Below are positions 1 through 64,000 of a stretch of 64,000 nt of DNA, in pieces. The position numbers and the translations under genes are program-made. The stretch spans positions 46,727,847 to 46,791,846 of the forward strand of contig CP154954.1 in assembly GCA_039621445.1 (NCBI GenBank). The letters are read 5' to 3'. Source of the DNA: Euglena gracilis (lineage: Eukaryota). Under the pieces are notes generated by a model that was not told the DNA's origin, did not search any database, and worked only from the letters and a program-made list of their open reading frames with translations. Every line of letters starts with the position of its first letter. Positions within the stretch are counted from its first letter, which is position 1.

Positions 1-2924
1 ACCCGCGCCGGCCCGGGAAACTGTCCTCTGGGCCTGTCTGTGGTGGAATTCCCTGAAAAGCGGTCATTTTCAGGCGTTGGGAGGTTGGGCCGCCGCCCGG
101 CCAGCTGGAGCCCGTCCGCCCCCTCCTCGACCTCCTCGTCCAGCCCGTCCTGCCCGGACACACTGAACGGCGGGGGCGGGGGCGCCGTCGGCAACTCCAC
201 CGGCGGGGTCGGGACGGCGCGGACCGATGGGACACCGGCCCCCAGTGTGGAGGCCCCCCCCCCCTGGCGTGCCCAGGGTATGAAGTGAGCGGGGAGAGAG
301 GGGGCGACCCTCCCTCCCCCTAGAAGGCCGCCCACTTAATACCCTGGGTGTGCCAGTGGGACGGTTCCACTGCGAACCCTCCCGTGGGGCCACCCCGTGG
401 TGGTGACATGGTGTCACACAGTGTCCGGATGAATGCCCCCAAACCTGACACTCGACATCTCTGCTGCTCGCCATATTTGTTAAGTTAGACAATCGATGGA
501 TGTGCACATTGCAACAGCTTTTTCACAACTGCATTGCAGATAAAGAAACTGTGGATATTCTTATGAAGCACAAAAGACGAGCGCTGACACAGAGAAATGA
601 TTTCGTTCTTTATTTCTATTGGTCTTTTTTGCTTCATGGGTGATTACTGAGGATGCAAAATCAAGCTGATGCAATATGGTATTTATCTGCCTGTTCTCAG
701 ATCGAATAATTCATATGAATATTAAGTTCCAATTTGCCGCCAGCTGTGCCAGTCGGTGTTGTTGTTCAATCACACTCAAGACTGCGAGCCGAGACTGGAT
801 GCAAGACATGACGGTCCCCACAAACCCGTCAGCGCCACACGGCCCAGAGAGAAACAAACATCCACATCCTGGACCCAGCCCCCTCCTCCCGACCTCCGCG
901 CCGGCCTGGGTGGCCGCTGCAATAGTTCCCGGCGCAGCAGCCGGGAGGGGTAGATTACGGCCACCTTCTTGCTGCGCCCCCTCACCACGGCGAGGTCCGG
1001 CATGCCGAGCAGGACGTCCCACCAGCTGGTGCCCAGGTAGGTCTTCAGCAGCTTGACACCCCGCCTGCGGGCACCCCCTGGCTGACCTCTGGGCCCCCGC
1101 CCGGTCGCTGTCCCCCGGGGGTGGGTCACCGCGGGAAGTGGCAAACGCGGGAGGGGCGCCTGTACACAGCCGAAGGTGCGCTGATAGATCCCCCCAGTAT
1201 GCCCTCTGCCTGCAAGTGATCGACCAGGACTCACACGGCGGGACCTGGGTCTCGAACCCACGACCTCCCGCCTGTGAGGCCAACACCTTAGCCGAATAAG
1301 CTACCCGCGCGATACTCGCTTTGGTGTTATGCACCTACCACTGTAGTGCGTTGTAGGCTCTCCCGTCTGCCGCACACGGCGCCGCAGTCCACTGTGACTG
1401 GCTGCAGCGCCACCGCCCATGATCCCACCTCCCGCAACAACCTCAGCCCGGTCCTCCGCACACACACGGGTGCCCTGCTCTTCCTTGGGTTGAGGCAATT
1501 TTCTTCCGACCAAATTTGCTTGCATGACGGGAGACCAGCCATAGCCATTTTTTTGTGCCGGTGGATTGTCGAGCCATAGGCGGTGGTGCGCCGGAAGCTG
1601 GCCAACATGGGTGGGCAGAGCCTGCTTTCGAACATTGTCACATTACCACATACTCACATACCAGCCCCCCCCCACACCTTTTCCATGCTGAGAATTGAGG
1701 AAGGCAAAGACCAAAACCTGCATCAATGTAAAGAACATCACCCTGGAGGCAGGTCAGCGCCATAAACTTGGTGACCCTGGGGGAGAGGTTTGGGTACTTT
1801 TCCCCTAGGCCAAAACCCACCCAGGGGGGCTCGTGGGCTTGTGGGTGGGTCACCAATCCCCTCAGCCAGCCCAAAACCACTGGAAATCCACCAAAAATCC
1901 TTAAACTCTTTCTGCCCAACCCGGCCCTGGCCAGGTTGGGCACACCTGGCCAGGGCCGGGGATGAAATAACTTAAGGTTTTTTGGCTGATTTCTGGGCAT
2001 CCCGGGGGGTGGTGGGTTCCACTGGTCCCAAGCCACCCACCAACCAACCAACCCTTGTCATTGACACGCCAATGTTCCAGGAAAGTGCCGTTGACACAGG
2101 GGGGGTGTCAAAGACACGCTGTGTCAAAGACAGGGGGGCAGGTGCTCTCTAAACCCCCTCAGCACCTTCAAGAGTAACCCCCCAAAATAGACTCGGGGGG
2201 GGGGCTATTTTTCTGGTCTGTTGGTGGAAACCTTAAGGGTCTTTTTTGACCTTTTTCTGGGAAACCGTCGATTCTTGGGGTCCCAAAAACATGGAAAATC
2301 CTTTATTTTGCATGATTTTTGGGTCTCAAAAAAAACGTCAAATATCAGCAATTGTTGTGCCTTAAATTGGGGTTTTCAATAATTTTAAGACAAGTGTTTT
2401 ATGGAGCTTTGTGTGGTCTGGGGGGCCTTAACCCAATTTTTGGATTTTTCTCATTCAGCCCGGGGGTGTCTTGTTTGGGGGGGGAACTCTGGTTGCGCTC
2501 CAGTTGTTCGTGGTATGCGGGGGAGGGGATGCGGGGTGGGTAAATCCTGGGGCCCCCAGCCCGGGGGTGGGCGGTGTACAGCCCGGACATGATGCCGAAC
2601 CGGATCAGCCGGATTCCGTCCGGGTTCGCCACGATGCAGTCCCGCATGATCTGGCGCAGCTCCAGGAACCGCGGCTGCAGGCGGGGCCGCTGGCCGGGCT
2701 TGAGGGTGCTGCGGCCCGGCCGCCTCAGGAGCTCCTTCCGGAACACCGCCCAGTGGGGCACCAGGGGGATGGGCCAGCACCTGGCAGTCTGGGGGCCGAG
2801 AAATGAAACAGGCAGGTGGAGAGAGGGGCTGGCCACAATGAAGCAGCATCTCAATGTCATGATGTATCAATACATAAAACACACACACATGTCATGATAT
2901 TGCATTGATGTACCTGTGTCTAAA

Positions 2925-2975
<51 letters not shown>

Positions 2976-2997
2976 CATACATATATATGTATGTGTG

Positions 2998-3033
<36 letters not shown>

Positions 3034-4265
3034 ATATATATACCACCCCCCAAATAACCTTGGACCTCCCAGGGGCCGCCTCTGGCCCTCGGGGGATGCT
3101 GCGGCATCGGCAGGATGGAGCTGCCTTGCAGATTTTCGAAGAGGTGGGCCGGGAAGAAGGTGGGCCCACGGCGAGGCGCTTCCTGAATTTGTCCGCCCCG
3201 CAGTTCACCCCCGCTGTGAAAAAGCTCAACCCGCATCTTGTGCAAGGCACACTGCAGTGCACAACAGCTAACCTCAAAATAACACCATCCCAGCACGGCA
3301 CACATTTTGTTAGGTCTTCAGAGTGGAAATGTCCCCTCCCCAACTGGTGGTAGGAAAAATTGGATGCTGCCTGCATGTGGAATACAGGTCCACATGTGGA
3401 CTACAGGTGCACTGGAAATGGCCAAATCCCCCCCCCCCCCCCCCCCCCAATCCCCCCCCCCCCACCCCCCCCCCTATTTAGCAGGTCACTTCGCTAGTTT
3501 TGTCCCCTAGAGAACTAGAGCAAATATAATTGCAGTCCTAGGTCAACCGTCGCAGTTCCTTAGTTTCTTTTTTTTGCTTATTTAATGTCATTCAAAAAAT
3601 AAAATCTGGACTGTCACTTTCACACTATGCTAAGCTCCAAAAATTGTAAGACGTCAAAAAAATGACAATGCAAAAAAACGGTGAAATCCACCACATAGAA
3701 CAAGATGGCGTGCGACCAATGAGCGCAAAATCCCACACCCTCCATTCCAGGAGTTCTGAGTTGCGACAGACAGCGGCCGGTGGAAAGAAAACCGATGGCT
3801 GGCTGCCCCCACCCCTCCGTGCTCGATCGCCTTCCCCTTGAGAACCGCCTCGGCCCCCTGAACAGCCCCACGTCCGACAGCTCGAAGTCCCGCAATACCT
3901 CGTCCGGGATGCGGAGCCGCCCCCTCGGGACGAACTCCAGCGGGAACGCCGCCGCCGGGCCGGCCTCCAGGGGTCAGGGGCCGGGCGCCGAGTCAAACCA
4001 TTGCACGCCGGGCTGCTTTGTAAAACCCTCTCGCAGGGGGGAAAGAAACGGACTCCCCGAGTTCGCAACCCTGCAAAGAAAAAACACGGGGTCACATCAG
4101 TGAAATGCACCATCCATTTCCAATGCCAGTGCAACGTCAAATGTCAATGCCAAATTAAATAATTCAATTCAATCAATTCAAATTCAATAATTCAACTATG
4201 GTGTGGCAGGGTCAAATATTAATGGTGTGTGTGTGTGTGTATGTGCGCGTGTGCGCGCGCATGTC

Positions 4266-4323
<58 letters not shown>

Positions 4324-7300
4324 TGTGTGTGTGTGTGTGTGTGTGTGGCCACCATGTGTCTCAACAAACTTGGGGAGGGTATGCACAGAGGGGGGGTTTG
4401 CGCAGGGGTGGATGGTACGATCAGCTGGGCCCCTTGCCACCTCACCTGTGTGTCAATCTCTTGGTAGGAGGAGATCCTGACTCATTTTTGTGTTGGCGGT
4501 ACAAAAAAATTGTTCTGCACCGCCAAAAAAAATTGCTTCAGGCAAGCCAAGTTAGGGCAGAGGGGACAGCCACAACGCCTCCTTCGCAAAGGCAAAATGC
4601 AACGCTTTCCCGGCAACAGCGGCTCGCGGCGACCCACCGCCGGCCCCAACCCTGGTGGGGGGGGGAGGCCGGCCCGGGCGGGGCGAACACCCAGTTGGAG
4701 GGCAGCAGCGACTTCCGCTTGTCCTTGATGACGATGAGGTCCGGCATCGAGAAGAGCAGTGCCCAGACCGACTGCCCGCTGAGGCGGCCCCCCGGTCGCC
4801 CAGGGCCGCCTTGCCGGCTTGCACGGCCACCGGAGAAGTGTCGAAAGCGTTGGGGGGCCGATGCCAGGAAACTGGGGGACAACAACATCGAAACCGCCTT
4901 TCCATCCCTGGAACCCACCAACCAGGCGCCAGGACCTAAAACCCCTTTGCTGTTGGAATGTGCATGAACTTATGAGTGAGAGGAAACCCCCTGCAGAGGG
5001 ATACCCAATCCCCCCCCCATGTCAATGTTTAACGTATTGGGTAACATTAAAACTGTGCTGTGCCAATGTTTGTCTCTTCTTTCTTTACCCCCCGTTCCAC
5101 GACCACTGATTTTCGCCTCCGACTGGGGGGGGAGGTCATTTTCAGGCACAGGATGTGGGGGTGTATGGCCATTTTCGGCCGTTTTTTTGACCATTTTGGG
5201 GGGCAACTTTTAGCCGTTTGCTGTAGCCTTGCACACTTTCAAAAACTTTAATCACTTTGGATAATTTGTAATCATTTTGGGGACTATTGGCCTTATTTGC
5301 GACTTTTTTTTGCAACCATTTTCTGGAGTTAATCCCAACAAATTACAAAGCTTTTCAGCAACGTGCAAATAATGCAAAAAAGGCGAAATTAAATCACAAA
5401 TCTCCTCAACCAACATCGTATACAAAAAAAATGCATGACTGGGGGTCGTTGGACAAGGGGGGAAAAACACAAGAAAAATTGCCAAATCCTCGCTGAACAT
5501 TTTTATGAATTGTGAATTTGTAAACAGGCTTCTCCTTGAAGAGATCCGCAAAAAGAAAAAACACGGGTATTTCAGCTGGCAAATTCCTTTTTTCTGTCAC
5601 ATGATCCAAACCATGCAGAAGCATGCTTTCGGCACATGATCAACAAAAACACAATGAAAAATACACACCGGCACTGTGACGGTGGCAGGTGTGCAAAGCC
5701 ACAGAAAAAGCATGTGGACACCCCCATGTCCAACTCCATCCCTGTCCCAAGATAATCACCACTGTCCAAAGGGGCCATTTCCATCTCTGGGAAAATGGGC
5801 AAAATACTCAAAAAAATGGGGAGCAGAAGCAGACAGGAGAAAAATGAGAAAATGGAGGAACAGGAATGTTGCAACAGGAAGCACATGCCAAAAACCTATG
5901 GGCATAAACCCTTGTTTTTCCATTCTTCTGAAAATCAGAAAAAGGAGGGGGAAATGGACATTTTGGGGACCGCGCAAAACATTCATTGGATGCAAAATCA
6001 CGTGAGAGCATTGAAAATCAGCTCAGGTGAAAAGGCTGTTGAGGGGAAGCAACCAAAAGCGTTCAGGTTCCTTTCCCTGCCAACAGGTTGACCGCCTCAG
6101 GCTGGAACCCCAGGCGCTGCATCCGGTTCCGCTGCACGCCTCCTCCAAACCTTCGAACGGCCGTAAGGGACCGGCCGGGGATGAGGCCTGCCCCGGGCAC
6201 CCGCTGATGCCCCTGGTGGACAGCCAGGAACGCACACATTATGCACGAGCAGGGTGGAGGGCACACAGAGAGGCCGCAATGGGGAAGAGCCACGTGCAAG
6301 CCCCAGCAGGGGCTTGCACGTTTTTTTTTTTAAGACGGCCCCCCCGGGGGGTCGGGGGACCCACTTTGGGGGGATTTTCGACACCGCGAAATGTGAACGC
6401 GGCAAAGCAAACGCGCCAATCAAAAAACTCATCGAAAATTGCTAACCCCCCCCCTAATAGAAGCATGGGTGTGCTTATAGAGGACCGCCGCCTCCGGCAG
6501 CGGGGGGTGCGCTTCTATTTGGACTCTACCTGCGCGGTTTTCGTTGATTTCCTTTAGAAATCCCATCAAAATGGGGGTGCACTTGTAGCGGGGGGTGCGC
6601 TTTTATTTGGACCCTGCGCTTGTAGCGGCCCCGTGATTCTATTAGGGGGGGGGGGGTTACAGCAATTGTCTGTTCAATGCGAACTGAGGGGTATACAATG
6701 GTCAATCAGACTCCGCCCACTTGCTTAGGCGGCGCGAATTGCCCAACCGATTTTTGCGTTTTTTGGCGTTTTTTGGCTGTTGTAAAAACACCTGAAAGGG
6801 TAAAAAGATTTGAGCTGAGAGGGGTGTGTGGCGGCTTTGGGCCAAAATTTAACAGAAGTGGTTTTGCGCGGTATTCCGCTTAGCCGATTTCCAATTGTGT
6901 GTGAGTTGTGTGAGTTGGAAGCATGCTTGTGCTTACCAACCGGGGGGGGAGGGGGGGTGGGTGCTATAGGGTGCCTGCCCCTAGCAGGCACATCCCCCCC
7001 GGGGGGGGATAGGGGTCCGGGCCGGACCCAGAAAATTTTCATTGAAAATGGCCGTTTCCGGGCCCCCGGCGCCTTCGGCGCCGGGGTCTGAGGGGGGTGC
7101 CTGCTAGGGGCAGGCACCCCCCGAAACCCTACCCCCCCCCGGGGGGGGTCGGATCGGGTGCTATGGGGTGCCTGCCCCTAGCACCCACCCCCCCCCCCGT
7201 GGGGTAGGCACCCGACTAAGCGCAAGCCTGGTTGGGAGTGTACTAGAACTGTTTGAAATGGCTGGAAAAACACCGACTTTGAACAGGTGTGACACGGGGC

Positions 7301-10300
7301 TGTGTGTCCATGGTTTACGTTAATAACAGTATTTGAGAGACGAGTGAACAATACAAGTGTGTGCGGATAACCGCGTAAAACGAAACAAGAGGTGACAGAC
7401 GACGGAGTTAAATGTTTAGGCGGTAATCCGCGCACAATGCACTTGTACGCGGACAACCGCGTACAAGTGCAAACAAAGAATGGTACGCGGATTACCGCGT
7501 ACAATAACACAAACAGTTGATGACTGGTGGGAGGGAATCCGCCTGGTATGTGTGTATACGTGTTGAGTGTAAAGCGACTGGGTGTAAGCGGGAATCCGTG
7601 TGGCCGGGTTAAGGGTGAGCAGAAAAAGCAAAGCATTTGTGGACGATGGGATGGGGGGGGGGAGATGGAAACCACCCTAGAAATGAAGTGTGCTGGTTTG
7701 TTGGCAAAGTTTTGCAACCCTACTTGTGACACCAGTCACAGGCGTGAACCTTTGCGAGTACACTGACGACAGACTTTGTTGCCAGGTCGCCAGGCAGTTT
7801 GCAACCGAATGGTGTCCGGAGTGTTGTGGTGAGTTTGAGGGGTGGAGGTTTATGGAAACCAGGGAGAGGAGATTGAACCAGCAGGGTTTGACCAACCGAG
7901 GAGAGACGACCAGCCCTTAAACTAGGGCACTCAGAGCAGGGGTGGTTTCCAAAAGGACCGGAGACACTTGTGTCGAGAGTGGTTAGGTGGATGGAAGCCA
8001 GATGCACCGGGTCAAACATCGACCCGGCGTTGGTTGAGAACGACCGCCTTCTGGTTTAACCCCCCTCCCACACGGCTTTTGACTGGTGAAGACCACCGTT
8101 GCCTCCTCCGGAGGCATGTTACCAACCCCGAAGGAAGAAGAGCCAGAAAAAAAGAGGTGGTTTGGGCATTTTGCCTGAAATTCAGCAAAAAAATGCAGCT
8201 TTTCAAAAGAAAAATGCTGTAACACTGTTTCAAAAAACAATTGAAAAGGCCTTGATTTTCTCAGAACCTGGAGGACTTCTTCCGAAAACCCCCCGAAATT
8301 GTTCGACTGCTGCCACCAACTGCTGAAACAGGAGTTTCTCCGTCCATATCTTGAATCACTTCTTCGTCAGCCTTCCCCAAACCCTGATTTTGGGCCACCA
8401 AGACCGTTGGGTTCCAGGAGGAGGGCTCTGGGAGGTGCTTTTGTTCCTCCTGAGAAATCAACCTCAGTTTTTTGGCCGTTTTTCGGGACAGTAACAAAAT
8501 ATCTTCTCTACCGCAGCTCACCCGGCCTGGCAACTGACACGTGCGTTCCACTGCTGTCCCTGCAGCCACCCCTTCAGCACTAGCCAGGGGGAACATTACT
8601 ACGTCCGAATTGCAGAGGAGGGTGTCCACCTCCTGCTCAAATGCCAGGCGGGTTTCCGCCTGCTCGGTTGCTTGCTGTCACGGTGCAGCAGCTACAGCTC
8701 CCTTTCAACCTGTCCCGACCAACTGTCAAAAACGACGTCGCCACACGTCACCACTGACACCGACACTTTGGGACACCAAAACATCACAAAACACAACCCA
8801 TCAGGACAGCAACAAGCTCCACGCGGGTTTCCGCCCAAACCTCATCTGTGCGGAAACCCGCGCAAACTAAAAACAAGTAGGCGGATAACCGCGCACTTGC
8901 ATCGTTCAATAACGACCCAAAATCCCCTCCCTCTCCCCCAAACCTGTTCATTAACAACTTCACGTGATGACCCACTTCTGGAGGTTTCAGCGCGTTCCCA
9001 CTTCCCGCTCCCACGTACCATCCACAAACACGAACTGTTCTCTTTCTCAAACCCTTCTGCGCGGGTTTCCGCCTGAGGAATCATCACTTCTGTACGCGGT
9101 AAACCGTGTGACCTCGTTTTTAACGTTATTCCCAGTCCAATCCCCTCCGTTAGGCCAGCATCTCTTCATCACAAAAACTCATTTTGCGCGGTTTACCGCT
9201 TAAAACATCTCTTCCAAGAAATTGTAGCATCTGTTGGGCAGTGCTGTGTGTTCACCTCCCCCGTCACTGGACGTCGGCACTCACGAGAGGTTCAAAAATG
9301 CGCGGGTTGCTTAAGCGGTTGCCTCTTCTTCACCTGCCACACTGTGTCACCCCCCCTCCACAGGGGGTCCGACAGCAACGCCAAACAACCCGGGCTCCGG
9401 TGGCCAGGTGTTCTCCGGCTGTTTTCAGTTTTTCAAAATTTCAAGTCGTTCCAAGGGGGTGTTTTCCAAAACCCCCCCTAAAACGACCATAAATTCTCAA
9501 TATCGCCACTTTGTCAAAATGCTTAAAATGGACCCTTAACAACCTAAATTTTCGTGCTGGTGCCATCCTCTCAAAATTTCGAGCACATAACAGTGAGTTT
9601 CGTAAACGGAAACCCGCGCACCCCAAGCGTGCAAAAAATCGCAAAAAATTTGGGCAATTCGCGCCGCCTAAGACTTGGACATTTTTGCTGTGACAAGAGG
9701 CGTGACAAAGAAATTGCAAAAGTTTCGGCGCCTTCGGTGCCGGTCAAAAAAAAAAATCCGACGCCTTCGGCGCCGGGCACCTACCAGCCAAAAAAGGTAC
9801 CCCCCCCCCCCCGGGGGGGACGGCCAGACCCACCCATCCTACCTGCCCCCGGGGTCCAAAGCTATAAAAAAAAATCCTGGCCCCCAAGCCAAGGATGACG
9901 CGCACGGGGGCAAAACACCACTTGGCCCCGATCTTGGCTTTCCTGCTTCAATTTCATGTTGTCTGGGTGTCCGGCTGATTCCTTGTTCTACCCCACGAAT
10001 GGTCTCTGCCCCTTTCCGGGCCATGACCCTGACTTGAGCACTGGTATGTGGAATGCCACTATTACCCTTCAGTGATGTCCACCTTTTTCGGCGCCAGGTG
10101 TCAAGGTTTGAATTATTTTCGAGGTGCTTCTCAATGCAACCATGGGCTGGAAATACAGGGGGAAAATAACGGGAAACAAAAAATACAACAAACCATCCCA
10201 ATTTCCCCACACACCCCTGTAATTTGTCCACTGAACCTTTCCTGGCCCTTTGGGAGAGCCAATCTTACCGGCAGGAGTAGCCAAAACTCACAGACAAAAA

Positions 10301-11745
10301 GACAGTTGTGAAATATTTTTTGGCGTTTATTTGTAATGAAAAATCACAAAAAAGCCCAGGAGAAGACCATTTCGACCATTCTTTGGAATTTCAAGCTGCC
10401 TTTTTACAAAAAAAAATGCATTACAAATGAGAAAAAATTATCCATTCCTTCCCCTGAAATAAAAACGATCATTCCCCTGAAACGTCGAAATTTTCTCCGG
10501 ACTTTCCCTTCCTGTGATTTTCATCTCTCGAATTTGGAACACAGTGCATCAATTTTCTGCAAATTTTTCAGGTGGTCAACATAGGGGGGAGGGGGTTTAT
10601 TGGGGGGGGGGGGGTTGACTCCGCAATGTTCTTCAGCCAATTGTGAGGGGGAAGAATAGGGCGCATGTTAATTGCTTTGATCTGTTCCTGAACCTGGGGT
10701 TTTCCCCTTGCGCCATGCAAGGCAGGAAACTCGCATGTTAGGAACGATCAACAAAGCCCTCTGTGACCTGCCCGCTGTTTAATAAGGAATTTTTCAATGT
10801 GCCAAGACAATAATTTCTGACACAAAAAAAGTAGCTTCTGGAAAACAGGGACGGGGGGATCTCTCAGCCAAGATAGGGTGACCCCTTGACAGCGTGCGAT
10901 TCCAGCCAAGGCCCGGCTACGCACGATCTTCAGCCGATTGCGAAGAAACGTTCGGTGTCAGGAGGAGCCACAAGCACACCCACCACCTCTTGGATGTGCA
11001 CCAACCGATCCACAATGCCGTCAATGCAGGGTTCAATATAAAGACAGGTGGGGGGTGGTCCGGACCCCCCCCCCCTGCGGGCCAGGAGGGGGGGTGGGGG
11101 GGGACACCCCCCCACCTAAACAGGTGCGCGGTCTGGGTGACCGAATTTCAGCCCGGCGCGAAGCGCCGGGCCGAAAAATTTTGACCCCCCAAAACGACCA
11201 AAAGTGTCATTTTGGGCACTTTTTGGGCAAAGATGTGCCAAAAAATGCAAAAAATTTTCGGCGCAAAGCGCCGGAGGAAAAAATTGACCCTTTTGGGGGG
11301 GGTCCCGGATACCCCCCCGAGGGTCGGTCCGGACCCCCTGACAGGTGGGGGGGGGGGTCCGGACCCCCCCCCCTGCGGGCCAGGAGGGGGGGGGGGTGGG
11401 GGGGACACCCCCCCACCTAAACCATGTACGCCCTCCTTATATCAAACCCTGCGTCAATGTCGTCAACGCACGCACCAGCCACCCGAGGGTATGAAAGCCC
11501 AGACACATTTGTTCGTCTGTCAACAGGGCCAACACCATGTGCAGGCATTTTGAGAAAACATGAAAAAGAAACGACCCTCGGACATAGAATTTGGTGTGTC
11601 TGAGAGAACGGTCCAGAGGAGTCGGAAGCGTGGCCGCAGCTGTGCGGAAGTCATTGTAGTCCTTCCACATCAGGGCGTCCCATTTGCTGCGGTCGACGTC
11701 CGGGGAATAGTTCGCCTTGCATGCCAGCAGCTTCTCATACTTCGG
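1..11745 (-). CDS. Host gene exon block A: LOTUS/OST-HTH-like repeat protein (exons about 11648-11745, 6097-6220, 4690-4780, 3857-3990, 3105-3167, 2570-2770, 870-1069, <270)
   Basis: GC-rich exons translate to YSPDVDRSKWDALMWKDYNDF, NRMQRLGFQPE, SVWALLFSMPDLIVIKDK, LRDFELSD, FLELRQIMRDCIVANPDGIRL and GTSWWDVLLGMPDLAVV. Each has a homologue, in the same order, in block B. The PDGI-x-L ... LL-x-MPDL pattern resembles LOTUS domains (inference). Confidence 0.6.
1237..1310 (-). pseudogene. tRNA-Val(CAC)-like pseudogene or tRNA-derived SINE head
   Basis: Minus strand GCGCGGGTAGCTTATTCGGCTAAGGTGTTGGCCTCACAGGCGGGAGGTCGTGGGTTCGAGACCCAGGTCCCGCC has A-box and B-box (GGTTCGA) motifs and a CTCACAG loop, but mismatched acceptor and anticodon stems. 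Confidence 0.6.
2929..3042. repeat. (CA)n/(TA)n microsatellite
   Basis: Read directly from the sequence. Confidence 0.95.
4224..4346. repeat. (TG)n microsatellite
   Basis: Read directly from the sequence. Confidence 0.95.
6442..6662. mobile_element. About 210-bp MITE family, copy 1 (others at about 52745-52953 and 62943-63148)
   Basis: Ends TAAC(C)nTAATAGAA / TTCTATTA(G)nTTAC; shared interior GGGGTGCGCTTCTATTTGGACCC in all three copies. Confidence 0.75.
6724..9672 (+). mobile_element. Non-autonomous subfamily A element (2,949 bp), same TIR as the 13-kb element
   Basis: Same 23-bp TIR at both ends; TSD ACTTG (6719-6723, 9673-9677). About 170 bp at the left and 400 bp at the right resemble the ends of 17967-30942. 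Many GCGG-N4-CCGC motifs. Confidence 0.92.
6922..7230. mobile_element. hAT-like MITE nested in the 6724-9672 element
   Basis: TIR CATGCTTGTGCTTA / TAAGCGCAAGCCTG; 8-bp near-TSD GTTGGAAG / GTTGGGAG; internal GGGTGCCTGCCCCTAG repeats. Confidence 0.7.
11027..11451. mobile_element. hAT-like MITE
   Basis: TIR CAGGGTTCAATATAA / TTATATCAAACCCTG; exact 8-bp TSD CGTCAATG; internal GGTCCGGACCCC repeats. Confidence 0.85.
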
Positions 11746-12641
11746 GGAACTTCTTTCTGGGGAAGTGGACCTGTCGCCCAGTGAGGAGAAAGGCGGTGCC
11801 GACGACGGCTGAACATGCACTCGCCCTGAGGCCAAGCCGCCAAGAGAGAGGACTGATGGGGTTGTTTGACTGATGGGGTCTCCCAATTTCCTCCCGCGTG
11901 GAGGCACTGACAGACACAGATCCGGCAGCACTGGAGGGAAAATGAACGTTCAGCACCCCGCTCAGGAAAATGTCCTTATTCGGGTACACAAAAACCACAC
12001 CCAAACGAGAACGTTGGAGGGGTTAACAACAATTCTGGTACACCACTTCCTCTTCTCCTTCGTGAGCCAAATTGAAGAAAAAAAAATTCAAAAAAAGAAA
12101 TAGACGCTGGTGTTGGAGGGGTCCACTTTCCAGAGGGTCGAAGGACAGGCGGGTCCTCGTCCCACGGGATGGGATCCAGCCACGCAGGCTATGCCTCACT
12201 GTGTCGGGCGTCCCTCCTTGCTATCTGCGGCCCCACAGGCAGCGTATGCCTGTGACCCATCCATCCACGGACGCCACTGAGCCAGCACCTCTCAGGCCAC
12301 TCCCATCAGTGGTGGCCATCAGTGGTGGGTTGCTGCTTCGTGGGGCCACTCCACACCCCTCCCACGCCTTTTCTCAAGGGACGACGTTTGGGCTTTTACG
12401 GCTTTCATGGTTTTTTGGAACACAAGGTGCTTGCGGGGGGAGTGTGGGAGGGGCGGAAGGGCCTCCCTCCGGAGGCACCGCCTGGCCCAGGGGTCTCGTT
12501 TCCCCAGCCGGGCCGCTAACTCGGGGCCCCACTCTGGCTGCCACATGCCGGGGTCCTTGGCGCCAGGCCGACCACAGCGAGACAGGGAGAGCAGGGGAAG
12601 TGCCAGCACACACACGGACGTGCGAGTACACACACGCGCGT

Positions 12642-12672
<31 letters not shown>

Positions 12673-13439
12673 CACATGGAGCAGTATATTTCACATAGAA
12701 ATTCCCACGCGCGCGCACACACGGTGCATCATGTCTCACAAAGTACATATCACACACACACACACACACACGCACACACACACACACACACACTGCAGTA
12801 CCTCGCCCCTTGTCTTAGCATTGGAAAATATCGACAAGCATGGGGGGGGGTGCTAAATTTGTGATAAAGTCGACTGGGTGCGTGGACAGAGGGGGATAAT
12901 GACGCAAAAAAACAGATGGAGCTTCGGGTCAAGAACAATTTTCCTTAAATTTTTGGTGTCAACTGCTTGACTTGAAGGCATGTGGGCAAAAAAATCAACA
13001 ATATCAACCTTCGGATTTGCTGAATATTGTAATCATCAAGCACCGCTTTCTTAGACAACCCTAGTGCTTGGACAAAGGGGGTACATCACACATCGCACAT
13101 GCGTGCATACACAAATTTGAGCCATTTGGCGTGAATGGCGTCTGGCAACATACCACCATCCATCCAAGCCCGGGTTTCACAATGGACGGCAGGGGGGGCC
13201 TGGGTGTACACCTCTGCCGTCGTCTCTTCATACCAGCTGACGGGGTCGCCGATCTCAGGGCCTTCCTTATTCCAATTGGTTCCCTTCAGAAACAGTTTCT
13301 TCTCGGAAGGTTCAAACCAAACATTGCATTTATTAACCCTACCTAGCGCGCCTGTCTGCATCTATGGGGAGAAATGACAGAGGGGACTGACACCTCCCCC
13401 CAAGGGTGCTCCCCATTGACAAAAAAATTGGCACAAAGG

Positions 13440-13990
13440 GGCAGAAATTTACCCTCCCCCCCCTATGTCCAATGACCGGTAACCTCTGTCCTCTGACCGG
13501 GGGGGTGGTCGTTGGACATGGGGTCAAAAAAAAGTTGGTGGGTACCCAGTTCCCTACCCCCCCCCAAAATGCCCAAATTTCCCCTTCCGGCGCTTCGCGC
13601 CGAAAATTTTGGGCAATTTTGACAAATTTTGTCCAAAAAGTGTAAAAATGGCATTTTGGCCAAATTTTTGGCCAATTTTTGGGCAAAATTTTTCGTCCCG
13701 GCGCTTCACGCCGGGACCAAAAATTTGGTCAAACCTCCGAAAAGGTGTCCTCTGACCGGGGGGGGGGTGGTCATTGGACATAGGGGGGTCGTTGGACATA
13801 GGGGGGGGGGTGATGGTTAAAAAATCACCCAAAATCGCGGTTTTGCACTTTCTTTTTTTTAAAAAAAGGGGGGGTATGTGTGAACGTATGTATGCAAAAA
13901 AATTCCCTTGCGATTCGCGCCGAGGAAGCAAAAAAAATTACTTCTGGTTCTTTGAAGGGGGGGTTTAGATCCCTGGGCAGGGGGGGGGTC
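13440..13990. repeat. Dispersed repeat with TGTCCAA(C/T)GACC / GGTCGTTGGACA units (related copies at about 34160-34400, 35395-35530, 35660-36070)
   Basis: The string CCCTATGTCCAA(T/C)GACCGGTAACCTCTGTCCTCTGACC and G-run/GTCGTTGGACA units recur at these loci; ends not defined. Confidence 0.6.
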
Positions 13991-14389
13991 GCCAACCTCC
14001 TCCAACCTGTCGTCAATGACCGGGGATTGCAGAGAGGTAAAGATGGAACAATGTTCGTACCGAACCTAGGCATAGGCATTGTCTTGTTGAACTTGCATAC
14101 TTGTGTACCTCATCGTAATTATTTTTGAAAATCACCAGAAATCATCTGAAAATACCAAAAAAATTTCCAAATTATCTTCCCAGATTGAACCAATTTTCTG
14201 ATCCATTACAAGGACCAGATGCAAAAGACACATAATCAGGAGTTCGGAAACCAAAAAGGTGCGTGATTCTAGAATTCGGCAAGTTCAAGGCACACAAAAA
14301 GAAAAAATATTTCTGAGTTTCAGCCGTCTAAGAAATGCGATTCAAACAGTGGCCTGACGTCGAGCCCACACACGCCAAATGGTTATAAG

Positions 14390-17300
14390 CAAATGCCCCG
14401 CCTCCAAGCCTCCTCGGCCTCCTCATATTGGTCGAGGAGGACCTCCTCTCCCTCCCAAAGCTTGGACGGCGCTTCGGCCTCCCCCTCCCAACCCTCTGGG
14501 GGCGCTTCACACTCCGCGAGGGAGGGCGCCGCGTCCGGCGGCATCGCACCCCCGGCGGTGGGGCGGCGGCGGCGGAAGGGGCTGCGGAGGGGCGGTGGGC
14601 GGGCACGGCAGGGTTGGGGGTGCAGCGCAGGGTAGCCCCGGCGGCCAGTGTCGCAAGCCAGCCCTGTTGGCCGGAAACGAGGCGTGCGTTGCGTTTCGGA
14701 TGTGTCCCGGTGTGGCGTGGGCATTCCGCCGGCGGCCCACCGGGGAGTCCCCCAGCAGAGGGTTGAGCGATGGAAAACACGGCAATGATGGGGAACACAG
14801 GGGAAGGACAATTGGTGCTTGCAAGCCTCCCTGTGTTGGGAAATTGGCGCAAATGCGAACAGAAAAGGACGGTCAACTACTTATGATCAGCCAGAGAGGG
14901 GGGGGGGTCGGTTGAGCCAGCAGCCTTTCCCAGCCCCGGACCACTCCCCTCCCATCGCTGGATTAATTCTGGTCTCCCCCCCAAATATAAAGCCCCCGGG
15001 CTTTAAAGTTGGACGGGATTTCAAAACCCTCAGGGGGGGGCTTTATATTTGGGGGGGGGGCTGTAAATTTGGGGGGAAATCCAAACTTTTTTGGGTGGCC
15101 TCTATGACCTTCGGCGGTCTTCAATTGTGGCCAAATACCAATTTTATGCCGACTTTTTGTTGTGTGCCTGCTATTTTTCGCAAAAATGTGCAATTCTTAT
15201 CCAAAATGGAGCATTTCTGGCAGTGTGGGGGCTAGAGTTCCTCGACAGACGTGGGGACAAGACCCTGGGCTTGCCCTCAATCCCCCCAAATCCTGCACCT
15301 GGGTGTTTTCCTGCTGTTTGACCTCAGCTTCACACTCCCAGGGACCCACAACTTTCTGGCACGCCGGTTTTTTTTTCTTTCAGCTGGCAACCTCTTCACA
15401 ACGCATTCCACAGAGCTCGAAAGGACCAAATTTCACCCAGCCTGAACACATTCGGGACTTGCAACGGGGGGTTTCAGCCCTGGTTGGGAAAATTCATATC
15501 TGTCGGAGTTGAAACCCAAGGTTTTGAATTTTTTTTTAAACCTTGTGCGTAGCCCTGAAAAAAACAAACACAAAAATTGGGCCTTCCCTGGGTCCCAACA
15601 TCGGCAACTGATGCAGGTCCCAATGTTGACAATCTCGTTGGGACCGTAAAGGTCAAAGGGTCAAAAGGGTGGGTTTCCAAGCTGGGTTTCAAAAAGAGCG
15701 AAAAAATGCGCAGATATGCAATTGAAAAAGCAAAACCTTAAATGGAGTTAGGCCGCCGAAGATCCTGATGTCGTCGGTGAAAACGGTTGCCATAGACTGG
15801 CAGGTGAAAACGGTTGCCATAGACTGGCAGGGAGGGCACAGGAGACCAATGAATGCGATCTTCGAAGTACTGACGTGCAACAGCGGCTTCGGCTCACGTT
15901 GCTTCTCTGGAGCATCGCGGTGCGAAACAAACCGTCGTCAGGTGTGCCCGAAGAAGGCTTGTGGTTCCATTTGCATAGGGCTAGCGTACAACAGGGTGAT
16001 GGTCGACCTCGAGCGGCTTTTATGCGGTCACTAGGAGATGACACAGCTGGCCCCGGCACTACTGGGCACCTTCCGGTGCCCGCTCGGGGGTTGCCCTGGG
16101 GTGGGCCGAGCTGGGTGGTGACAGGGGCAGCAGCATCGGCACCCCATCTCGCACCATTGTGGGGGCAAAACTGGCTCCGAGAAACTTTCTCCAGAGAAGT
16201 CAGCAAGTACGGCATAACTTCCTGGTCAGGGCAGAAATTGACATTTTTTGACTCCCAGGTGATACAAAAAAATTTTAAAAGGCATATTTCTCACATATTT
16301 GTCATCAGAATAAATAATTGCAACAACAACAATGATAATGATAATGATAATGATTTTCCCCTCGGGAACATGCAAGGCGGCAATGGCAAGCATGCACCCC
16401 AGCATGCACCCCCCCCAGGTGGGGTCAACCACGCCTTGAATCTCAGCCTGCTTTCGAGAAAGTCACACTGTTCTGAAGGTGCTTCGCTCTGAAAAAACGT
16501 GGGGTAGACTTTCCTTAATCAAAAACTTAAAATATCTCAAATTTGCTGGTTACCCATTTTAGCGGTTTAATTTTCATCGCATAAAGTTGGCACCCGACAA
16601 GTCAGCAATTTTAAGCCTGAGTGAAAACTTTCTGGAGAGGCCTGACAGTAAGATATCCAACATGAAAAACTGGTACAAACTTCGGGTGTGGGCAAAAAAA
16701 AATTCAGAAAACGGCAGAAGAACAACACAGAGATACTCTCCGAACCGAACTTTGCTTTGGTTGCTCAGTTTCCGTCTCCGACAAAACGCTCTGGGCATTA
16801 TTTCTGACCATGTTGATTTCATTTTCAGGACGAGAGCGGCGAAGACAGAGAATCCTCAACACCAAAAAAATAACGCAGGGGTGGCCAATGGGTACTGGCA
16901 CCAGAGGCGGGTCTTCGACGGGTTGGACCAGCCGTCGGCGGAGTCCCATTGGCTGTCCATCCCAGCTCGGGGGTCCGGGGGGGGGGGGGTCTTTTCTGAA
17001 GGCTGGGGTATTGAACACAAAACCAATTAAAAAATTCGCAACCATTGTCTCTGCAGGGGTGACAATTGCTCTCCTCCTGTGGGCAGGAGCGAAAGCCAGC
17101 AGGTATCACACTGAGCAAACACACACACACACATGCGCGCAAGCACAAAAAACACACACAACGTTCGTAAATAGCGACACACACACACACACACGCACAC
17201 ACACACAGAGAGAGAGGGGGGGCAGGGAGGGAGAGAGGGAGAGGGAGACAGAGAAAAATGCAGCTCCCAAATGCAAACAAACTGACAAATGGAGCAGACC

Positions 17301-20300
17301 GCCGCCTGTGTGCGTCTCCTCCTCCCCCAGCTGTTGCTCGCTGGCGGGTTGCCCCCCTCCTCCGGGGGGTCAAGCAGCCAACCGCGGCCGGGGGGCACTG
17401 GACCGAACCGTCATCAGCCGTCATTGTGGGCTGCAGTCCAGCGAACCGGTGGGGGGGGTCAGGGGGTGGGGGTCCCACCGGCCGCCGGACTAGATCTGGG
17501 TGGCACCCAAAAACAGGCAAAAAGGCCCAAATCCAGCTGGGTTGTATTTTTAAGCAAATTTTTGAGCTGAAACCCCAAAAAAGAACCGCGTCCATTTTTG
17601 AGCATTTTTCCCAAAAGGTTTTGGCCCTTTGTGCCAAAAAAAAACTGTTTCGGTCAAGCCCGGCTTTGCCGGGCTGCGAAAACCTTATTACTGCTCAAAT
17701 TCCGGGGGGGGGGGGGGGGGGTCTGCAGCCTGACTGGGGCAGGAAAAAGGTTCTGGCTTGCTGGACCTCCCCAGGGGCAGGGTGGGGTCCAGCCTCCAAT
17801 ATGGACATTTTGGGCACTGTTTGGGGGTTTCGGTGCAAATTACCAGATTACCAGAATTGACCTTTTGGGGGGTCCAAGCCCCAGGGTCCCCTGGAAGGTT
17901 GGGGGGGGGGGTGATCCGGGCCCCCCTCTCAGCCTCTGGGGGTGGTGTGGCACCCCCCCCCTCTAACTTAGGCGGCGCGAATTGCCCAAGCGTTTTTTGC
18001 GTTTTTTGGTGTTTTTTGACTGTTTTAAAAACAGCGAAAAAGGAACAAAATTTTGAGTTCAAAGGGTTACGTGGAAGCTTTGGACCAAAATTTTATGAAA
18101 GCGGTTTTGTGCGGTATTCCGCGCATAGTGCAGTACACAACGTAGATGTACGTAAAAACAGGGGTGTTGAGACCCCTGTTACAGGTGCCAGAAAAGTACT
18201 ATATTGTAACGTGTGTACAACGTGGATGTACATTGGTGGTACGTCTGTCTTCACACAGTGTGTGAAGTGAGGTGCACAACACGAGTGTGTGCGGATTACC
18301 GCACAGACCAAACACAACGACGTGTGATACAGGGGTGTGTTGTGTGGTTGGTGTGTTGCGAAGGAAAACTGTGAAAACTGTGAAGTGTGGTTTAGGCGGA
18401 TTACCGCGTAAAGAGAACGCAGTGGTGTTTACGAAGTCCAGGCGGTAACCCGTGTAACCTGTGAAACACAGAACGAAGGTATTTGATGTTGGGCGGGAAT
18501 CCGCACAACACAGCACAACGTTTGTGGTGGGTGTGTGAGCCAGATTACGTGAGAGGACAGATGCGTTTACTTGAAATGTAAACGAAAAATGGTGGGGAGG
18601 CCGGGGGGACCGGGGGGCAGCGTCCTGTCTGTCACACCACACCCCGACACATCCCATGTGCCCTAACCGTCACCGGGACGGTGGCCCAGCCGTGGCCGGT
18701 GACGGGGGTGTGTCCGCCGGGTGTGGTGGTGGGCCAACAGTCGGCTGCCCCATCCCCCTGAAAGAGGGGGCGGTCCTCTCCCCGGCGACGCCTGCCTGTG
18801 TAACTCCCCGGCCTGAACAAGAACGAAGCGGCACGTGAACGGTGGGAACGCCGGTGTTTCCGCGACTGCGGTGATGGCTGGTCGCGAAACGCGACGCAGT
18901 GTGGTTGTCAGTAGAGGGGTGTGTGCGTTTCCAAACAGATGCACAACGGTCTGCGTGGTATGGAAAAGCCAACGGGATGTCTTGTGCGGGAATCCGTGCA
19001 ACACATTCCGAGTGTGCCAAAAAGGAACAGTGAGGAGCCCGGGTGGTCCTTTGACCTCTCCGCACCGCCGGGGCAGGTTGCCCAGACCTCCCCAACGGGG
19101 GTGCGGTTGCGGCGTTTGCGGACCAACGCAGCTGGGGCGACGACGCCCGTCCCGGACTCCCCCGACCGACTGGTTAGGAAAATGGAACCTGGGTGTTTGT
19201 GTTTCACGTTTTGGACGTTTGGTGGTACACCACTGCGTAGGCTCGCGATCGGAATGCGTAGGGCACCGGTCGGTTGTGCGCGTTGAGGTCTGGTGCGGGT
19301 GAGGGAGGCTGTGTGGTGTGGTGTTACACGCCAACGGCGACGATGTGTGCGGGTTTCCGCGTACAAGAACGGACCGACGCATTAGGCGTGAGGCCCACGG
19401 TGCACTGCACAAGATGTCCGCCCCTCCTCCCTCCTACGATTCTGGATCTGGATCGCGAGGCCTTCATTTGGCGTAACCGCCGGCGTGACCACCAACAGTG
19501 GTTTCGCGAATGTTATACAGTCCAGGTGTGATCTCTGAGGAGAGATGTTGGGCAAGTGGCTGTAACGGCCTCTTGTGGCCGAGCTCCCTGGGACCGCCCA
19601 CCCCAGTGGGCAACGCCACTGGTTCCCCGGCCGGTGCGGTCACTTGCCTACTTTTTTCCTTGCGTGCGGACGAGTGCGTGTACGGGTATCCGCTCGGGCT
19701 GCGTGTATACACGGCGTGTGTCCCTTTTGTAGGGTCTCTTTTCTTCTCTTCTGTGGTTGGTGCGGAGGAGGCAGGCTGAACGAAGCGGAAGCTGACAGCA
19801 GTTCCGTGTACCCCCGGGGGGGTTGGTCTAGGCCACTGAGGGGACTCAGTGCACACGCCCAACTGGGCCGCACGATTGCGTGCTGTAGACCTCCCCCGGA
19901 CACGACTACCTGGGACCCTTTCGCGACTGGGGGTGGTTGGTGGTACACGACTGGTTTACGGTTCCTGTGTCGTTCGCGAGACACATCCGTAGGGTGGACT
20001 GCTGCTCCCTTGACATCACCCAAAACAGGCCTCCTTCTACGACGTGGAGGTGTGGTTTGTGCGGGAAACCGCACAAACCACACCTCCACCCCCCAGATCA
20101 CGGTGTTTTTCCAGGGGTTATGTCGCAGCGGCACATCCCGTTCGCGAGGGGGTACAAATCGCGAGAATTCCAACATCCGCTTGTACCACTAAACACTCTG
20201 GATCGCGACGAGGTCCCAGGGCCTTCGGTTTTGGAGGGCCGTCTTACCTGGAAAAAAAAATAAAACAAACACAAAAAAAACGCAAAAACAACCAAAAAAA

Positions 20301-23300
20301 AAAAAAGAAAAAAATCGAAAAAAAACAACAACACAATAAAAAATCCAAACCATAAACAGCAATAAAAAAAAAAAAACATAAAAATCAAAAAAAAAAAGAA
20401 GTGAATCCCTAAAAAAACAAACAACCAACACCACAATAACCAACCAACAAAAAAACACACACTAAAAATTACAATAAAAAAAAAAAAAAAAAAATCAAAA
20501 AAAAAAAAAAAAGGAATCGCGCTCTTAATTGCGCCGTACGGACCGATCAGGGTACTGTTGCCCCCGCCGGCTTCAAATTTGAGAAACCCTGAACAAACAG
20601 CAGCCTTCCATGGCTTTACACGGGAACCCGCACAACAGCGCAGAATCAAACGCAAACGGTGTCGTGGTGAGTTACCAGCAAAGGAAATACAAATACATTG
20701 CGACGTTCCCACCAGTTGTGCAGAAACCCGCGTAGAAGCGGTCTACAATGGCTGCGGTGTGTGGTACAACACAGTGTGCTGTGATGACAGATTTGAATCC
20801 AAACACAGTGCAGTGTTGTGCGGATTCCCGTGTAAAGGACTGAGCCCTTGTCGACACGACAATATGACATTGCTCCACTGCCCACACGTGGGTGAAACTC
20901 CGTGGAAACTGCACATACGTGGGTGGTCTTTGTCCATTCACTGAAAACAGTGTTCAGCATGTACAGTAGATGTGTGTACATTGCGACCCTGAGTCACGCA
21001 CACACTCTCTGCTGCGCGGTAATCCGCACAACTCTCATCTGTCTCAGACTGTGCAAAAAAAAAAATGGCCGCCTCGTCTGAGACGCTGGTGTTGCAGCTG
21101 GACCAGCTGCGGGGGTACCTTGCCGGCGCACCTCCGGTGGATGGTTGGGCGATCCTGGAGGACGCCCTCCGAAGAGGCCAACTGGGAGCCCTCAACCTGG
21201 TGGAGACGGGCCTGGCCGTCAGGGCCAACCGCCGGTCCCGTCGCAGCCTGCGGGAGGTCCGGCGGGAGTACACCCGGCCCCCGTCCGAGCGGCCGATGTG
21301 GATGGCCCGCTTCACCGACGGGCTGCTGGCGCTGTGGAGGACGCTGCGACGGCTGGCCGTGCCCTTCGGCGAGCTGGTCACGCCGGCGGCCGCCCTGGCC
21401 CCCGCCCCGGCGCAGCAGACGCTGCAGGACCTGCCCCGCGCTACCCGTCGACTGCTGCGGCCCGCCGGTCTGGTGGGCCCCACGGAGGAGCTGGTGCGGG
21501 AGCGGGCGCGAAGGGCCCGGGACGCGGTGCTGCGGGCGTTGGACGGCCACCAGTGCGTGCTGTGGCTGGACAACTTCTGCTGGCTGCGGTGGGGCACGGA
21601 CCCCACCCAGCCCAGCTACAGCCGCAACGTCACCGCCCTGGGTTCAGGGTGCCTACTCTGCCTTCTCCAGTTGGTGAAGTGGGCCTGACGATGACCATCC
21701 GTGCATGACAAGACGTGCGCGGTTTTCCGCCTGGGAATGTTCTGTCTTATAAAATGCACTGAATGAATGAACTGTTCAAGAACACCACGAGTTGGGGTGA
21801 CACAGTTGGTGACAAGGGACAGGTGAACGGCGACACTGGTGAAAACAGAGCTGAACATCCCCCAAGGTGTGTACAGGGTTCAGTACAAAGGTGGTTGTCA
21901 GACGCGTGTGTGCGGGTTTCCGTGTAACCAGTGTTGGTTTGTACGGAAACCCGCACACTTCAGGGTTGTGTATGCGTACATGTACGTACCTGGTTGGCTC
22001 AGTGAGCAGGCCCTCTGTGCGGTGACTGCTGCAGATCGACCCCCTGCGAACTCGTCAGGGCACTTTGACGCGGTCCGTGACGTTCCCCGTGTCCACGGGT
22101 CACCCGGAGTTCGGGACGGTGGTGCAGCACCTCCGCTGGGCGGCCGACCTGTGCCTGCAGTCGGCGAAGAAGCTGCACCAGGCGGTGCGCGGCCTCCACC
22201 GGGCGGAGCTCTCGGTGGACAACGTCCGCGTCCCGCTGGACATGCAGCGGGACGCGATGCGGTCGCTGCGGTGGAGGCCCTTCTCCCTGACCGAGCAGAC
22301 GGTCAGCTCGAACCGGGACCTCCTCCAGCTCCTGGAGACCGTGCTGCAGCTGCAGGCGCGGTCGGGCCGTCAGCTGCCCCTCCTGGTGGATGAGAACATC
22401 CACTACCGCATCCTCCGCCTCCTGTACTCGGCCCCGGCGCTGCGCTTCCGGATGGGGGAGCACCTCGCCAACGTCCCCCTGCTGTACGGCATCTGGCATG
22501 CCTACAAGCACACGGTGACGGTGGTGTACCGGGCGTTCTTCCCGGTGCTGGCCCACCTGGAGGTGCCGGTTGGCGCCGGGGGCAGCCGGCAGCTCACGAC
22601 GTCCCTGCGGTCGCACCGGAAGGTGCTGTACATGGAGAAGCTGTTCGCCAGCCTCCTGTTGACCCGGGCCGACGTGCTGCCCCAGCCAGGGTGACCACTG
22701 CCCGAGCTGGCTGCTTTCAGGCTGCACCTGGTACATCGGACCAATGTTTGTGCGGTTATCCGCACAGTCATGTCGTGGGTCACTTGGTGTCACATCTCTC
22801 CCTTCTGTCCGTCACAGTCTGTCCGCGTTGTGCGGAAACCCGCGTAAAGGACCCTGGTGATAGGTCACGCAGGCCAACTTTGGGTGGAGACACTTCCAAA
22901 GCTCGTCTGTCACTCTGACGCCACCTGGAGGATCGTCTCCGGGAGGAGAGCCAGCGCGTGCACGTCTCCGCCCCCACTGCGGCCGACGCGTACGGCCCGC
23001 AGCTGCTCCTGGGGCTGCACCGCCTCCTGACCTTCTTCCTGCCGGCCCTCCTCCACCTCGGCTTCAAGGTGCGGCAGTGCACCTGGCGCGGCCGCCCCGA
23101 CGACGAGGTGAAGGGGGAGACGGCGCGGCAGGTGCTGGAGCGCTGCCTGGTCCTGCAGGCCCACCTCGAGCGGGCCATGAGTCCGCATGGCCTCCCCTCG
23201 GAGTACATGCGGACCATCTCCCTGGCCCTGCTGACCTGGCAGCCGTGGATGTCCCGCCTTCCCGGGTGCGTCTTCGTGGAGGAGGCCGGCGAGGCGATGC

Positions 23301-26300
23301 TGTCGCGCCTGTCGGGTGCCTGCCGTCGGTCGCCGTACGTCACGGACTTCCGGGGCACCCTGCAGCTGTTCCTCGGCCTGCCGCCGCCGTCGGGGGCGCC
23401 GCACGCCAGCCGGGGTTCCCTGCGGCTGGGACTGGTCGCCGAGATGACCCGCCGGGTGCGCCAGCTGGCGGACCACCCCGAGGGCCGCCCCTTCCCCCGC
23501 CGGGTGGACGCCACGCGGATCGCCTGGGTGGACGCCTCTGAGGTGGAGTTCCCCCGGTGGGGGTCCCCGCCCATCCTGCCGGAGATCGTGGACGTCCGGG
23601 CGCTGGAGGCCCTGATGCGGACCTCCCTCCTGACGTTGGTGAGCGGCCGGGCCCTGACCCCCGACATCCTGGTCTGGATGCGGGAGAACGTCGGGCCGGT
23701 GGACCCCCAGGAGTTCGCCCGTCGCCAGCGGGCGATGGACAACTTCCTCCACCAGCGGCAGCGGCGGCGCCGCAGCCCTACGCCTCCGGGGGACGTCGAA
23801 CCGGCGACCAGCGGGCAGGCGGAAACCCGCGCAGAGGCGGCGGCCCGTGCGGAAACCCGCGCAGCAGCAGAACCTGCACCGCCGGGGATGAGGCCTGCTG
23901 AGGAGTCCCCGGTGGAGGGCCGGGTGCGGTTCACCCCGGAGGAGCCCAGTTCCTCCGCGGCCGAGGCGGCGGTGGTGCAGCCGCCTGCGGTGCAACCGGG
24001 ATGGCCGGCGCTGGAGCTGCCCGAGGCGGAGAGCCTGTACGAGCCGCCCAGTACAGCGGAGTCGCTGTACGAGCCCCCGGGCACGCTGTCCGAGGGGTAC
24101 GTCTCCCCGGCGGCCTCCCAGACGGCCTCGGCAGTCTGGGGGAGCTGCCTGAGCAAGCCGCCCGACGTCATCGGGGTCCTCCTCCTCGGATGAGGACCTC
24201 AGTCTCTCCCCGGCGGTGTGTGTCCCTACCGGACCCCGGTCTTTCTACGTGGTCCTGAACCTTTCTGTATATCAGGGAGTCAGATGGAGGCCTTCAGAGC
24301 GAGGGTGAGGGTTTGTTTCAGAATGTAAAGGGGGTGGCGGGCGGGTTTCCGTGCAAAAGCATTCTCCACCCAGCCAGAAGGGGGGTGCTCTGTGGGGTGG
24401 TCACTGCTGTGTTTCCTTTAATGACAATTATTTTTTTGATTGAACTGACTGTCCCAGATTTTGTGCTTATTTATATTCACAAAAGTGTTTGTGTGGGGAC
24501 TGTTTCTGACCTGAATTTCCTTCATTTCGGCTGTTTTCACGCTGCCTCGTTTTTTTAGACCTCTGATGGCAGCCCGGAAGCCCACGGCGCCCACTCGCTC
24601 GGCGACGGAGCTGGTGTCGAAGACCCCGACCCCGCTGGCCCGTGTCCGGAGGGGGTCTGGAGCTGGCTGGTGTGGTTCTGTACTTTTTTTTTGGCCGTAC
24701 AATCGTCCGAGGGTGTTTGACGGTTCCTCATTCCTGGGATGTTTTCGAAAGTACAGGAGAAGTCACTCCGTTTGTTAGACGACACTCACCCAGTTTGTTT
24801 CAGTGTCATTGACGCCCTTTGGTTTCTACAGCTGTGCGGGTTTCCGTGCAAACCGCTCAGATTTGTGTTTGGCGTGCGCGTGCAGCAGACAGACCAGTTG
24901 AAACCCTGGAGAGCCAGACAGCCTCCGCGCCTTGACGTGTTGGTGCTGGACGAGACCCTCACGCGAGGGCAGGTGCGGCGGGTCGAAAAGGCCCACGTGG
25001 ACAGCCTCGTCAAGGCGTTCACGGAGAACCCGCCGGTGGGGGCCCTGAGCTTCGTGGTGTGGCCGGAGCAGGGTGTGTTTTGTTTCTGCGAGCATAGTTG
25101 GCCAGCCTGTCTGTATTCATGGATGTTGTAAATGGCGGCGGATGCTTCGCACGTGACGAAATAATGAAATATACACCATTTGTTCTTTTTTTTTTGGAGT
25201 TGGGGTGGTGATCCAGGCGGGAATCCGTGCACCTGAACAAAACTCAGTGGCACTGTTGTCCTCCCTGTTTTCACAGCGACGGGGAAGTTCGTCATCCTGA
25301 GCGGGCAGCACCGCTTCCTGGCGGCCACCCAGGTGGCGGACGCGGCGGTGGCCGACGCGCGGCCGGCGCCGCAGTGGACCGAGTGGTTCAACTGCCACAC
25401 GGTGCTGGGGTCGGCCAGCCTCGAGGAGAGGCAGCGCGTGGCGGGGAGCATGCAAGCCCGGGACGGGACGGTGAGGGAGATGTCCCTCAGCCAGCGGGTG
25501 GAGTGGCTGGAGCGGGAGGTGGAGCGGGAGCGGCCGGGGGCGGTGCCGGACGGCGAGGCGGGGACCGCCGCCCGCCTGACGGTGAACCGGACGGAGCTGC
25601 TGAAGCGGGTGTACGTGAAGACGGGGTGCACGGAGGCGTCCCACGGCAAGATGGTGTGTGCGCGGATTTCCGTGTGCGCTGTTTTCCGTTTGATGCAATG
25701 CACGGATTCCCGCTGACACGGCTGGCTTCCTTTCTTTTTTTGCTTGTCAGAGGGAGAGTGAGTGCGCGCACCCTGTCCTTTGATATTCCAGCTATCACGT
25801 ACACATCACTCTCCCCCCCCCCAACTCTCCCTGACCTCATCTGTGCAGGACAACTGGGTGAAGTCCATGCAGCCGCTGGCGGAGTGGCTGCTGCACAGCG
25901 GGCGGCCGGTGGTGGAGGCGGTGCGGGCGCTGGAGGCGCGCCCCACGACGGGGCGGTGGCGGCGGCGTGTCCCAGTACGCGTTAAAGACGATCGAGCAGC
26001 TGTACGACCCGCAGGACTACGTCGCCCTGACGAGGGAGATGCTGGACGAGGCGGCGAAGGCGACGACGGTGCGGCTGGTTCGGATGTCCATTTCACTGTC
26101 TGTCTCCGTTGGGACTCTGCCCGCACTTTCACACAGACAGCCAGACACAGGCGCACGCACACAAGGAAACTGTGATCATACGGGGGACAGTTCAACCAGT
26201 TTTACTGTTCGAGTGGATACAGAGACAGTACGCGGTAAACCGCACACCACACCATGCGCGCTGGGGTGGAATGTGACGGGGGAGGAATGGCACTCCGCCG

Positions 26301-29300
26301 TCAAGGCGGTGGTGGGGACGCTGATCCGCCGCCGCGCGTGGACGTGGCTGCTGATGCACCCGGACCTTCACCACGTTCACCCGACCCGCCGTATGTCTAC
26401 TCTGCGCTGTCTTCCGCACTGTGTGACCACACGGTTTATTCTTAAGGTTGTGGTTCTCAGGCGGATTTCCGTGCAGATCTCCATTTTGTCATTCTCATGC
26501 GGGTTTCCGTGGAAAGACGCTTGTACATGGAAGCGTGTGTAGTGAGGGGATTCTTTCCTGAAGTCACCGTTCTCGTGCTCAGGTACCCTGGACATGGTGC
26601 CCAGCCTGGAGCAGAGCATGGACAGCGCGGACATCAAGGTGCCGCTCACCGGTACCAACTGGCGCTGGTCGGCCCAGCACCCGTGCGCAGGACTCTCCAG
26701 GACACGTGTGTGCACTTTTTCCCTTTACCTTTGGTTAGTTACACATGATTTTTTTTTTGGTACACGGGAACCCGCGTGAAATATCACAAGTCACATCACA
26801 ATGTTACGGAGTGCAGCTGTTTCATTTTTGTGTGTCCTGGCTCAGGATTCTCCCTGCGATGTCTGAGGGTCGGGGGGGTCCTGAGTCCGGCCACCGCGGG
26901 AGGCGGTCCTCCGCTCCCCCCTGTGGGGGACTGAGCGCTACGCCCCCCTGCGGGCGCGGCTGGCCCAGCCGCTCGCTGAGCCCACGGTGCGGTACGGGGG
27001 CCGCTTCTGCACCCTGGACCTCAGCGGTGGCGGCGGTCGGCGCGGGGCGGCCACAGCGGCGGCCGGCAGCAGCCGGGAGGAGGCGGAGGGGTCCCCCAGT
27101 CAGCCCACGTCTGGGGAGGGGGAGCTGTTTGAGGCTGGCTCTCCGCGGGCGGGCAGCCGGTCCACCCGGGGGCGAAGAAGGGCGGAGGCGGCGGAGCGTG
27201 GGGAGAGTCCCGAGCCGTCCCGCCTGGCGCACGTGGTCCCCCTCCACCCCACCGCGGGGATGCCGCGGGAGATCATGGAGCTGAACGTCGACGCGGTGGT
27301 GGTGGAGGTCCCGGACGGGCTGAGCGACGCCGACGTCCACCCTGAGCTCCTGAGACTGTGGAGCCGTGGGGTGCCGTTCGTGGCCACGGGGCGGGCGTTC
27401 GCCATCGGGGCCCTGCAGCAGACCCTGCAGAAGGGCATGGACGTCCCCGACGAGATGCGTCGTGTGGACGTCACCCTGCACCGGCCGGTGAAGTCCAACG
27501 TGGACCGCACCTACCTCTTCAACGTCACCACCGTCACCGCCCTCTTCAGCAGCAAGACGGACTTTCGGGTGTGCACACCCTTCGTTTCGGTTTTTATTTT
27601 AAGCAACAGACTGTTCTCTCTTTTTTTGGGGGGGGGGCACGGGAATCCGCACAACTTTGTGGAGTGCACGGGAATCCGCACAGGACAGATACACACCCGT
27701 GCACACAGGGGATAATGTCCGTGCACACGAACGTTTCTTAAGATCTACGCTATGACTCAGAAAATCAATGTTCCACTGCCGTGAGGTGTTGGCACACCTT
27801 CATCTCCCCCCACAGGTGCCGCGGCAGATCACCCTCGTGGGACAGGGTCAGGGCTGTGTTTACACTGAACAAACAAAAAAAGCAACATCACAATGACACC
27901 ATTGGTCAGTTCATAGGTATTGGTACAGTTCTGTTCATCGAAATGATTCCAGGTCCAGGTTAGACGGTTTTCCGTCCACTTCTCGTGATTATTCCATTTC
28001 TCCTGGTGAAAGAACGACGTTTAGTTCCACAGGGTGAATTTCTTTTGGCCAATTCCCTTTTCAATCCGCACTCGGCTTCCCTCCCGCCTGAAGCTGAGAC
28101 ACAGCTCTGCGGGGGAGGGGCCGCCCACCCTGCCGGTGGAGGTGGCGTGGTGGCTGCTGGCGCGGCTGCACGTGGAGGCCCACGACTGGGTGCTGGCGGT
28201 CACCCGCCACGCCGCCCTCCCGGCGGACCTCGCCACCCGGCTGCAGGTCCCCATCGGCGTCATCTGGGGGGACCCCGACCTCCTGGAGGAGGCGGACGAG
28301 GCGATGCAGCTGCGGGTGGACCAGCTGCAGCGCGAGATCAAAGTGGCCGATGGGAAGCCGGCCATCCTGTGGGATCAGGGCGCCACCCCGGTGCAGGCCA
28401 GACGAAGGGGGGGGGGGACGTTTGCCCGTATCGACTCTGCGTGCATGAGCCGTCAGTACAGCATCGGAACGTGACGCACAGCGTGCACGCGGTTTCCCGC
28501 GCACAGTGCACGCGTGCGGATTCCCGTGGAGCGGTGTGCTTGGCTGTTGCTATGACTGGTTTCTCCGTTTTTCATCCCGCCCCAACTGGGTGGTGGTCCC
28601 TGTGGCCATCAACGTCCACCACCGCATCACCCACCACGAGCCCCTGGACGTCTCCGGCCGGGGCGGGCTGGAGGAGGAGGAGGAGAAGGGGGAGAAGGAA
28701 GAGGAGGACATGCCCCCCCGGCCAAAGAAGAAGGAGCCGGAGAAGAAGGGCCGGGAGCCCTCGCCCCCGCCGCCAGCCAAGGGGCGGGGCAAGAAGGAGA
28801 CCCCCGCCAAGGGGAAGGAGAAGGAGAAGGAGAAGGCCCCCCCGGCCGCCAAGGGGAAGGAGAAGGGGAAGGAGAGGGCCCCTGCCGCGAAGGAGCCTGA
28901 GGCCCCGGTGACGCCGGCCAAGCAGCCGTCGACCGGCGGCGGCGCGGCGGCGGCGGGCCGCAAGGGGGCCTCCACCCCCTCCGGGCTGCGGAAGGGCGCG
29001 GCCGCACCGCCAGCAGCGGCGCAGGAGCCGCCGGCGCCGGAGACCCCGGTGACGGGCCGCAAGCGCACGGCCCGCACCCCGCCGCCCGCCGAGTCCGCCG
29101 CCGGTGAACCGGAGGACGAGATTGAGGAGATCGTCCCGCGACCGCCCCCAACACGGTCCCCCCTTCAGCGTGTGTCCTATCAATGTGCTTCCTTCAGCCC
29201 CTGGGTTTTGCAGCCACAGCTTGGCACGCGGGAAACCGCACACGTGCGTCTTCTTCTGCGCTGCACGGAAACCCGCACACAATCTCCTATACTCTTTTTT

Positions 29301-32300
29301 GGGTTCAGGAGGTTTTGCGTGCACACAGCCTGTGCCCTTACAAAGTCTGGACGGATCTAGGACCCTATGTTCGTCAGTGATGTTCTGCTTGCAAAGTGCA
29401 CGGGAAACCGCACACAGCTTGCTGACTCATTCGGTACACGCGTACACCCCTCCCTCCCTCCTCCAAACCATCAAGTCCAAGGGGGGAGGGTCAGCTGAAG
29501 AAGAAGCCCACGCCGGCCGGCGCGCTGGAGGAGCTGCTCAACGTGTGAGCAGCAGCGGGGGCCGGGCGGGCCGGGCGGGCGGGGCGGGGCGCGGCGGGGC
29601 GGCAGGCAGCCGCCATCCCCACTGAGTGCACGGCCGTGGACGGCCGTGGGCGGCCGACGGGAGCAGCTCTCTCTGCACCCTGCTGTGTGGACCGCCCGAG
29701 GCTTTTGAACCTGGGACCGCCCGCTGCTTTTGTTTTTCGTGTGTCACACACCCTCACCGCACACCCACTGTCCCCGGGGACTGCCCAAACGCCTTTCACC
29801 TTTCGACGGGAACCCAACCCCTGGACCACTCCATCATCCCGTTTGTTTTTCACCTGGGACCCACCGGACGCCCCAACCGCCGTGTGAGGTCCAGGGCACA
29901 CATTCCTGGTCACCCATTCAGTGGGCCCGTGTCCAACCAACCCTTTCGTTATTGCAGTGCACAGAGTGTGTAGATCCCTCTCTGACACATACCCCTCTCT
30001 GAGACCCGTGTGCCCTGGACCTGGAACACCCATTCGGCTGTCCGTTTGTCCCCTCCATTTGTCTCTCTTTTCCCCTCTGGACCGCCCACAGAGACTTCGT
30101 CTCACTCTCTTCCCCCCGGGACCAAGGACCCCTCCAGGACCAGGACCAGTGCTGCACGGTGATCCGCACAAACACACCCTTCCCCTCCCACCCTTCTTTC
30201 TGTCGTTGCGCTTCGTGTGCTATCGCAGTCTCTCTCTGGCAGGCGGGCGGTGAGGGGGAGGGGGCATGGGAGGAGGGCTGCCTTGGGTTAGGTGCCCCAG
30301 TGGATGTCACGTCCAGTTCCAAGTCAAACGTCCCCATGAGTTTCCCAGTGTGTTTTTGCACGGATAACCGCACAAGTTCACTTTTAACCATTCATAGTCA
30401 CTCAGCCCCCTCTCGTAGTGTTAACCCCTTCGCGCATGCTGCATCTGTCCTGTGCGGTTTCTCGCCTAACAGACCATCTGTCAAAAATTACAGAATCAGT
30501 TCCGCAGTGGTGTTCGTTTCCCCCCTCCCGTCACTGGTCGTTGGCACTCACCAGTCCTCCAAAAGTGCACGGGTTGCTTACGCGGGTGCCTCTCCGTCAC
30601 AGGTTTCGCCATGTCACCCCCCTCCCGGAGGTGGGGTCCGGCTCCGTCGTGACACGGCCGGGGCTTCGACGGTCAGGTGTTCTCCCACCCCTTCCCCGTT
30701 TTCATATTTTCGGCCTGGTTTCTGGGGGGTATTTCACAAAATCACCCCTTTTCAGCCATTAATTTCCAAAATCGGTCACGTGTCAAAACTGTGGAAACAG
30801 GCGGAAACCCGCGTACAATTTCGGGGTTGCAGTAACTATCACAAATATCAGTTGAGTTTCGGGGGGGTGGCCTACACGGAAACCCGCACACCTGGACCGC
30901 CTAAAAAATGGCATAAAATTTGGGCAATTCGCGCCGCCTAAGTCTAACCCTGCCCTCCCTGCCCCCCCATGAACAGCTTGGGCTGGGAACGCAACACGGA
31001 TCCTCCACAATGCTGCACAATAACGCGCAAAAAAAAGCAGCAATTTTGCCAAAATAAAAAAGGGAAAATACACACCGCATGTTCCCCCTGAACGGACCCA
31101 TGGCGGTGCCCCCCGCTCCTCCTCCTCCTTCCCTGCCATGGCCTCGCGCTTGGCCTCCTGGCGGGCGACGTCGGTGACGCGCAGTGGGCGGCCGACCACC
31201 GGGGCCGGCACCTCCCGCCACGTCATGTACGGGGACACCTTCGCCGGGCGCTGCTGCCGGGGCGGGGGGATGGGTGATTTGGGCGGCGGCGGCAGCTGCT
31301 GCTGCTGCTGCACAGGAGGGGCGACGTCTGGGTCGATGGGGACAGAGCTTGCCCCTTCATTGGCAGCTCTGGCAAAAAAAGAAAAGAAAAGCACAGGAGC
31401 AAGGGTTCGTTGATTTTTTGATCTCCTACCTTTTCCTGTTTCATGGTTACAAGTCACGTGCAATTATTCTAGAATAAGAAGACCAAAATCCTATACCTGG
31501 CTGTCTCTGGGGTTTTGAAAATATGGAAAGTGCCAATGGAAAACCCCTCAGGTTTATTATTATTATTTGGGGGGGACTCCCCAAATAATATCCCCCCCTG
31601 GGAATTTTATTTGGTCGGCCGAAGTCCACCCTCAGGGGGGGGGGAGAGTATTATTTGGGGGAGGATATTATTTGGCAAATTTTGTTTTTTTCTGTAAAAT
31701 TTTGACCGCAGCATGCATTGTACTCCATGTTGAACACCACCAAAGCCCATGGTGCCATGGTGGGTGGAATTATTGTTTCCAAAAAGTGCAATTTGGTTTT
31801 CAATCTGAATACGGTAGAATTCATATAAAACTTGCACAAAAATGTGGTTCCAGCTCTCAGGAAAACTCAGGTTTTTCTGTAGTGGTCCGTGAAAAATGGA
31901 AAGATATCATTTGGGGGGGTTACCTACAGGAACAGATCGGACAGCATCGTGTGCAAAAACTCCAGCTTCACCAACTACTGACAGCACATTAGAGATGCAA
32001 TTGAGTTTTGCGCGTTGAAGCTCGATGCCAAGGGCTCAATACACCACTGGCACCCAAACAGCTGATGAGGGGCCAGAGGTGAGGAAAAGCACCGTGCTTC
32101 AGTGATTGCTGCTGCAGGGCCAGGCACGGTGTCAGGGCACCGAGGGATATCGGAGATCGGAGATCCCACGGCGCATTTCCCCCTTTAACCAGGCAGGGTG
32201 ACAGAAGATTGGGGGAATGGCACACTTCCATGCGCCACGAAGTGGCTCTCCTTCAGTGCGGTTTTTGATCAAATTTGGTCCCAGGGTTGCGCTCTTTGCT

Positions 32301-35300
32301 TTGCAACTAGGTCAGAACACGGGCATATGGCCATGCGTCAAAGACTGTGTTGTTTGTTCACCCCAAACTGCTTGGGCAGTGTGGGGTGAACCAGGGGGGG
32401 AGGGAAGGTAAGAGTAATTCTGAAGAAAATCAACAGAAATCAGGCAGGTGGGGTTTAAATAGAAGCACCCCCCCCCGCGCTGCCACCAGAGGCGGAGGTC
32501 GCTGCAAGCACCCCCGTGCTTCAGTTCGGTGGGGGGGGGCTACGGTTCCTGGCTTATTTGGGAAGAGATTGATGGGAAGTGGTTTTGGCCCAAACCCGCC
32601 TGTCCATCAGAACGGTTGCCGTCCCAGCACACAGGAAAGCCGGCCCCCTGGGCTGCAGCAGAGGGGAGTGGCCCCTGAGGCACTGGGTCCGGCGAGCCCC
32701 CCGCTGGGCGTCCAGTGGCGGGCTGCTCATTGCAGGGGGCAGCGTGGCCGCCAAGTCCCCGAAGCTGGACAGCGGCGAGGCCATACGTTCACTTGATGAC
32801 CACCCTGGGACTTTTACCCAGGCCCACAATCCCCCCAGGGGGGAGGAGGCGCCGGCCCACCCGAAACTTCCGAAATCGGCCAAAAGCCCTCGAAATGGTT
32901 TTCCAGTCTGGCCAAAGGCCCAGGTTGCACCCCCCCAGAGGGACTGGCAGGGGGCAGCCCCCGAACATGTGCAGATAACCTCAAGGGGGAGGTGGGTTTT
33001 TTTATCAAACAGTGTTTCTCAACATCAGTTGGCAGGATGGTACAAAATTATTATACCTTGATGCTCAACCCCCCAGGAAGACCAATTTCAGACAGTGGCC
33101 AGGTCTTGTTCAGGGGTCAGTGGGGTTTTATGAGGTGAATTGAATATGTGGGCTTATACGGAAAATGACCCTCTGACCGAGTGGAATAATTTTGTACATG
33201 TTGGGATGGAACTTCACCATAGGAGGAGGACCATCCGAGTGGGTGGGTTATCAGGAGTCTGTGGTGCCCAACCCATTGGGCCATTGGACCCGGGTTCTTT
33301 GTTTGGGGGGATGCTCCTCAGGCACCTTCGATCATGAGTCGCCTTTCTTCAGAGGAAACAGAGGAGGGCACATCGGGCATTGCCCAGCCATTGGCATTGG
33401 GGTTGGGAGGCCTATTTCAAACCGGCGGGACTCAGGGCTGCGGCGCAGGCAAGCTGCCCGGCGGAGGCCGCCTTGCCCGGGCCGCCGCTGAGGCTCCACA
33501 AGGGGGCGTCCCCAGAGGCGGCGTGGCGGCCCAAACTGCCACCCCCCCCCCCCCGCGCCATGGCAATGTGATAGGGGGGCTGGGCCAATCCTTTGGGGCA
33601 ATTCCCCGTTTGTCCGATTTCATATGTGCGTGTAATGTGAAAGCATTGCTTTTCCCACCCTCAATTCCAAAAAGGAGGAGGCTTGCCAAATGTCACATTG
33701 CTCGTTTTGACCCTTCTCTGGACTTGGACAACTGAATTCTGGACAGAGGTTTTTTTTAGGACTCGGTTAGGATCCACCCCCCCCCGGTCACAAAACTTAA
33801 AAAAAAAACTGTTTCTGGAGTGCAAAGAGGAGGACCCACAGGTTGGCCCCCCCTCAGCCTCTGCCGCAGCCAGCCAGGAGGCATTGCCACCGGCCCCATC
33901 CGAGTCCCACGGCAGCGGAGCGTCCCATGAGCGACGCCGAGATGGCCTCTCTGCACGCCAACAGCCACCTTCTCGCGACTCCAGCCAAAGACCTTAATCT
34001 GGCACGTAGTGCGCTACCCCTTTTTTGTCGCCCCCACCATCCCCTTGTGGAATTCTTGTGTTGAACTGGACGGGTGGGCGGGTGGTGTCGGATGGAAAAA
34101 AAAACGGGACTGGGGCTGGGCAGGGGGGAGCGTTCAATGGGAATGGGGATGCCTTGCGTACCCTCCCCCCCCCCTATGTCCAACGACCGGTAACCTCTGT
34201 CCTCTGACCTGGGGGGGGGGGGGCAGTCGTTGGACATAGTGTCGGGGAAAAAAGTTAGTAACCAAAAAGGTAGTGACCAAAAAGGTGTCCTCTGGCCGGG
34301 GGGGGTGGTCATTGGACACGGGGTCGGGGAAAAAAGTTTGCCGAAACCCCCCCAAACAGGTCAAAATTTTCTTTCCGGCGCTTCGCGCCTCCATTTCCAG
34401 CCCTGTCAACAAATATTTCCTCAAATAGCACCCAAAACATACCTTCACGCCGCGGGATTTCACGAAAAAAAACAAAGTCAACAATCCCGGTCGACAATCC
34501 CTGCATTCCATCAACCATCTTCACTCCATCATACAACCCAGCAAACACCCGAAAATGTCATGGTGGAATGTTGGGAGTGTGGTGAAGCCCCCCAAACAAC
34601 CGTAAGCACTACAGTGTGGCCAAAAATTACGGAAGACAAAAATTACGGCAAAAAAAAATTACGGGAAAAAAAATTTTGGCAAAATTTTTATTTTGGAAAA
34701 ATTAATTTTGGCAAAATCTGGTCCCTGTGAAGGATTGACCTCTGGCACAGGTGAGCGACATTTTTGTCCTAATTGTGTGTTCAATGTATTTTCTGTCCCC
34801 CAGTGGCCACAATCACTCGAGGTATTGTGGCACGTGCCCGTCCAGCAACGCTTGCAAAAAAAATGGGGGAACGTTCAAGATCGGTCAGGCATGGGCAAAA
34901 TATTCGCTGGCAAAAACAGAATGGAGGCCGTTCGCTGCAACTTCTGATAGAATTGTGCCACTGATCAGGTGTCAGTAATTTCTAACGCAGAGCGATTTTT
35001 GCTGTGATTTTCCCCAGGTGCTTGATGCCGATCGCCCGTTTTTCAAGGAGCTGGCTGAGCATATACCATTGAAGAAACTGACATTCAATTGGGATGAGTA
35101 TTGTGTTCTTTTGGGCACAAACCGGAAGTGGGCTGAAAGAGGGCGTCGGAAGCCGACGGAGTGAGAAAATTACGAGAAAAAAAATTATGGCAAAATTTGG
35201 GTATTTTGCCAAAATTTCTGTCTTCCGTAATTTTTAGCCGCACTGTATCTCCCCGGTGGAGCCCTCGTAATGCACAAAACTCCCCAGAGGGAACATTTTA

Positions 35301-38043
35301 ATGGATGATGGGCTGCGGGGTTGAGGACAAGGGTGGAAGAAAAGCCTTTCAGGGCTGGCAAACCTCCGGTTTTCACACACCTGCAAAAAAAACATCAAAC
35401 CTCCGAAAAGGTGTCCTCTGACCGGAGGGGGTGGTCGTTGGACATAGGGGGGTCGTTGGACATAGGGGGGGGGGGTACATGAGAAGGAAATCTCTTTACT
35501 TTTTGCAGACCCCCCCGGGGGGGGTGCTAGCACAGCCAGACCGTCCAACCCTGTTCCAGCCCAAATTTTTTTTTGCCAAGCTGAAGAATTTCAATGAAGT
35601 GATCACAGCCACTTTCAGGGACAGCACTAAATCAAACCCGTTCCCAATTACCTCCCCCCCCCCGTCCAACGACCGCTAAATATCGCCACTGACCGGGGGG
35701 GTGGTCGCTATTCGGGCCAAATATCGCTACTGACCGGGGGGGGAGGGAGGGGGTTGTTAGACAAGACCGGGGTCAAAAAAAATTTCTCCCGCTTCGCCAC
35801 AAGGTGAAGAAAAAAGTTTCCTTTGCCTGACATGGCCACAACTCTCAAATTCATAAATTCATGATGAAAAATGGGAGAAACATGCAATCAACAGGCAAAA
35901 ACTTAGTGACGATAGAGAACTTGTAGACCAGGTACAAAATCCGCCATGAAAGTTGTAAGGAAAGGCAGAAGCCATTATGCGAACGTCTGGAAAAAAAGAT
36001 CACCTGGAAAAAGATCGCTACTGACCGGGGGGGGGGGGTCGTTGGACAAGGCCGGTAGTTGGACAAGGTGGGGGGAGGGAAGACCTGTCTGTCCGCCCCC
36101 CATTCAGGTTCCGTGTCCGTTCCTTTGCGCCGAGGGTCGCTGGCCCGCCCTCCTCCGCCCCGGCGGAGCCCCGCGCCGCGGGCTCCGCCGGGGGCAGCAG
36201 CGCCGCCGCCGCGAAGCGCTGCGGGCCGGCGAACGGCAGCGGCCGCACGTCCGGCGAGGCCGGGCGCCGGGCCGGGCCGCCGGGGCGGTGGGCGGGGCCC
36301 GGGGCGGGCCCAGGCCGATGCCGGGCCGGGCGGGGGTCGACCCACCCCGGGGTGGGGCCCCGCCGTTGGGGCCAACCCCGAGTGGTGTTGCCTCCGAACT
36401 GGACTGCTTGGCGTCAGTACAGGGACAGTGGGGATGAAGGCAGCGGTGGGCAGCAACTCGGTGGAAGACGCCTGCTTGGTGCTCTTTGGCGCACACAGGC
36501 ACTCACAAAACCCGCCCGTGACAACAAAAAGGGTCTGTTTTGCACCGGCCTGGTCCTCAGGCTGCCGGGGAGGGGGGGCGGCGGCGGCAGCCACGTACCG
36601 CCGCTCCGCCGGTGGGGCAGAATTTCCCCGGGGCGGAGCCAGCGGCAGGCGGTGGGTAGGGGATGTCTCCACAGTCTGTAAACTCCCCCCCAAAAAATCC
36701 ATCCATTTCTCCGAACGTCCAGGGGGGTCCTATTTTGAGGGGGGGTTATGCACTGCAGTCAAGCGTCGGGCGTCCACCGGCACACACCCCCTGGGGATGG
36801 CCAACCTTTATCCATCGCCTGGCCGGCACCGAGACGCGCCGGGGCAGCGGGACCAGCCCGCCCTTCTCGGCGGGTGGCGGCGGGGGCGGCGGAGAGGTGG
36901 CGGCGGCGGGCTGGGAGGGGTCCGCCGAGAAGGGGCGGTCGCGGGCGAGGCCGGGGAAGCGGGGCACCGGAGCGGAGCCGCCCGACGCCCGCCCGAAGAC
37001 CGGCGCCGTGGGCGGACCCCCGGTGGCGACACAGCCCCACTCTGAGCAGACATAATGGACGCCCCCCCGCAGCGGCAGCCACGGCTCATATGTGGGACGC
37101 CTCGTAAAAACACCCCCCCCCCCCGCAGAGAATCCCATGTGGTCACCCAGATCAAATTATAGTCAAGAGCAGTTCAGGCAACAAGCACCGTCGATGGTCG
37201 CTCACTGCAGGTGGTGGAAAGGCTTCCTGTTGGTGCCAGTTTTGGTGACTCTCCTCCCGAAAACTCTCCACACAGCAAACGCGGTGTGGACAATGAGGAC
37301 AATTCAACTCTGCAGATTTGCACCTCCGAGCGACCCTAACATCTGAAAAAACGCTCTTGTCAGGAATTTGTGATCGCAGTCCTTAAAATAACGTTTGCAT
37401 CTTTCTTCATTTCTGGAAAAAATTCTGATAATAGCTCTCGATGGGGATGTAGAATTTTTTTTCACCATTTGAGGTCAGCAGGAACAGAGACAGGAGACGA
37501 AATCAATAAGACAGGCGACAGACAAGCGACCAAATAGAGTAAACCCCCCCTGAATATACGACGGGTCGTTATCTGACTTTTCAGTTGGTGGAAAATCCAG
37601 AGGGGGTTGCTATAAATGGGGGTCGTTATCAGAGGGAGGCTTTGCTGTTTTCCCTACCACAGCTATGTCTGACACACTTTCTACCATCCTTGCTGGCTTT
37701 GTGTGTGGCATTGCTGAGCTTGAGGAGTCCGACAGCGACTACCCTGACCACGGCCCCCGTCCAAGCAGCGGTCGATTTGCTCATACTTCAAGTAAGCGCT
37801 GGTGAGCTTGGACGCTCTTACGTGAGATGCATCATCTTACCCGTGCTTTCTGCTCTTTGTCAACCATGGGTCGTTATATTTCTTTTTTGGTGGAAATTCC
37901 AGGATGGGTCGTTATAAATGGGGGGGGTTCATTATCAGAGGGGGGTCGTTCTAAATGGGGGGGTTTACAGTTTTCTAGCAAAAGAAATATCTGGGGAGGG
38001 GTTCTCCCACGGGGTTTTCATGTTTGTTTGTAGGACGTTGGAT

Positions 38044-38130
<87 letters not shown>

Positions 38131-40366
38131 GCAACATGAGACAGAAGGGCAGGCACCGTGTATCCGAAAATGGCCCAGGCCGTTCTGCAGCAGATGGCAC
38201 TTTGCTCGAAACCCCGTTGCTGCTCCGGCTCCTGCGCCTTCCGCTGCCACGGGTCCTCCGCTGTCGCCTCCGCCCGCGCCGCCGTCGGCGGCCCCACCTC
38301 CTCCTCCTCCTCCGCCTCCTCCTCCTCCCCGGCGTCCCGCCGGCCCAGCTGCTGGAGCTCCCGGAACTGCGCCTCCGCTTTCTCCAGCAGCCGGCGCCGG
38401 CGCACCTTGCCCCCGGGAGGGCCCTGCGCTGCCGCCCGCCACCCGGCTGGCCCCACCCGCAACCCGTCCCCCAAGAATGGCGAAGACTCCGGGGTTGGGG
38501 CCAACAAAGGGCGGGGGTTTTTTCGGGCTGGGGGGGGGGCGGCACCCACCGCCCTGGTCCAGGTTCGAAACGTGATCCCCGTTCTTTTCCCGCAGATCCA
38601 TTGGTTGGCCGTTCTAATGGCAGGAGGGGAATGAGGTTTCAGCCAAACAGCCAACCGGCCAAAGATCAAATGCATGAACCCAGATGTCGGGTATTCAAAA
38701 AATACAGCGATGGAGAAGAAAGAAGATGGTTGGGCTACAGACTGTTGCTTAAAGGTCCACTAGCCAGGCACTTTGCTGGACAGTAGAAAAGAGTAACTCG
38801 CTGGACCCCCAAAAGATCCCCAGGGCCCCCCAACTTGGGGAAAAAACCCTCCAGCGCTGCGCACCGAGGTGCAAATGGGGTTTTAATGCGTTTTTCTTGG
38901 CTGAACTGTTCCAGAAAACCCCAAAACTGTCAAAAAAACAGGCATTCTTGGGAGGTTTTGGGTGTTATGTTTTTGGCGCTTCAAGCTGGTCACTGAAACA
39001 AAGAAATTCCACTAGCTCTTTCAGACGGGAGGGTCCACACTGGGTTTCCCACTTGTTAAATTTGGATTGGATTTGCTGCATTCCAGCCCTTCCCCTCTCC
39101 CCTCAGGCAAAAACCTGCAAACCCAGAAGCATGAGCCTGGTGGGGTAGGCACGACCCCAACCACAACCCAATCCCGAATTTGACACCGGCGGAGTTGGTT
39201 TGCCGCCGCCTGAAGGATGGCGAAGACGGTGACTTTGACTGAAACCACCAAGAAGAGGTCGAAAATTTGGTTTTCTAAATGAACGGCATCCGCTGCGCAG
39301 GCAAGCCAAGCAGTGGCCTCGGCATCATCCTCAAAGCTCGGGGGCGGCCGCAGCCGGTAGGGCTTTGGGATGCAGGCAGGGCACGGGCTGCCACCCTCCC
39401 CGCACCTCGCTGGTCAACGGGTACAAACCTGTCCCGCTTTCCAAAATGAGAAATCAGACAGCACATGCCGCACAACCTCAAACTCGGGGGGGGGGGAGAT
39501 GGCAGGATGCCATTGTGCAGCAGAATGCCACGGGATGGAGTTTAACACAAAGGGTGGCAGGCAGGAGTTTTCTTAAGGACCCTCAGAGGGTCCAGCCATC
39601 TGGCTGGAATAAAGGTGCTGCGGGGGGTTCCAGCCAGATGCCATGCTTGATCGGGCTGGCACGCGAAAAAAAGTCCCAATAAAAAATCAAATGCAGCTGG
39701 GCTATTTCAACCAACATTTTGAGGTGAAGTCAAAAATGCCATTTTGACGACCTTTTTTTTAATATTCTTTTTGGTCCAGCCCAGCTTCACCCAAATGCAT
39801 TTCAGTGGCCCCTTGGACAATACTATTTCCACAGTCCGGCTGGAAACTGCTTGCTGAAAAAAGGGTGCTGGCTGGCTGGCTGGACACCGTCAGGGGTCCC
39901 CTCCGGCTCGAGAAATCCCCCGTGGCTGGGCCGCGCCAACAACAATGGTGGGGGGTGGGGGCTAAGAAGTGGATCACATATGAACCCCTGCCTTGCAGGC
40001 TCGATGGGCACTGGGACGGGAGGTCGAGGGGAGGGTCCTCCTCAACGCTCTCCAGAGACCTTGCCGGTGGTCTCTCACAGCCTGGCCCTGGGGGTGGGCG
40101 AAGCCATGCCGGTGCCACCACGTGAAGGGCACGTCGGACTTCCGGGTGTGGTTGTCGATCTCCCACAGCGGGGGGCGCGGGGGCGGCTGCACGGCGTGCG
40201 GGGGCAACCCCGGGATGGGGTTCGTCGGGAGCAGCACCCAGTGCCCGCAGCGCTGCGCAAAGGTTGGCGAACCCTGGCCCCCCAACACCGAGCTGCGAAG
40301 CTGAGACCTCAGGGGGATCAAAAATTAGAAACCACGGTCCAGTTAGATTGCAACGAACGCACAGAT

Positions 40367-40407
<41 letters not shown>

Positions 40408-40414
40408 ACCCACA

Positions 40415-40465
<51 letters not shown>

Positions 40466-40529
40466 GCGCGCGCATGCGCGCACACACACGCACACACATA
40501 CACACACACACACACATGCACGCACACGT

Positions 40530-40608
<79 letters not shown>

Positions 40609-41768
40609 CGGCAGAAAAACCAAGAGGTACACTCACCCACTCCATCACACACCATAACTAAGACGTTCCAACGTTCACCACCTGCAAAGAAAAAGGAAGC
40701 GATGTGGGCAGCACTGGCCCCGTGGGAGGAGCCCTCAAGTCCTTGACAGTCCGCAGCAGAGACTGGCTTCCTACCTCTTTCCCCCACCAGCACCATCCCC
40801 CACCGCAAAAAATCTGCATACACAGTCACTTACAATGGCCACTTGTTGCTAGAAGTCGTCTGCGCAAGTCGCACACATCTTTGGGCACCCTCGCACCCAA
40901 TGCGGGCGGTCATCATCAACATCGGCATCGTCCCAGGCACACACACGTGTGGACAGCGTGGCGGTCATTTTGGTTTCCATTGAACTCCATCGAGGCAACG
41001 GCCTCAGCATCATCAACACCCCCACCGCCCCCTTCGCCGTGCGTCCAGCCAGCCCCGGGCCACGACCTCCGGGATGGCGCGGATGAAGTGCGAGAGGCGG
41101 GTGTACCCGAGCTGGACGAGGAGCTTCGCGATGGCCGGGTTGCTGAACCCCGGCAGCCGCAGCAGCATGGTGACCTTCAGCCCGCCCTGGTTCATCTGGA
41201 GGTACCTGCGGCCCGGGGGTGGGAGGGACCCACCGGCGTGGGGCTGCGACCGACCGGCCGTGGCAGCCACGCAAATGGCGCAGAATACTCCGGTTGAACT
41301 GGTGGGTGGCGGCGGCCAGACATTCAGAGCCAGTGGGCTTCCAGAGAGATCTTTGCAACTAAATACCCCCAATGCCCCCCGGATTACACAAAATTGGAGA
41401 AATGGCATTTTCCCCCTCGGGTGCTCTGAGGTCAAACAACGTGTCTTTTTAGAAACAAAACCTGGCAGTTTTTCTCGAAAACCAATTTTTTTTTGCAAGA
41501 AAACCCAGCCACCTTCAACAAAAAAGAACAAGTAGAGTATTTTCATAGAGAGCCAATGTTCGGAACAGAAATCCAAAAAAAGCCCCCCCCCCCCCGAATA
41601 ATTGCCCCCCATGAATTATCCCTCCCCAATTTTGGGGGGTTTACAACATGTATGCACATTGAAAGGTCACTTGGACCTACAGGATACAAATCTGTCCAGG
41701 AGGAAAAAATGTTAAATCCTTCCTGAAATATTGAGCAAACGGCACCCCACAGGCATATATATATATCT

Positions 41769-41812
<44 letters not shown>

Positions 41813-41854
41813 TTATATATATATATATATGTATATATATATACATATATATAC

Positions 41855-41897
<43 letters not shown>

Positions 41898-42029
41898 GAC
41901 ATACATACATACATACATACATACATACATACATACATACATACATACATACATACATACATACATACATACATACATACATACATACATACATACATAC
42001 ATACATACATACATACATACATACATACA

Positions 42030-42062
<33 letters not shown>

Positions 42063-45000
42063 CTCTGCAACGATGATGTCCAATTCAACGTTGAAAAGAA
42101 ATACATGATGAAAGTGAGCAAAATGCTGACCTGAAAAACATAGGACATGAAAAACATGACACGAACCTGTCAGAATAATATTTATTTCTTTCCTCATAAA
42201 AACACATACTTTCGAGTGAAGTGAAACACGGTCAGAAGAGCGACAAAAACATATGGGCTGATACACATTACTGCTAAACCCAAAGGCTTTCACACACATC
42301 GTGCCAACAATTGGCATGAACTCACCAAAATTGCCAAAATAAATGCACCGAATGGCCAAAACTTTAGTGCAATGTTTTGTCATAATATGCAAATGTTTCA
42401 GCCACATTTTTTTTATAACCGTGAACAGATGCAGTTGGTCATCAGGGATTAGTGCTCATCCGTTGTTGGGGGGGGGGGTCGGCCCTAATCCGCAGTTCCT
42501 TGTAATTGTCATAGTTGCAAAAAAGCCTGTGCTGACCTCAGAAATGCCAAAGAAAAGCAAATGTCACAGAAATGACAAAGACAGCCAGAAGCAGCCAGGA
42601 GAAGCCAAAAGAAGCAAAAAGTGGCTAAAAGCAGGTGGAAACAGCTAGAACTAGCCAAATATAGGCCGAAGAAAAAAATGGGCAAAAAGAGTCAGACCTA
42701 AAATGACCAAAAGTGGCCAAAAACTTGCCAAAATCACCCAAAAAGCAGCCAGAAGCAGCCAAGGCACCAAATCGCAAGAAGCAGCCAAAACTGGCCAGAA
42801 GTAGCCTAAAGTGGCCAAAATAACCTAAAGGCAAAAAAATCAATTTTGGCTTGTCCGTAGTTATCTGCAGCTATCCGTGTTTGGGGTTTGGGGCTTGTCT
42901 GTTGTTATCTGTCATTATCCATAGTTATGATACACACCAATCCCACTGAAAAAAGAATGACACTGCAAAAGAGTTTATTGTCCCTTATCATTGCAACGAA
43001 TGCTGACCCCCTGTCCTCCCAATGAAAATTGTCCTTTACCCTCTGTTCTCCCTGATGCTCCTCTGCGAGCTTTTCTCCCACCCTTCTTGTACCTACTGAC
43101 CTGTCTCCGACCCGTTTTTTGTTGTTGTGAATTCCCACATTTCTGTCGCGAAATGCACATTTCCTAAATGATGCCAATTCTCTCTCTCTGACCCAGAACC
43201 CCCACAGGAAACTGTTTCCTACCTCTCCTCTGTGCGAAAATTGCGCTGTGGAATGCAGAGCGGCACAACGTGTGCCGCTCTGCATTCCACAAAGATTTTT
43301 TGGATATTTTTATTTTTTGGATTGATCAGCTTGCATAGCAAAGGTGACGAACTTGAATGAACAAAAAGCTGCACAGGACTGCTGCAGCACGTTGACACCA
43401 AAGGAACATACCTTTGTAACACGTCGGCCAAGAAGAAGAACTCTTCTTTGTATGCTGGCCGCCAGAGATGAGCTGCGTGCCGGGCTGAATGGGAAGGGGC
43501 AGGGCAAGGCCTGTTAACTGGTGGGGTGTCCCTCTACCTCCAAAAACAATCTCCACGTTGTCCCTTTCCCCGGAAAGGGGTTGCGATGCAGAACAATCCT
43601 CAAAAGCAGATGCTGTTCACCGCCAGGCAAACGAGAAACGTTCTAAAGTTTGGGAACGAAAATCTTTGCTCAGAACGAGAAGCCTACGGTATTTCTGGAG
43701 ATTCAAGGCAAGAAAGAAACCCTCAAATGGGCTGGTTGGGAAAACTGCTGGTTGACCGCCTCGATGATGTTTGCAGGCGGGAAAAAAAACACACCTGGAG
43801 AAAAAAGCAACGAAATAACTTTATGGGGAAAGGAGGAATGGAATGCGCTTAGAATTCCTCGGCAAGGATTTTGAAAAAGAATTCCCCAGGCAAAAAGTAC
43901 TGGCAAAGAAAAATCGAGGGCGCCTGCTTGGGAGAGATGAGCTCCCAAGCCTTTTTTTTAGCTCGATTGCCAAAAAGGATAAAGGACTTAAGAAATTACA
44001 TTAAAAATTTCCTTTAATTCTGCAGACCCCAATACAATCACATGGCAAGGGGCAAGGATCACTGGATTACACAGGCGGGCATCCATCTGTGCCACACGGC
44101 ACAGGTGGGATGATGGCAGCCTCGATGCTGTGATCGAAAGCCTGCACAAATGAGGGGAATTTTGTTGCTGTTTGGTTGTCCGTTGCGGAATGCTTTGCAC
44201 ATTTTTCATTTGTTGACTTTTTGCTTCTCCCCCTCAACCCCCCAACAAATCCTGCAGCCCCTCTGCACGCGTTGGGGGGGGGGGGGCACCGCCATTCATT
44301 CAGCCGCGGGCCAGGCCAGGGGTCGGGGGCCCGGGCGGCATCGGCACGTTCTCCCACTGCGGGGCGAGGGGCAGCAGCGTCTCATACCGCGGGGGGGCCG
44401 GCTCCTCCTCCTCGCTCCCCACGTCCTCCTCCTCCGCGTGGTCCTCCTGCCACGCCTTCACCCGGCGGCGGCGACCCCCTGATGTGCGCCCCCCACCCCA
44501 CCCCAATCCCCAGGGTAGCCACGGCTGCGTGCACTGGCCCGGCCCTGTGCAGTGCACAGGCCCAACGACCTCATGTCAAACCGAAATGTCACCCTCCCGC
44601 CACATCATTGGAGGTCAGCCTGCAGGTTTAAGGGAACTTTTTCTTTATTCAAAGGGAAAAAGCAAAATTGATTCAAAACAACTATTCCCATACATAAACC
44701 AAGATTGAATCAACAAAATCGCATCTGACTGGGGGGCGTTGGGCAAGCCTCGTCGCTGGACAAGGGGGAACACTGATGATAAGGACAGATAAAAAATTGC
44801 AAAATAATTGCCAAACAAACATTAAACGTTTAGAGTACGTCTGCGAGAGGATTTATAATTCTCAAAAATTTGGCAAATATTAGAATTTGGTAATATCTCG
44901 CCAGGGATCTACGCGGGGAAAAATTCTTTTGGTTTCCCTGGACTACATTTTAGGTTTTGACCCTGTTCGAGCTGTGGAACGACCATTTGGTCAAGAAACA

Positions 45001-45665
45001 TGGACCACCCTGGCCACCCGGGGCTATGGCCCAAATCAGCTCGAATGAAATTATTATTTTCCGGAAGGCCTTACTGAAACGTCTGTGTCCAGGAGTCAAC
45101 GCAACAAGCACCCCGGGCTGGGTCGGGGAGCAGCCGGAGGCAGCCCGGCCAGCTCTTCGACTTCCCCTTCCTCTTCTCCTTCCACTCCGTCCTGCGATGA
45201 ATTGGAGGGCGTCGGAGAGTCGATGGCCAGCGACCACTCCAGGGGCAGGCGTGGTGCAAAGTCCCACAATTGCCGAGATTGGACACACACACAGGCTGCA
45301 CGAGCGGAGCCTCAGCATTGCATTGAAAGAAAGAAGACAACAAAAAAATGAATAAAAAAAATGAAAATGGCTGTAGGGTGTGCAGATGAAAAGAACAGGG
45401 CCAGTAGGTACATCAAAACCACCCAACCTGCCCACCCAACCAGAACGCCACCGCGGGCCAGCATGCCCCAAGCACACAGCGGTTGCCCATGAGCTCCACC
45501 ACCCCATCACGCCTGGTCCGGGGGGCCGGCGCCGCCTCGCTCACCTCCTCCCCCTCGCCGCCCACCCCCTCCCCCTCCTCCGTTTCCTCCGCCGCCGATG
45601 GCTGGGCCGCCGCCTCTGCGGGCAGCGGCAGGGATGGCACCGCCCCCGGCAGGGCAGCCCTCCTG
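14390..45665 (-). CDS. Scattered low-complexity (P/E/A/R-rich) host exons between blocks B and A (about 45515-45660, 45110-45250, 44350-44480, 38230-38480, 36120-37030, 31120-31330, 16890-16960, 14390-14640); boundaries unresolved
   Basis: Isolated GC-rich islands with plausible minus-strand reading, e.g. [76 protein letters not shown]. Confidence 0.4.
21065..24193 (+). CDS. DDE transposase-like protein (Academ/DUF6589- and Transib/RAG1-related), proposed join(21065..21641,22024..22683,22923..24193), about 835 aa
   Basis: Three GC3-rich segments join in frame across two introns with paired ends. Motifs in order: [55 protein letters not shown]. This fits the D-D-(H)-E order of an RNase H-fold transposase. 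Lies inside a TIR/TSD-bounded element. Confidence 0.75.
24566..29625 (+). CDS. Multi-exon cargo gene: ParB/Srx-like N-terminal domain, degenerate N6A/N4C DNA-methyltransferase-like fold, and K/E/P/A-rich tail (3' end approximate)
   Basis: ATG at 24566 follows TTTTTTTAG. Exons 24566-24643, 24877-25072, 25277-25653, 25849-~26070, then ~26275-26390, ~26583-26690, ~26900-27570, ~28105-28400, ~28580-29170. ParB-like stretch [18 protein letters not shown]...[15 protein letters not shown]. MTase-like stretches [10 protein letters not shown] and [13 protein letters not shown]...DWVLAV...[22 protein letters not shown]. One frameshift in a G run near 25950. Confidence 0.65.
34612..35245. mobile_element. 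Tc1/mariner-like non-autonomous element
   Basis: TA + CAGTGTGGCCAAAAATTACGGAAGAC ... GTCTTCCGTAATTTTTAGCCGCACTG + TA. Confidence 0.85.
38045..38127. repeat. (CA)n microsatellite
   Basis: Read directly from the sequence. Confidence 0.95.
40125..41215 (-). CDS. Further host exons with a LOTUS-like repeat (about 41050-41210 and 40125-40255)
   Basis: [49 protein letters not shown] matches the LOTUS-type G(Y/F)xxLxxF(I/L)xxIP(D/E)VV ending; the next exon reads [18 protein letters not shown]. Confidence 0.55.
40369..40608. repeat. Compound (CA)n(CG)n(GA)n microsatellite
   Basis: Read directly from the sequence. Confidence 0.95.
41755..42062. repeat. (TA)n/(TACA)n microsatellite
   Basis: Read directly from the sequence. 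Confidence 0.95.
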
Positions 45666-46259
45666 CCCCCCCCCCCCGTTCCTGTGGCAATGGGAGGGGA
45701 CATGGTGGGGCGTCGCAAGAACGGGGCCAGAGCGGACCGTGTTTTTTTTGGCGTCTTTTACCCACTTTTGCCACGTTACCTTTTTTGGACACTACGTTGG
45801 CGCATTTTGCTACTTCTTTAAATTTTTTGGCCGCTTTTAACTGCTTTCTTTGGCCTTCTTTGACAACTTTTGCCTGCTTTTGGATTTTTGGTCACTTTTT
45901 GGCCACTTTTGATTGCCTGTGGCCATTTCTGGCCAATTTTGGTCACTTTTGGCCACTTTTGGTCCACCACAGGCGACCCGTTTTTTTGGCCACTTTTGCA
46001 ATTTAAGGCCAGGCCACTTTGGTCCAATTGGGACATAATCGGTTGACAAGAGGCATAATCGGCCCTGGTCCCTGATTGGAACCCCACCTAGGTCCTGAAA
46101 ATCATGGTCGGCCCTGGTTGGGGGGTGGGGGGGCTCAATCCATCCAGTCACCCCTGAGGGGTATCCTGATCAAAAAGAAGCCAGCCAGGAGCACCGTTCA
46201 GGTCCCATCAAGCCCATCAACAGCTCAGCCCACCCCCACTGACACGGTTGCCTGGCAGC

Positions 46260-49200
46260 CGCCCAGCAGGAGCGCTGGCCTGACCGCCGGCCGCAGGCGC
46301 CCCGCCGCCGCCGGATGGACCTCCCGCAGCAGCCGGAGGGACGGCAGGATGGTGCACGACGACCGGCGGGACCCCTTGAGGCGGGCGAGGTCCGGCATGC
46401 CGAGCAGCACGTCCCGCCACCCGTACCCGCGCTTCGTCCCCATGAAGAACTTCAGCAGCTTGACCCCGCGCCTGCCAGCGCCTCTGGCCCGGACGGCTAA
46501 AATCATTGAATATTCCAGCAATTGTATTTTTAATGTCAGAAACACTGATGCATCGGGAACATTTTTTTGAGATTTTGAGATTGCGGGGAAAATGCTGGAA
46601 GAAGGAATACAAAAAAACATCTCCTCCTCCTCTTTCTCCTCCTCTTCCTCCTCCTCCCTCTTCTTCCTTTTCGATCTTCTTCCATTCCCAGTTGGAATGA
46701 TTGGGTCAATTGACGGACAACTCTTGGAAACAGAGCAGTGATTGAGCTCTCGACACTCTGCAACAGCATCAAGTGTGGCACCAGTTCTTCCAATTCAGCG
46801 CTCCACACTGCAACACTAGTTGTCAGTCCGGAGGCGGCCGATGTACAGCCCGGCGTAGACGTCGAACTGCGAGAGAGGGACTCCCTCCGGGTAGTGCATG
46901 ACGCAGTCCCGCACGATGTCGCGCAGCTCAAGGAAGCCGACCTTAATACCCGCCTTACGGAAGGTCTGTTGGGCGCGGTGGCCGACCCGGATGACAACCT
47001 CCTTCCGGTTCACCGCCCAGTCCGGCACTGGGGGGATGCCGCACCGCAGCAGGAGAGGGCAGCCATGGGCGCTTGCCGTTGCGCAAAAAAATAATAAAAA
47101 ATAAAGCACAAGGTGTTTGAGTGTTACAAACTGTATTTACCTGCGGCAAATCTTGAAATTTCTTTGTTGTATACCCTTCATCCTTCGTCTGAGGGAGTGG
47201 ACTGGGAATCGTCGGGGAGGGGGGAGTGATTGCACAAGGAGAAATAACTGGCAAACTCATTCATTTTGGCACAGGAATTGTTTATTCTTCGTCTGGAAGG
47301 TCATTGCAGTGGTGGGTGCAGTGGAGAAAATGGAAAATTTGAAGGAAAAATGAAAACACAGAAGCACCCAAGGATTGAACAATAAACCCCCCTCGGGGTC
47401 TAACTTCGCCAACCGAGTTAACATCCCCCCCAATTTTCGGGCCAACGACCTGGATTTCGCCCTGAAAATGTAGGTAAATATCATAATTTCTGATGTCAAA
47501 TTACGGGGGAAAAATCGATTTTTCTGGATCATCTGGCCTCCAAAAAGGCCTTATTTCATGAGAAAATACAATAAAAGACCCAAAGGGGGCCTTGGGGTGC
47601 CATTCCATGAGACTTTGAAAATTTTCGAAATTTTGGGGAGCTGTCACCCCCCAAATAATACCCCCTCGGGACGGGACTTGAGGTCAAAAAATAATACCCT
47701 GGGGGGTATTATTTAGGAGGGGGGTTGCTCTTATTTGGCAAATTCGACCTCAAAATGGGTTGAACCTATGTGAACAACATCAAAATACATGGCAGGTACA
47801 ATTCTTTAGAAACAGGCAATTTGATATTTTCCCTTCCAGTTTCATTTGGAACGTGGCCATGTAAAACTTGCGCAAAAAAATAGGTCCAACTCTCAAGAAA
47901 CACATTTTCCCCATCATGGCGGTCAGTGAGGAAATCGGGGGGTGGGGGATATTATATAGGCGGCTGAAGTCGGATCCAAGAGGGAAAATTATTTGGGATT
48001 GTTGGGGGAGGAGGAATATAAACTGGAAGGGGTTTTATTTTTTGGGGGGTTAAATGGCAGCCCATTCGAGGGTCCCAGGAGAAGGACCTGAAATGGGAGT
48101 CCCACTTGTGCAGACCCTTCGTGCGGGTGTATGGATTCGTCGTGTTTCACCACAAACATAGCACCATAATGGCGAAGGGGTGCCCCCCACTGTCCCTTCA
48201 ACTGTTTCGAATTGCAAAGTCCCTTGTCTTCTGGATCTTAGGCGGCCGATTTCGCACTTAAGCTTTTTTCCTTTTGATGCGCACATTTGCGCAAATGTAC
48301 CATTTTTTTGTAACCCCTGGGACCCTGTACCCTGACACCCAGAACACGATTTAAGAACTGTTACACCCCTGTATTGGAGGGGATTAACTCCCAGTGGTCT
48401 GGTGTGCATGCTGCTTACCGGGTGACGTTAATAGGGCTGGGGGTGAGACTGGTGCTGTTGTACATCAAACGGGAGAGAGGCACACACCCCTTGTTACGAC
48501 ACTGGAAACGGTGCTGACGTGCTGCCTGAACTGGCTGGGACACTGCCGCCACCGATGAGAACACACGAAGCCTCATTAGATCACACCACCACAGACAGAC
48601 AGACTACGTGAGGCAGCCGTCACGCAATTGATGTGTGTTTATGCGCGCAATTGCGCAAATAAAAACAATTGTGTTTATGGGCGCATTTGCGCAAATAAAA
48701 CGTAAACCGATGATGATAAAATGACGTGTTGGTGGGCGCAAATGCGCGCACCAACTTATTTGGTGGTGTGCGCATTTGTGCAAATGCGCGCACCAACACG
48801 TTTATGTTTACTTGCGCAAATGCGCCCACCAACATGTACTTTTACTTTCTACGTTAAAAGACACCAATGAGGACCATACCCCAGGAGGTTTAAAAACGTG
48901 ATGGGGGTGTTGGTGCGCGCAATTGCACAAATAAACACAATTACATTTGGTGCGCGCATTTGCGCAAATGCGCGCACCAAACATTTAATACACCGCTTCA
49001 AAATAATGTGTTTGTAGGAGCCTTAGAGCACACAAACAAAGTTGTGTTCACTTGCGCAAATGCGCGCACCAACACACACCAGTTGCGTGATACCATCTCC
49101 TCCTCAGTGACAGCTGGCGAACGCAACTCCTCACGTCAACCAATGGTTTGCACCACGTTTACGTGCTGATGAAATTTGTGGTGAGAGGTGGTGTGGAGTG

Positions 49201-52200
49201 TTCACTGGAACACGGCATGTGACTGGCCAAAATTTGCCTGTCTCACGTGTGTACATTTGCACTGCTGTTACCTGGCCCACACGACCTGTTGTTTTGGTGT
49301 CATCCGTTTGGCAGTTAAACGTAATGAATTGACGACGTGCAAACGACCTGTGACTGTTGAACACCTTTTGTGCAACAGGACTGCGTTGCAAGAAGACAGA
49401 ATTTGGCACCTGAAATGCCCGGGACGTGTCAGGCCGTAGTCCGTTTTACGGTTTTCTTTGCCATTTTTCCCTTGAAAAACGTAAAAAACACCGGTTTTTG
49501 TGCATAATTTGGGGGGAGTGGGTCCCACCGCTTTGATGCACCCAATCCAGGGGTAAAGGTTCACCACTTCCTTGTACCCAAAGTAACGGGTGTTTGAGGG
49601 CCACCTCTCTCCAGCTGCTGTTTGCCATGCACTGGCACCACGTCGTCCCCCGAGTCTCACACCCCGGTGGCGGGGTGTAACGTGGCCGCTGTGGTGGGTG
49701 TCGTTGCACCGGGGAGGTGAATGCCAGTCTGGTGGGTGCTGAAGCATCAGCAGCTGATGGGGCGGCAGCAGCGGAGCCGAGGCCGCAGGCCAGCCGCAGG
49801 GCCCTTGGGACCCAAAAATTGGTGCCTGTGGAGGTGCACCGTTACTGGGTGGCTGTGAACCCACCTTCAAGAGATCCTGTGTCTCCATCTTTTGTGGGAC
49901 CTGTCAATGGTAAAAAAACGGCACCGTAACACCATATCCCGGAGGGGACGGTGTAGTCATTTGGATTGAACCCACTCAGAAGCCACTAAGGGTAGCTGTA
50001 GGAGGGCCAAATGAAATCACTTATTACTCCTCCGTTGGTGGTTTATTTGCGCATTTGCGCACATCACGTTGTTTTATTTGCGCAAATGCGCAAATAAAAC
50101 AGATGTAAACTGAACAATTTACATCTGGTTTATTTGCGCATTTGCGCACACAAACAACGTGATGCGCGCAAATGCGCAAATAAACCACTTCCGCTGTCGG
50201 TGTTTGACGGCTGTGTTTCCGTCACACCGTTCTACTTTGCGTTTGATGCGCGCAAATGCGCGCATCAAACACAAAACATGTTTATGTGCGCATTTGCGCA
50301 AATGCGCGCATAAACATGTTTTGTGTTTGATTTTGTGTTTGATGCGCGCATTTGCGCGCATCAAACGCAAAGTAGAACGGTGTGACAAACCCACCAACTA
50401 CATGGCCCGTTGGTCCGTGCCGTCACGGCCTCTTTGTCACACCGTTTATCAACGGCGTCAGATCGTGGGTGCCAAAGCCCCATCCTTGAAGGACATGTTT
50501 GCGTTTGATGCGCGCAATTGCGCGCATCAAACGCAAACATGTTGGTGCGCGCATTTGCGCGCATCAAACGCAATTCTCTTCGCAGGTTCTTTGCCACACA
50601 GCTGGTTGTACGGGTCCCGGGTATAAGTCGGGTGGGAGACACCCGTCCCCTTTATTCCCTTCATTCCCTGCGGACCTCGTTTCTTCCCCCTCTGCGCATC
50701 CCTTCCCAAACACCCCGTACTTACCTTCCTTCCCTTGTGTCCTTCCCGTCGGCTCAGTCACACCACACCCACACCCCCCGGACCTTCCTCCCTACACATC
50801 AACAAACAGCCCCAAAACACCACATCAAGGCGCCGCAAGCAACGCAGTCCGGCAAACACCCAGGACACACACCGCCGGCAGCTCGGACACACCCGGGGAC
50901 ACAGCCGAAAGGAGCAACAGGGGCAGTAAAGGTCCCGTTCCTATGGTGCTTTTTTGCGTTTTTTTCAGGGTGGGCCGGCAGGGTCCCGTAGGTTTGGGCC
51001 CACAAAGTCCTTCCCGACACACCCCAAAAACAGCATTTTCCGCCAAAGTCCCGGGGGTCTCACCGCCAAAATCAGAATTTCGCTCGTTTTTTGTGCTCTC
51101 TTGTCCACGTGTTTTCAAACCCCCCAGACCTTCACAGCCGAAACAGAGCACAATCAAAAAAATCGTAAATTTGCGCAAGTGCGCGCATCAAACGAAAAAA
51201 GCTTAAGTGCGAATTCGGCCGCCTAAGTGGATGATGGGCTGATCTTCTTCATCAATTTTTTTCAGACGGCCAGTAGGATTACGGTTGGGATTCACATTCT
51301 GGTTTTGGACATTTGAAGGCTAAATTTAGGCCCTTTCTGCCCCAATTATTTTCTAATAATAAGCCTAATTTTGGTACAAAACACCAAACACTTCCTCCTT
51401 TAACCGTAAACCTAGCCAGAAACCAAAATGAATTCCAACTGAAGCTCGAACAACATCAAACACACTCAGCACACATTGCATGCCCGAGAAATCCTGGGAA
51501 GGGGGGTCCACCCCCCCCCCCGGCCATCCACCGGGGCACGGTGCGGCACCGCCGGGATGTCCATGCCCTCCAGCCTCTCGAAGATGTCCGCGTTGAAGAA
51601 GCTCGGCCCCTCGAACAGCTCTGTGTCCGACAGCTCGAAGTCCCGCAGCAGCTCCGCCGGGATGGGCAGCCGGGGCGGCGGCAGGTGCTCCGGGGCGACC
51701 GGCGAGGGCGGCGCGGCATCTCAAAAAGGCTGCGGTGGGCAGCGGTTGGGGTCCCGGGGGATGGTGCGGTGGGGGGAGGTCAGAGAGTGGGGCATGCTGG
51801 AGAGGCAGGAACGCCTGCAGGTGACAGGGTGATGGGAACGAGAACTGCAAGGAAGAATGGAGGTCGGGAGGAGATGGGTGCTACATCCACCCCTTTGTCC
51901 TTGAAAAGCCAAAATACGGGGAAAGTGCGGTTGACACGGGGGTTGATGGACCGGGGGGGGGGGGATGTGCCCTCGCAGACGTTTTACTGATTTATTGACC
52001 CAAATGGGCGGGGAGCGGTTGTGTTTCTTTTGGTCATGGCACTTGGACGTTCTGCACGATTTTGGGAACGTCTGCTTTTCCAAATGTCACCATAAAAGTT
52101 TTGTTCCACAGCTTTCGACGCCTGGCATCTTCCTGCTCTTTCCTTGTGTGGGCAAAGATTTGGGTGCCCGCGCATTCGGGGGGACGATGCCACTCCGATG

Positions 52201-55200
52201 GGGACAAAAACCCAGTTGAGCGGCAGCAGCGATGACTGCTTGTCCTTGATGATGATCAGGTCGGGCATGGAGAAGAGCAGGCCCCAGAAGGACTACTCCC
52301 TGAGGTGGGTCCTCTGACCCCGGTGTCGGGTGGCCTTTGCACTGCAAAATTGGGGTTAGATGCCCCCACAGCTTCAATGTCTGCCTCCCTCTGCTAAGCC
52401 CCTTTCGTGGACTAAAAAAGGATGAAACTCGTGCCATGAGAACGCTCCTCTTTCTTCTTGGGTGTCCAAACTCGCATTTAAGCTTTTTTCCTTTGTCGGT
52501 GTGCACAAATGCACACATCGACAATTTTTACGAAAGTGACAACAGCTGGCTCTCGAAACCCAAACTATGTGATCATGATGTGCTGTAGTGCCCCAGGACG
52601 CAGAGATGGAAACAGGGACTTTGACAGTTGGGGCCCACCGTTGGGGCCTAAGAGCAGGTGTCACCACAGCATTCGGGGTACATAACACACAGGACGTCAG
52701 TCTGGAACCTTCGAACACAACTGCCTCATCAAAGTGGGATGTTAATACCCCCTCCCTAATAGAAGCGCGGGCGCGCTTCTATTTGGACCCTGCCTGTGCG
52801 ATTTTTTTGCTGATCTCCTTTAATGCTGATCTCCATCAAAATGGGGGTGCGCTTGTAGTGGACCGCCGCCTTCAACAGCAGAGGGTGCGCTGTTATTTAG
52901 ACCCTGCGCTTGCAGCGGCCCCACGCTTCTATTCAGGGGGGGGGGGCGGATTTAGTGGAACGATTTAGGACAGATGAGATTAAGTCTGAAACGATGCTCT
53001 GAACTTTCAACTTTGCAAAAATTTGGTTTGAAAAACCTCAAGTTCGAGATATTTTTGTAGAATTTAAAGACAGCTAAAAGATCAGCCTTCTAGGGCCTGA
53101 AACTGGGCATTGGCAGTTGGGTTGGTGCGCGCAATTGTGCAAATGAACCATTCTAATGGCTGATGTGCGCATTGACACCCACCCACCGAAACTTTGTTTC
53201 ATTATTCTGAAGCCTCAATAACGGGGGATTCTGAGACAAGAGAAGGGTGGAAACAGGAGGAGAGCAACATATGGAGCGTTGTGTTCAAATTGGAGGTGTT
53301 GTGAGGAGTGTTTGAGAGGGTCAAATGAAGTGTGTCAGGGAACGACATTATATGGCCCCCCTAAACACCAAGGTTTTGATCGCGCCTCATTTACAAAAAT
53401 ACTGGGGGTGGACCTTTAAACTAAATTTTAGGGCAAAAACCTGGAAAGCCCTTTTGATGTTTCAAAAGCTAAAAATGATTTTTCAAACCACAGCACCACA
53501 GGAATGCAAGGGAGGACACCATAATTTCATTGCATTCATTTTCCAGCATCAAACACGGTGAAATGGGTGGCTCTTGGTTGACTTTGAAATGGTAGGTGTG
53601 CGCAAATGCGCACATCGACCATCAGCGCATTTGTGCACACTGAGATCATCCTTGTTGTTGTATGGGTGCCACAGGTATTAAACACCAGTGGGGTAGAATG
53701 GAGAACTTGTCACCGAACTCAACTGGTTCCGTGTGGTTATCCTCCTGTGTTCTGTGTCCCCCTCATCAACCACCACTGACAGAGTTCTCTCACAGCCCAT
53801 TTCCACCCGTTTTTTTTTGCATGAGAAATTCCATTCCTTTTGTAGCCAACTTCAAAAACCTCCACAACGTGCGGCAGGGCTTCAGAAAGCAAGCAAAGGG
53901 TGGACCTGTCACCCCACCTCCAGAACACCACTGGGAGCTGTCAGTTGTCACGCAGGAAATGCAAATACCAGGTTTTTCGTGTATTTTTGGTCAATTTCTG
54001 ACTTCGGGAAAGTCAGTCCCAGGATTTCACAGTTGGGCAACGTGCTTACGCTTTTTGTTGTCGGTGTGTGTATGTTTGCACACCGACACATTTTTTTTTA
54101 AAAAAATTGGAAGGTTGGGGTTCAGGTTTGTGAACTGTTTGTGTCCCCCCCTTCCCCGTGCCCCTTCCCCCCCCCCCCGGACCCTCCCTCCCCCCACTCC
54201 CTTCCCCTGTGCCCCCTCCCCCAATAACAAAATCCTTTGGTGTGGACAAAGTTGGCGGACATGGCATAAATTGCAAACGGGTAAACGGTGTTGGAAAAAT
54301 CAGGAGGGCATGGTGTTTTTGTGGTTAGCGTGGGGTGTGGGGGGGAGTGGAGGTTTTGCAGCCCGGCGAATCAAAATTTTTTCGGTGCAGGGTGCCGAAA
54401 GTTTTTGGGAAAATAGTTTTTCCTTTATTTTCACCAAATTTTTTTGGCTGAAAAAAAATCCAACCCAGCTGGATTTGGGCTCTTTGCCTGTTTTCTGGTA
54501 CCCAAATATTAACCCCCCCCCCCCGGCTTGTTATTCGGATACCCGAAATCGGGGTCCAAAGGAGGAGCTTGGATTTTTCGTACAATGCATTTTTGATACA
54601 TATGTTAACCAAATTTCATCAATTCTTGTGCTTTTTCTTGTAGTATGTCTGGTGATTTTTACACCTGGTGTCAATTGGATTCATGGGTGCGGGCGTGGTG
54701 GGGGGCTTATGATTTATGCAGCCGATTGGGGGGAGGTATTATCACCACCCCCTTGTCTAAGCACCACCCCCCCGGTCCATTCCCGTCTTTTTAAACAGTC
54801 ATCTTCTCGGGAGGCTTATTTGTGTGAGCTTCTAAGAGAAGTTTATCGAAAATTTGGACATTCTGGGGCCTGGTTTTGTTGATTTTTTCTGATATTGTTG
54901 ATTTTTTCATCCAAGTGCCTGAAAGTTCAACAGTGGAACCCCAAAATAAGTGAATGTGGGTGGACACATTCCAAGCCTGAATCACCTCAGCGCAGAATAG
55001 GAAATTCCCCTAATGTTGGGGGTCCGCTGTATTTCCTTGCAGGCATTGCGATGATGAAATCAGCAATGTATCACACAATCCTGAAAAGTGTGAGGAATGT
55101 CGAAATTTTCGAGAAACATTTCATGTTTCCACAAAAAAAAAGGCTCCCGAGAAGGCGACCTTTGAAAAGACGGTGCTCTTGAACAAGGGTTGAAGGGAAC

Positions 55201-55650
55201 AAGGTTCTCTTGAACAAGGCTTAGACAACGGAGGGAGGATGTATGAGACCATGTTGTTCACACCGGTCAGCATGGGATCCCCTCAGGTTGGAATCCCAGC
55301 CGCTCCACCCGGTTCTTCTGCTTGCCGCCGCTGAAGCCCTGGAGGCCCTTCAGCGTGCCCCCCAGCACCCCCTCGGGCCGCGCCTTCATCTGCTCCCGGG
55401 TGTACTGCCGGGCTCAGGGCAGAGACCAGCCTGTGGCTGAGGCGATGAGTTACCCCGGACTTGGCAACACACCAGCCTTCTCCTGCCATATGGGGATCCT
55501 CACCCCCCCCCCGATGTGGTCTGAGGCCCTGGATGGAAGTCATTGTAGTCCTTCCACATGAGGGCGTCCCAGCGGCTGCGGTCCACGTCCGGCGAGTAGA
55601 ACGACTTGCGGTAGTGGAGCTCCGCCAGCTTCGGGGAGGTGCTCTCGGGG
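46260..55650 (-). CDS. Host gene exon block B, paralogous to block A (exons about 55535-55650, 55283-55409, 52195-52295, 51552-51720, 46837-47035, 46260-46476)
   Basis: YSPDVDRSRWDALMWKDYNDF, KNRVERLGFQPE, SFWGLLFSMPDLIIIKDK, LRDFELSDTELFEGPSFF, FLELRDIVRDCVMHYPEGVPLSQF, GYGWRDVLLGMPDL. Confidence 0.65.
48237..51227. mobile_element. Non-autonomous subfamily B element (2,991 bp), CTTAG termini, 5-bp TSD
   Basis: Ends CTTAGGCGGCCGATTTCGCACTTAAGC and GCTTAAGTGCGAATTCGGCCGCCTAAG; TSD TGGAT (48232-48236, 51228-51232); clusters of TGCGCAAATGCGCGCA-type motifs. Confidence 0.92.
52457..53640. mobile_element. Decayed subfamily B-like copy (left end recognisable, right end not found)
   Basis: CTTGGGTGTCCAAACTCGCATTTAAGCTTTTTTCCTTTG at 52457 resembles the subfamily B left end; TGCGCA-type motifs near 52500, 53125 and 53600. 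Confidence 0.5.
52745..52953. mobile_element. About 210-bp MITE family, diverged copy
   Basis: CCCTAATAGAAGCGCGGG ... GCTTCTATTCAGGGGGG with the same interior as the other two copies. Confidence 0.65.
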
Positions 55651-56580
55651 CAAGTGGGGCCGTCGCTGTTACACATGGATGGCAACCTCCCCCCCCCACG
55701 GGTACAAAGGTCGGAGACAGGTCTCCTACCTGTGCACTCGCTGACTTGACAGGTGGTACAGGAGACTTTGACAATTTCCTGGGCCGGGTGGTACCCTGCC
55801 AGGTTCTTGGGCATGACAGTTTCCCAGGGGGGTGTCCATCATTGGGGATTCCCGAATGATGCCGAGCTCCTGTTCACTCTTAACCTTAAACTCAGAGCAA
55901 GCGGAGTTCCAAATAATGCGAGCATGGGCGTATCCATCACAGAAAAATCGCGCAGTCTAAAAGTTGGCAATTGAGGCCAAAAATGGGAAAAAGAACCCAA
56001 TTGCATATGAGGGTACTTGGCAGACACCCAGAGCCACAGTGACTGATCATCACAAGCTGGCGAAGGAGCGACTTGTTGGCATCTCGAAGCGTAGGGGGGT
56101 CTTCATACCATGGGATCCCTGCCAGACTGGCAGGCACCGTATGGCAGAGTGGAAAGACAGATCAGACCAAGAACATCACCTTAACATCAACGAAATTTGC
56201 AGAGCTCGCACGATCTGCATCGGGACTTGGGGATGGGTTTGTTGGAATTCACAGGCCAAAAAAAAAAATGAAAGGGTCTACACAACTGAACAACATATGA
56301 ACAGCGAGTAGGGACAATGACAATAACTGGTGGAACAAAAAGACATGATCTCATTCGAACTTAGAACCAGGAGAAGACACCAATAAACCCACGTGCGGGG
56401 GTGGGATCTCAAGCGATCCAAACAACCCCCAGAATGCTGAATTTGCAGACGTGTTTGCAAATATTGACTAACCGGTGCACATTTGATCCAACGTGAAGCT
56501 TCTCAGATGGCATCGGCACAGTGTACTTTACAGAAACCAAGGCATGGGGAGTATTCTGGAAAGTGCTGGGAAATCCTGAA

Positions 56581-56932
56581 CATACAATTTTTTACCGACC
56601 CCCCGGGGGGGTCACTCCACTTTTTGAAAAACCAGTCAGTCACTTTTTTTTTGGGAAGCCAGTCAGTCACTACCCTCCCCGGGGGGGGGGGGGGGTCGGC
56701 CACTCAGAAAAACGGCCACTTTTAAGTCACTTTAGGCCATTTTAGGCCCAAAATTTTTTTTCTCGGCGCCTTCGGCGCCGGGGTCACTCAAGCCACTTTT
56801 GCCCACCCCTGGCCGACCCCCCGGGGGGGGGGGGGTCGGGGTCCGGGCCCAAAACCAGTCAGTCACTCTGAAAAAACCAGTCAGTCACCCCCGGGGGGGG
56901 GGGGGGTGGGACAGTGCTTAAAAAATTGTCTG
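56581..56932. mobile_element. hAT-like MITE
   Basis: TIR CATACAATTTTTTA / TAAAAAATTGTCTG; exact 8-bp TSD ATCCTGAA; internal CCAGTCAGTCAC repeats. Confidence 0.85.
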
Positions 56933-57339
56933 ATCCTGAATTTCATCATGCAAAAAGACGCAAAATCTGCGGAAAAAATGCAAATCTAAAGTTTTGAATT
57001 GTGCAAGGAATGAAAATTTTCAACTTGTATGTCCCCCTCTTGGGGAGCAGTTGAATTGAAATAAACTCCATTGATTGGGCCAAAATGCCAAGTCATTTTG
57101 AGCGCTCACAGGATAAAATCAGATTGTTTGCATATTTTTTTAAAAAAAGACTTGAGTGATCACTAAACAGCTGTACAACTGAACAACGAAAGAAAAACCG
57201 GAGGAACTTTTGCCCAAAAATTCTTTGCGATGCTTTTCTCCAGTTTTGCTGCTGTTTTGCGACTGCTCTAGTTTTCATCCCTCCCTGGAACTCGAGGGAG
57301 CAAAAAAGCTCGAAACGCCTGAACCAATGACTCCTCGGC

Positions 57340-58820
<1,481 letters not shown>

Positions 58821-59875
58821 GGCACGGTGCGCCGTTCCCCTCAATTTCCCCCCAGACTGCTTTTCCATCATTGTCCGTCCTCATTCCTGTTTCCCGTCGT
58901 TTTTGTCCGGACTGCATTTTTTGACAGGTTTTGACTGTTTCCAGGCCCCCTTGGTTGCACTGCGGCTTCTTGTCGGTTTATGGCCGGCGCTAACTTCGCT
59001 TCTGGCCCAGTTTGCTGTGTGGTGAGTGGCCAGGGACCCCTTACGACAGTGCTCTTTTGTTGCTCCGCCTGGCTGGGTGAGCAACTCTGGTGTAATTCCA
59101 GCGCTGTAGGGACATGCACTCACCTTGTGTGGTTGGTGTGGTTCCCGTGGGTGGGTCTACACCCTTGTGCCCCAGTGCTGCTCTTGCCTCCTACCCTCTT
59201 CCCACTTTTCTGTGTGGGGGATGCATGTCGAAGGCACAACGCCATCACTTGAAAAATTCCAATGTGGCCTCACGGCACTGGTCTGTTTCCAGACCCCCCC
59301 AAAAGGCCCAAAATTTCAGATTCAGAGGTGTGAAATGCTGTGATGAAAGTCCAAGTTTTTGGTCATTTACGTCCATTTATATTTGACAAAGAAATCCATG
59401 TTTTTGAATGGGTGTGAGACAAGAGGTGTGTCCGTGACGGGAGCGTTGGGCAGCATTTGTGAACTGGGCAATTTTTTTGGGAAGTGCAATGTGGATACCT
59501 ACCCCCTTCCCCCCGGGGAAACTGTCACCTGTCAAGTCAGCAAGCACAGAAGTAGGTGACATGTCCCCAAGGGTCGGGTTAGGGGAAAATGGGTGAATCT
59601 TTCGACCCCCCCCACTGACCAAAAAAAATCCAAAGAAAACGATCTTTTTTGCATTCTGTGGTCAAACTTCTAAAAATGAGGTCCACTAATTTTCACCTTC
59701 AAAAAAATCCATTTTCTGCGAGAAAACGTCAAAATCTTTAGGTGACAGGTCAGCGAGTACAGAGGTAGGTGACAGGTCCCAAGAGTGACAGATCAGCAAG
59801 TACGGAGCTTAGTCTCCAGGCCAGTCTCCCAGGCCTTGCAACAGAGTTTCAGGTGAATGTCCTCCTTCAATCGGT

Positions 59876-62800
59876 CTTAGGCGGCCGAATTCGCACTTAA
59901 GCTTTTTTCCTTTGGATGCGCGCAATTGCGCAAATGTACCATTTTTTTGTAACCCCTGGGACCCTGTACCCTGACACCCAGAACACGATTTAAGAACCGT
60001 TACACCCATCTATTGGAGGGGATTAACTCCCAGTGGTCTGGTGTGCATGCTGCTTAAGAGGTGACGTTAACAGGGCTGGGGGTGAGACTGGTGCTGTTGT
60101 ACATCAAACGGGAGAGAGGCACACACCCCTTGTAACGACACTTGGAAACGGTGCTGACGTGCTGCCTGAACTGGCTTGGACACTGCCGCCACCGGTAAGA
60201 ACACACGGGGCCTCATTAGACCACACCACCACAGACACACAGACTACGTGAGGCAGCCGTCACGCAATTGATGTGTGTTTATGCGTGCAATTGCGCAAAT
60301 AAAAACAATTGTGTTTATGGGCGCATTTGCGCAAATGAAACACAAACCAATGATGTTAAAATGACGTGTTGGTGGGCGCAAATGCGCGCACAAACTTATT
60401 TGGTGGTGTGCGCATTTGCGCAAATGCGCGCACCAACATAGTTATGTTTACTTGCGCAAATGCGCCCACCAACATGTACTTTTACTTTCTATGTTAAAAG
60501 ACACCAATGAGGACCATGACCTTACGAGGTTTAAAAACGTGATGGACGTGTTGGTGCGCGCAATTGCGCAAATAAACACAATTACGTTGGTGCGCGCATT
60601 TGTGCAAATGCGCGCACAAACATTTTATACACCGCTTCAAAATAATGTGTTTGTAGGAGCCTAAACACACAAAACAAAGTTGTGTTTATTTGCGCAAATG
60701 CGCGCATCAACACACATCAGTTGTGCGATACCATCTCCTCCTCCGTGACAGCTGGCGAACGCAATTCCTCACGCCAACCAATGGTTTGCGTCACAATTAC
60801 ATGCTGATGAAATTTGTGGTGAGAGGTGGTGTGGAGTGTTCACTGGAACACGGCATTTTGACTGGCCAAAATTTGCCTGTCTCACGTGTGTACGTACATT
60901 TGTACTGCTGTTACCAGGCCCACACGACCTGTTGTTTTGGAGTCATCCGTTTGGCAATTAAACGTAATGAATTGATGACATGCAAACGACCTGTGACTGT
61001 TCGACACCTTTTCTGCAACAGGACTGCGTTACAAGAAGACAAAATTTGGCACCTGAAATACCCGGGACGTGTCGGGCCGGAGTCCGTTTTACGGGGGTTT
61101 TTTTTGCCATTTTTCCCTTGAAAAACGTAAAAAAACACCGGTTTTTTGTGCATAATTTGGGGGGAGTGGGTCCCACCGCTTTGATGCACCCAATCCAGGG
61201 GTAAAGGTTCAACACTTCCTTGCATCCAAAGGAACGGGTGCTTGAGGGCTACCTCTCTTCGGCTGCTGGTTGCCATGCACTGGCACCACGTCATACCCCC
61301 AGTCTTACACCCTGGTTGCGGGGTATAACGTGGCCGCTGTGGTGGGTGTTGTTGCACCAGGGAAGTGGATGCTGACCTGTTGGGTGCTGAAGCATCAGCA
61401 GCTGATGGGGCTTTAACAGCGGAGCCCAGGCCGCAGGTCAGCGGCAGGGCCCTTGGGACCCAAAAATTGGTGCCGGTGGAGGTGTACCGTTACTGGGTGG
61501 CTATGCACGCACCTTCTGGAGATCCTATGTCTCCATCTTTTGTGGGACCTGTCAATGGTCAAAAAACGGCACAATAACACCATATACCGGAGGAGACGGT
61601 GTGGTCATTTGCTTTCAACCCATTCAGAAGCCACTAAGGGTAGTTGCAAGAGAGGCAAATGCAATCGTTTTCTACTCCTCCATTAGTTGTTTATTTGCGC
61701 ATTTGCGCGCATCACGTTGTTTGTGGGCGCAAATGCGCAAATAAACATAGTAAATTGTGCAGTTTCTGCATACAGTTTATTTGCGCATTTGAGCCCACAA
61801 ACAACGTGATGCGCGCAAATGCGCAAATAAACCACATCTGCTGTCAGTGTTTGACGGTTGTGTTTCCGTCACACCGTCCTTATTTGTGTTTATGGGCGCA
61901 AATGCGCGCACCAACACAATTATGTTGGTGCGCGCATTTGCGCAAATGCGCGCATAAAACATAATTTTTGTTGGTGTGCGCATTTGCGCCCATAAGCTTG
62001 CGCCGTTGACAAACAGTGTGACAAACTCACCAACTGGATGGCCCGTCAGTCCGTACCGTCAGGGCCTCTATGTCACGCAGTTTTTTAACGGCGTCAGTTC
62101 ATGGGTGCCAAAGCCCAATCCCTGAAGGACAAAATTGTGTTGATGCGCGCAATTGCGCGCATCAACATAAACATGTTGGTGCGCGCATTTGCGCACATAA
62201 ACACAATTTTGCCCTTCCAGTGTTGGGCTTCTTCCGCCGGGTTCTTTGCCACTCAACTGGTTCTTCTCATCCCGGGTATAAGCCGGGTGGGAGACACCCG
62301 TTCCTCTTTATTCCCTTCATTCCCTACGGACCCTATTTCATCCCCTCTGCGCATCCCTTGCCCAACACCCTGTACTTACCCTCCTTTCCCGTTGTCCTTC
62401 CCGCCGGCTTGGTCACACCACACCCACACCCCCCGGCACCTCCTCCCCGCGCTTTAACAAACAGCCCAAAAACACCACACCAAGGTGCCGCAAGCAAAGC
62501 AGTCCGGCAAACACCCAGGACGCACACTGCCGGCAGCTCGGACACACCCGGGGACACAGCTGAAAGGAGCAACAAGGGCAGTAAAGGTCCCGTTCCTATG
62601 GTGCTTTTTTTGCGTTTTTTTCCCTTTGGGCCGGCAGGGTCCCGGGGGTTTCAACTTACAAAGTCCATTTTGGTACACCCCAAAAACACCATTTTTCGCC
62701 AAAGTCCCGGGGATCATACAGCCAAAAACAGAATTTTGCTCATTTTTTGCACTCTCTTGTCCACGTGTTTTCAAACCCCCCTGACCTTCACAGCTGAAAC

Positions 62801-62883
62801 AAAGCAGAATCAAAAAATTCGTAAATTTGCGCAAGTGCGCAAATCAAACAAAAAATGCTTAAGTGCGAATTAGGCCGCCTAAG
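59876..62883. mobile_element. Second subfamily B element (3,008 bp), colinear with 48237-51227
   Basis: Ends CTTAGGCGGCCGAATTCGCACTTAAGC and GCTTAAGTGCGAATTAGGCCGCCTAAG; TSD TCGGT (59871-59875, 62884-62888); similar to 48237-51227 along its whole length, same orientation. Confidence 0.92.
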
Positions 62884-62942
62884 TCGGTGACTGACGTGGT
62901 CCAGGCGGGTCCCACCTGACGGCTGCCCAAAGCCAAAGAATA

Positions 62943-63148
62943 CTGTAACCCCCCCCCCCTAATATAAGCACGGGTGCGCTTATAGGGGACCGCCGCCTCC
63001 AGCGGCGGGGGGTGCGCTTCTATTTGGACCCTAGCTGCGCGATTTTTGTTGATTTCCTTTAGAAATCCCATCAAAATGGGGGGTGCGCTTTTATTTGGAC
63101 CCTGCGCTTGTAGCGGCCCCGTGCTTCTATTAGGGGGGGGGGGTTACG
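62943..63148. mobile_element. About 210-bp MITE family copy
   Basis: Closely similar to 6442-6662; starts TA|CTGTAACCCC. Confidence 0.75.
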
Positions 63149-64000
63149 CGGGTTGTCAATTGCAGTTACTTCTTCGTTCATCTCAGGCAGATATCCACCT
63201 GCACAAAATAATTCATTTGTCACTGCCAGTGGTCTCACCCATTTAAAGTTTTAGGGGGATACCGCCCCCCCCCATCCTCCGCCCTGAATGAATGAACGAC
63301 GAAATGCAGAAAAAGGTGAGAAATTGAGCATGTTCAGTGAAAACTGCAAAGAACTGTGATAAATACACAAACGTGTGTATAACAGTATCCAAAAATAGAA
63401 AAATGGGTATTCAACTGAAAAAAAAAACTATGTAAAGACAATGCAAATACTCTAAGGAAATCAGAAAGCAAGGAAGATGGGAGTGATCAGCCTAATTGCC
63501 AAAATTGCTTTCCAAACTTCAATGAAAGCAAAACCACTTTCGAAAATGCCCCAATTTCTGAACAAACGTCGCATCAAATGGGTTGCGTATGATTGTAAAT
63601 GCGGTGCAAAAGCTGCCAAAATGCCAAAATAAGCGCTAAATCAATGCAGCATTCGCAAAGGAAGCACTAATTATCAAGGGAAAAAAATTAAGCACTCAAT
63701 ATGCGAAAAGTGCAGAATAAGAGCTTTGCATATTCACCACCGCAAAAAAAGACATTTTTCATAAAGCTTGGGAACAATAAATGCGAAAAGCAGGTTTGGG
63801 AGTTTTGCAGCGGGGGGGGGGTCCCAAAACGCCCTCCTTTTCTTCGCCGGGGGATGATTGGTCGTCTCTTGGTTTGTCATCTTGTTGAAAGTTGCCGCCT
63901 AACCTCCTCCCCAACTTTGAACACCCCCACCTACTCCCCCCATCGGGCTGACAAACCAGCGGCCACAGGCCCAGGCAACAACTTCCTGGGCAGGAGGTGA

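Follow-up and report, generated by a model that had tools for sequence, protein, structure and literature searches.

Transposons of the Transib/RAG group generate 5-bp target-site duplications (TSDs) and have CAC termini; P and hAT elements generate 8-bp TSDs and have other termini. CACTA/En-Spm elements (TnpA, TnpD) and PIF/Harbinger elements (a transposase and a Myb-like protein) are two-gene systems with repeated internal motifs, and in both the TSD is 3 bp. The DUF6589 domain is, we assume, associated with Academ-type elements. Passages of a published account of Academ give TSDs of 3-4 bp for AcademX and 9-10 bp for AcademH, with an XPG nuclease or a helicase encoded alongside the transposase (PMC10045372). 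Part of another report states that, as of 2017, no Pfam model existed for the RNase H domains of Academ and that these domains reached their highest abundance in Pucciniomycotina (PMC5751038). On giant algal DNA transposons, accessory genes that are ParB-fused and of DNA-modifying type have been described (PMC12477816; bioRxiv 10.1101/2025.02.11.637652; PMC4738411). Examples are Sola1-1_Ec32 of Ectocarpus, with a 1104-aa product that is ParB-like and DNA methylase, and Plavaka PAG3 of Bostrychia, which combines a ParB N-domain with a 2OG oxygenase and has inverted-repeat arrays nearby; in passages of the first two sources, short inverted-repeat arrays on algal elements are proposed by the authors to be self-binding sites (PMC12477816; bioRxiv 10.1101/2025.02.11.637652).

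The whole stretch of Euglena gracilis DNA analyzed here, 64 kb long, is referred to below as the window. Eight exact occurrences of the 9-mer CTTAGGCGG were found in it, forming four inward-facing pairs (6724/9672, 17967/30942, 48237/51227, and 59876/62883). When one mismatch or fewer was allowed, 25 matches were obtained versus 11.2 expected, a number reached in 0 of 100 shuffles. The pairs delimit four elements of 2949, 12,976, 2991, and 3008 bp, in coordinate order, with the common termini CTTAGGCGGC...GCCGCCTAAG. Each of the four lies between two exact copies of a 5-bp direct repeat that differs from element to element (ACTTG, TCTAA, TGGAT, and TCGGT), just as a first-pass annotation of this DNA had reported. 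The 12,976-bp copy (17967-30942) has a perfect 23-nt terminal inverted repeat (TIR), CTTAGGCGGCGCGAATTGCCCAA, located at 17967-17989 on the + strand and perfectly reverse-complementary to the 3′ TIR at 30920-30942 (- strand); the exact TCTAA repeats occupy 17962-17966 and 30943-30947. The 5′ TIR is followed by a non-coding region without codon periodicity (17990-21064, + strand), with a subterminal TTTAGGCGG at position 18391 and a tract rich in A at 20247-20520. Another subterminal TTTAGGCGG is present near the 3′ TIR, at 30897-30905. In all four public runs examined, contigs cover 29-30 of 30 bins of this element, and run contigs show internal-deletion joints in it, e.g., from 18414 to 23816. 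We conclude that the 13-kb stretch is a genuine cut-and-paste TIR DNA transposon with 5-bp TSDs.

The 2949-bp element (6724-9672, + strand, TSD ACTTG) is a non-autonomous relative of the 13-kb copy, with an identical 23-nt TIR and similar subtermini: ca. 156 bp at the 5′ end and ca. 220 bp at the 3′ end are alike, at 76-84% identity. The 2991-bp element (48237-51227, + strand, TSD TGGAT) is a non-autonomous member of a second family, of which the 3008-bp element (59876-62883, + strand, TSD TCGGT) is another copy. These two are 89% identical to one another and have only the first 10-11 terminal nucleotides in common with the 13-kb copy (positions 1-10 in the case of 48237-51227). Under the Repbase rule, as given in a passage of its description, members of the same superfamily have TSDs of equal length and termini that can be aligned over positions 1-11 with one mismatch at most (PMC4455052). 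The two terminal variants found here, CTTAGGCGGCG and CTTAGGCGGCC, differ by one mismatch and both go with 5-bp TSDs, and this rule assigns them to the same superfamily.

To define the coding structure of the 13-kb copy, GC periodicity at the third codon position (GC3) was used along with open reading frames (ORFs). Approximately 14 exon blocks were revealed on the + strand, and none by GC3 periodicity in 17967-21000 and 29600-30942. Two multi-exon genes, both on the + strand, lie within the 12,976-bp copy. The two spliced genes in tandem that had been proposed earlier are supported by GC3 periodicity; gene 1 is supported by colinearity with homologues as well, and the model of gene 2 is a predicted one.

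Gene 1 consists of ca. 835 codons in three exons and looks intact. The three ORF blocks, compared by tblastn with homologues P0004, P0009, and P0002, are colinear with environmental proteins of 750-820 aa, at 45-58% identity. Exon 1 (21065-21641, + strand), which starts with the ATG at 21065 and contains WLDNF with the predicted first catalytic D, was identified as an ORF with GC3 periodicity, by tblastn, and by alignment; its 3′ boundary is inferred and precise to a few nucleotides. Exon 2 (22024-22679, + strand), identified as an ORF with GC3 periodicity and by homologue alignment, contains RVPLD, LLVDEN (the predicted second catalytic D), and GIWHAYKH; its boundaries were set by frame and homologue length, and its junctions are not a GT-AG pair. 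Exon 3 (22919-24193, + strand, stop codon included), identified as an ORF with GC3 periodicity and by alignment, contains FVEEAGEA, the predicted catalytic E region, and encodes an acidic C-terminal tail carrying ESLYEPP repeats.

The gene 1 family comprises 371 representative clusters at E<=1e-3. No Pfam transposase family, including DUF6589 and RAG1, was matched by any of the 108 family members scanned; NCBIfam contains no match for gene 1, and no profile library gives it a name. Based on alignment of family members covering each site, D181 and D327 are invariant (43/43 and 52/52), and E530, E531, and E534 are conserved in 98 of 99, 100 of 101, and 99 of 102 members, respectively; equivalents of all five residues are found in the window copy. 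Judged from these sequence comparisons, the putative transposase family of gene 1 occurs widely in environmental eukaryotic data, has no name, and lies beyond all Pfam transposase models. The earlier statement that the element fits no recognized superfamily agrees with the profile searches, in which the gene 1 protein has no match to a described family.

The fold of the gene 1 protein was approached through an AF2 model of homologue P0004, which is 58% identical to the window protein (pLDDT 86.1, pTM 0.79). The order of elements in the model is b1(176-185)-b2-b3-a1-b4(324-326)-a-b5, an RNase H-like DDE core with a large helical insertion domain ahead of the catalytic E. The gene 1 protein is predicted to have such a core, with acidic residues on b1, after b4, and on a later helix. 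The first-pass annotation had made its proposal conditional on an RNase H/DDE fold in the first protein and had suggested a Foldseek comparison; the core is present in the predicted model of the homologue, and the D/D/E residues are near-invariant. In a Foldseek search of the PDB with this model, P-element (two) and Hermes (seven) transposases took ranks 1-9, with a best probability of 0.99, low TM-scores (0.27 and 0.42), and identities of 8-10%; all were sub-threshold, and none of the 500 matches counted reached E<=0.001. HzTransib was found at rank 13, with a probability of 0.20. The label "Academ/Transib-like" that the transposase had been given is not borne out, with no DUF6589 or RAG1 Pfam match in 108 members, HzTransib only at rank 13, and P-element and Hermes structures ahead of it.

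A connection with DUF6589 did appear in an atlas (protein-language-model) search, in which 29 of the 30 clusters nearest to gene 1 carry PF20231 (DUF6589), with a score of 0.93 and 190 of 256 features shared. The "recognition" value was 1653, below the mark of 2300, and a high score below the mark is weak evidence. The DUF6589 proteins of fungi, at 860-1080 aa, are similar in size to the gene 1 family proteins. The sole tie is a language-model look-alike score; the DUF6589 link is a lead only, and the gene 1 family may be distantly related to DUF6589-type proteins. It is quite possible, if short of probable, that the element belongs to an existing superfamily, likeliest that of DUF6589, and has diverged very far within it, and that the 5-bp TSD and the cargo represent lineage variation. 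The atlas neighborhood speaks for this, as does the variability of TSD length already present within Academ (passages of PMC10045372), and the abundance of Academ in Pucciniomycotina (part of PMC5751038) is in line with the bias toward Basidiomycota among the DUF6589 clusters found in the atlas search. However, PF20231 is matched by 0 of 108 gene 1 family members even at E<=10, and the recognition value is below its mark. Unlike Academ, the nine exon ORFs of the 13-kb element contain no XPG nuclease or helicase domain (Pfam, E<=1), and the 5-bp TSD of all four elements differs from the 3-4 bp or 9-10 bp of either Academ lineage.

Gene 2 (24566-29548, + strand) was modeled with ca. 11 exons from GC3 periodicity and ORFs. 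Its blocks, all on the + strand and with approximate boundaries, are 24566-24652, 24886-25073, 25286-25654 (containing a GQHR motif), 25850-26078, 26262-26380, 26585-26680, 26870-27568, 27816-27850, 28100-28390, 28590-29165 (K/E-rich), and 29480-29548. The codon periodicity of gene 2 is very strong and shows that coding was recently under selection. In the window copy, the frame switches within an exon, near 25954-25968 in the fourth block, and gene 2 seems to be frameshifted there. A variant with a net change of -1 nt, by which the gene 2 frame is preserved, is present in one contig end from run X1, with one or two further contig ends (X1, X2) nearby.

No significant match to gene 2 was obtained in Pfam, PHROGs, NCBIfam, PADLOC, or PDB, and its exon ORFs did not match PF01555 in Pfam. 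An AF2 model of the gene 2 read-through had a pLDDT of 36 and was unusable. The GQHR block gave a weak match to phrog_723, "ParB-like partition protein" (E 0.3), and scores of 0.89 for DUF6551 and 0.84 for ParB_N in the atlas search. A tblastn comparison with a PF01555 methylase of a Klebsiella phage gave, at the N-terminus of that enzyme, E 0.01 with 26 of 78 residues identical (aligned stretch IDAVVTDPPYGLS). The same gene 2 residues are weakly matched by a ComEC beta-lactamase-like domain (E 0.006). At the DPPY of the phage methylase, gene 2 reads EVPD, which departs from the catalytic (D/N/S)PP(Y/F) pattern, and the methylase similarity does not extend to the exon expected to hold the SAM-binding motif. 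Of the ParB-methyltransferase-like partner proposed earlier, what stands is a lead: weak ParB and methylase matches speak for it, while the competing ComEC match and the EVPD reading speak against it. The accompanying view that the cargo resembles nothing recognized has to be corrected, because algal transposons with ParB-fused accessory genes have been published (PMC12477816; bioRxiv 10.1101/2025.02.11.637652; PMC4738411). On sequence grounds, the most likely product of gene 2 has a DNA-binding head that is ParB-like but diverged and, behind it, a methyltransferase-derived domain that has lost the catalytic DPPY.

It appears rather unlikely that gene 2 is instead an unrelated passenger or a lineage-specific gene, possibly decaying, whose weak similarities arose by chance. 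The lack of a significant match in five profile or structure-sequence libraries would be expected of such a gene, as would the frameshift in the window copy, the competition of methylase and ComEC matches over the same residues, and the result of a 5.8-billion-protein search, in which no homologues were found for the two gene 2 exons used as queries. However, the ParB leads map to the GQHR block, with the methylase motif IV lead downstream of it, which is the order of a ParB-methylase fusion; large DNA transposons bearing ParB-fused accessory genes form a pattern already in the literature (passages of PMC12477816; bioRxiv 10.1101/2025.02.11.637652); and the codon periodicity points to coding selection that is recent.

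A further feature of the 13-kb element, new in this analysis, is the enrichment of an 18-bp palindrome, TRYRCGG-N4-CCGYRYA. At one mismatch or fewer, a motif scan gave 39 matches in the window versus 0.29 expected: 29 fall in the 13-kb element and the other 10 in the 6724-9672 element, with none elsewhere in the window. The 29 copies are dispersed between 18108 and 30890, in predicted introns and in 5′ and 3′ non-coding DNA, except for one in the tail of gene 1 exon 3. A separate tally by location has 16 in introns, 8 in 5′ non-coding DNA, 3 in 3′ non-coding DNA, and 1 in an exon. The number of copies in the 5′ non-coding region (17990-21064) is 8 to 11, varying with the pattern used.

Very improbable is the notion that the 13-kb element is itself a non-autonomous "Pack"-type carrier of captured host genes, with gene 1 a domesticated or host gene and the transposase elsewhere: large parts of it are non-coding, and giant algal transposons can bear accessory genes only (in a passage of PMC12477816), but gene 1 has a predicted DDE core, near-invariant D/D/E residues, and transposases as the nearest solved folds, its family consists of hundreds of diverged clusters, as is typical for mobile-element proteins, and contigs in all four runs examined cover the whole element. 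Instead, 17967-30942 is probably a full-length cut-and-paste TIR transposon in which gene 1 encodes the DDE transposase, gene 2 is an accessory gene, and the 3-kb copies are passengers. The ca. 835-aa transposase, produced from three exons, would carry one D on strand 1, another past strand 4, and the E at the opening of a helix preceded by an all-helical insertion domain of ca. 150 aa. The enzyme, bound to the 23-bp TIRs, would cut at the CTTAG ends; insertion into a 5-bp staggered target cut, followed by repair, would create the 5-bp duplication. The ParB-like head of gene 2, or else the N-terminus of the transposase, may bind the 18-bp palindromes in the non-coding DNA of the element. The 3-kb elements would be deletion or MITE-like passengers mobilized in trans.

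Compared with known systems, this putative full-length transposon resembles Transib/RAG1-like elements in its 5-bp TSD and in a predicted DDE transposase with an insertion domain, but it has CTTAG rather than CAC ends, no RAG1 Pfam match in 108 family members, and a HzTransib probability of 0.20. The nearest solved folds, with a helically interrupted DDE core, are those of the P-element (PDB 6p5a, 6pe2) and Hermes hAT (6dww, 4d1q, 2bw3, 8sjd) transposases. In these groups the TSD is 8 bp, versus 5 bp and CTTAG ends here, and hAT dimerization, THAP, or other P/hAT Pfam domains are absent from the 108 gene 1 family members. CACTA/En-Spm and PIF/Harbinger elements likewise encode a further protein besides the catalytic one and contain many short repeated motifs internally, but their TSD is 3 bp rather than 5 bp, and no sequence or profile similarity to them was found here. 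Sola1-1_Ec32 and PAG3, as the relevant sections describe them, are large TIR elements with a transposase, a big ParB-headed accessory protein, and inverted repeats; the counterparts here are the GQHR block, the methylase-motif-IV-like block, and the 29 palindromes. The transposase superfamily differs, being Sola1 and Plavaka in the algal elements and an unnamed family here. A further difference is that the accessory gene here shares the strand of the transposase gene, and, unlike in Sola1-1_Ec32 and PAG3, the ParB and methylase domains are undetectable by any profile, with DPPY reading EVPD. Finally, the palindromes are dispersed in predicted introns and non-coding DNA here, whereas the repeats of the algal elements form tandem arrays.

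Four inward-facing pairs account for all eight exact occurrences of the 9-mer CTTAGGCGG in the 64-kb window. When one mismatch was allowed, 25 matches were found versus 11.2 expected, a number reached in none of 100 shuffles. Reading of the flanks revealed that all four pairs are bracketed by exact 5-bp direct repeats and that each repeat is distinct: ACTTG for the element at 6724-9672 (2949 bp), TCTAA for that at 17967-30942 (12976 bp), TGGAT for that at 48237-51227 (2991 bp), and TCGGT for that at 59876-62883 (3008 bp). The shared ends and distinct 5-bp target-site duplications (TSDs) described in the first-pass annotation were borne out for every pair.

The TIR of the 13-kb copy is perfect over 23 nt (CTTAGGCGGCGCGAATTGCCCAA), and that of the 2949-bp copy, a non-autonomous relative, is identical to it. 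These two copies have ca. 156 bp (5') and ca. 220 bp (3') in common at 76-84% identity, with unrelated middles. The two 3-kb copies, which form a second family, are 89% identical to each other, and the sequence they have in common with the 13-kb copy is limited to the terminal 10 nt, position 11 being mismatched. Segmental duplication as the origin of the 3-kb pair was rejected, because their flanks and TSDs differ. The Repbase rule places elements in one superfamily when TSD length is equal and termini can be aligned at positions 1-11 with no more than one mismatch (PMC4455052). Since the 5-bp TSD is the same and there is one mismatch over positions 1-11, the two terminal variants belong together under this rule. 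A 132-bp repeat that probably represents a further repeat family has two occurrences, 92% identical: 6446-6577, where it precedes the 2949-bp element by ca. 150 bp, and 62951-63082, where it follows the last 3-kb element by ca. 70 bp.

Contigs of all four public sequencing runs, when aligned to 17900-31000, covered 29-30 of the 30 bins. Internal-deletion joints were numerous in these contigs; one of them, 18414 to 23816 with filler letters, was observed in three of the four runs. This looks like a multi-copy DNA transposon accompanied by deletion derivatives, with the limits that the contigs are short relative to the distance between the two genes of the element and that depth is not readable as copy number. 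In the host, the transposon family appears highly abundant, and its genes would otherwise be mis-annotated as those of the host.

Several minus-strand ORF blocks outside the elements (30948-31463 and 37968-46794) have strongly periodic third-position GC and resemble host exons; one of them adjoins the 13-kb element on its right side. Six nearby host-like ORFs had no match in Pfam. A G-rich unit containing GGTCGTTGGACATAGGGG (repeat families D14 and D18) is found at 13498-13818, 34216-34338, 35406-35474, and 36027-36077, and has no relation to the transposon. Long microsatellites, (CA)n/(GT)n and similar, occupy 2897-3025, 4217-4355, 38008-38160, 40334-40550, and 41699-42101; these tracts dominate the repeat-finder output and create spurious long inverted repeats.

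Within the 13-kb element, third-position GC reaches 0.9-1.0 in ca. 14 blocks, exclusively on the plus strand, and is flat over 17967-21000 and 29600-30942. The element therefore contains two genes flanked by long non-coding arms. The two genes that had been proposed for this copy are upheld by the periodicity and, in the case of gene 1, by colinearity with homologues, while the exons of gene 2 are predicted. The 5' arm also includes an A-rich low-complexity tract of ca. 270 bp (20247-20520, GC about 0.2-0.3), which may be what is left of a nested insertion.

Gene 1, the transposase gene, consists of plus-strand ORF blocks at about 21065-21641, 22024-22679, and 22919-24193. Starting from the ATG at 21065, frame-preserving junctions yield 835 codons, and the reading frame is open throughout. 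GT-AG pairing is not seen at the junctions that preserve frame as well as homologue length: the borders are G|GTTCAG...GCGGT|GA for intron 1 and CTG|CCCCAG...CTCTGA|CGC for intron 2, with CAG at +4 to +6 in both. CAG at this position is among the features reported for euglenid non-conventional introns (PMC11282704), and the gene 1 borders appear consistent with a euglenid host. Gene 2, the accessory gene, extends over about 24566-29548 on the plus strand, where periodicity and ORFs are the sole basis for the ca. 11 predicted exons; plain GT-AG borders are present at three or more of the predicted introns. One of these, 27568-27814, is skipped exactly by a single 1335-nt contig (record 23 of run X16, which we guess to be an RNA run); the contig could stem from a spliced transcript or from a processed DNA copy. 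In the gene 2 exon near 25954-25968, in a GGC-rich run (25950-25970), the periodicity switches frame with no intron between. A frame-keeping variant (2 nt fewer, 1 nt more) was seen at one contig end at 25953 (run X1) and at one or two further ends at 25968 (runs X1 and X2). Based on the in-exon frame switch and the frame-keeping contig variant, we conclude that gene 2 of the window copy is probably frameshifted and hence defective.

The nature of the gene 1 product was addressed by homology searches. None of the nine exon ORFs of the 13-kb element matched Pfam at E<=1. Among 2619 candidates, the middle exon of gene 1 matched 29 longer proteins (E<=1e-3), and the full-length homologues checked (750-820 aa, 45-58% identity) were all environmental, none with a precomputed Pfam domain. 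The last exon matched 371 representative clusters at E<=1e-3 out of 1.84 billion representatives (179 at 1e-10 and 45 at 1e-30); the only name returned for seven clusters looked up was 'hypothetical protein'. The alignment of the three window exons with full-length homologues extends from end to end. A search for related loci with a narrower alignment returned one 1237-bp locus without flanks from metagenome contigs and none from viral contigs.

Conservation was assessed in a 111-sequence alignment, with counts taken over the sequences covering each site and residues numbered as in P0004, the closest full-length homologue. The conserved residues are D181 in WxDN (43/43), R273 and D277 in RVPLD (47/47 and 46/47), D327 in LLVDEN (52/52), H363 in GxWHxYK (61/66), and E530, E531, and E534 in EExxEA (98/99, 100/101, and 99/102, respectively); all eight are present in the window copy. 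An AlphaFold2 model of P0004, built with the 111-row alignment, had a mean pLDDT of 86.1 and a pTM of 0.79. It runs from predicted strands b1 (176-185, with D181) and b2 (199-208) through an 80-residue insert, b3 (289-294), and helix a1; b4 (324-326) follows, then D327, a helix, b5 (357-359), ca. 150 helical residues, and a helix starting from E531. In the model, this order is that of an RNase H-like DDE core that carries an insertion domain. An RNase H/DDE fold of the first protein, sought as a check of the first-pass annotation, is thus predicted in the homologue model, together with conserved D/D/E residues. The transposase tail (window 23990-24110; C-termini of the environmental homologues P0002-P0015) carries a repeated ESLYEPP...S.GYVSP, which is conserved in closer homologues and may serve as a short linear motif recognised by a host partner; the confidence of the model is very low in this region.

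A Foldseek search of PDB with the P0004 model gave no match at E<=0.001. Ranks 1-9 were all eukaryotic DDE transposases, namely, the P element (two chains; best E 0.015, probability 0.99, TM 0.27 and 0.42) and Hermes (seven chains), while HzTransib was at rank 13 with a probability of 0.20. In BFVD, nothing was found at E<=0.001, the best transposase-like row being rank 16 (probability 0.16). Pfam searches at E<=10 with 108 distinct family members (8 + 10 + 90) returned zero transposase families and no family common to more than two members; NCBIfam was blank, and a profile search of PDB sequences produced chance-level matches only. The best-supported reading, resting on the model, is that the gene 1 product is a DDE transposase from a family absent from Pfam, with a predicted fold nearest those of P and hAT enzymes. 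The family is possibly allied to DUF6589 (PF20231), which we take to be the Academ-type transposase domain: an ESM-Atlas feature search found it in 29 of the 30 nearest clusters (score 0.93; 190/256 shared features), with a 'recognition' value, 1653, below the level called reliable. Academ lineages have TSDs of 3-4 bp or 9-10 bp, and their cargo is an XPG nuclease or a helicase (PMC10045372); neither these TSD lengths nor these cargo genes were seen in the 13-kb element. Given these differences, the low rank of HzTransib, and the lack of a Pfam transposase match, the 'Academ/Transib-like' assignment made earlier is not established.

The partner gene had been described as 'ParB-MTase-like'. Its exon 25286-25654 carries a GQHR block, and a segment resembling strand-helix-strand closes the exon before it. 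The GQHR block was matched weakly by phrog_723, 'ParB-like partition protein' (E 0.3), and in the Atlas search two candidates fell short of the 0.9 lead threshold, DUF6551 (0.89) and a cluster containing ParB_N (0.84). Nothing significant was found with gene 2 in Pfam, PHROGs, NCBIfam, PADLOC, or PDB; a two-exon read-through (X at intron stops) was likewise blank in Pfam, NCBIfam, PADLOC, and PDB, and a single-sequence AF2 fold of the exon-intron-exon read-through was unusable (pLDDT 36). In tblastn, the ParB block had no match in phages (exon 25288-25653) or plasmids (read-through). The translation of 27233-27466 resembles the N-terminal 78 residues of a DNA methyltransferase from a Klebsiella phage (26/78 identical; tblastn E 0.01 in the phage collection, pairwise E 1e-7), a protein that is itself a PF01555 N6/N4 methylase (E 1e-30). 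Phage IDAVVTDPPYGLS aligns with a 13-residue gene 2 stretch, and since the gene 2 residues opposite it differ, the catalytic DPPY of the methylase-like block would be lost. The same gene 2 residues are matched by a rival, the ComEC beta-lactamase-like domain (E 0.006). The exon expected to hold the SAM-binding motif had no methylase similarity, and the methylase block gave just one match in plasmids, to a LacI-family protein (E 0.8). No homologues were found in a large protein collection for exon 25237-25716 (among longer proteins) or for 26885-27715 (among near-length proteins).

Taken as a whole, the gene 2 evidence, read from sequence, is weak. The earlier description remains a lead, drawn from faint ParB and methylase similarities; significant profile matches are absent, ComEC competes for the same residues, and DPPY faces other residues. 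Published ParB-fused accessory proteins raise the prior for this reading. The 21.5-kb Sola1 element of Ectocarpus encodes a 1104-aa protein with a ParB-like domain and a DNA methylase. In Bostrychia, PAG3 of Plavaka combines a ParB N-domain with a 2OG oxygenase and adjoins inverted-repeat arrays that the authors propose to be PAG3 binding sites (bioRxiv 10.1101/2025.02.11.637652). ParB-HTH-fused Dam-type methylases are described from chlorophytes and chytrids (PMC4738411). With these in mind, we consider it fairly likely that gene 2 encodes a ParB-methylase-derived protein.

The non-coding DNA of both the 13-kb and the 2949-bp elements is studded with an 18-bp dyad, TRYRCGG-N4-CCGYRYA, which is absent from the first-pass annotation. 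At one mismatch or less, 39 matches (24 exact) were found in the window versus 0.29 expected; the 13-kb element holds 29 of them and the 2949-bp element the other 10, with none elsewhere. With a stricter core pattern, 21 of 21 matches were inside these two elements versus 0.04 expected. A regex search located 33 sites, with 16 in predicted introns, eight in the 5' arm, three in the 3' arm, one in the low-complexity exon 3 tail, and five in the 2949-bp element; when the results of the strict pattern and the regex are combined, each predicted intron of genes 1 and 2 has at least one. The dyad as a general host intron feature was rejected, there being no matches outside the two elements. An RNA hairpin is unlikely because sites are found in both orientations, which argues for a candidate dimer-binding site at the DNA level. 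Several variants start with TAGGCGG, echoing the terminal CTTAGGCGG, so the palindromes may be a doubled form of a half-site recognised at the element ends. The ParB-like head of gene 2 is, because of the published parallel, an attractive candidate for the binder of such DNA sites; the transposase N-terminus is an alternative candidate. The dyads offer a candidate binding site open to direct test. The internal motif of the 3-kb family is different: its copies are dense in short palindromes of their own, of the type GCGCGCAAATGCGCGC, and in longer sub-repeats (D5, D7, and D16).

Anatomy, conservation, predicted fold, and motif statistics are shown by the data, and the following steps are proposed. 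The transposase would bind the TIRs and cut at the CTTAG ends, integration would occur at a 5-nt staggered target cut whose gap repair generates the 5-bp TSD, and short elements with matching ends would be moved in trans. The accessory protein, sitting on internal palindromes, would mark or organise the element. A broader joint reading is that of an undescribed, superfamily-level DDE lineage widespread in protists, with an accessory ParB-derived DNA binder whose methylase domain is dead and which loads on ca. 30 parS-like 18-bp palindromes, in non-coding DNA and predicted introns, so that the 13-kb element is marked, compacted, or synapsed; we regard this combination in its entirety as improbable. 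As a part of it, the family might be relevant to the origin of euglenid non-conventional introns from transposon sequence, since every predicted intron contains a palindrome and some borders are non-canonical.

Literature searches combining Euglena or ParB-like terms with transposons found no description of the 13-kb element among the papers listed, with thin coverage of subscription journals and Repbase Reports. As a DDE TIR transposon, the element stands out by an unnamed transposase family outside current profiles, its unusual 5-bp TSD, and a striking array of internal palindromes; gene 2 is a probable accessory gene of the recently recognised ParB type. Repbase counts 23 DNA-transposon superfamilies, 21 of them with DDD/E transposases. 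If the family is a superfamily of its own, a widespread, unannotated protist lineage comprising hundreds of diverged clusters joins the eukaryotic cut-and-paste enzymes. The carriage of ParB-headed, DNA-modifying-type accessory proteins by large DNA transposons, recently noticed in red, green, and brown algae, would reach a further eukaryotic supergroup, with the catalytic motif apparently lost in gene 2. As its own superfamily, the lineage would also be the second with a 5-bp TSD, beside Transib/RAG.

Follow-up and report, generated by a model that had tools for sequence, protein, structure and literature searches.

A 64,000-nucleotide stretch of the Euglena gracilis genome (hereafter the window) contains a terminal-inverted-repeat (TIR) DNA transposon which houses a presumed transposase gene (gene 1), followed by a gene whose product begins with a ParB/Srx-fold domain (gene 2). 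The non-coding DNA of this element is populated by an array of 18-bp palindromes, which is a new observation here. We favour, with a probability of roughly 0.55, the explanation that the element is a cut-and-paste transposon and that gene 2 encodes an accessory protein, which would recognise the palindromes and thereby mark its own transposon copies. The idea of a ParB-like accessory protein is less novel than an earlier, sequence-only reading of this DNA had assumed: such proteins of algal transposons, some of them fused to methyltransferases (MTases), were published in 2025 (PMC12477816; 10.1101/2025.02.11.637652).

The transposon and its copies

The element spans positions 17967-30942 (12,976 bp, forward strand) and has an autonomous appearance. 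Its TIRs match perfectly for 23 bp and imperfectly for about 40 bp: the left one, CTTAGGCGGCGCGAATTGCCCAA, lies at 17967-17989 on the forward strand, and the right one at 30920-30942 on the reverse strand is its reverse complement. They are flanked by the target-site duplication (TSD) TCTAA, read from the flanks at 17962-17966 and 30943-30947. The same ends delimit a second, short element in the window, a 2,949-bp non-autonomous derivative (6724-9672, forward strand), which has TIRs identical to those of the large element and a TSD that is likewise 5 bp long (ACTTG, at 6719-6723 and 9673-9677). These features bear out the earlier description of the ParB-like domain as transposon-borne. Moreover, 3,995 contigs of run X1 match the stretch at 90-100% likeness, with 1620 at 99+%, 1380 at 95-99% and 995 at 90-95%, indicating that there are many diverged copies of the element.

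Gene 1 (21065-24305, forward strand) has coding segments at about 21065-21650, 22026-22694 and 22919-24193 on that strand. It is a separate upstream gene, the homologues of which stop before gene 2. Its product is the presumed transposase, albeit one without a recognised family, and it yields no match in Pfam, PHROG or PDB. A 5-bp TSD is given as compatible only with hAT5 or the CACTA-Mirage-Chapaev-Transib group (PMC12730594). Among the known DDE cut-and-paste superfamilies, we recognised no transposase family with fitting TSD length and termini; the termini of the element read CTTAGG...CCTAAG, not CA...TG.

Architecture of the ParB-like gene

Gene 2 (24566-29160, forward strand) is divided into about 11 exons, which total about 900 codons and lie, like the introns described below, on the forward strand. 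The ATG at 24566 is its probable start, given that homologues begin about 55-65 residues ahead of the domain. The first half of the ParB/Srx domain, containing NPP...VVW, is encoded by exon A (24886-25072), and the second half, together with the helices that follow it, by exon B (25277-25653), with the GQHR motif at 25303-25314. The GT-AG intron by which the sequence-only reading had joined them (25073-25276) is well founded: it starts with GTGTGT, ends with CACAG and carries one palindrome site (25217). Exon A aligns with residues 26-67 (E 1e-9) and exon B with residues 75-176 (E 1e-12) of the intronless homologue P0097; hence, the join restores one contiguous domain. The peptides quoted in that reading are also present in the reading frames.

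Exon C (25849-26068), conserved in P0011, P0020 and P0097, contains the single frame break in the window copy of gene 2, between 25951 and 25969. It is followed by an intron (26069-26284) which is absent at that position in P0011 and P0020 and includes one palindrome site (26232). Further downstream, an exon at 26886-27568 encodes a low-complexity linker and then a piece, p1 (27200-27568); the succeeding GT-AG intron (27569-27815) is precisely missing from one contig of run X16, in which 26887-27567 is joined directly to 27815-28372 at record letters 654/655. Beyond it lie exon p3 (28094-28419), in which PPTLPVEV... begins at 28121, and a Lys/Glu/Pro-rich low-complexity tail (28532-29160). The GC3 of the proposed frames is 0.94-0.99, which marks all the gene 2 exons as coding. 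GT-AG introns chain the ParB exons with those downstream: of the 10 pairs of adjacent coding segments, 9 have in-frame open junctions, and the remaining one is the frameshift. The two sets of exons can accordingly be read as one open frame and may share a transcript. The resulting protein of about 900 residues would have four parts, namely the ParB/Srx-fold domain, a middle region whose conservation extends to relatives, a stretch of about 240 residues towards the C-terminus and a basic low-complexity tail.

A eukaryotic family with a ParB/Srx fold

The N-terminal domain defines a family with 92 members at E<=1e-3, a number that falls to 31 at E<=1e-10; within the window, the family profile matches only the exon B ORF (E 5.9e-50). 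The sequence-only reading had suggested a prokaryotic derivation of the module, which may or may not apply; the relatives found all look like intron-bearing eukaryotic genes, and the ends of family fragments coincide with the exon ends in the window. In 51 sequences, the first three residues of GQHR (G10, Q11 and H12) are each at least 90% conserved, while the fourth is R, K or others; exon B retains every family-invariant residue.

The fold was assessed with an AlphaFold model of the homologue P0097, which is 30-45% identical to the exons of the window, using a 56-row family alignment. Across residues 21-180 of the model, the pLDDT exceeds 84 in every 10-residue block and 90 in most, and GQHR, which is of the Gly-x-x-Arg phosphate-binding type, sits at the turn between a strand (76-80) and a helix (82-97). 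In Foldseek, KorB and Noc account for all six hits with E<=0.001 (1.5e-4 to 8.3e-4), and ParB, PadC and sulfiredoxin rank below them. When ParB-parS (6t1f_B), KorB (8qa9_B) and Noc (7nfu_B) are aligned structurally as whole chains, the matched part of the model extends over residues 17-198 (135-139 aligned residues, rmsd 3.7-4.2 A), and a helix-turn-helix domain behind the N-terminal one is a candidate feature. The match runs on into the region with which ParB, Noc and KorB contact DNA, and the helices encoded after the domain in gene 2 would superpose on that part. The model of this homologue places the N-terminus of gene 2 in the ParB/Srx fold and, together with the intact GQHR and the 92-member family, substantiates the ParB/Srx-type domain with a GxHR signature that had been proposed from the sequence.

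Profile libraries register this relationship faintly. Among PHROG families, the three with the most member matches (11, 7 and 7 of 56) each bear the name ParB-like partition protein, and Pfam ParB_N (PF02195) is matched by one of the 56 (E 0.042). At the Pfam threshold, no ParB-type family was recovered in nine window pieces or in any of 13 homologues, and the NCBIfam ParB models matched none of 10 queries. Neither the profile of family alignment A3 nor P0097 alone retrieved anything from PDB sequences, and models of DndB or DUF262 gave no match in PADLOC or NCBIfam.

Bacterial ParB proteins carry the motif GERRFRAA and DndB-type proteins the motif DGQHR. Like the bacterial CTP-dependent clamps ParB, Noc and KorB, which act at parS, NBS and OB sites, respectively, the Euglena protein has the characteristic strand-helix unit, with GQHRFLAA in place of GERRFRAA, and a match that extends into the helical DNA-binding region. 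Also shared are the many palindrome copies (about 16-18 bp) on the encoding replicon, the Euglena ones being candidate sites. In contrast to these clamps, it is a eukaryotic, intron-bearing protein in which the domain is part of about 900 residues, has Gln-His instead of Glu-Arg and does not reach the Pfam and TIGR thresholds. Pfam detected no family in any scanned ORF of the element and, therefore, no ParA-type ATPase partner. In its G-x-H-R, the family is closer to the GCHR/DGQHR of sulfiredoxin and DndB-type proteins than to GERR, whereas sulfiredoxin consists of one small domain and has peroxiredoxin as its target. The Euglena domain is a putative binder of nucleoside triphosphates.

The C-terminal region and the methyltransferase question

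The sequence-only reading had further interpreted the C-terminal exons (27200-28419) as a beta-class N6/N4 amino-methyltransferase fold with decayed DPPY and FxGxG motifs, retained in fusion with the ParB-like domain as a DNA reader devoid of catalysis. Precedents lend this some plausibility, as ParB-like accessory proteins with DNA-methyltransferase domains exist in algal transposons (PMC12477816), ParB-N6_N4 MTase fusions are known in phages (PMC12704722) and DIRS1 elements have been reported to contain inactive MTase domains (PMC4738411); moreover, the exons concerned are coding, with a GC3 of 0.94-0.95. The proposed domain would be split across three exons, with the motif-IV half assigned to the exon that includes p1 and the motif X/I half to p3.

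However, sequence searches returned no signal for such a domain. Pfam found no MTase family at E<=10 in any of six gene 2 pieces, the C-terminal half has no MTase in NCBIfam or PHROGs, and searches with the C-terminal pieces found no homologues. In filter-free hmmsearch, a YhdJ-type profile gives these pieces -3.0 and -3.5 bits and a 20-sequence N6_N4 MTase profile -2.9 and -3.3 bits (shuffle maximum 0.2), and the joined pieces are not reported by the filter-free MTase profiles, as against 69-128 bits for all six phage MTases used as positive controls. The hhalign probability is 0.17%, and no semi-global alignment is positive.

A forced profile alignment does reproduce the proposed register, with the 10-residue segment (27287-27316, in p1) falling on SVDLIFADPP and the 18-residue segment on ENHPTQKPIALLERI. 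Its score is 3.8 against -2.8 +/- 5.3 for shuffles (z 1.24; 17 of 150 shuffles are as good), and the FxGxG block (motif I) falls on gaps. The proposed place of motif IV, (D/S/N)PP(Y/F), reads EVPD (27305-27316), a motif of this kind being absent from the C-terminal exons, and that of the SAM-binding motif I reads VTRHAA. Piece p1 fits a ComEC metallo-beta-lactamase domain about equally well by eye (whole-sequence E 0.005, in two weak stretches), which illustrates the ease with which such patterns arise. We hence consider the inactivated MTase unlikely. The C-terminal region of about 240 residues is, by its codon composition, clearly coding and without a recognisable family.

The accessory protein of Sola1-1_Ec32 from Ectocarpus resembles that of gene 2 in that its gene shares a large TIR DNA transposon with the one for the transposase, in its DNA-binding domain of ParB-like type at the N-terminus and its length of about 1,000 residues, and in its proposed role of binding the transposon that encodes it and modifying it (PMC12477816). 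As far as published descriptions allow comparison, it differs in its recognisable DNA methyltransferase domain, of which gene 2 gives no signal, in its location on the opposite strand, whereas genes 1 and 2 share a strand, and in its transposase, the Euglena one being of no recognised family. PAG3 of the red-algal Plavaka/EnSpm elements (10.1101/2025.02.11.637652) shares a ParB-like N-terminus on a transposon accessory protein and inverted repeats in the element proposed as binding sites. By its description, it has a 2OG-oxygenase domain and repeats in tandem arrays adjoining the gene, while the Euglena element has an unrecognised partner domain and single palindromes across all non-coding DNA including introns. 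Where PAG3 and Sola1-1_Ec32 have a DNA-modifying domain, the C-terminus of gene 2 matches no recognised family by sequence. Phage and plasmid ParB-N6_N4 methyltransferase fusions (PMC12704722) are likewise proteins of mobile elements in which another domain is joined to a ParB-fold N-terminus, but their PF01555 domains are recognisable, whereas none is recognised in gene 2.

State of the copy in the window

Each gene of the window copy carries a frameshift; the copy is, on this account, probably defective. The alignment of P0001 with gene 1 requires two frames, the tail of the gene being frameshifted near 24150-24226 relative to P0001, and gene 2 is broken in exon C. Together with the spread of the X1 contigs over the three likeness classes, this makes it rather probable that the copy, as distinct from the family, is a dead relic: a pseudogene undergoing decay within an old transposon insertion and now functionless at this locus. 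Against such decay, the 23-bp TIRs remain perfect, the TSDs intact, GC3 high and the invariant residues of exon B complete; furthermore, one X1 contig differs exactly at the exon C break and, by hand reading, keeps the frame.

The palindromes and a proposed function

The palindrome, TGyGCGG-WWWW-CCGCrCA, occurs at 55 distinct sites in the window, with 41 in the large element (18111-30887, all within its boundaries), 14 in the small one and none in the other 48,074 nt; the 81 strand matches compare with 1.63 expected. In the large element, 37 of the sites lie in non-coding DNA, with at least one in 13 of its 14 non-coding stretches; the density is 4.8 per kb in non-coding DNA against 0.75 per kb in exons. 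The terminal non-coding parts are the densest (12 sites in 17967-21064 and 7 in 29161-30942), and the TIR sequence itself is devoid of the palindrome. The palindromes could equally serve as sites for the gene 1 product.

This distribution bears on the alternative that they serve the gene 1 transposase, in the manner of the subterminal repeats of other TIR elements, with the ParB/Srx domain acting independently of the palindromes, e.g., in a nucleotide-dependent enzymatic role or by activating another protein. The concentration of sites near the ends and their retention in the non-autonomous element, which is necessarily moved in trans, accord with it. So do other uses of the fold: DNA-modifying enzymes can be activated by ParB-fold proteins in which no DNA-binding domain is evident (PMC13229309), and Srx, SerK and SbnI use it as an ATP module (PMC12704722). 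Nevertheless, the lack of the palindrome in the TIRs, its presence in nearly all introns, remote from the ends, a layout reported for an accessory anti-silencing protein (PMC5735166), and the continuation of the structural match into the DNA-binding region make this alternative rather improbable in our estimate.

That layout recalls VANC of the Arabidopsis VANDAL transposons (PMC5735166), also a transposon-encoded accessory protein, with a short DNA motif that has built up across the non-coding parts of the element encoding it: VANC21 binds it in introns, intergenic and terminal non-coding regions. VANC belongs to an unrelated protein family, its motifs, as described there, tend to occur in tandem and are not palindromes, and its function has been demonstrated by ChIP and EMSA, whereas the role of the Euglena palindrome is a proposal from sequence. 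We return to palindrome recognition by the ParB-like protein as the preferred reading: the gene 2 product most likely recognises the palindrome, carried about every 200 bp in the ends, spacers and introns as well as in the non-autonomous derivative. Such recognition would mark the element's own copies and might either keep them expressed, as an anti-silencing mechanism, or contribute to the assembly or regulation of transposition. Palindrome arrays of its own, with no ParB-like gene in view, are also found in a second transposon family of the window; hence, such arrays may be a general feature of the transposons in this genome.

A two-gene transposon and its non-autonomous derivative

The sequence-only reading had placed the ParB-like gene on a transposon, and this location holds: two elements in the window share 23-bp terminal inverted repeats (TIRs) and are flanked by 5-bp direct repeats. 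The perfect TIR, CTTAGGCGGCGCGAATTGCCCAA, occurs on both the long element of 12,976 bp (17967–30942, + strand) and the short, non-autonomous derivative of 2,949 bp (6724–9672, + strand), with TCTAA repeated around the former and ACTTG around the latter. A blastn comparison of 17900–31100 with the rest of the window aligned 17956–18122 with 6713–6879 (81%) and 30451–30945 with 9185–9675 (67%), and showed the left end of the long element recurring, inverted, at 9634–9672. The long element consists of two + strand genes, with non-coding ends of about 3.1 kb and about 1.8 kb. Part or all of the stretch is present in 20 of the 24 public runs listed, from 18 studies; in one DNA run, 3,995 contigs match it at 90–100% likeness, so the element is part of a family whose copies are many and diverged. 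The ParB-carrying transposon is thus real.

The upstream gene (gene 1; about 21065–24305, + strand) is presumed, from its position alone, to encode the transposase, and has no Pfam, PHROG or PDB family match. Six relatives among metagenome proteins, 37–96% identical, share with it a conserved acidic tail with the repeated ESLYEPP...GYVSP, so that gene 1 is a separate gene ending before 24566; the window copy is frameshifted near 24150–24226 relative to the homologous protein P0001. Target duplications of 5 bp are known for hAT5 and the CACTA-Mirage-Chapaev-Transib group, the latter usually with CA...TG ends (PMC12730594), from which the CTTAGG termini of the long element differ. No element with CTTAGG-type termini was found in the literature searched, where the supplements of two algal papers may hold related families. 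Given its 5-bp duplication, its termini and a presumed transposase that falls outside the recognised families, the element may represent an undescribed group.

A ParB-like domain reassembled across an intron

The second gene (gene 2; 24566–29160, + strand) contains the two halves of the ParB/Srx-type domain in exon A (24886–25072) and exon B (25277–25653), and a family profile search finds it to be the only ParB-like gene in the window. In an exhaustive phmmer search, the 126 residues of exon B matched 92 proteins at E≤1e-3, 31 at E≤1e-10 and none at E≤1e-30; two of the 92, a mucin (P0013) and a protein of integrase repeats (P0087), were judged chance matches. Three members (P0031, P0033 and P0096) have an initial Met and span the whole domain, apparently reading through a short in-frame intron when the alignment is followed, and P0097 carries the whole domain without an intron. 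Apart from the two chance matches, most members are short pieces out of assembled metagenomes or runs, and their ends match the exon ends of the window, as expected where a prokaryotic gene caller meets introns. In an alignment of exon B with 50 of the 92 members, 14 residues are at least 90% conserved (G10, Q11, H12, A16, P32, F38, C40, A56, G57, Q60, L109, Y113, G117 and G124), and the window copy keeps all of them. Exon A aligns with residues 26–67 of P0097 (E 1e-9) and exon B with residues 75–176 (E 1e-12); since these are neighbouring parts of one protein, the splice proposed in the sequence-only reading rebuilds a single contiguous domain.

Searches of curated libraries recovered little: Pfam gave no ParB family for nine window pieces and 13 homologues, NCBIfam no match for 10 queries, and the PDB sequences no match with either the family profile or P0097. 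When the 56 rows of one family alignment were scanned singly, the three PHROG families matched by most rows (11, 7 and 7 of the 56) were all ParB-like partition proteins, with a best E of 9.4e-4, and the next family was matched by only three rows; Pfam returned ParB_N once (E 0.042) and DUF1015 twice over the same rows. This row-by-row scan thus yields a weak yet consistent ParB-like signal. Scans of metagenomes with two further family alignments found no DNA of relatives, a viral scan found no relatives, and Rfam gave no match; PADLOC returned only five matches, all single, weak and unrelated. The name 'RecA/RadA recombinase', which one source gives to the 138-residue exon B homologue P0009, finds no support here.

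An AlphaFold2 model of P0097, with the family alignment as input, has a mean pLDDT of 76, and every 10-residue block of residues 21–180 exceeds 84, most of them 90. In the PDB, Foldseek returned six matches with E≤0.001, each of them to KorB or Noc, and ParB-CDP/CTP structures, PadC, pNOB8 ParB, Spo0J and sulfiredoxin follow lower down. The alignments to ParB-parS, KorB and Noc run to model residues 193–198, past the nucleotide-binding domain, and the model helices there presumably correspond to the DNA-binding helices of those proteins. The conserved GQH lies between a strand (76–80) and a helix (82–97) of the model, where ParB has its GERR and sulfiredoxin its GCHR. Family conservation, the PHROG signal and the modelled fold together bear out the ParB/Srx-type domain with GxHR. 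We regard the domain as real, its predicted fold being that of P0097, a relative 30–45% identical to the window exons.

Gene 2 as a probable single gene

The window is eukaryotic: introns of about 200 nt interrupt its GC-rich exons. All peptides previously quoted from it were recovered in reading frames at the places claimed, as was the intron at 25073–25276, which starts with GTGTGT, ends with CACAG and separates the end of exon A at 25072 from the start of exon B at 25277. In the proposed frames of the element's exons, G+C is 88–100% at the third codon position versus 35–53% at the second. Within gene 2, third-position G+C is 0.88 in exon A, 0.99 in exon B, 1.00 and 0.97 in exon C (25849–26068), 0.94 in 27200–27568, 0.95 in 28094–28399 and 0.92 in the tail (28532–29160), and a sliding test confined codon periodicity to the proposed gene 2 segments and the upstream gene 1. 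The composition and periodicity together show that the exons are real coding sequence. The codon bias across 24880–29160 is extreme, at 0.88–1.00 in the third position versus an overall G+C of 0.44–0.62 in the element's introns.

From 24566 to the tail, every pair of neighbouring coding segments can be joined by one or more GT-AG junctions that keep the frame and introduce no stop, except at a break in exon C, where the window copy shifts frame between 25951 and 25969. One contig from a public run (X1) departs from the window exactly at this break, and its letters, read by hand, would keep the frame. In a 1,335-nt contig from another run (X16), 27567 abuts 27815, precisely matching a GT-AG intron at 27569–27815, and the next intron is retained; this contig may be either a partly spliced RNA or a DNA copy lacking this one intron, the library type being a guess. 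None of the 24 runs containing the stretch is listed as RNA, and in those guessed to be RNA the introns are mostly covered too. Two family members, P0011 and P0020, read straight through the position of the window intron 26069–26284, which like the other introns carries a palindrome site (at 26232), indicating that intron positions vary within the ParB-like family. Given the open junctions, the X16 contig and the missing intron in these two relatives, one gene of about 900 codons is the simplest model, albeit unproven.

The C-terminal region and the proposed methyltransferase fold

Downstream of the ParB-like domain, an inactivated amino-methyltransferase fold had been proposed; the domain in question is split across three exons. 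By sequence, none of the methods applied (Pfam, NCBIfam, PHROGs, profiles, hhalign and forced alignment) supports it. Pfam at E≤10 gave no methyltransferase family for any of six gene 2 pieces, nor did NCBIfam and PHROGs. Two N6_N4 profiles were built: the first combined Escherichia coli YhdJ with 80 relatives, and the second, which was broader, added six phage methyltransferases to 14 of those sequences. With all HMMER filters off, 27200–27568 scored -3.0 and -2.9 bits against them, respectively, and 28094–28399 scored -3.5 and -3.3 bits; the three C-terminal pieces joined were not reported by the filter-free search, in which 300 shuffles reached up to 0.2. As a positive control, the six phage methyltransferases, 24–31% identical to YhdJ, gave 69–128 bits against the YhdJ-only profile. 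The hhalign probability was 0.17%, and a semi-global profile alignment gave nothing positive. A forced whole-profile alignment scored 3.8 versus -2.8 +/- 5.3 for shuffles (z 1.24; 17 of 150 shuffles did as well); it reproduces the register of the sequence-only reading, with the 10-residue motif in 27200–27568 on SVDLIFADPP and PPTLPVEV on HPTQKPIA, and aligns the FxGxG block to gaps. Homologues of the C-terminal exons were sought among 7,244 candidates and 14 candidates, none of which scored, and an Atlas feature search with the C-terminal exon reached at best 0.79, with no lead.

A dead methyltransferase is therefore unproven and not supported by the sequence statistics. We consider a decayed methyltransferase fold unlikely, and such probability as we allow it derives mainly from published precedent. 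Iyer and colleagues reportedly described green-algal ParB-methyltransferase transposon proteins in 2011. ParB-fold fusions to N6_N4 methyltransferases are recorded in phages (2025 survey, PMC12704722), and chlorophyte Dam-type enzymes with a ParB-type HTH have been described, as have inactive methyltransferase domains of DIRS1 (PMC4738411).

Two other assignments were rejected. The likeness of 27200–27568 to the ComEC metallo-beta-lactamase is also visible by eye, and its whole-sequence E of 0.005 sums two stretches with E-values of their own of 7.8 and 40; a tetrapyrrole methylase in 28094–28419 had an E of 0.27.

An 18-bp palindrome dispersed over both elements

All 18 matches of a motif noticed in the introns fall within 19351–30885, versus 1.05 expected. 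This motif forms the centre of a longer palindrome of 18 bp, TGyGCGG-WWWW-CCGCrCA. Searching with the pattern GCGGDHHHCCGY gave 81 strand matches versus 1.63 expected, and no shuffle exceeded 7. The matches represent 55 distinct sites, of which the long element has 41 and the short one 14; the remaining 48,074 nt have none. Of the 41 sites in the long element, 37 are non-coding, a density of 4.8 per kb compared with 0.75 per kb for exons. Sites occur in 13 of its 14 non-coding stretches, and the one left over carries a degenerate copy, at 27965. The short element, at 4.75 sites per kb, has the density of the long element's non-coding DNA. The TIR itself lacks the motif.

One site is the centre of a perfect 21+21-nt palindrome at 20044–20089 (46 nt), for which folding as single-stranded DNA gives -28.3 kcal/mol and a z of -10.8. 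Beside it, in the element's 5' non-coding part, lie about 280 nt of A-rich sequence of low complexity (20245–20520).

A putative transposon-encoded DNA clamp

To our knowledge, few transposons encode a protein that recognises the element it comes from, and of these proteins only VANC has been examined experimentally; those of the ParB-like accessory kind in algal transposons came to notice as late as 2025, and none has yet been put to the test. Arabidopsis VANC21 binds a short motif that its own transposon carries in introns, between genes and in the non-coding ends (PMC5735166). The 21.5-kb Sola1-1_Ec32 family of Ectocarpus has an accessory protein of 1,104 residues with an N-terminal ParB-like domain and a recognisable DNA methyltransferase domain (PMC12477816), and PAG3 of the giant Plavaka elements, which couples a ParB-like domain to a 2OG oxygenase, adjoins tandem arrays of inverted repeats and is proposed to bind its own transposon (Bostrychia preprint, 10.1101/2025.02.11.637652). 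In phages, a ParB homologue is an activator of a DNA dioxygenase (PMC13229309), and some ParB-fold proteins bind ATP or GTP (PMC12704722).

The best reading of the gene 2 product is an accessory protein of this recently described ParB-like kind, putatively recognising the element-wide palindrome. It is new relative to the known ones in its dispersed sites, unrecognised partner domain and unclassified transposase; the literature searched yielded no ParB-like accessory gene with intron-dispersed palindromes, though related families may lie in the supplements of two algal papers. More specifically, we give a probability of roughly one in four to the idea that this eukaryotic transposon operates a ParB-parS-like system for itself. 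In that case the gene 2 product would be a nucleotide-gated DNA clamp loading at the 18-bp palindromes, which would be kept about every 200 bp, in each intron and at the element ends. From there, the clamp would spread over the whole element, in autonomous and non-autonomous copies alike, and would shield them from silencing or pair and position them for transposition. The unrecognisable C-terminal domain would either have a novel fold or be a former methyltransferase scaffold that now serves as a reader.

Were this so, the 92-cluster family would constitute a widespread class of DNA clamps, as yet without a name, that protist transposons encode. Compact and testable, the locus pairs a ParB-fold protein whose nucleotide motif is intact with a sharply defined 18-bp palindrome, and is well suited to a binding experiment; binding would extend the ParB clamp principle to eukaryotic chromatin and account for the way in which copies of a transposon family are marked by the family itself.

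A second repeat family

The window holds two non-coding copies of another repeat family (48236–51234 and 59875–62890), of about 3.0 kb and 88% identical over 3,043 nt, with TIRs of about 74 bp. The search with the ParB-like family profile found no such gene accompanying this repeat within the window. It has a palindrome of its own, GCGCGCAWWTGCGC, whose 13 matches in the window all fall within these two copies.
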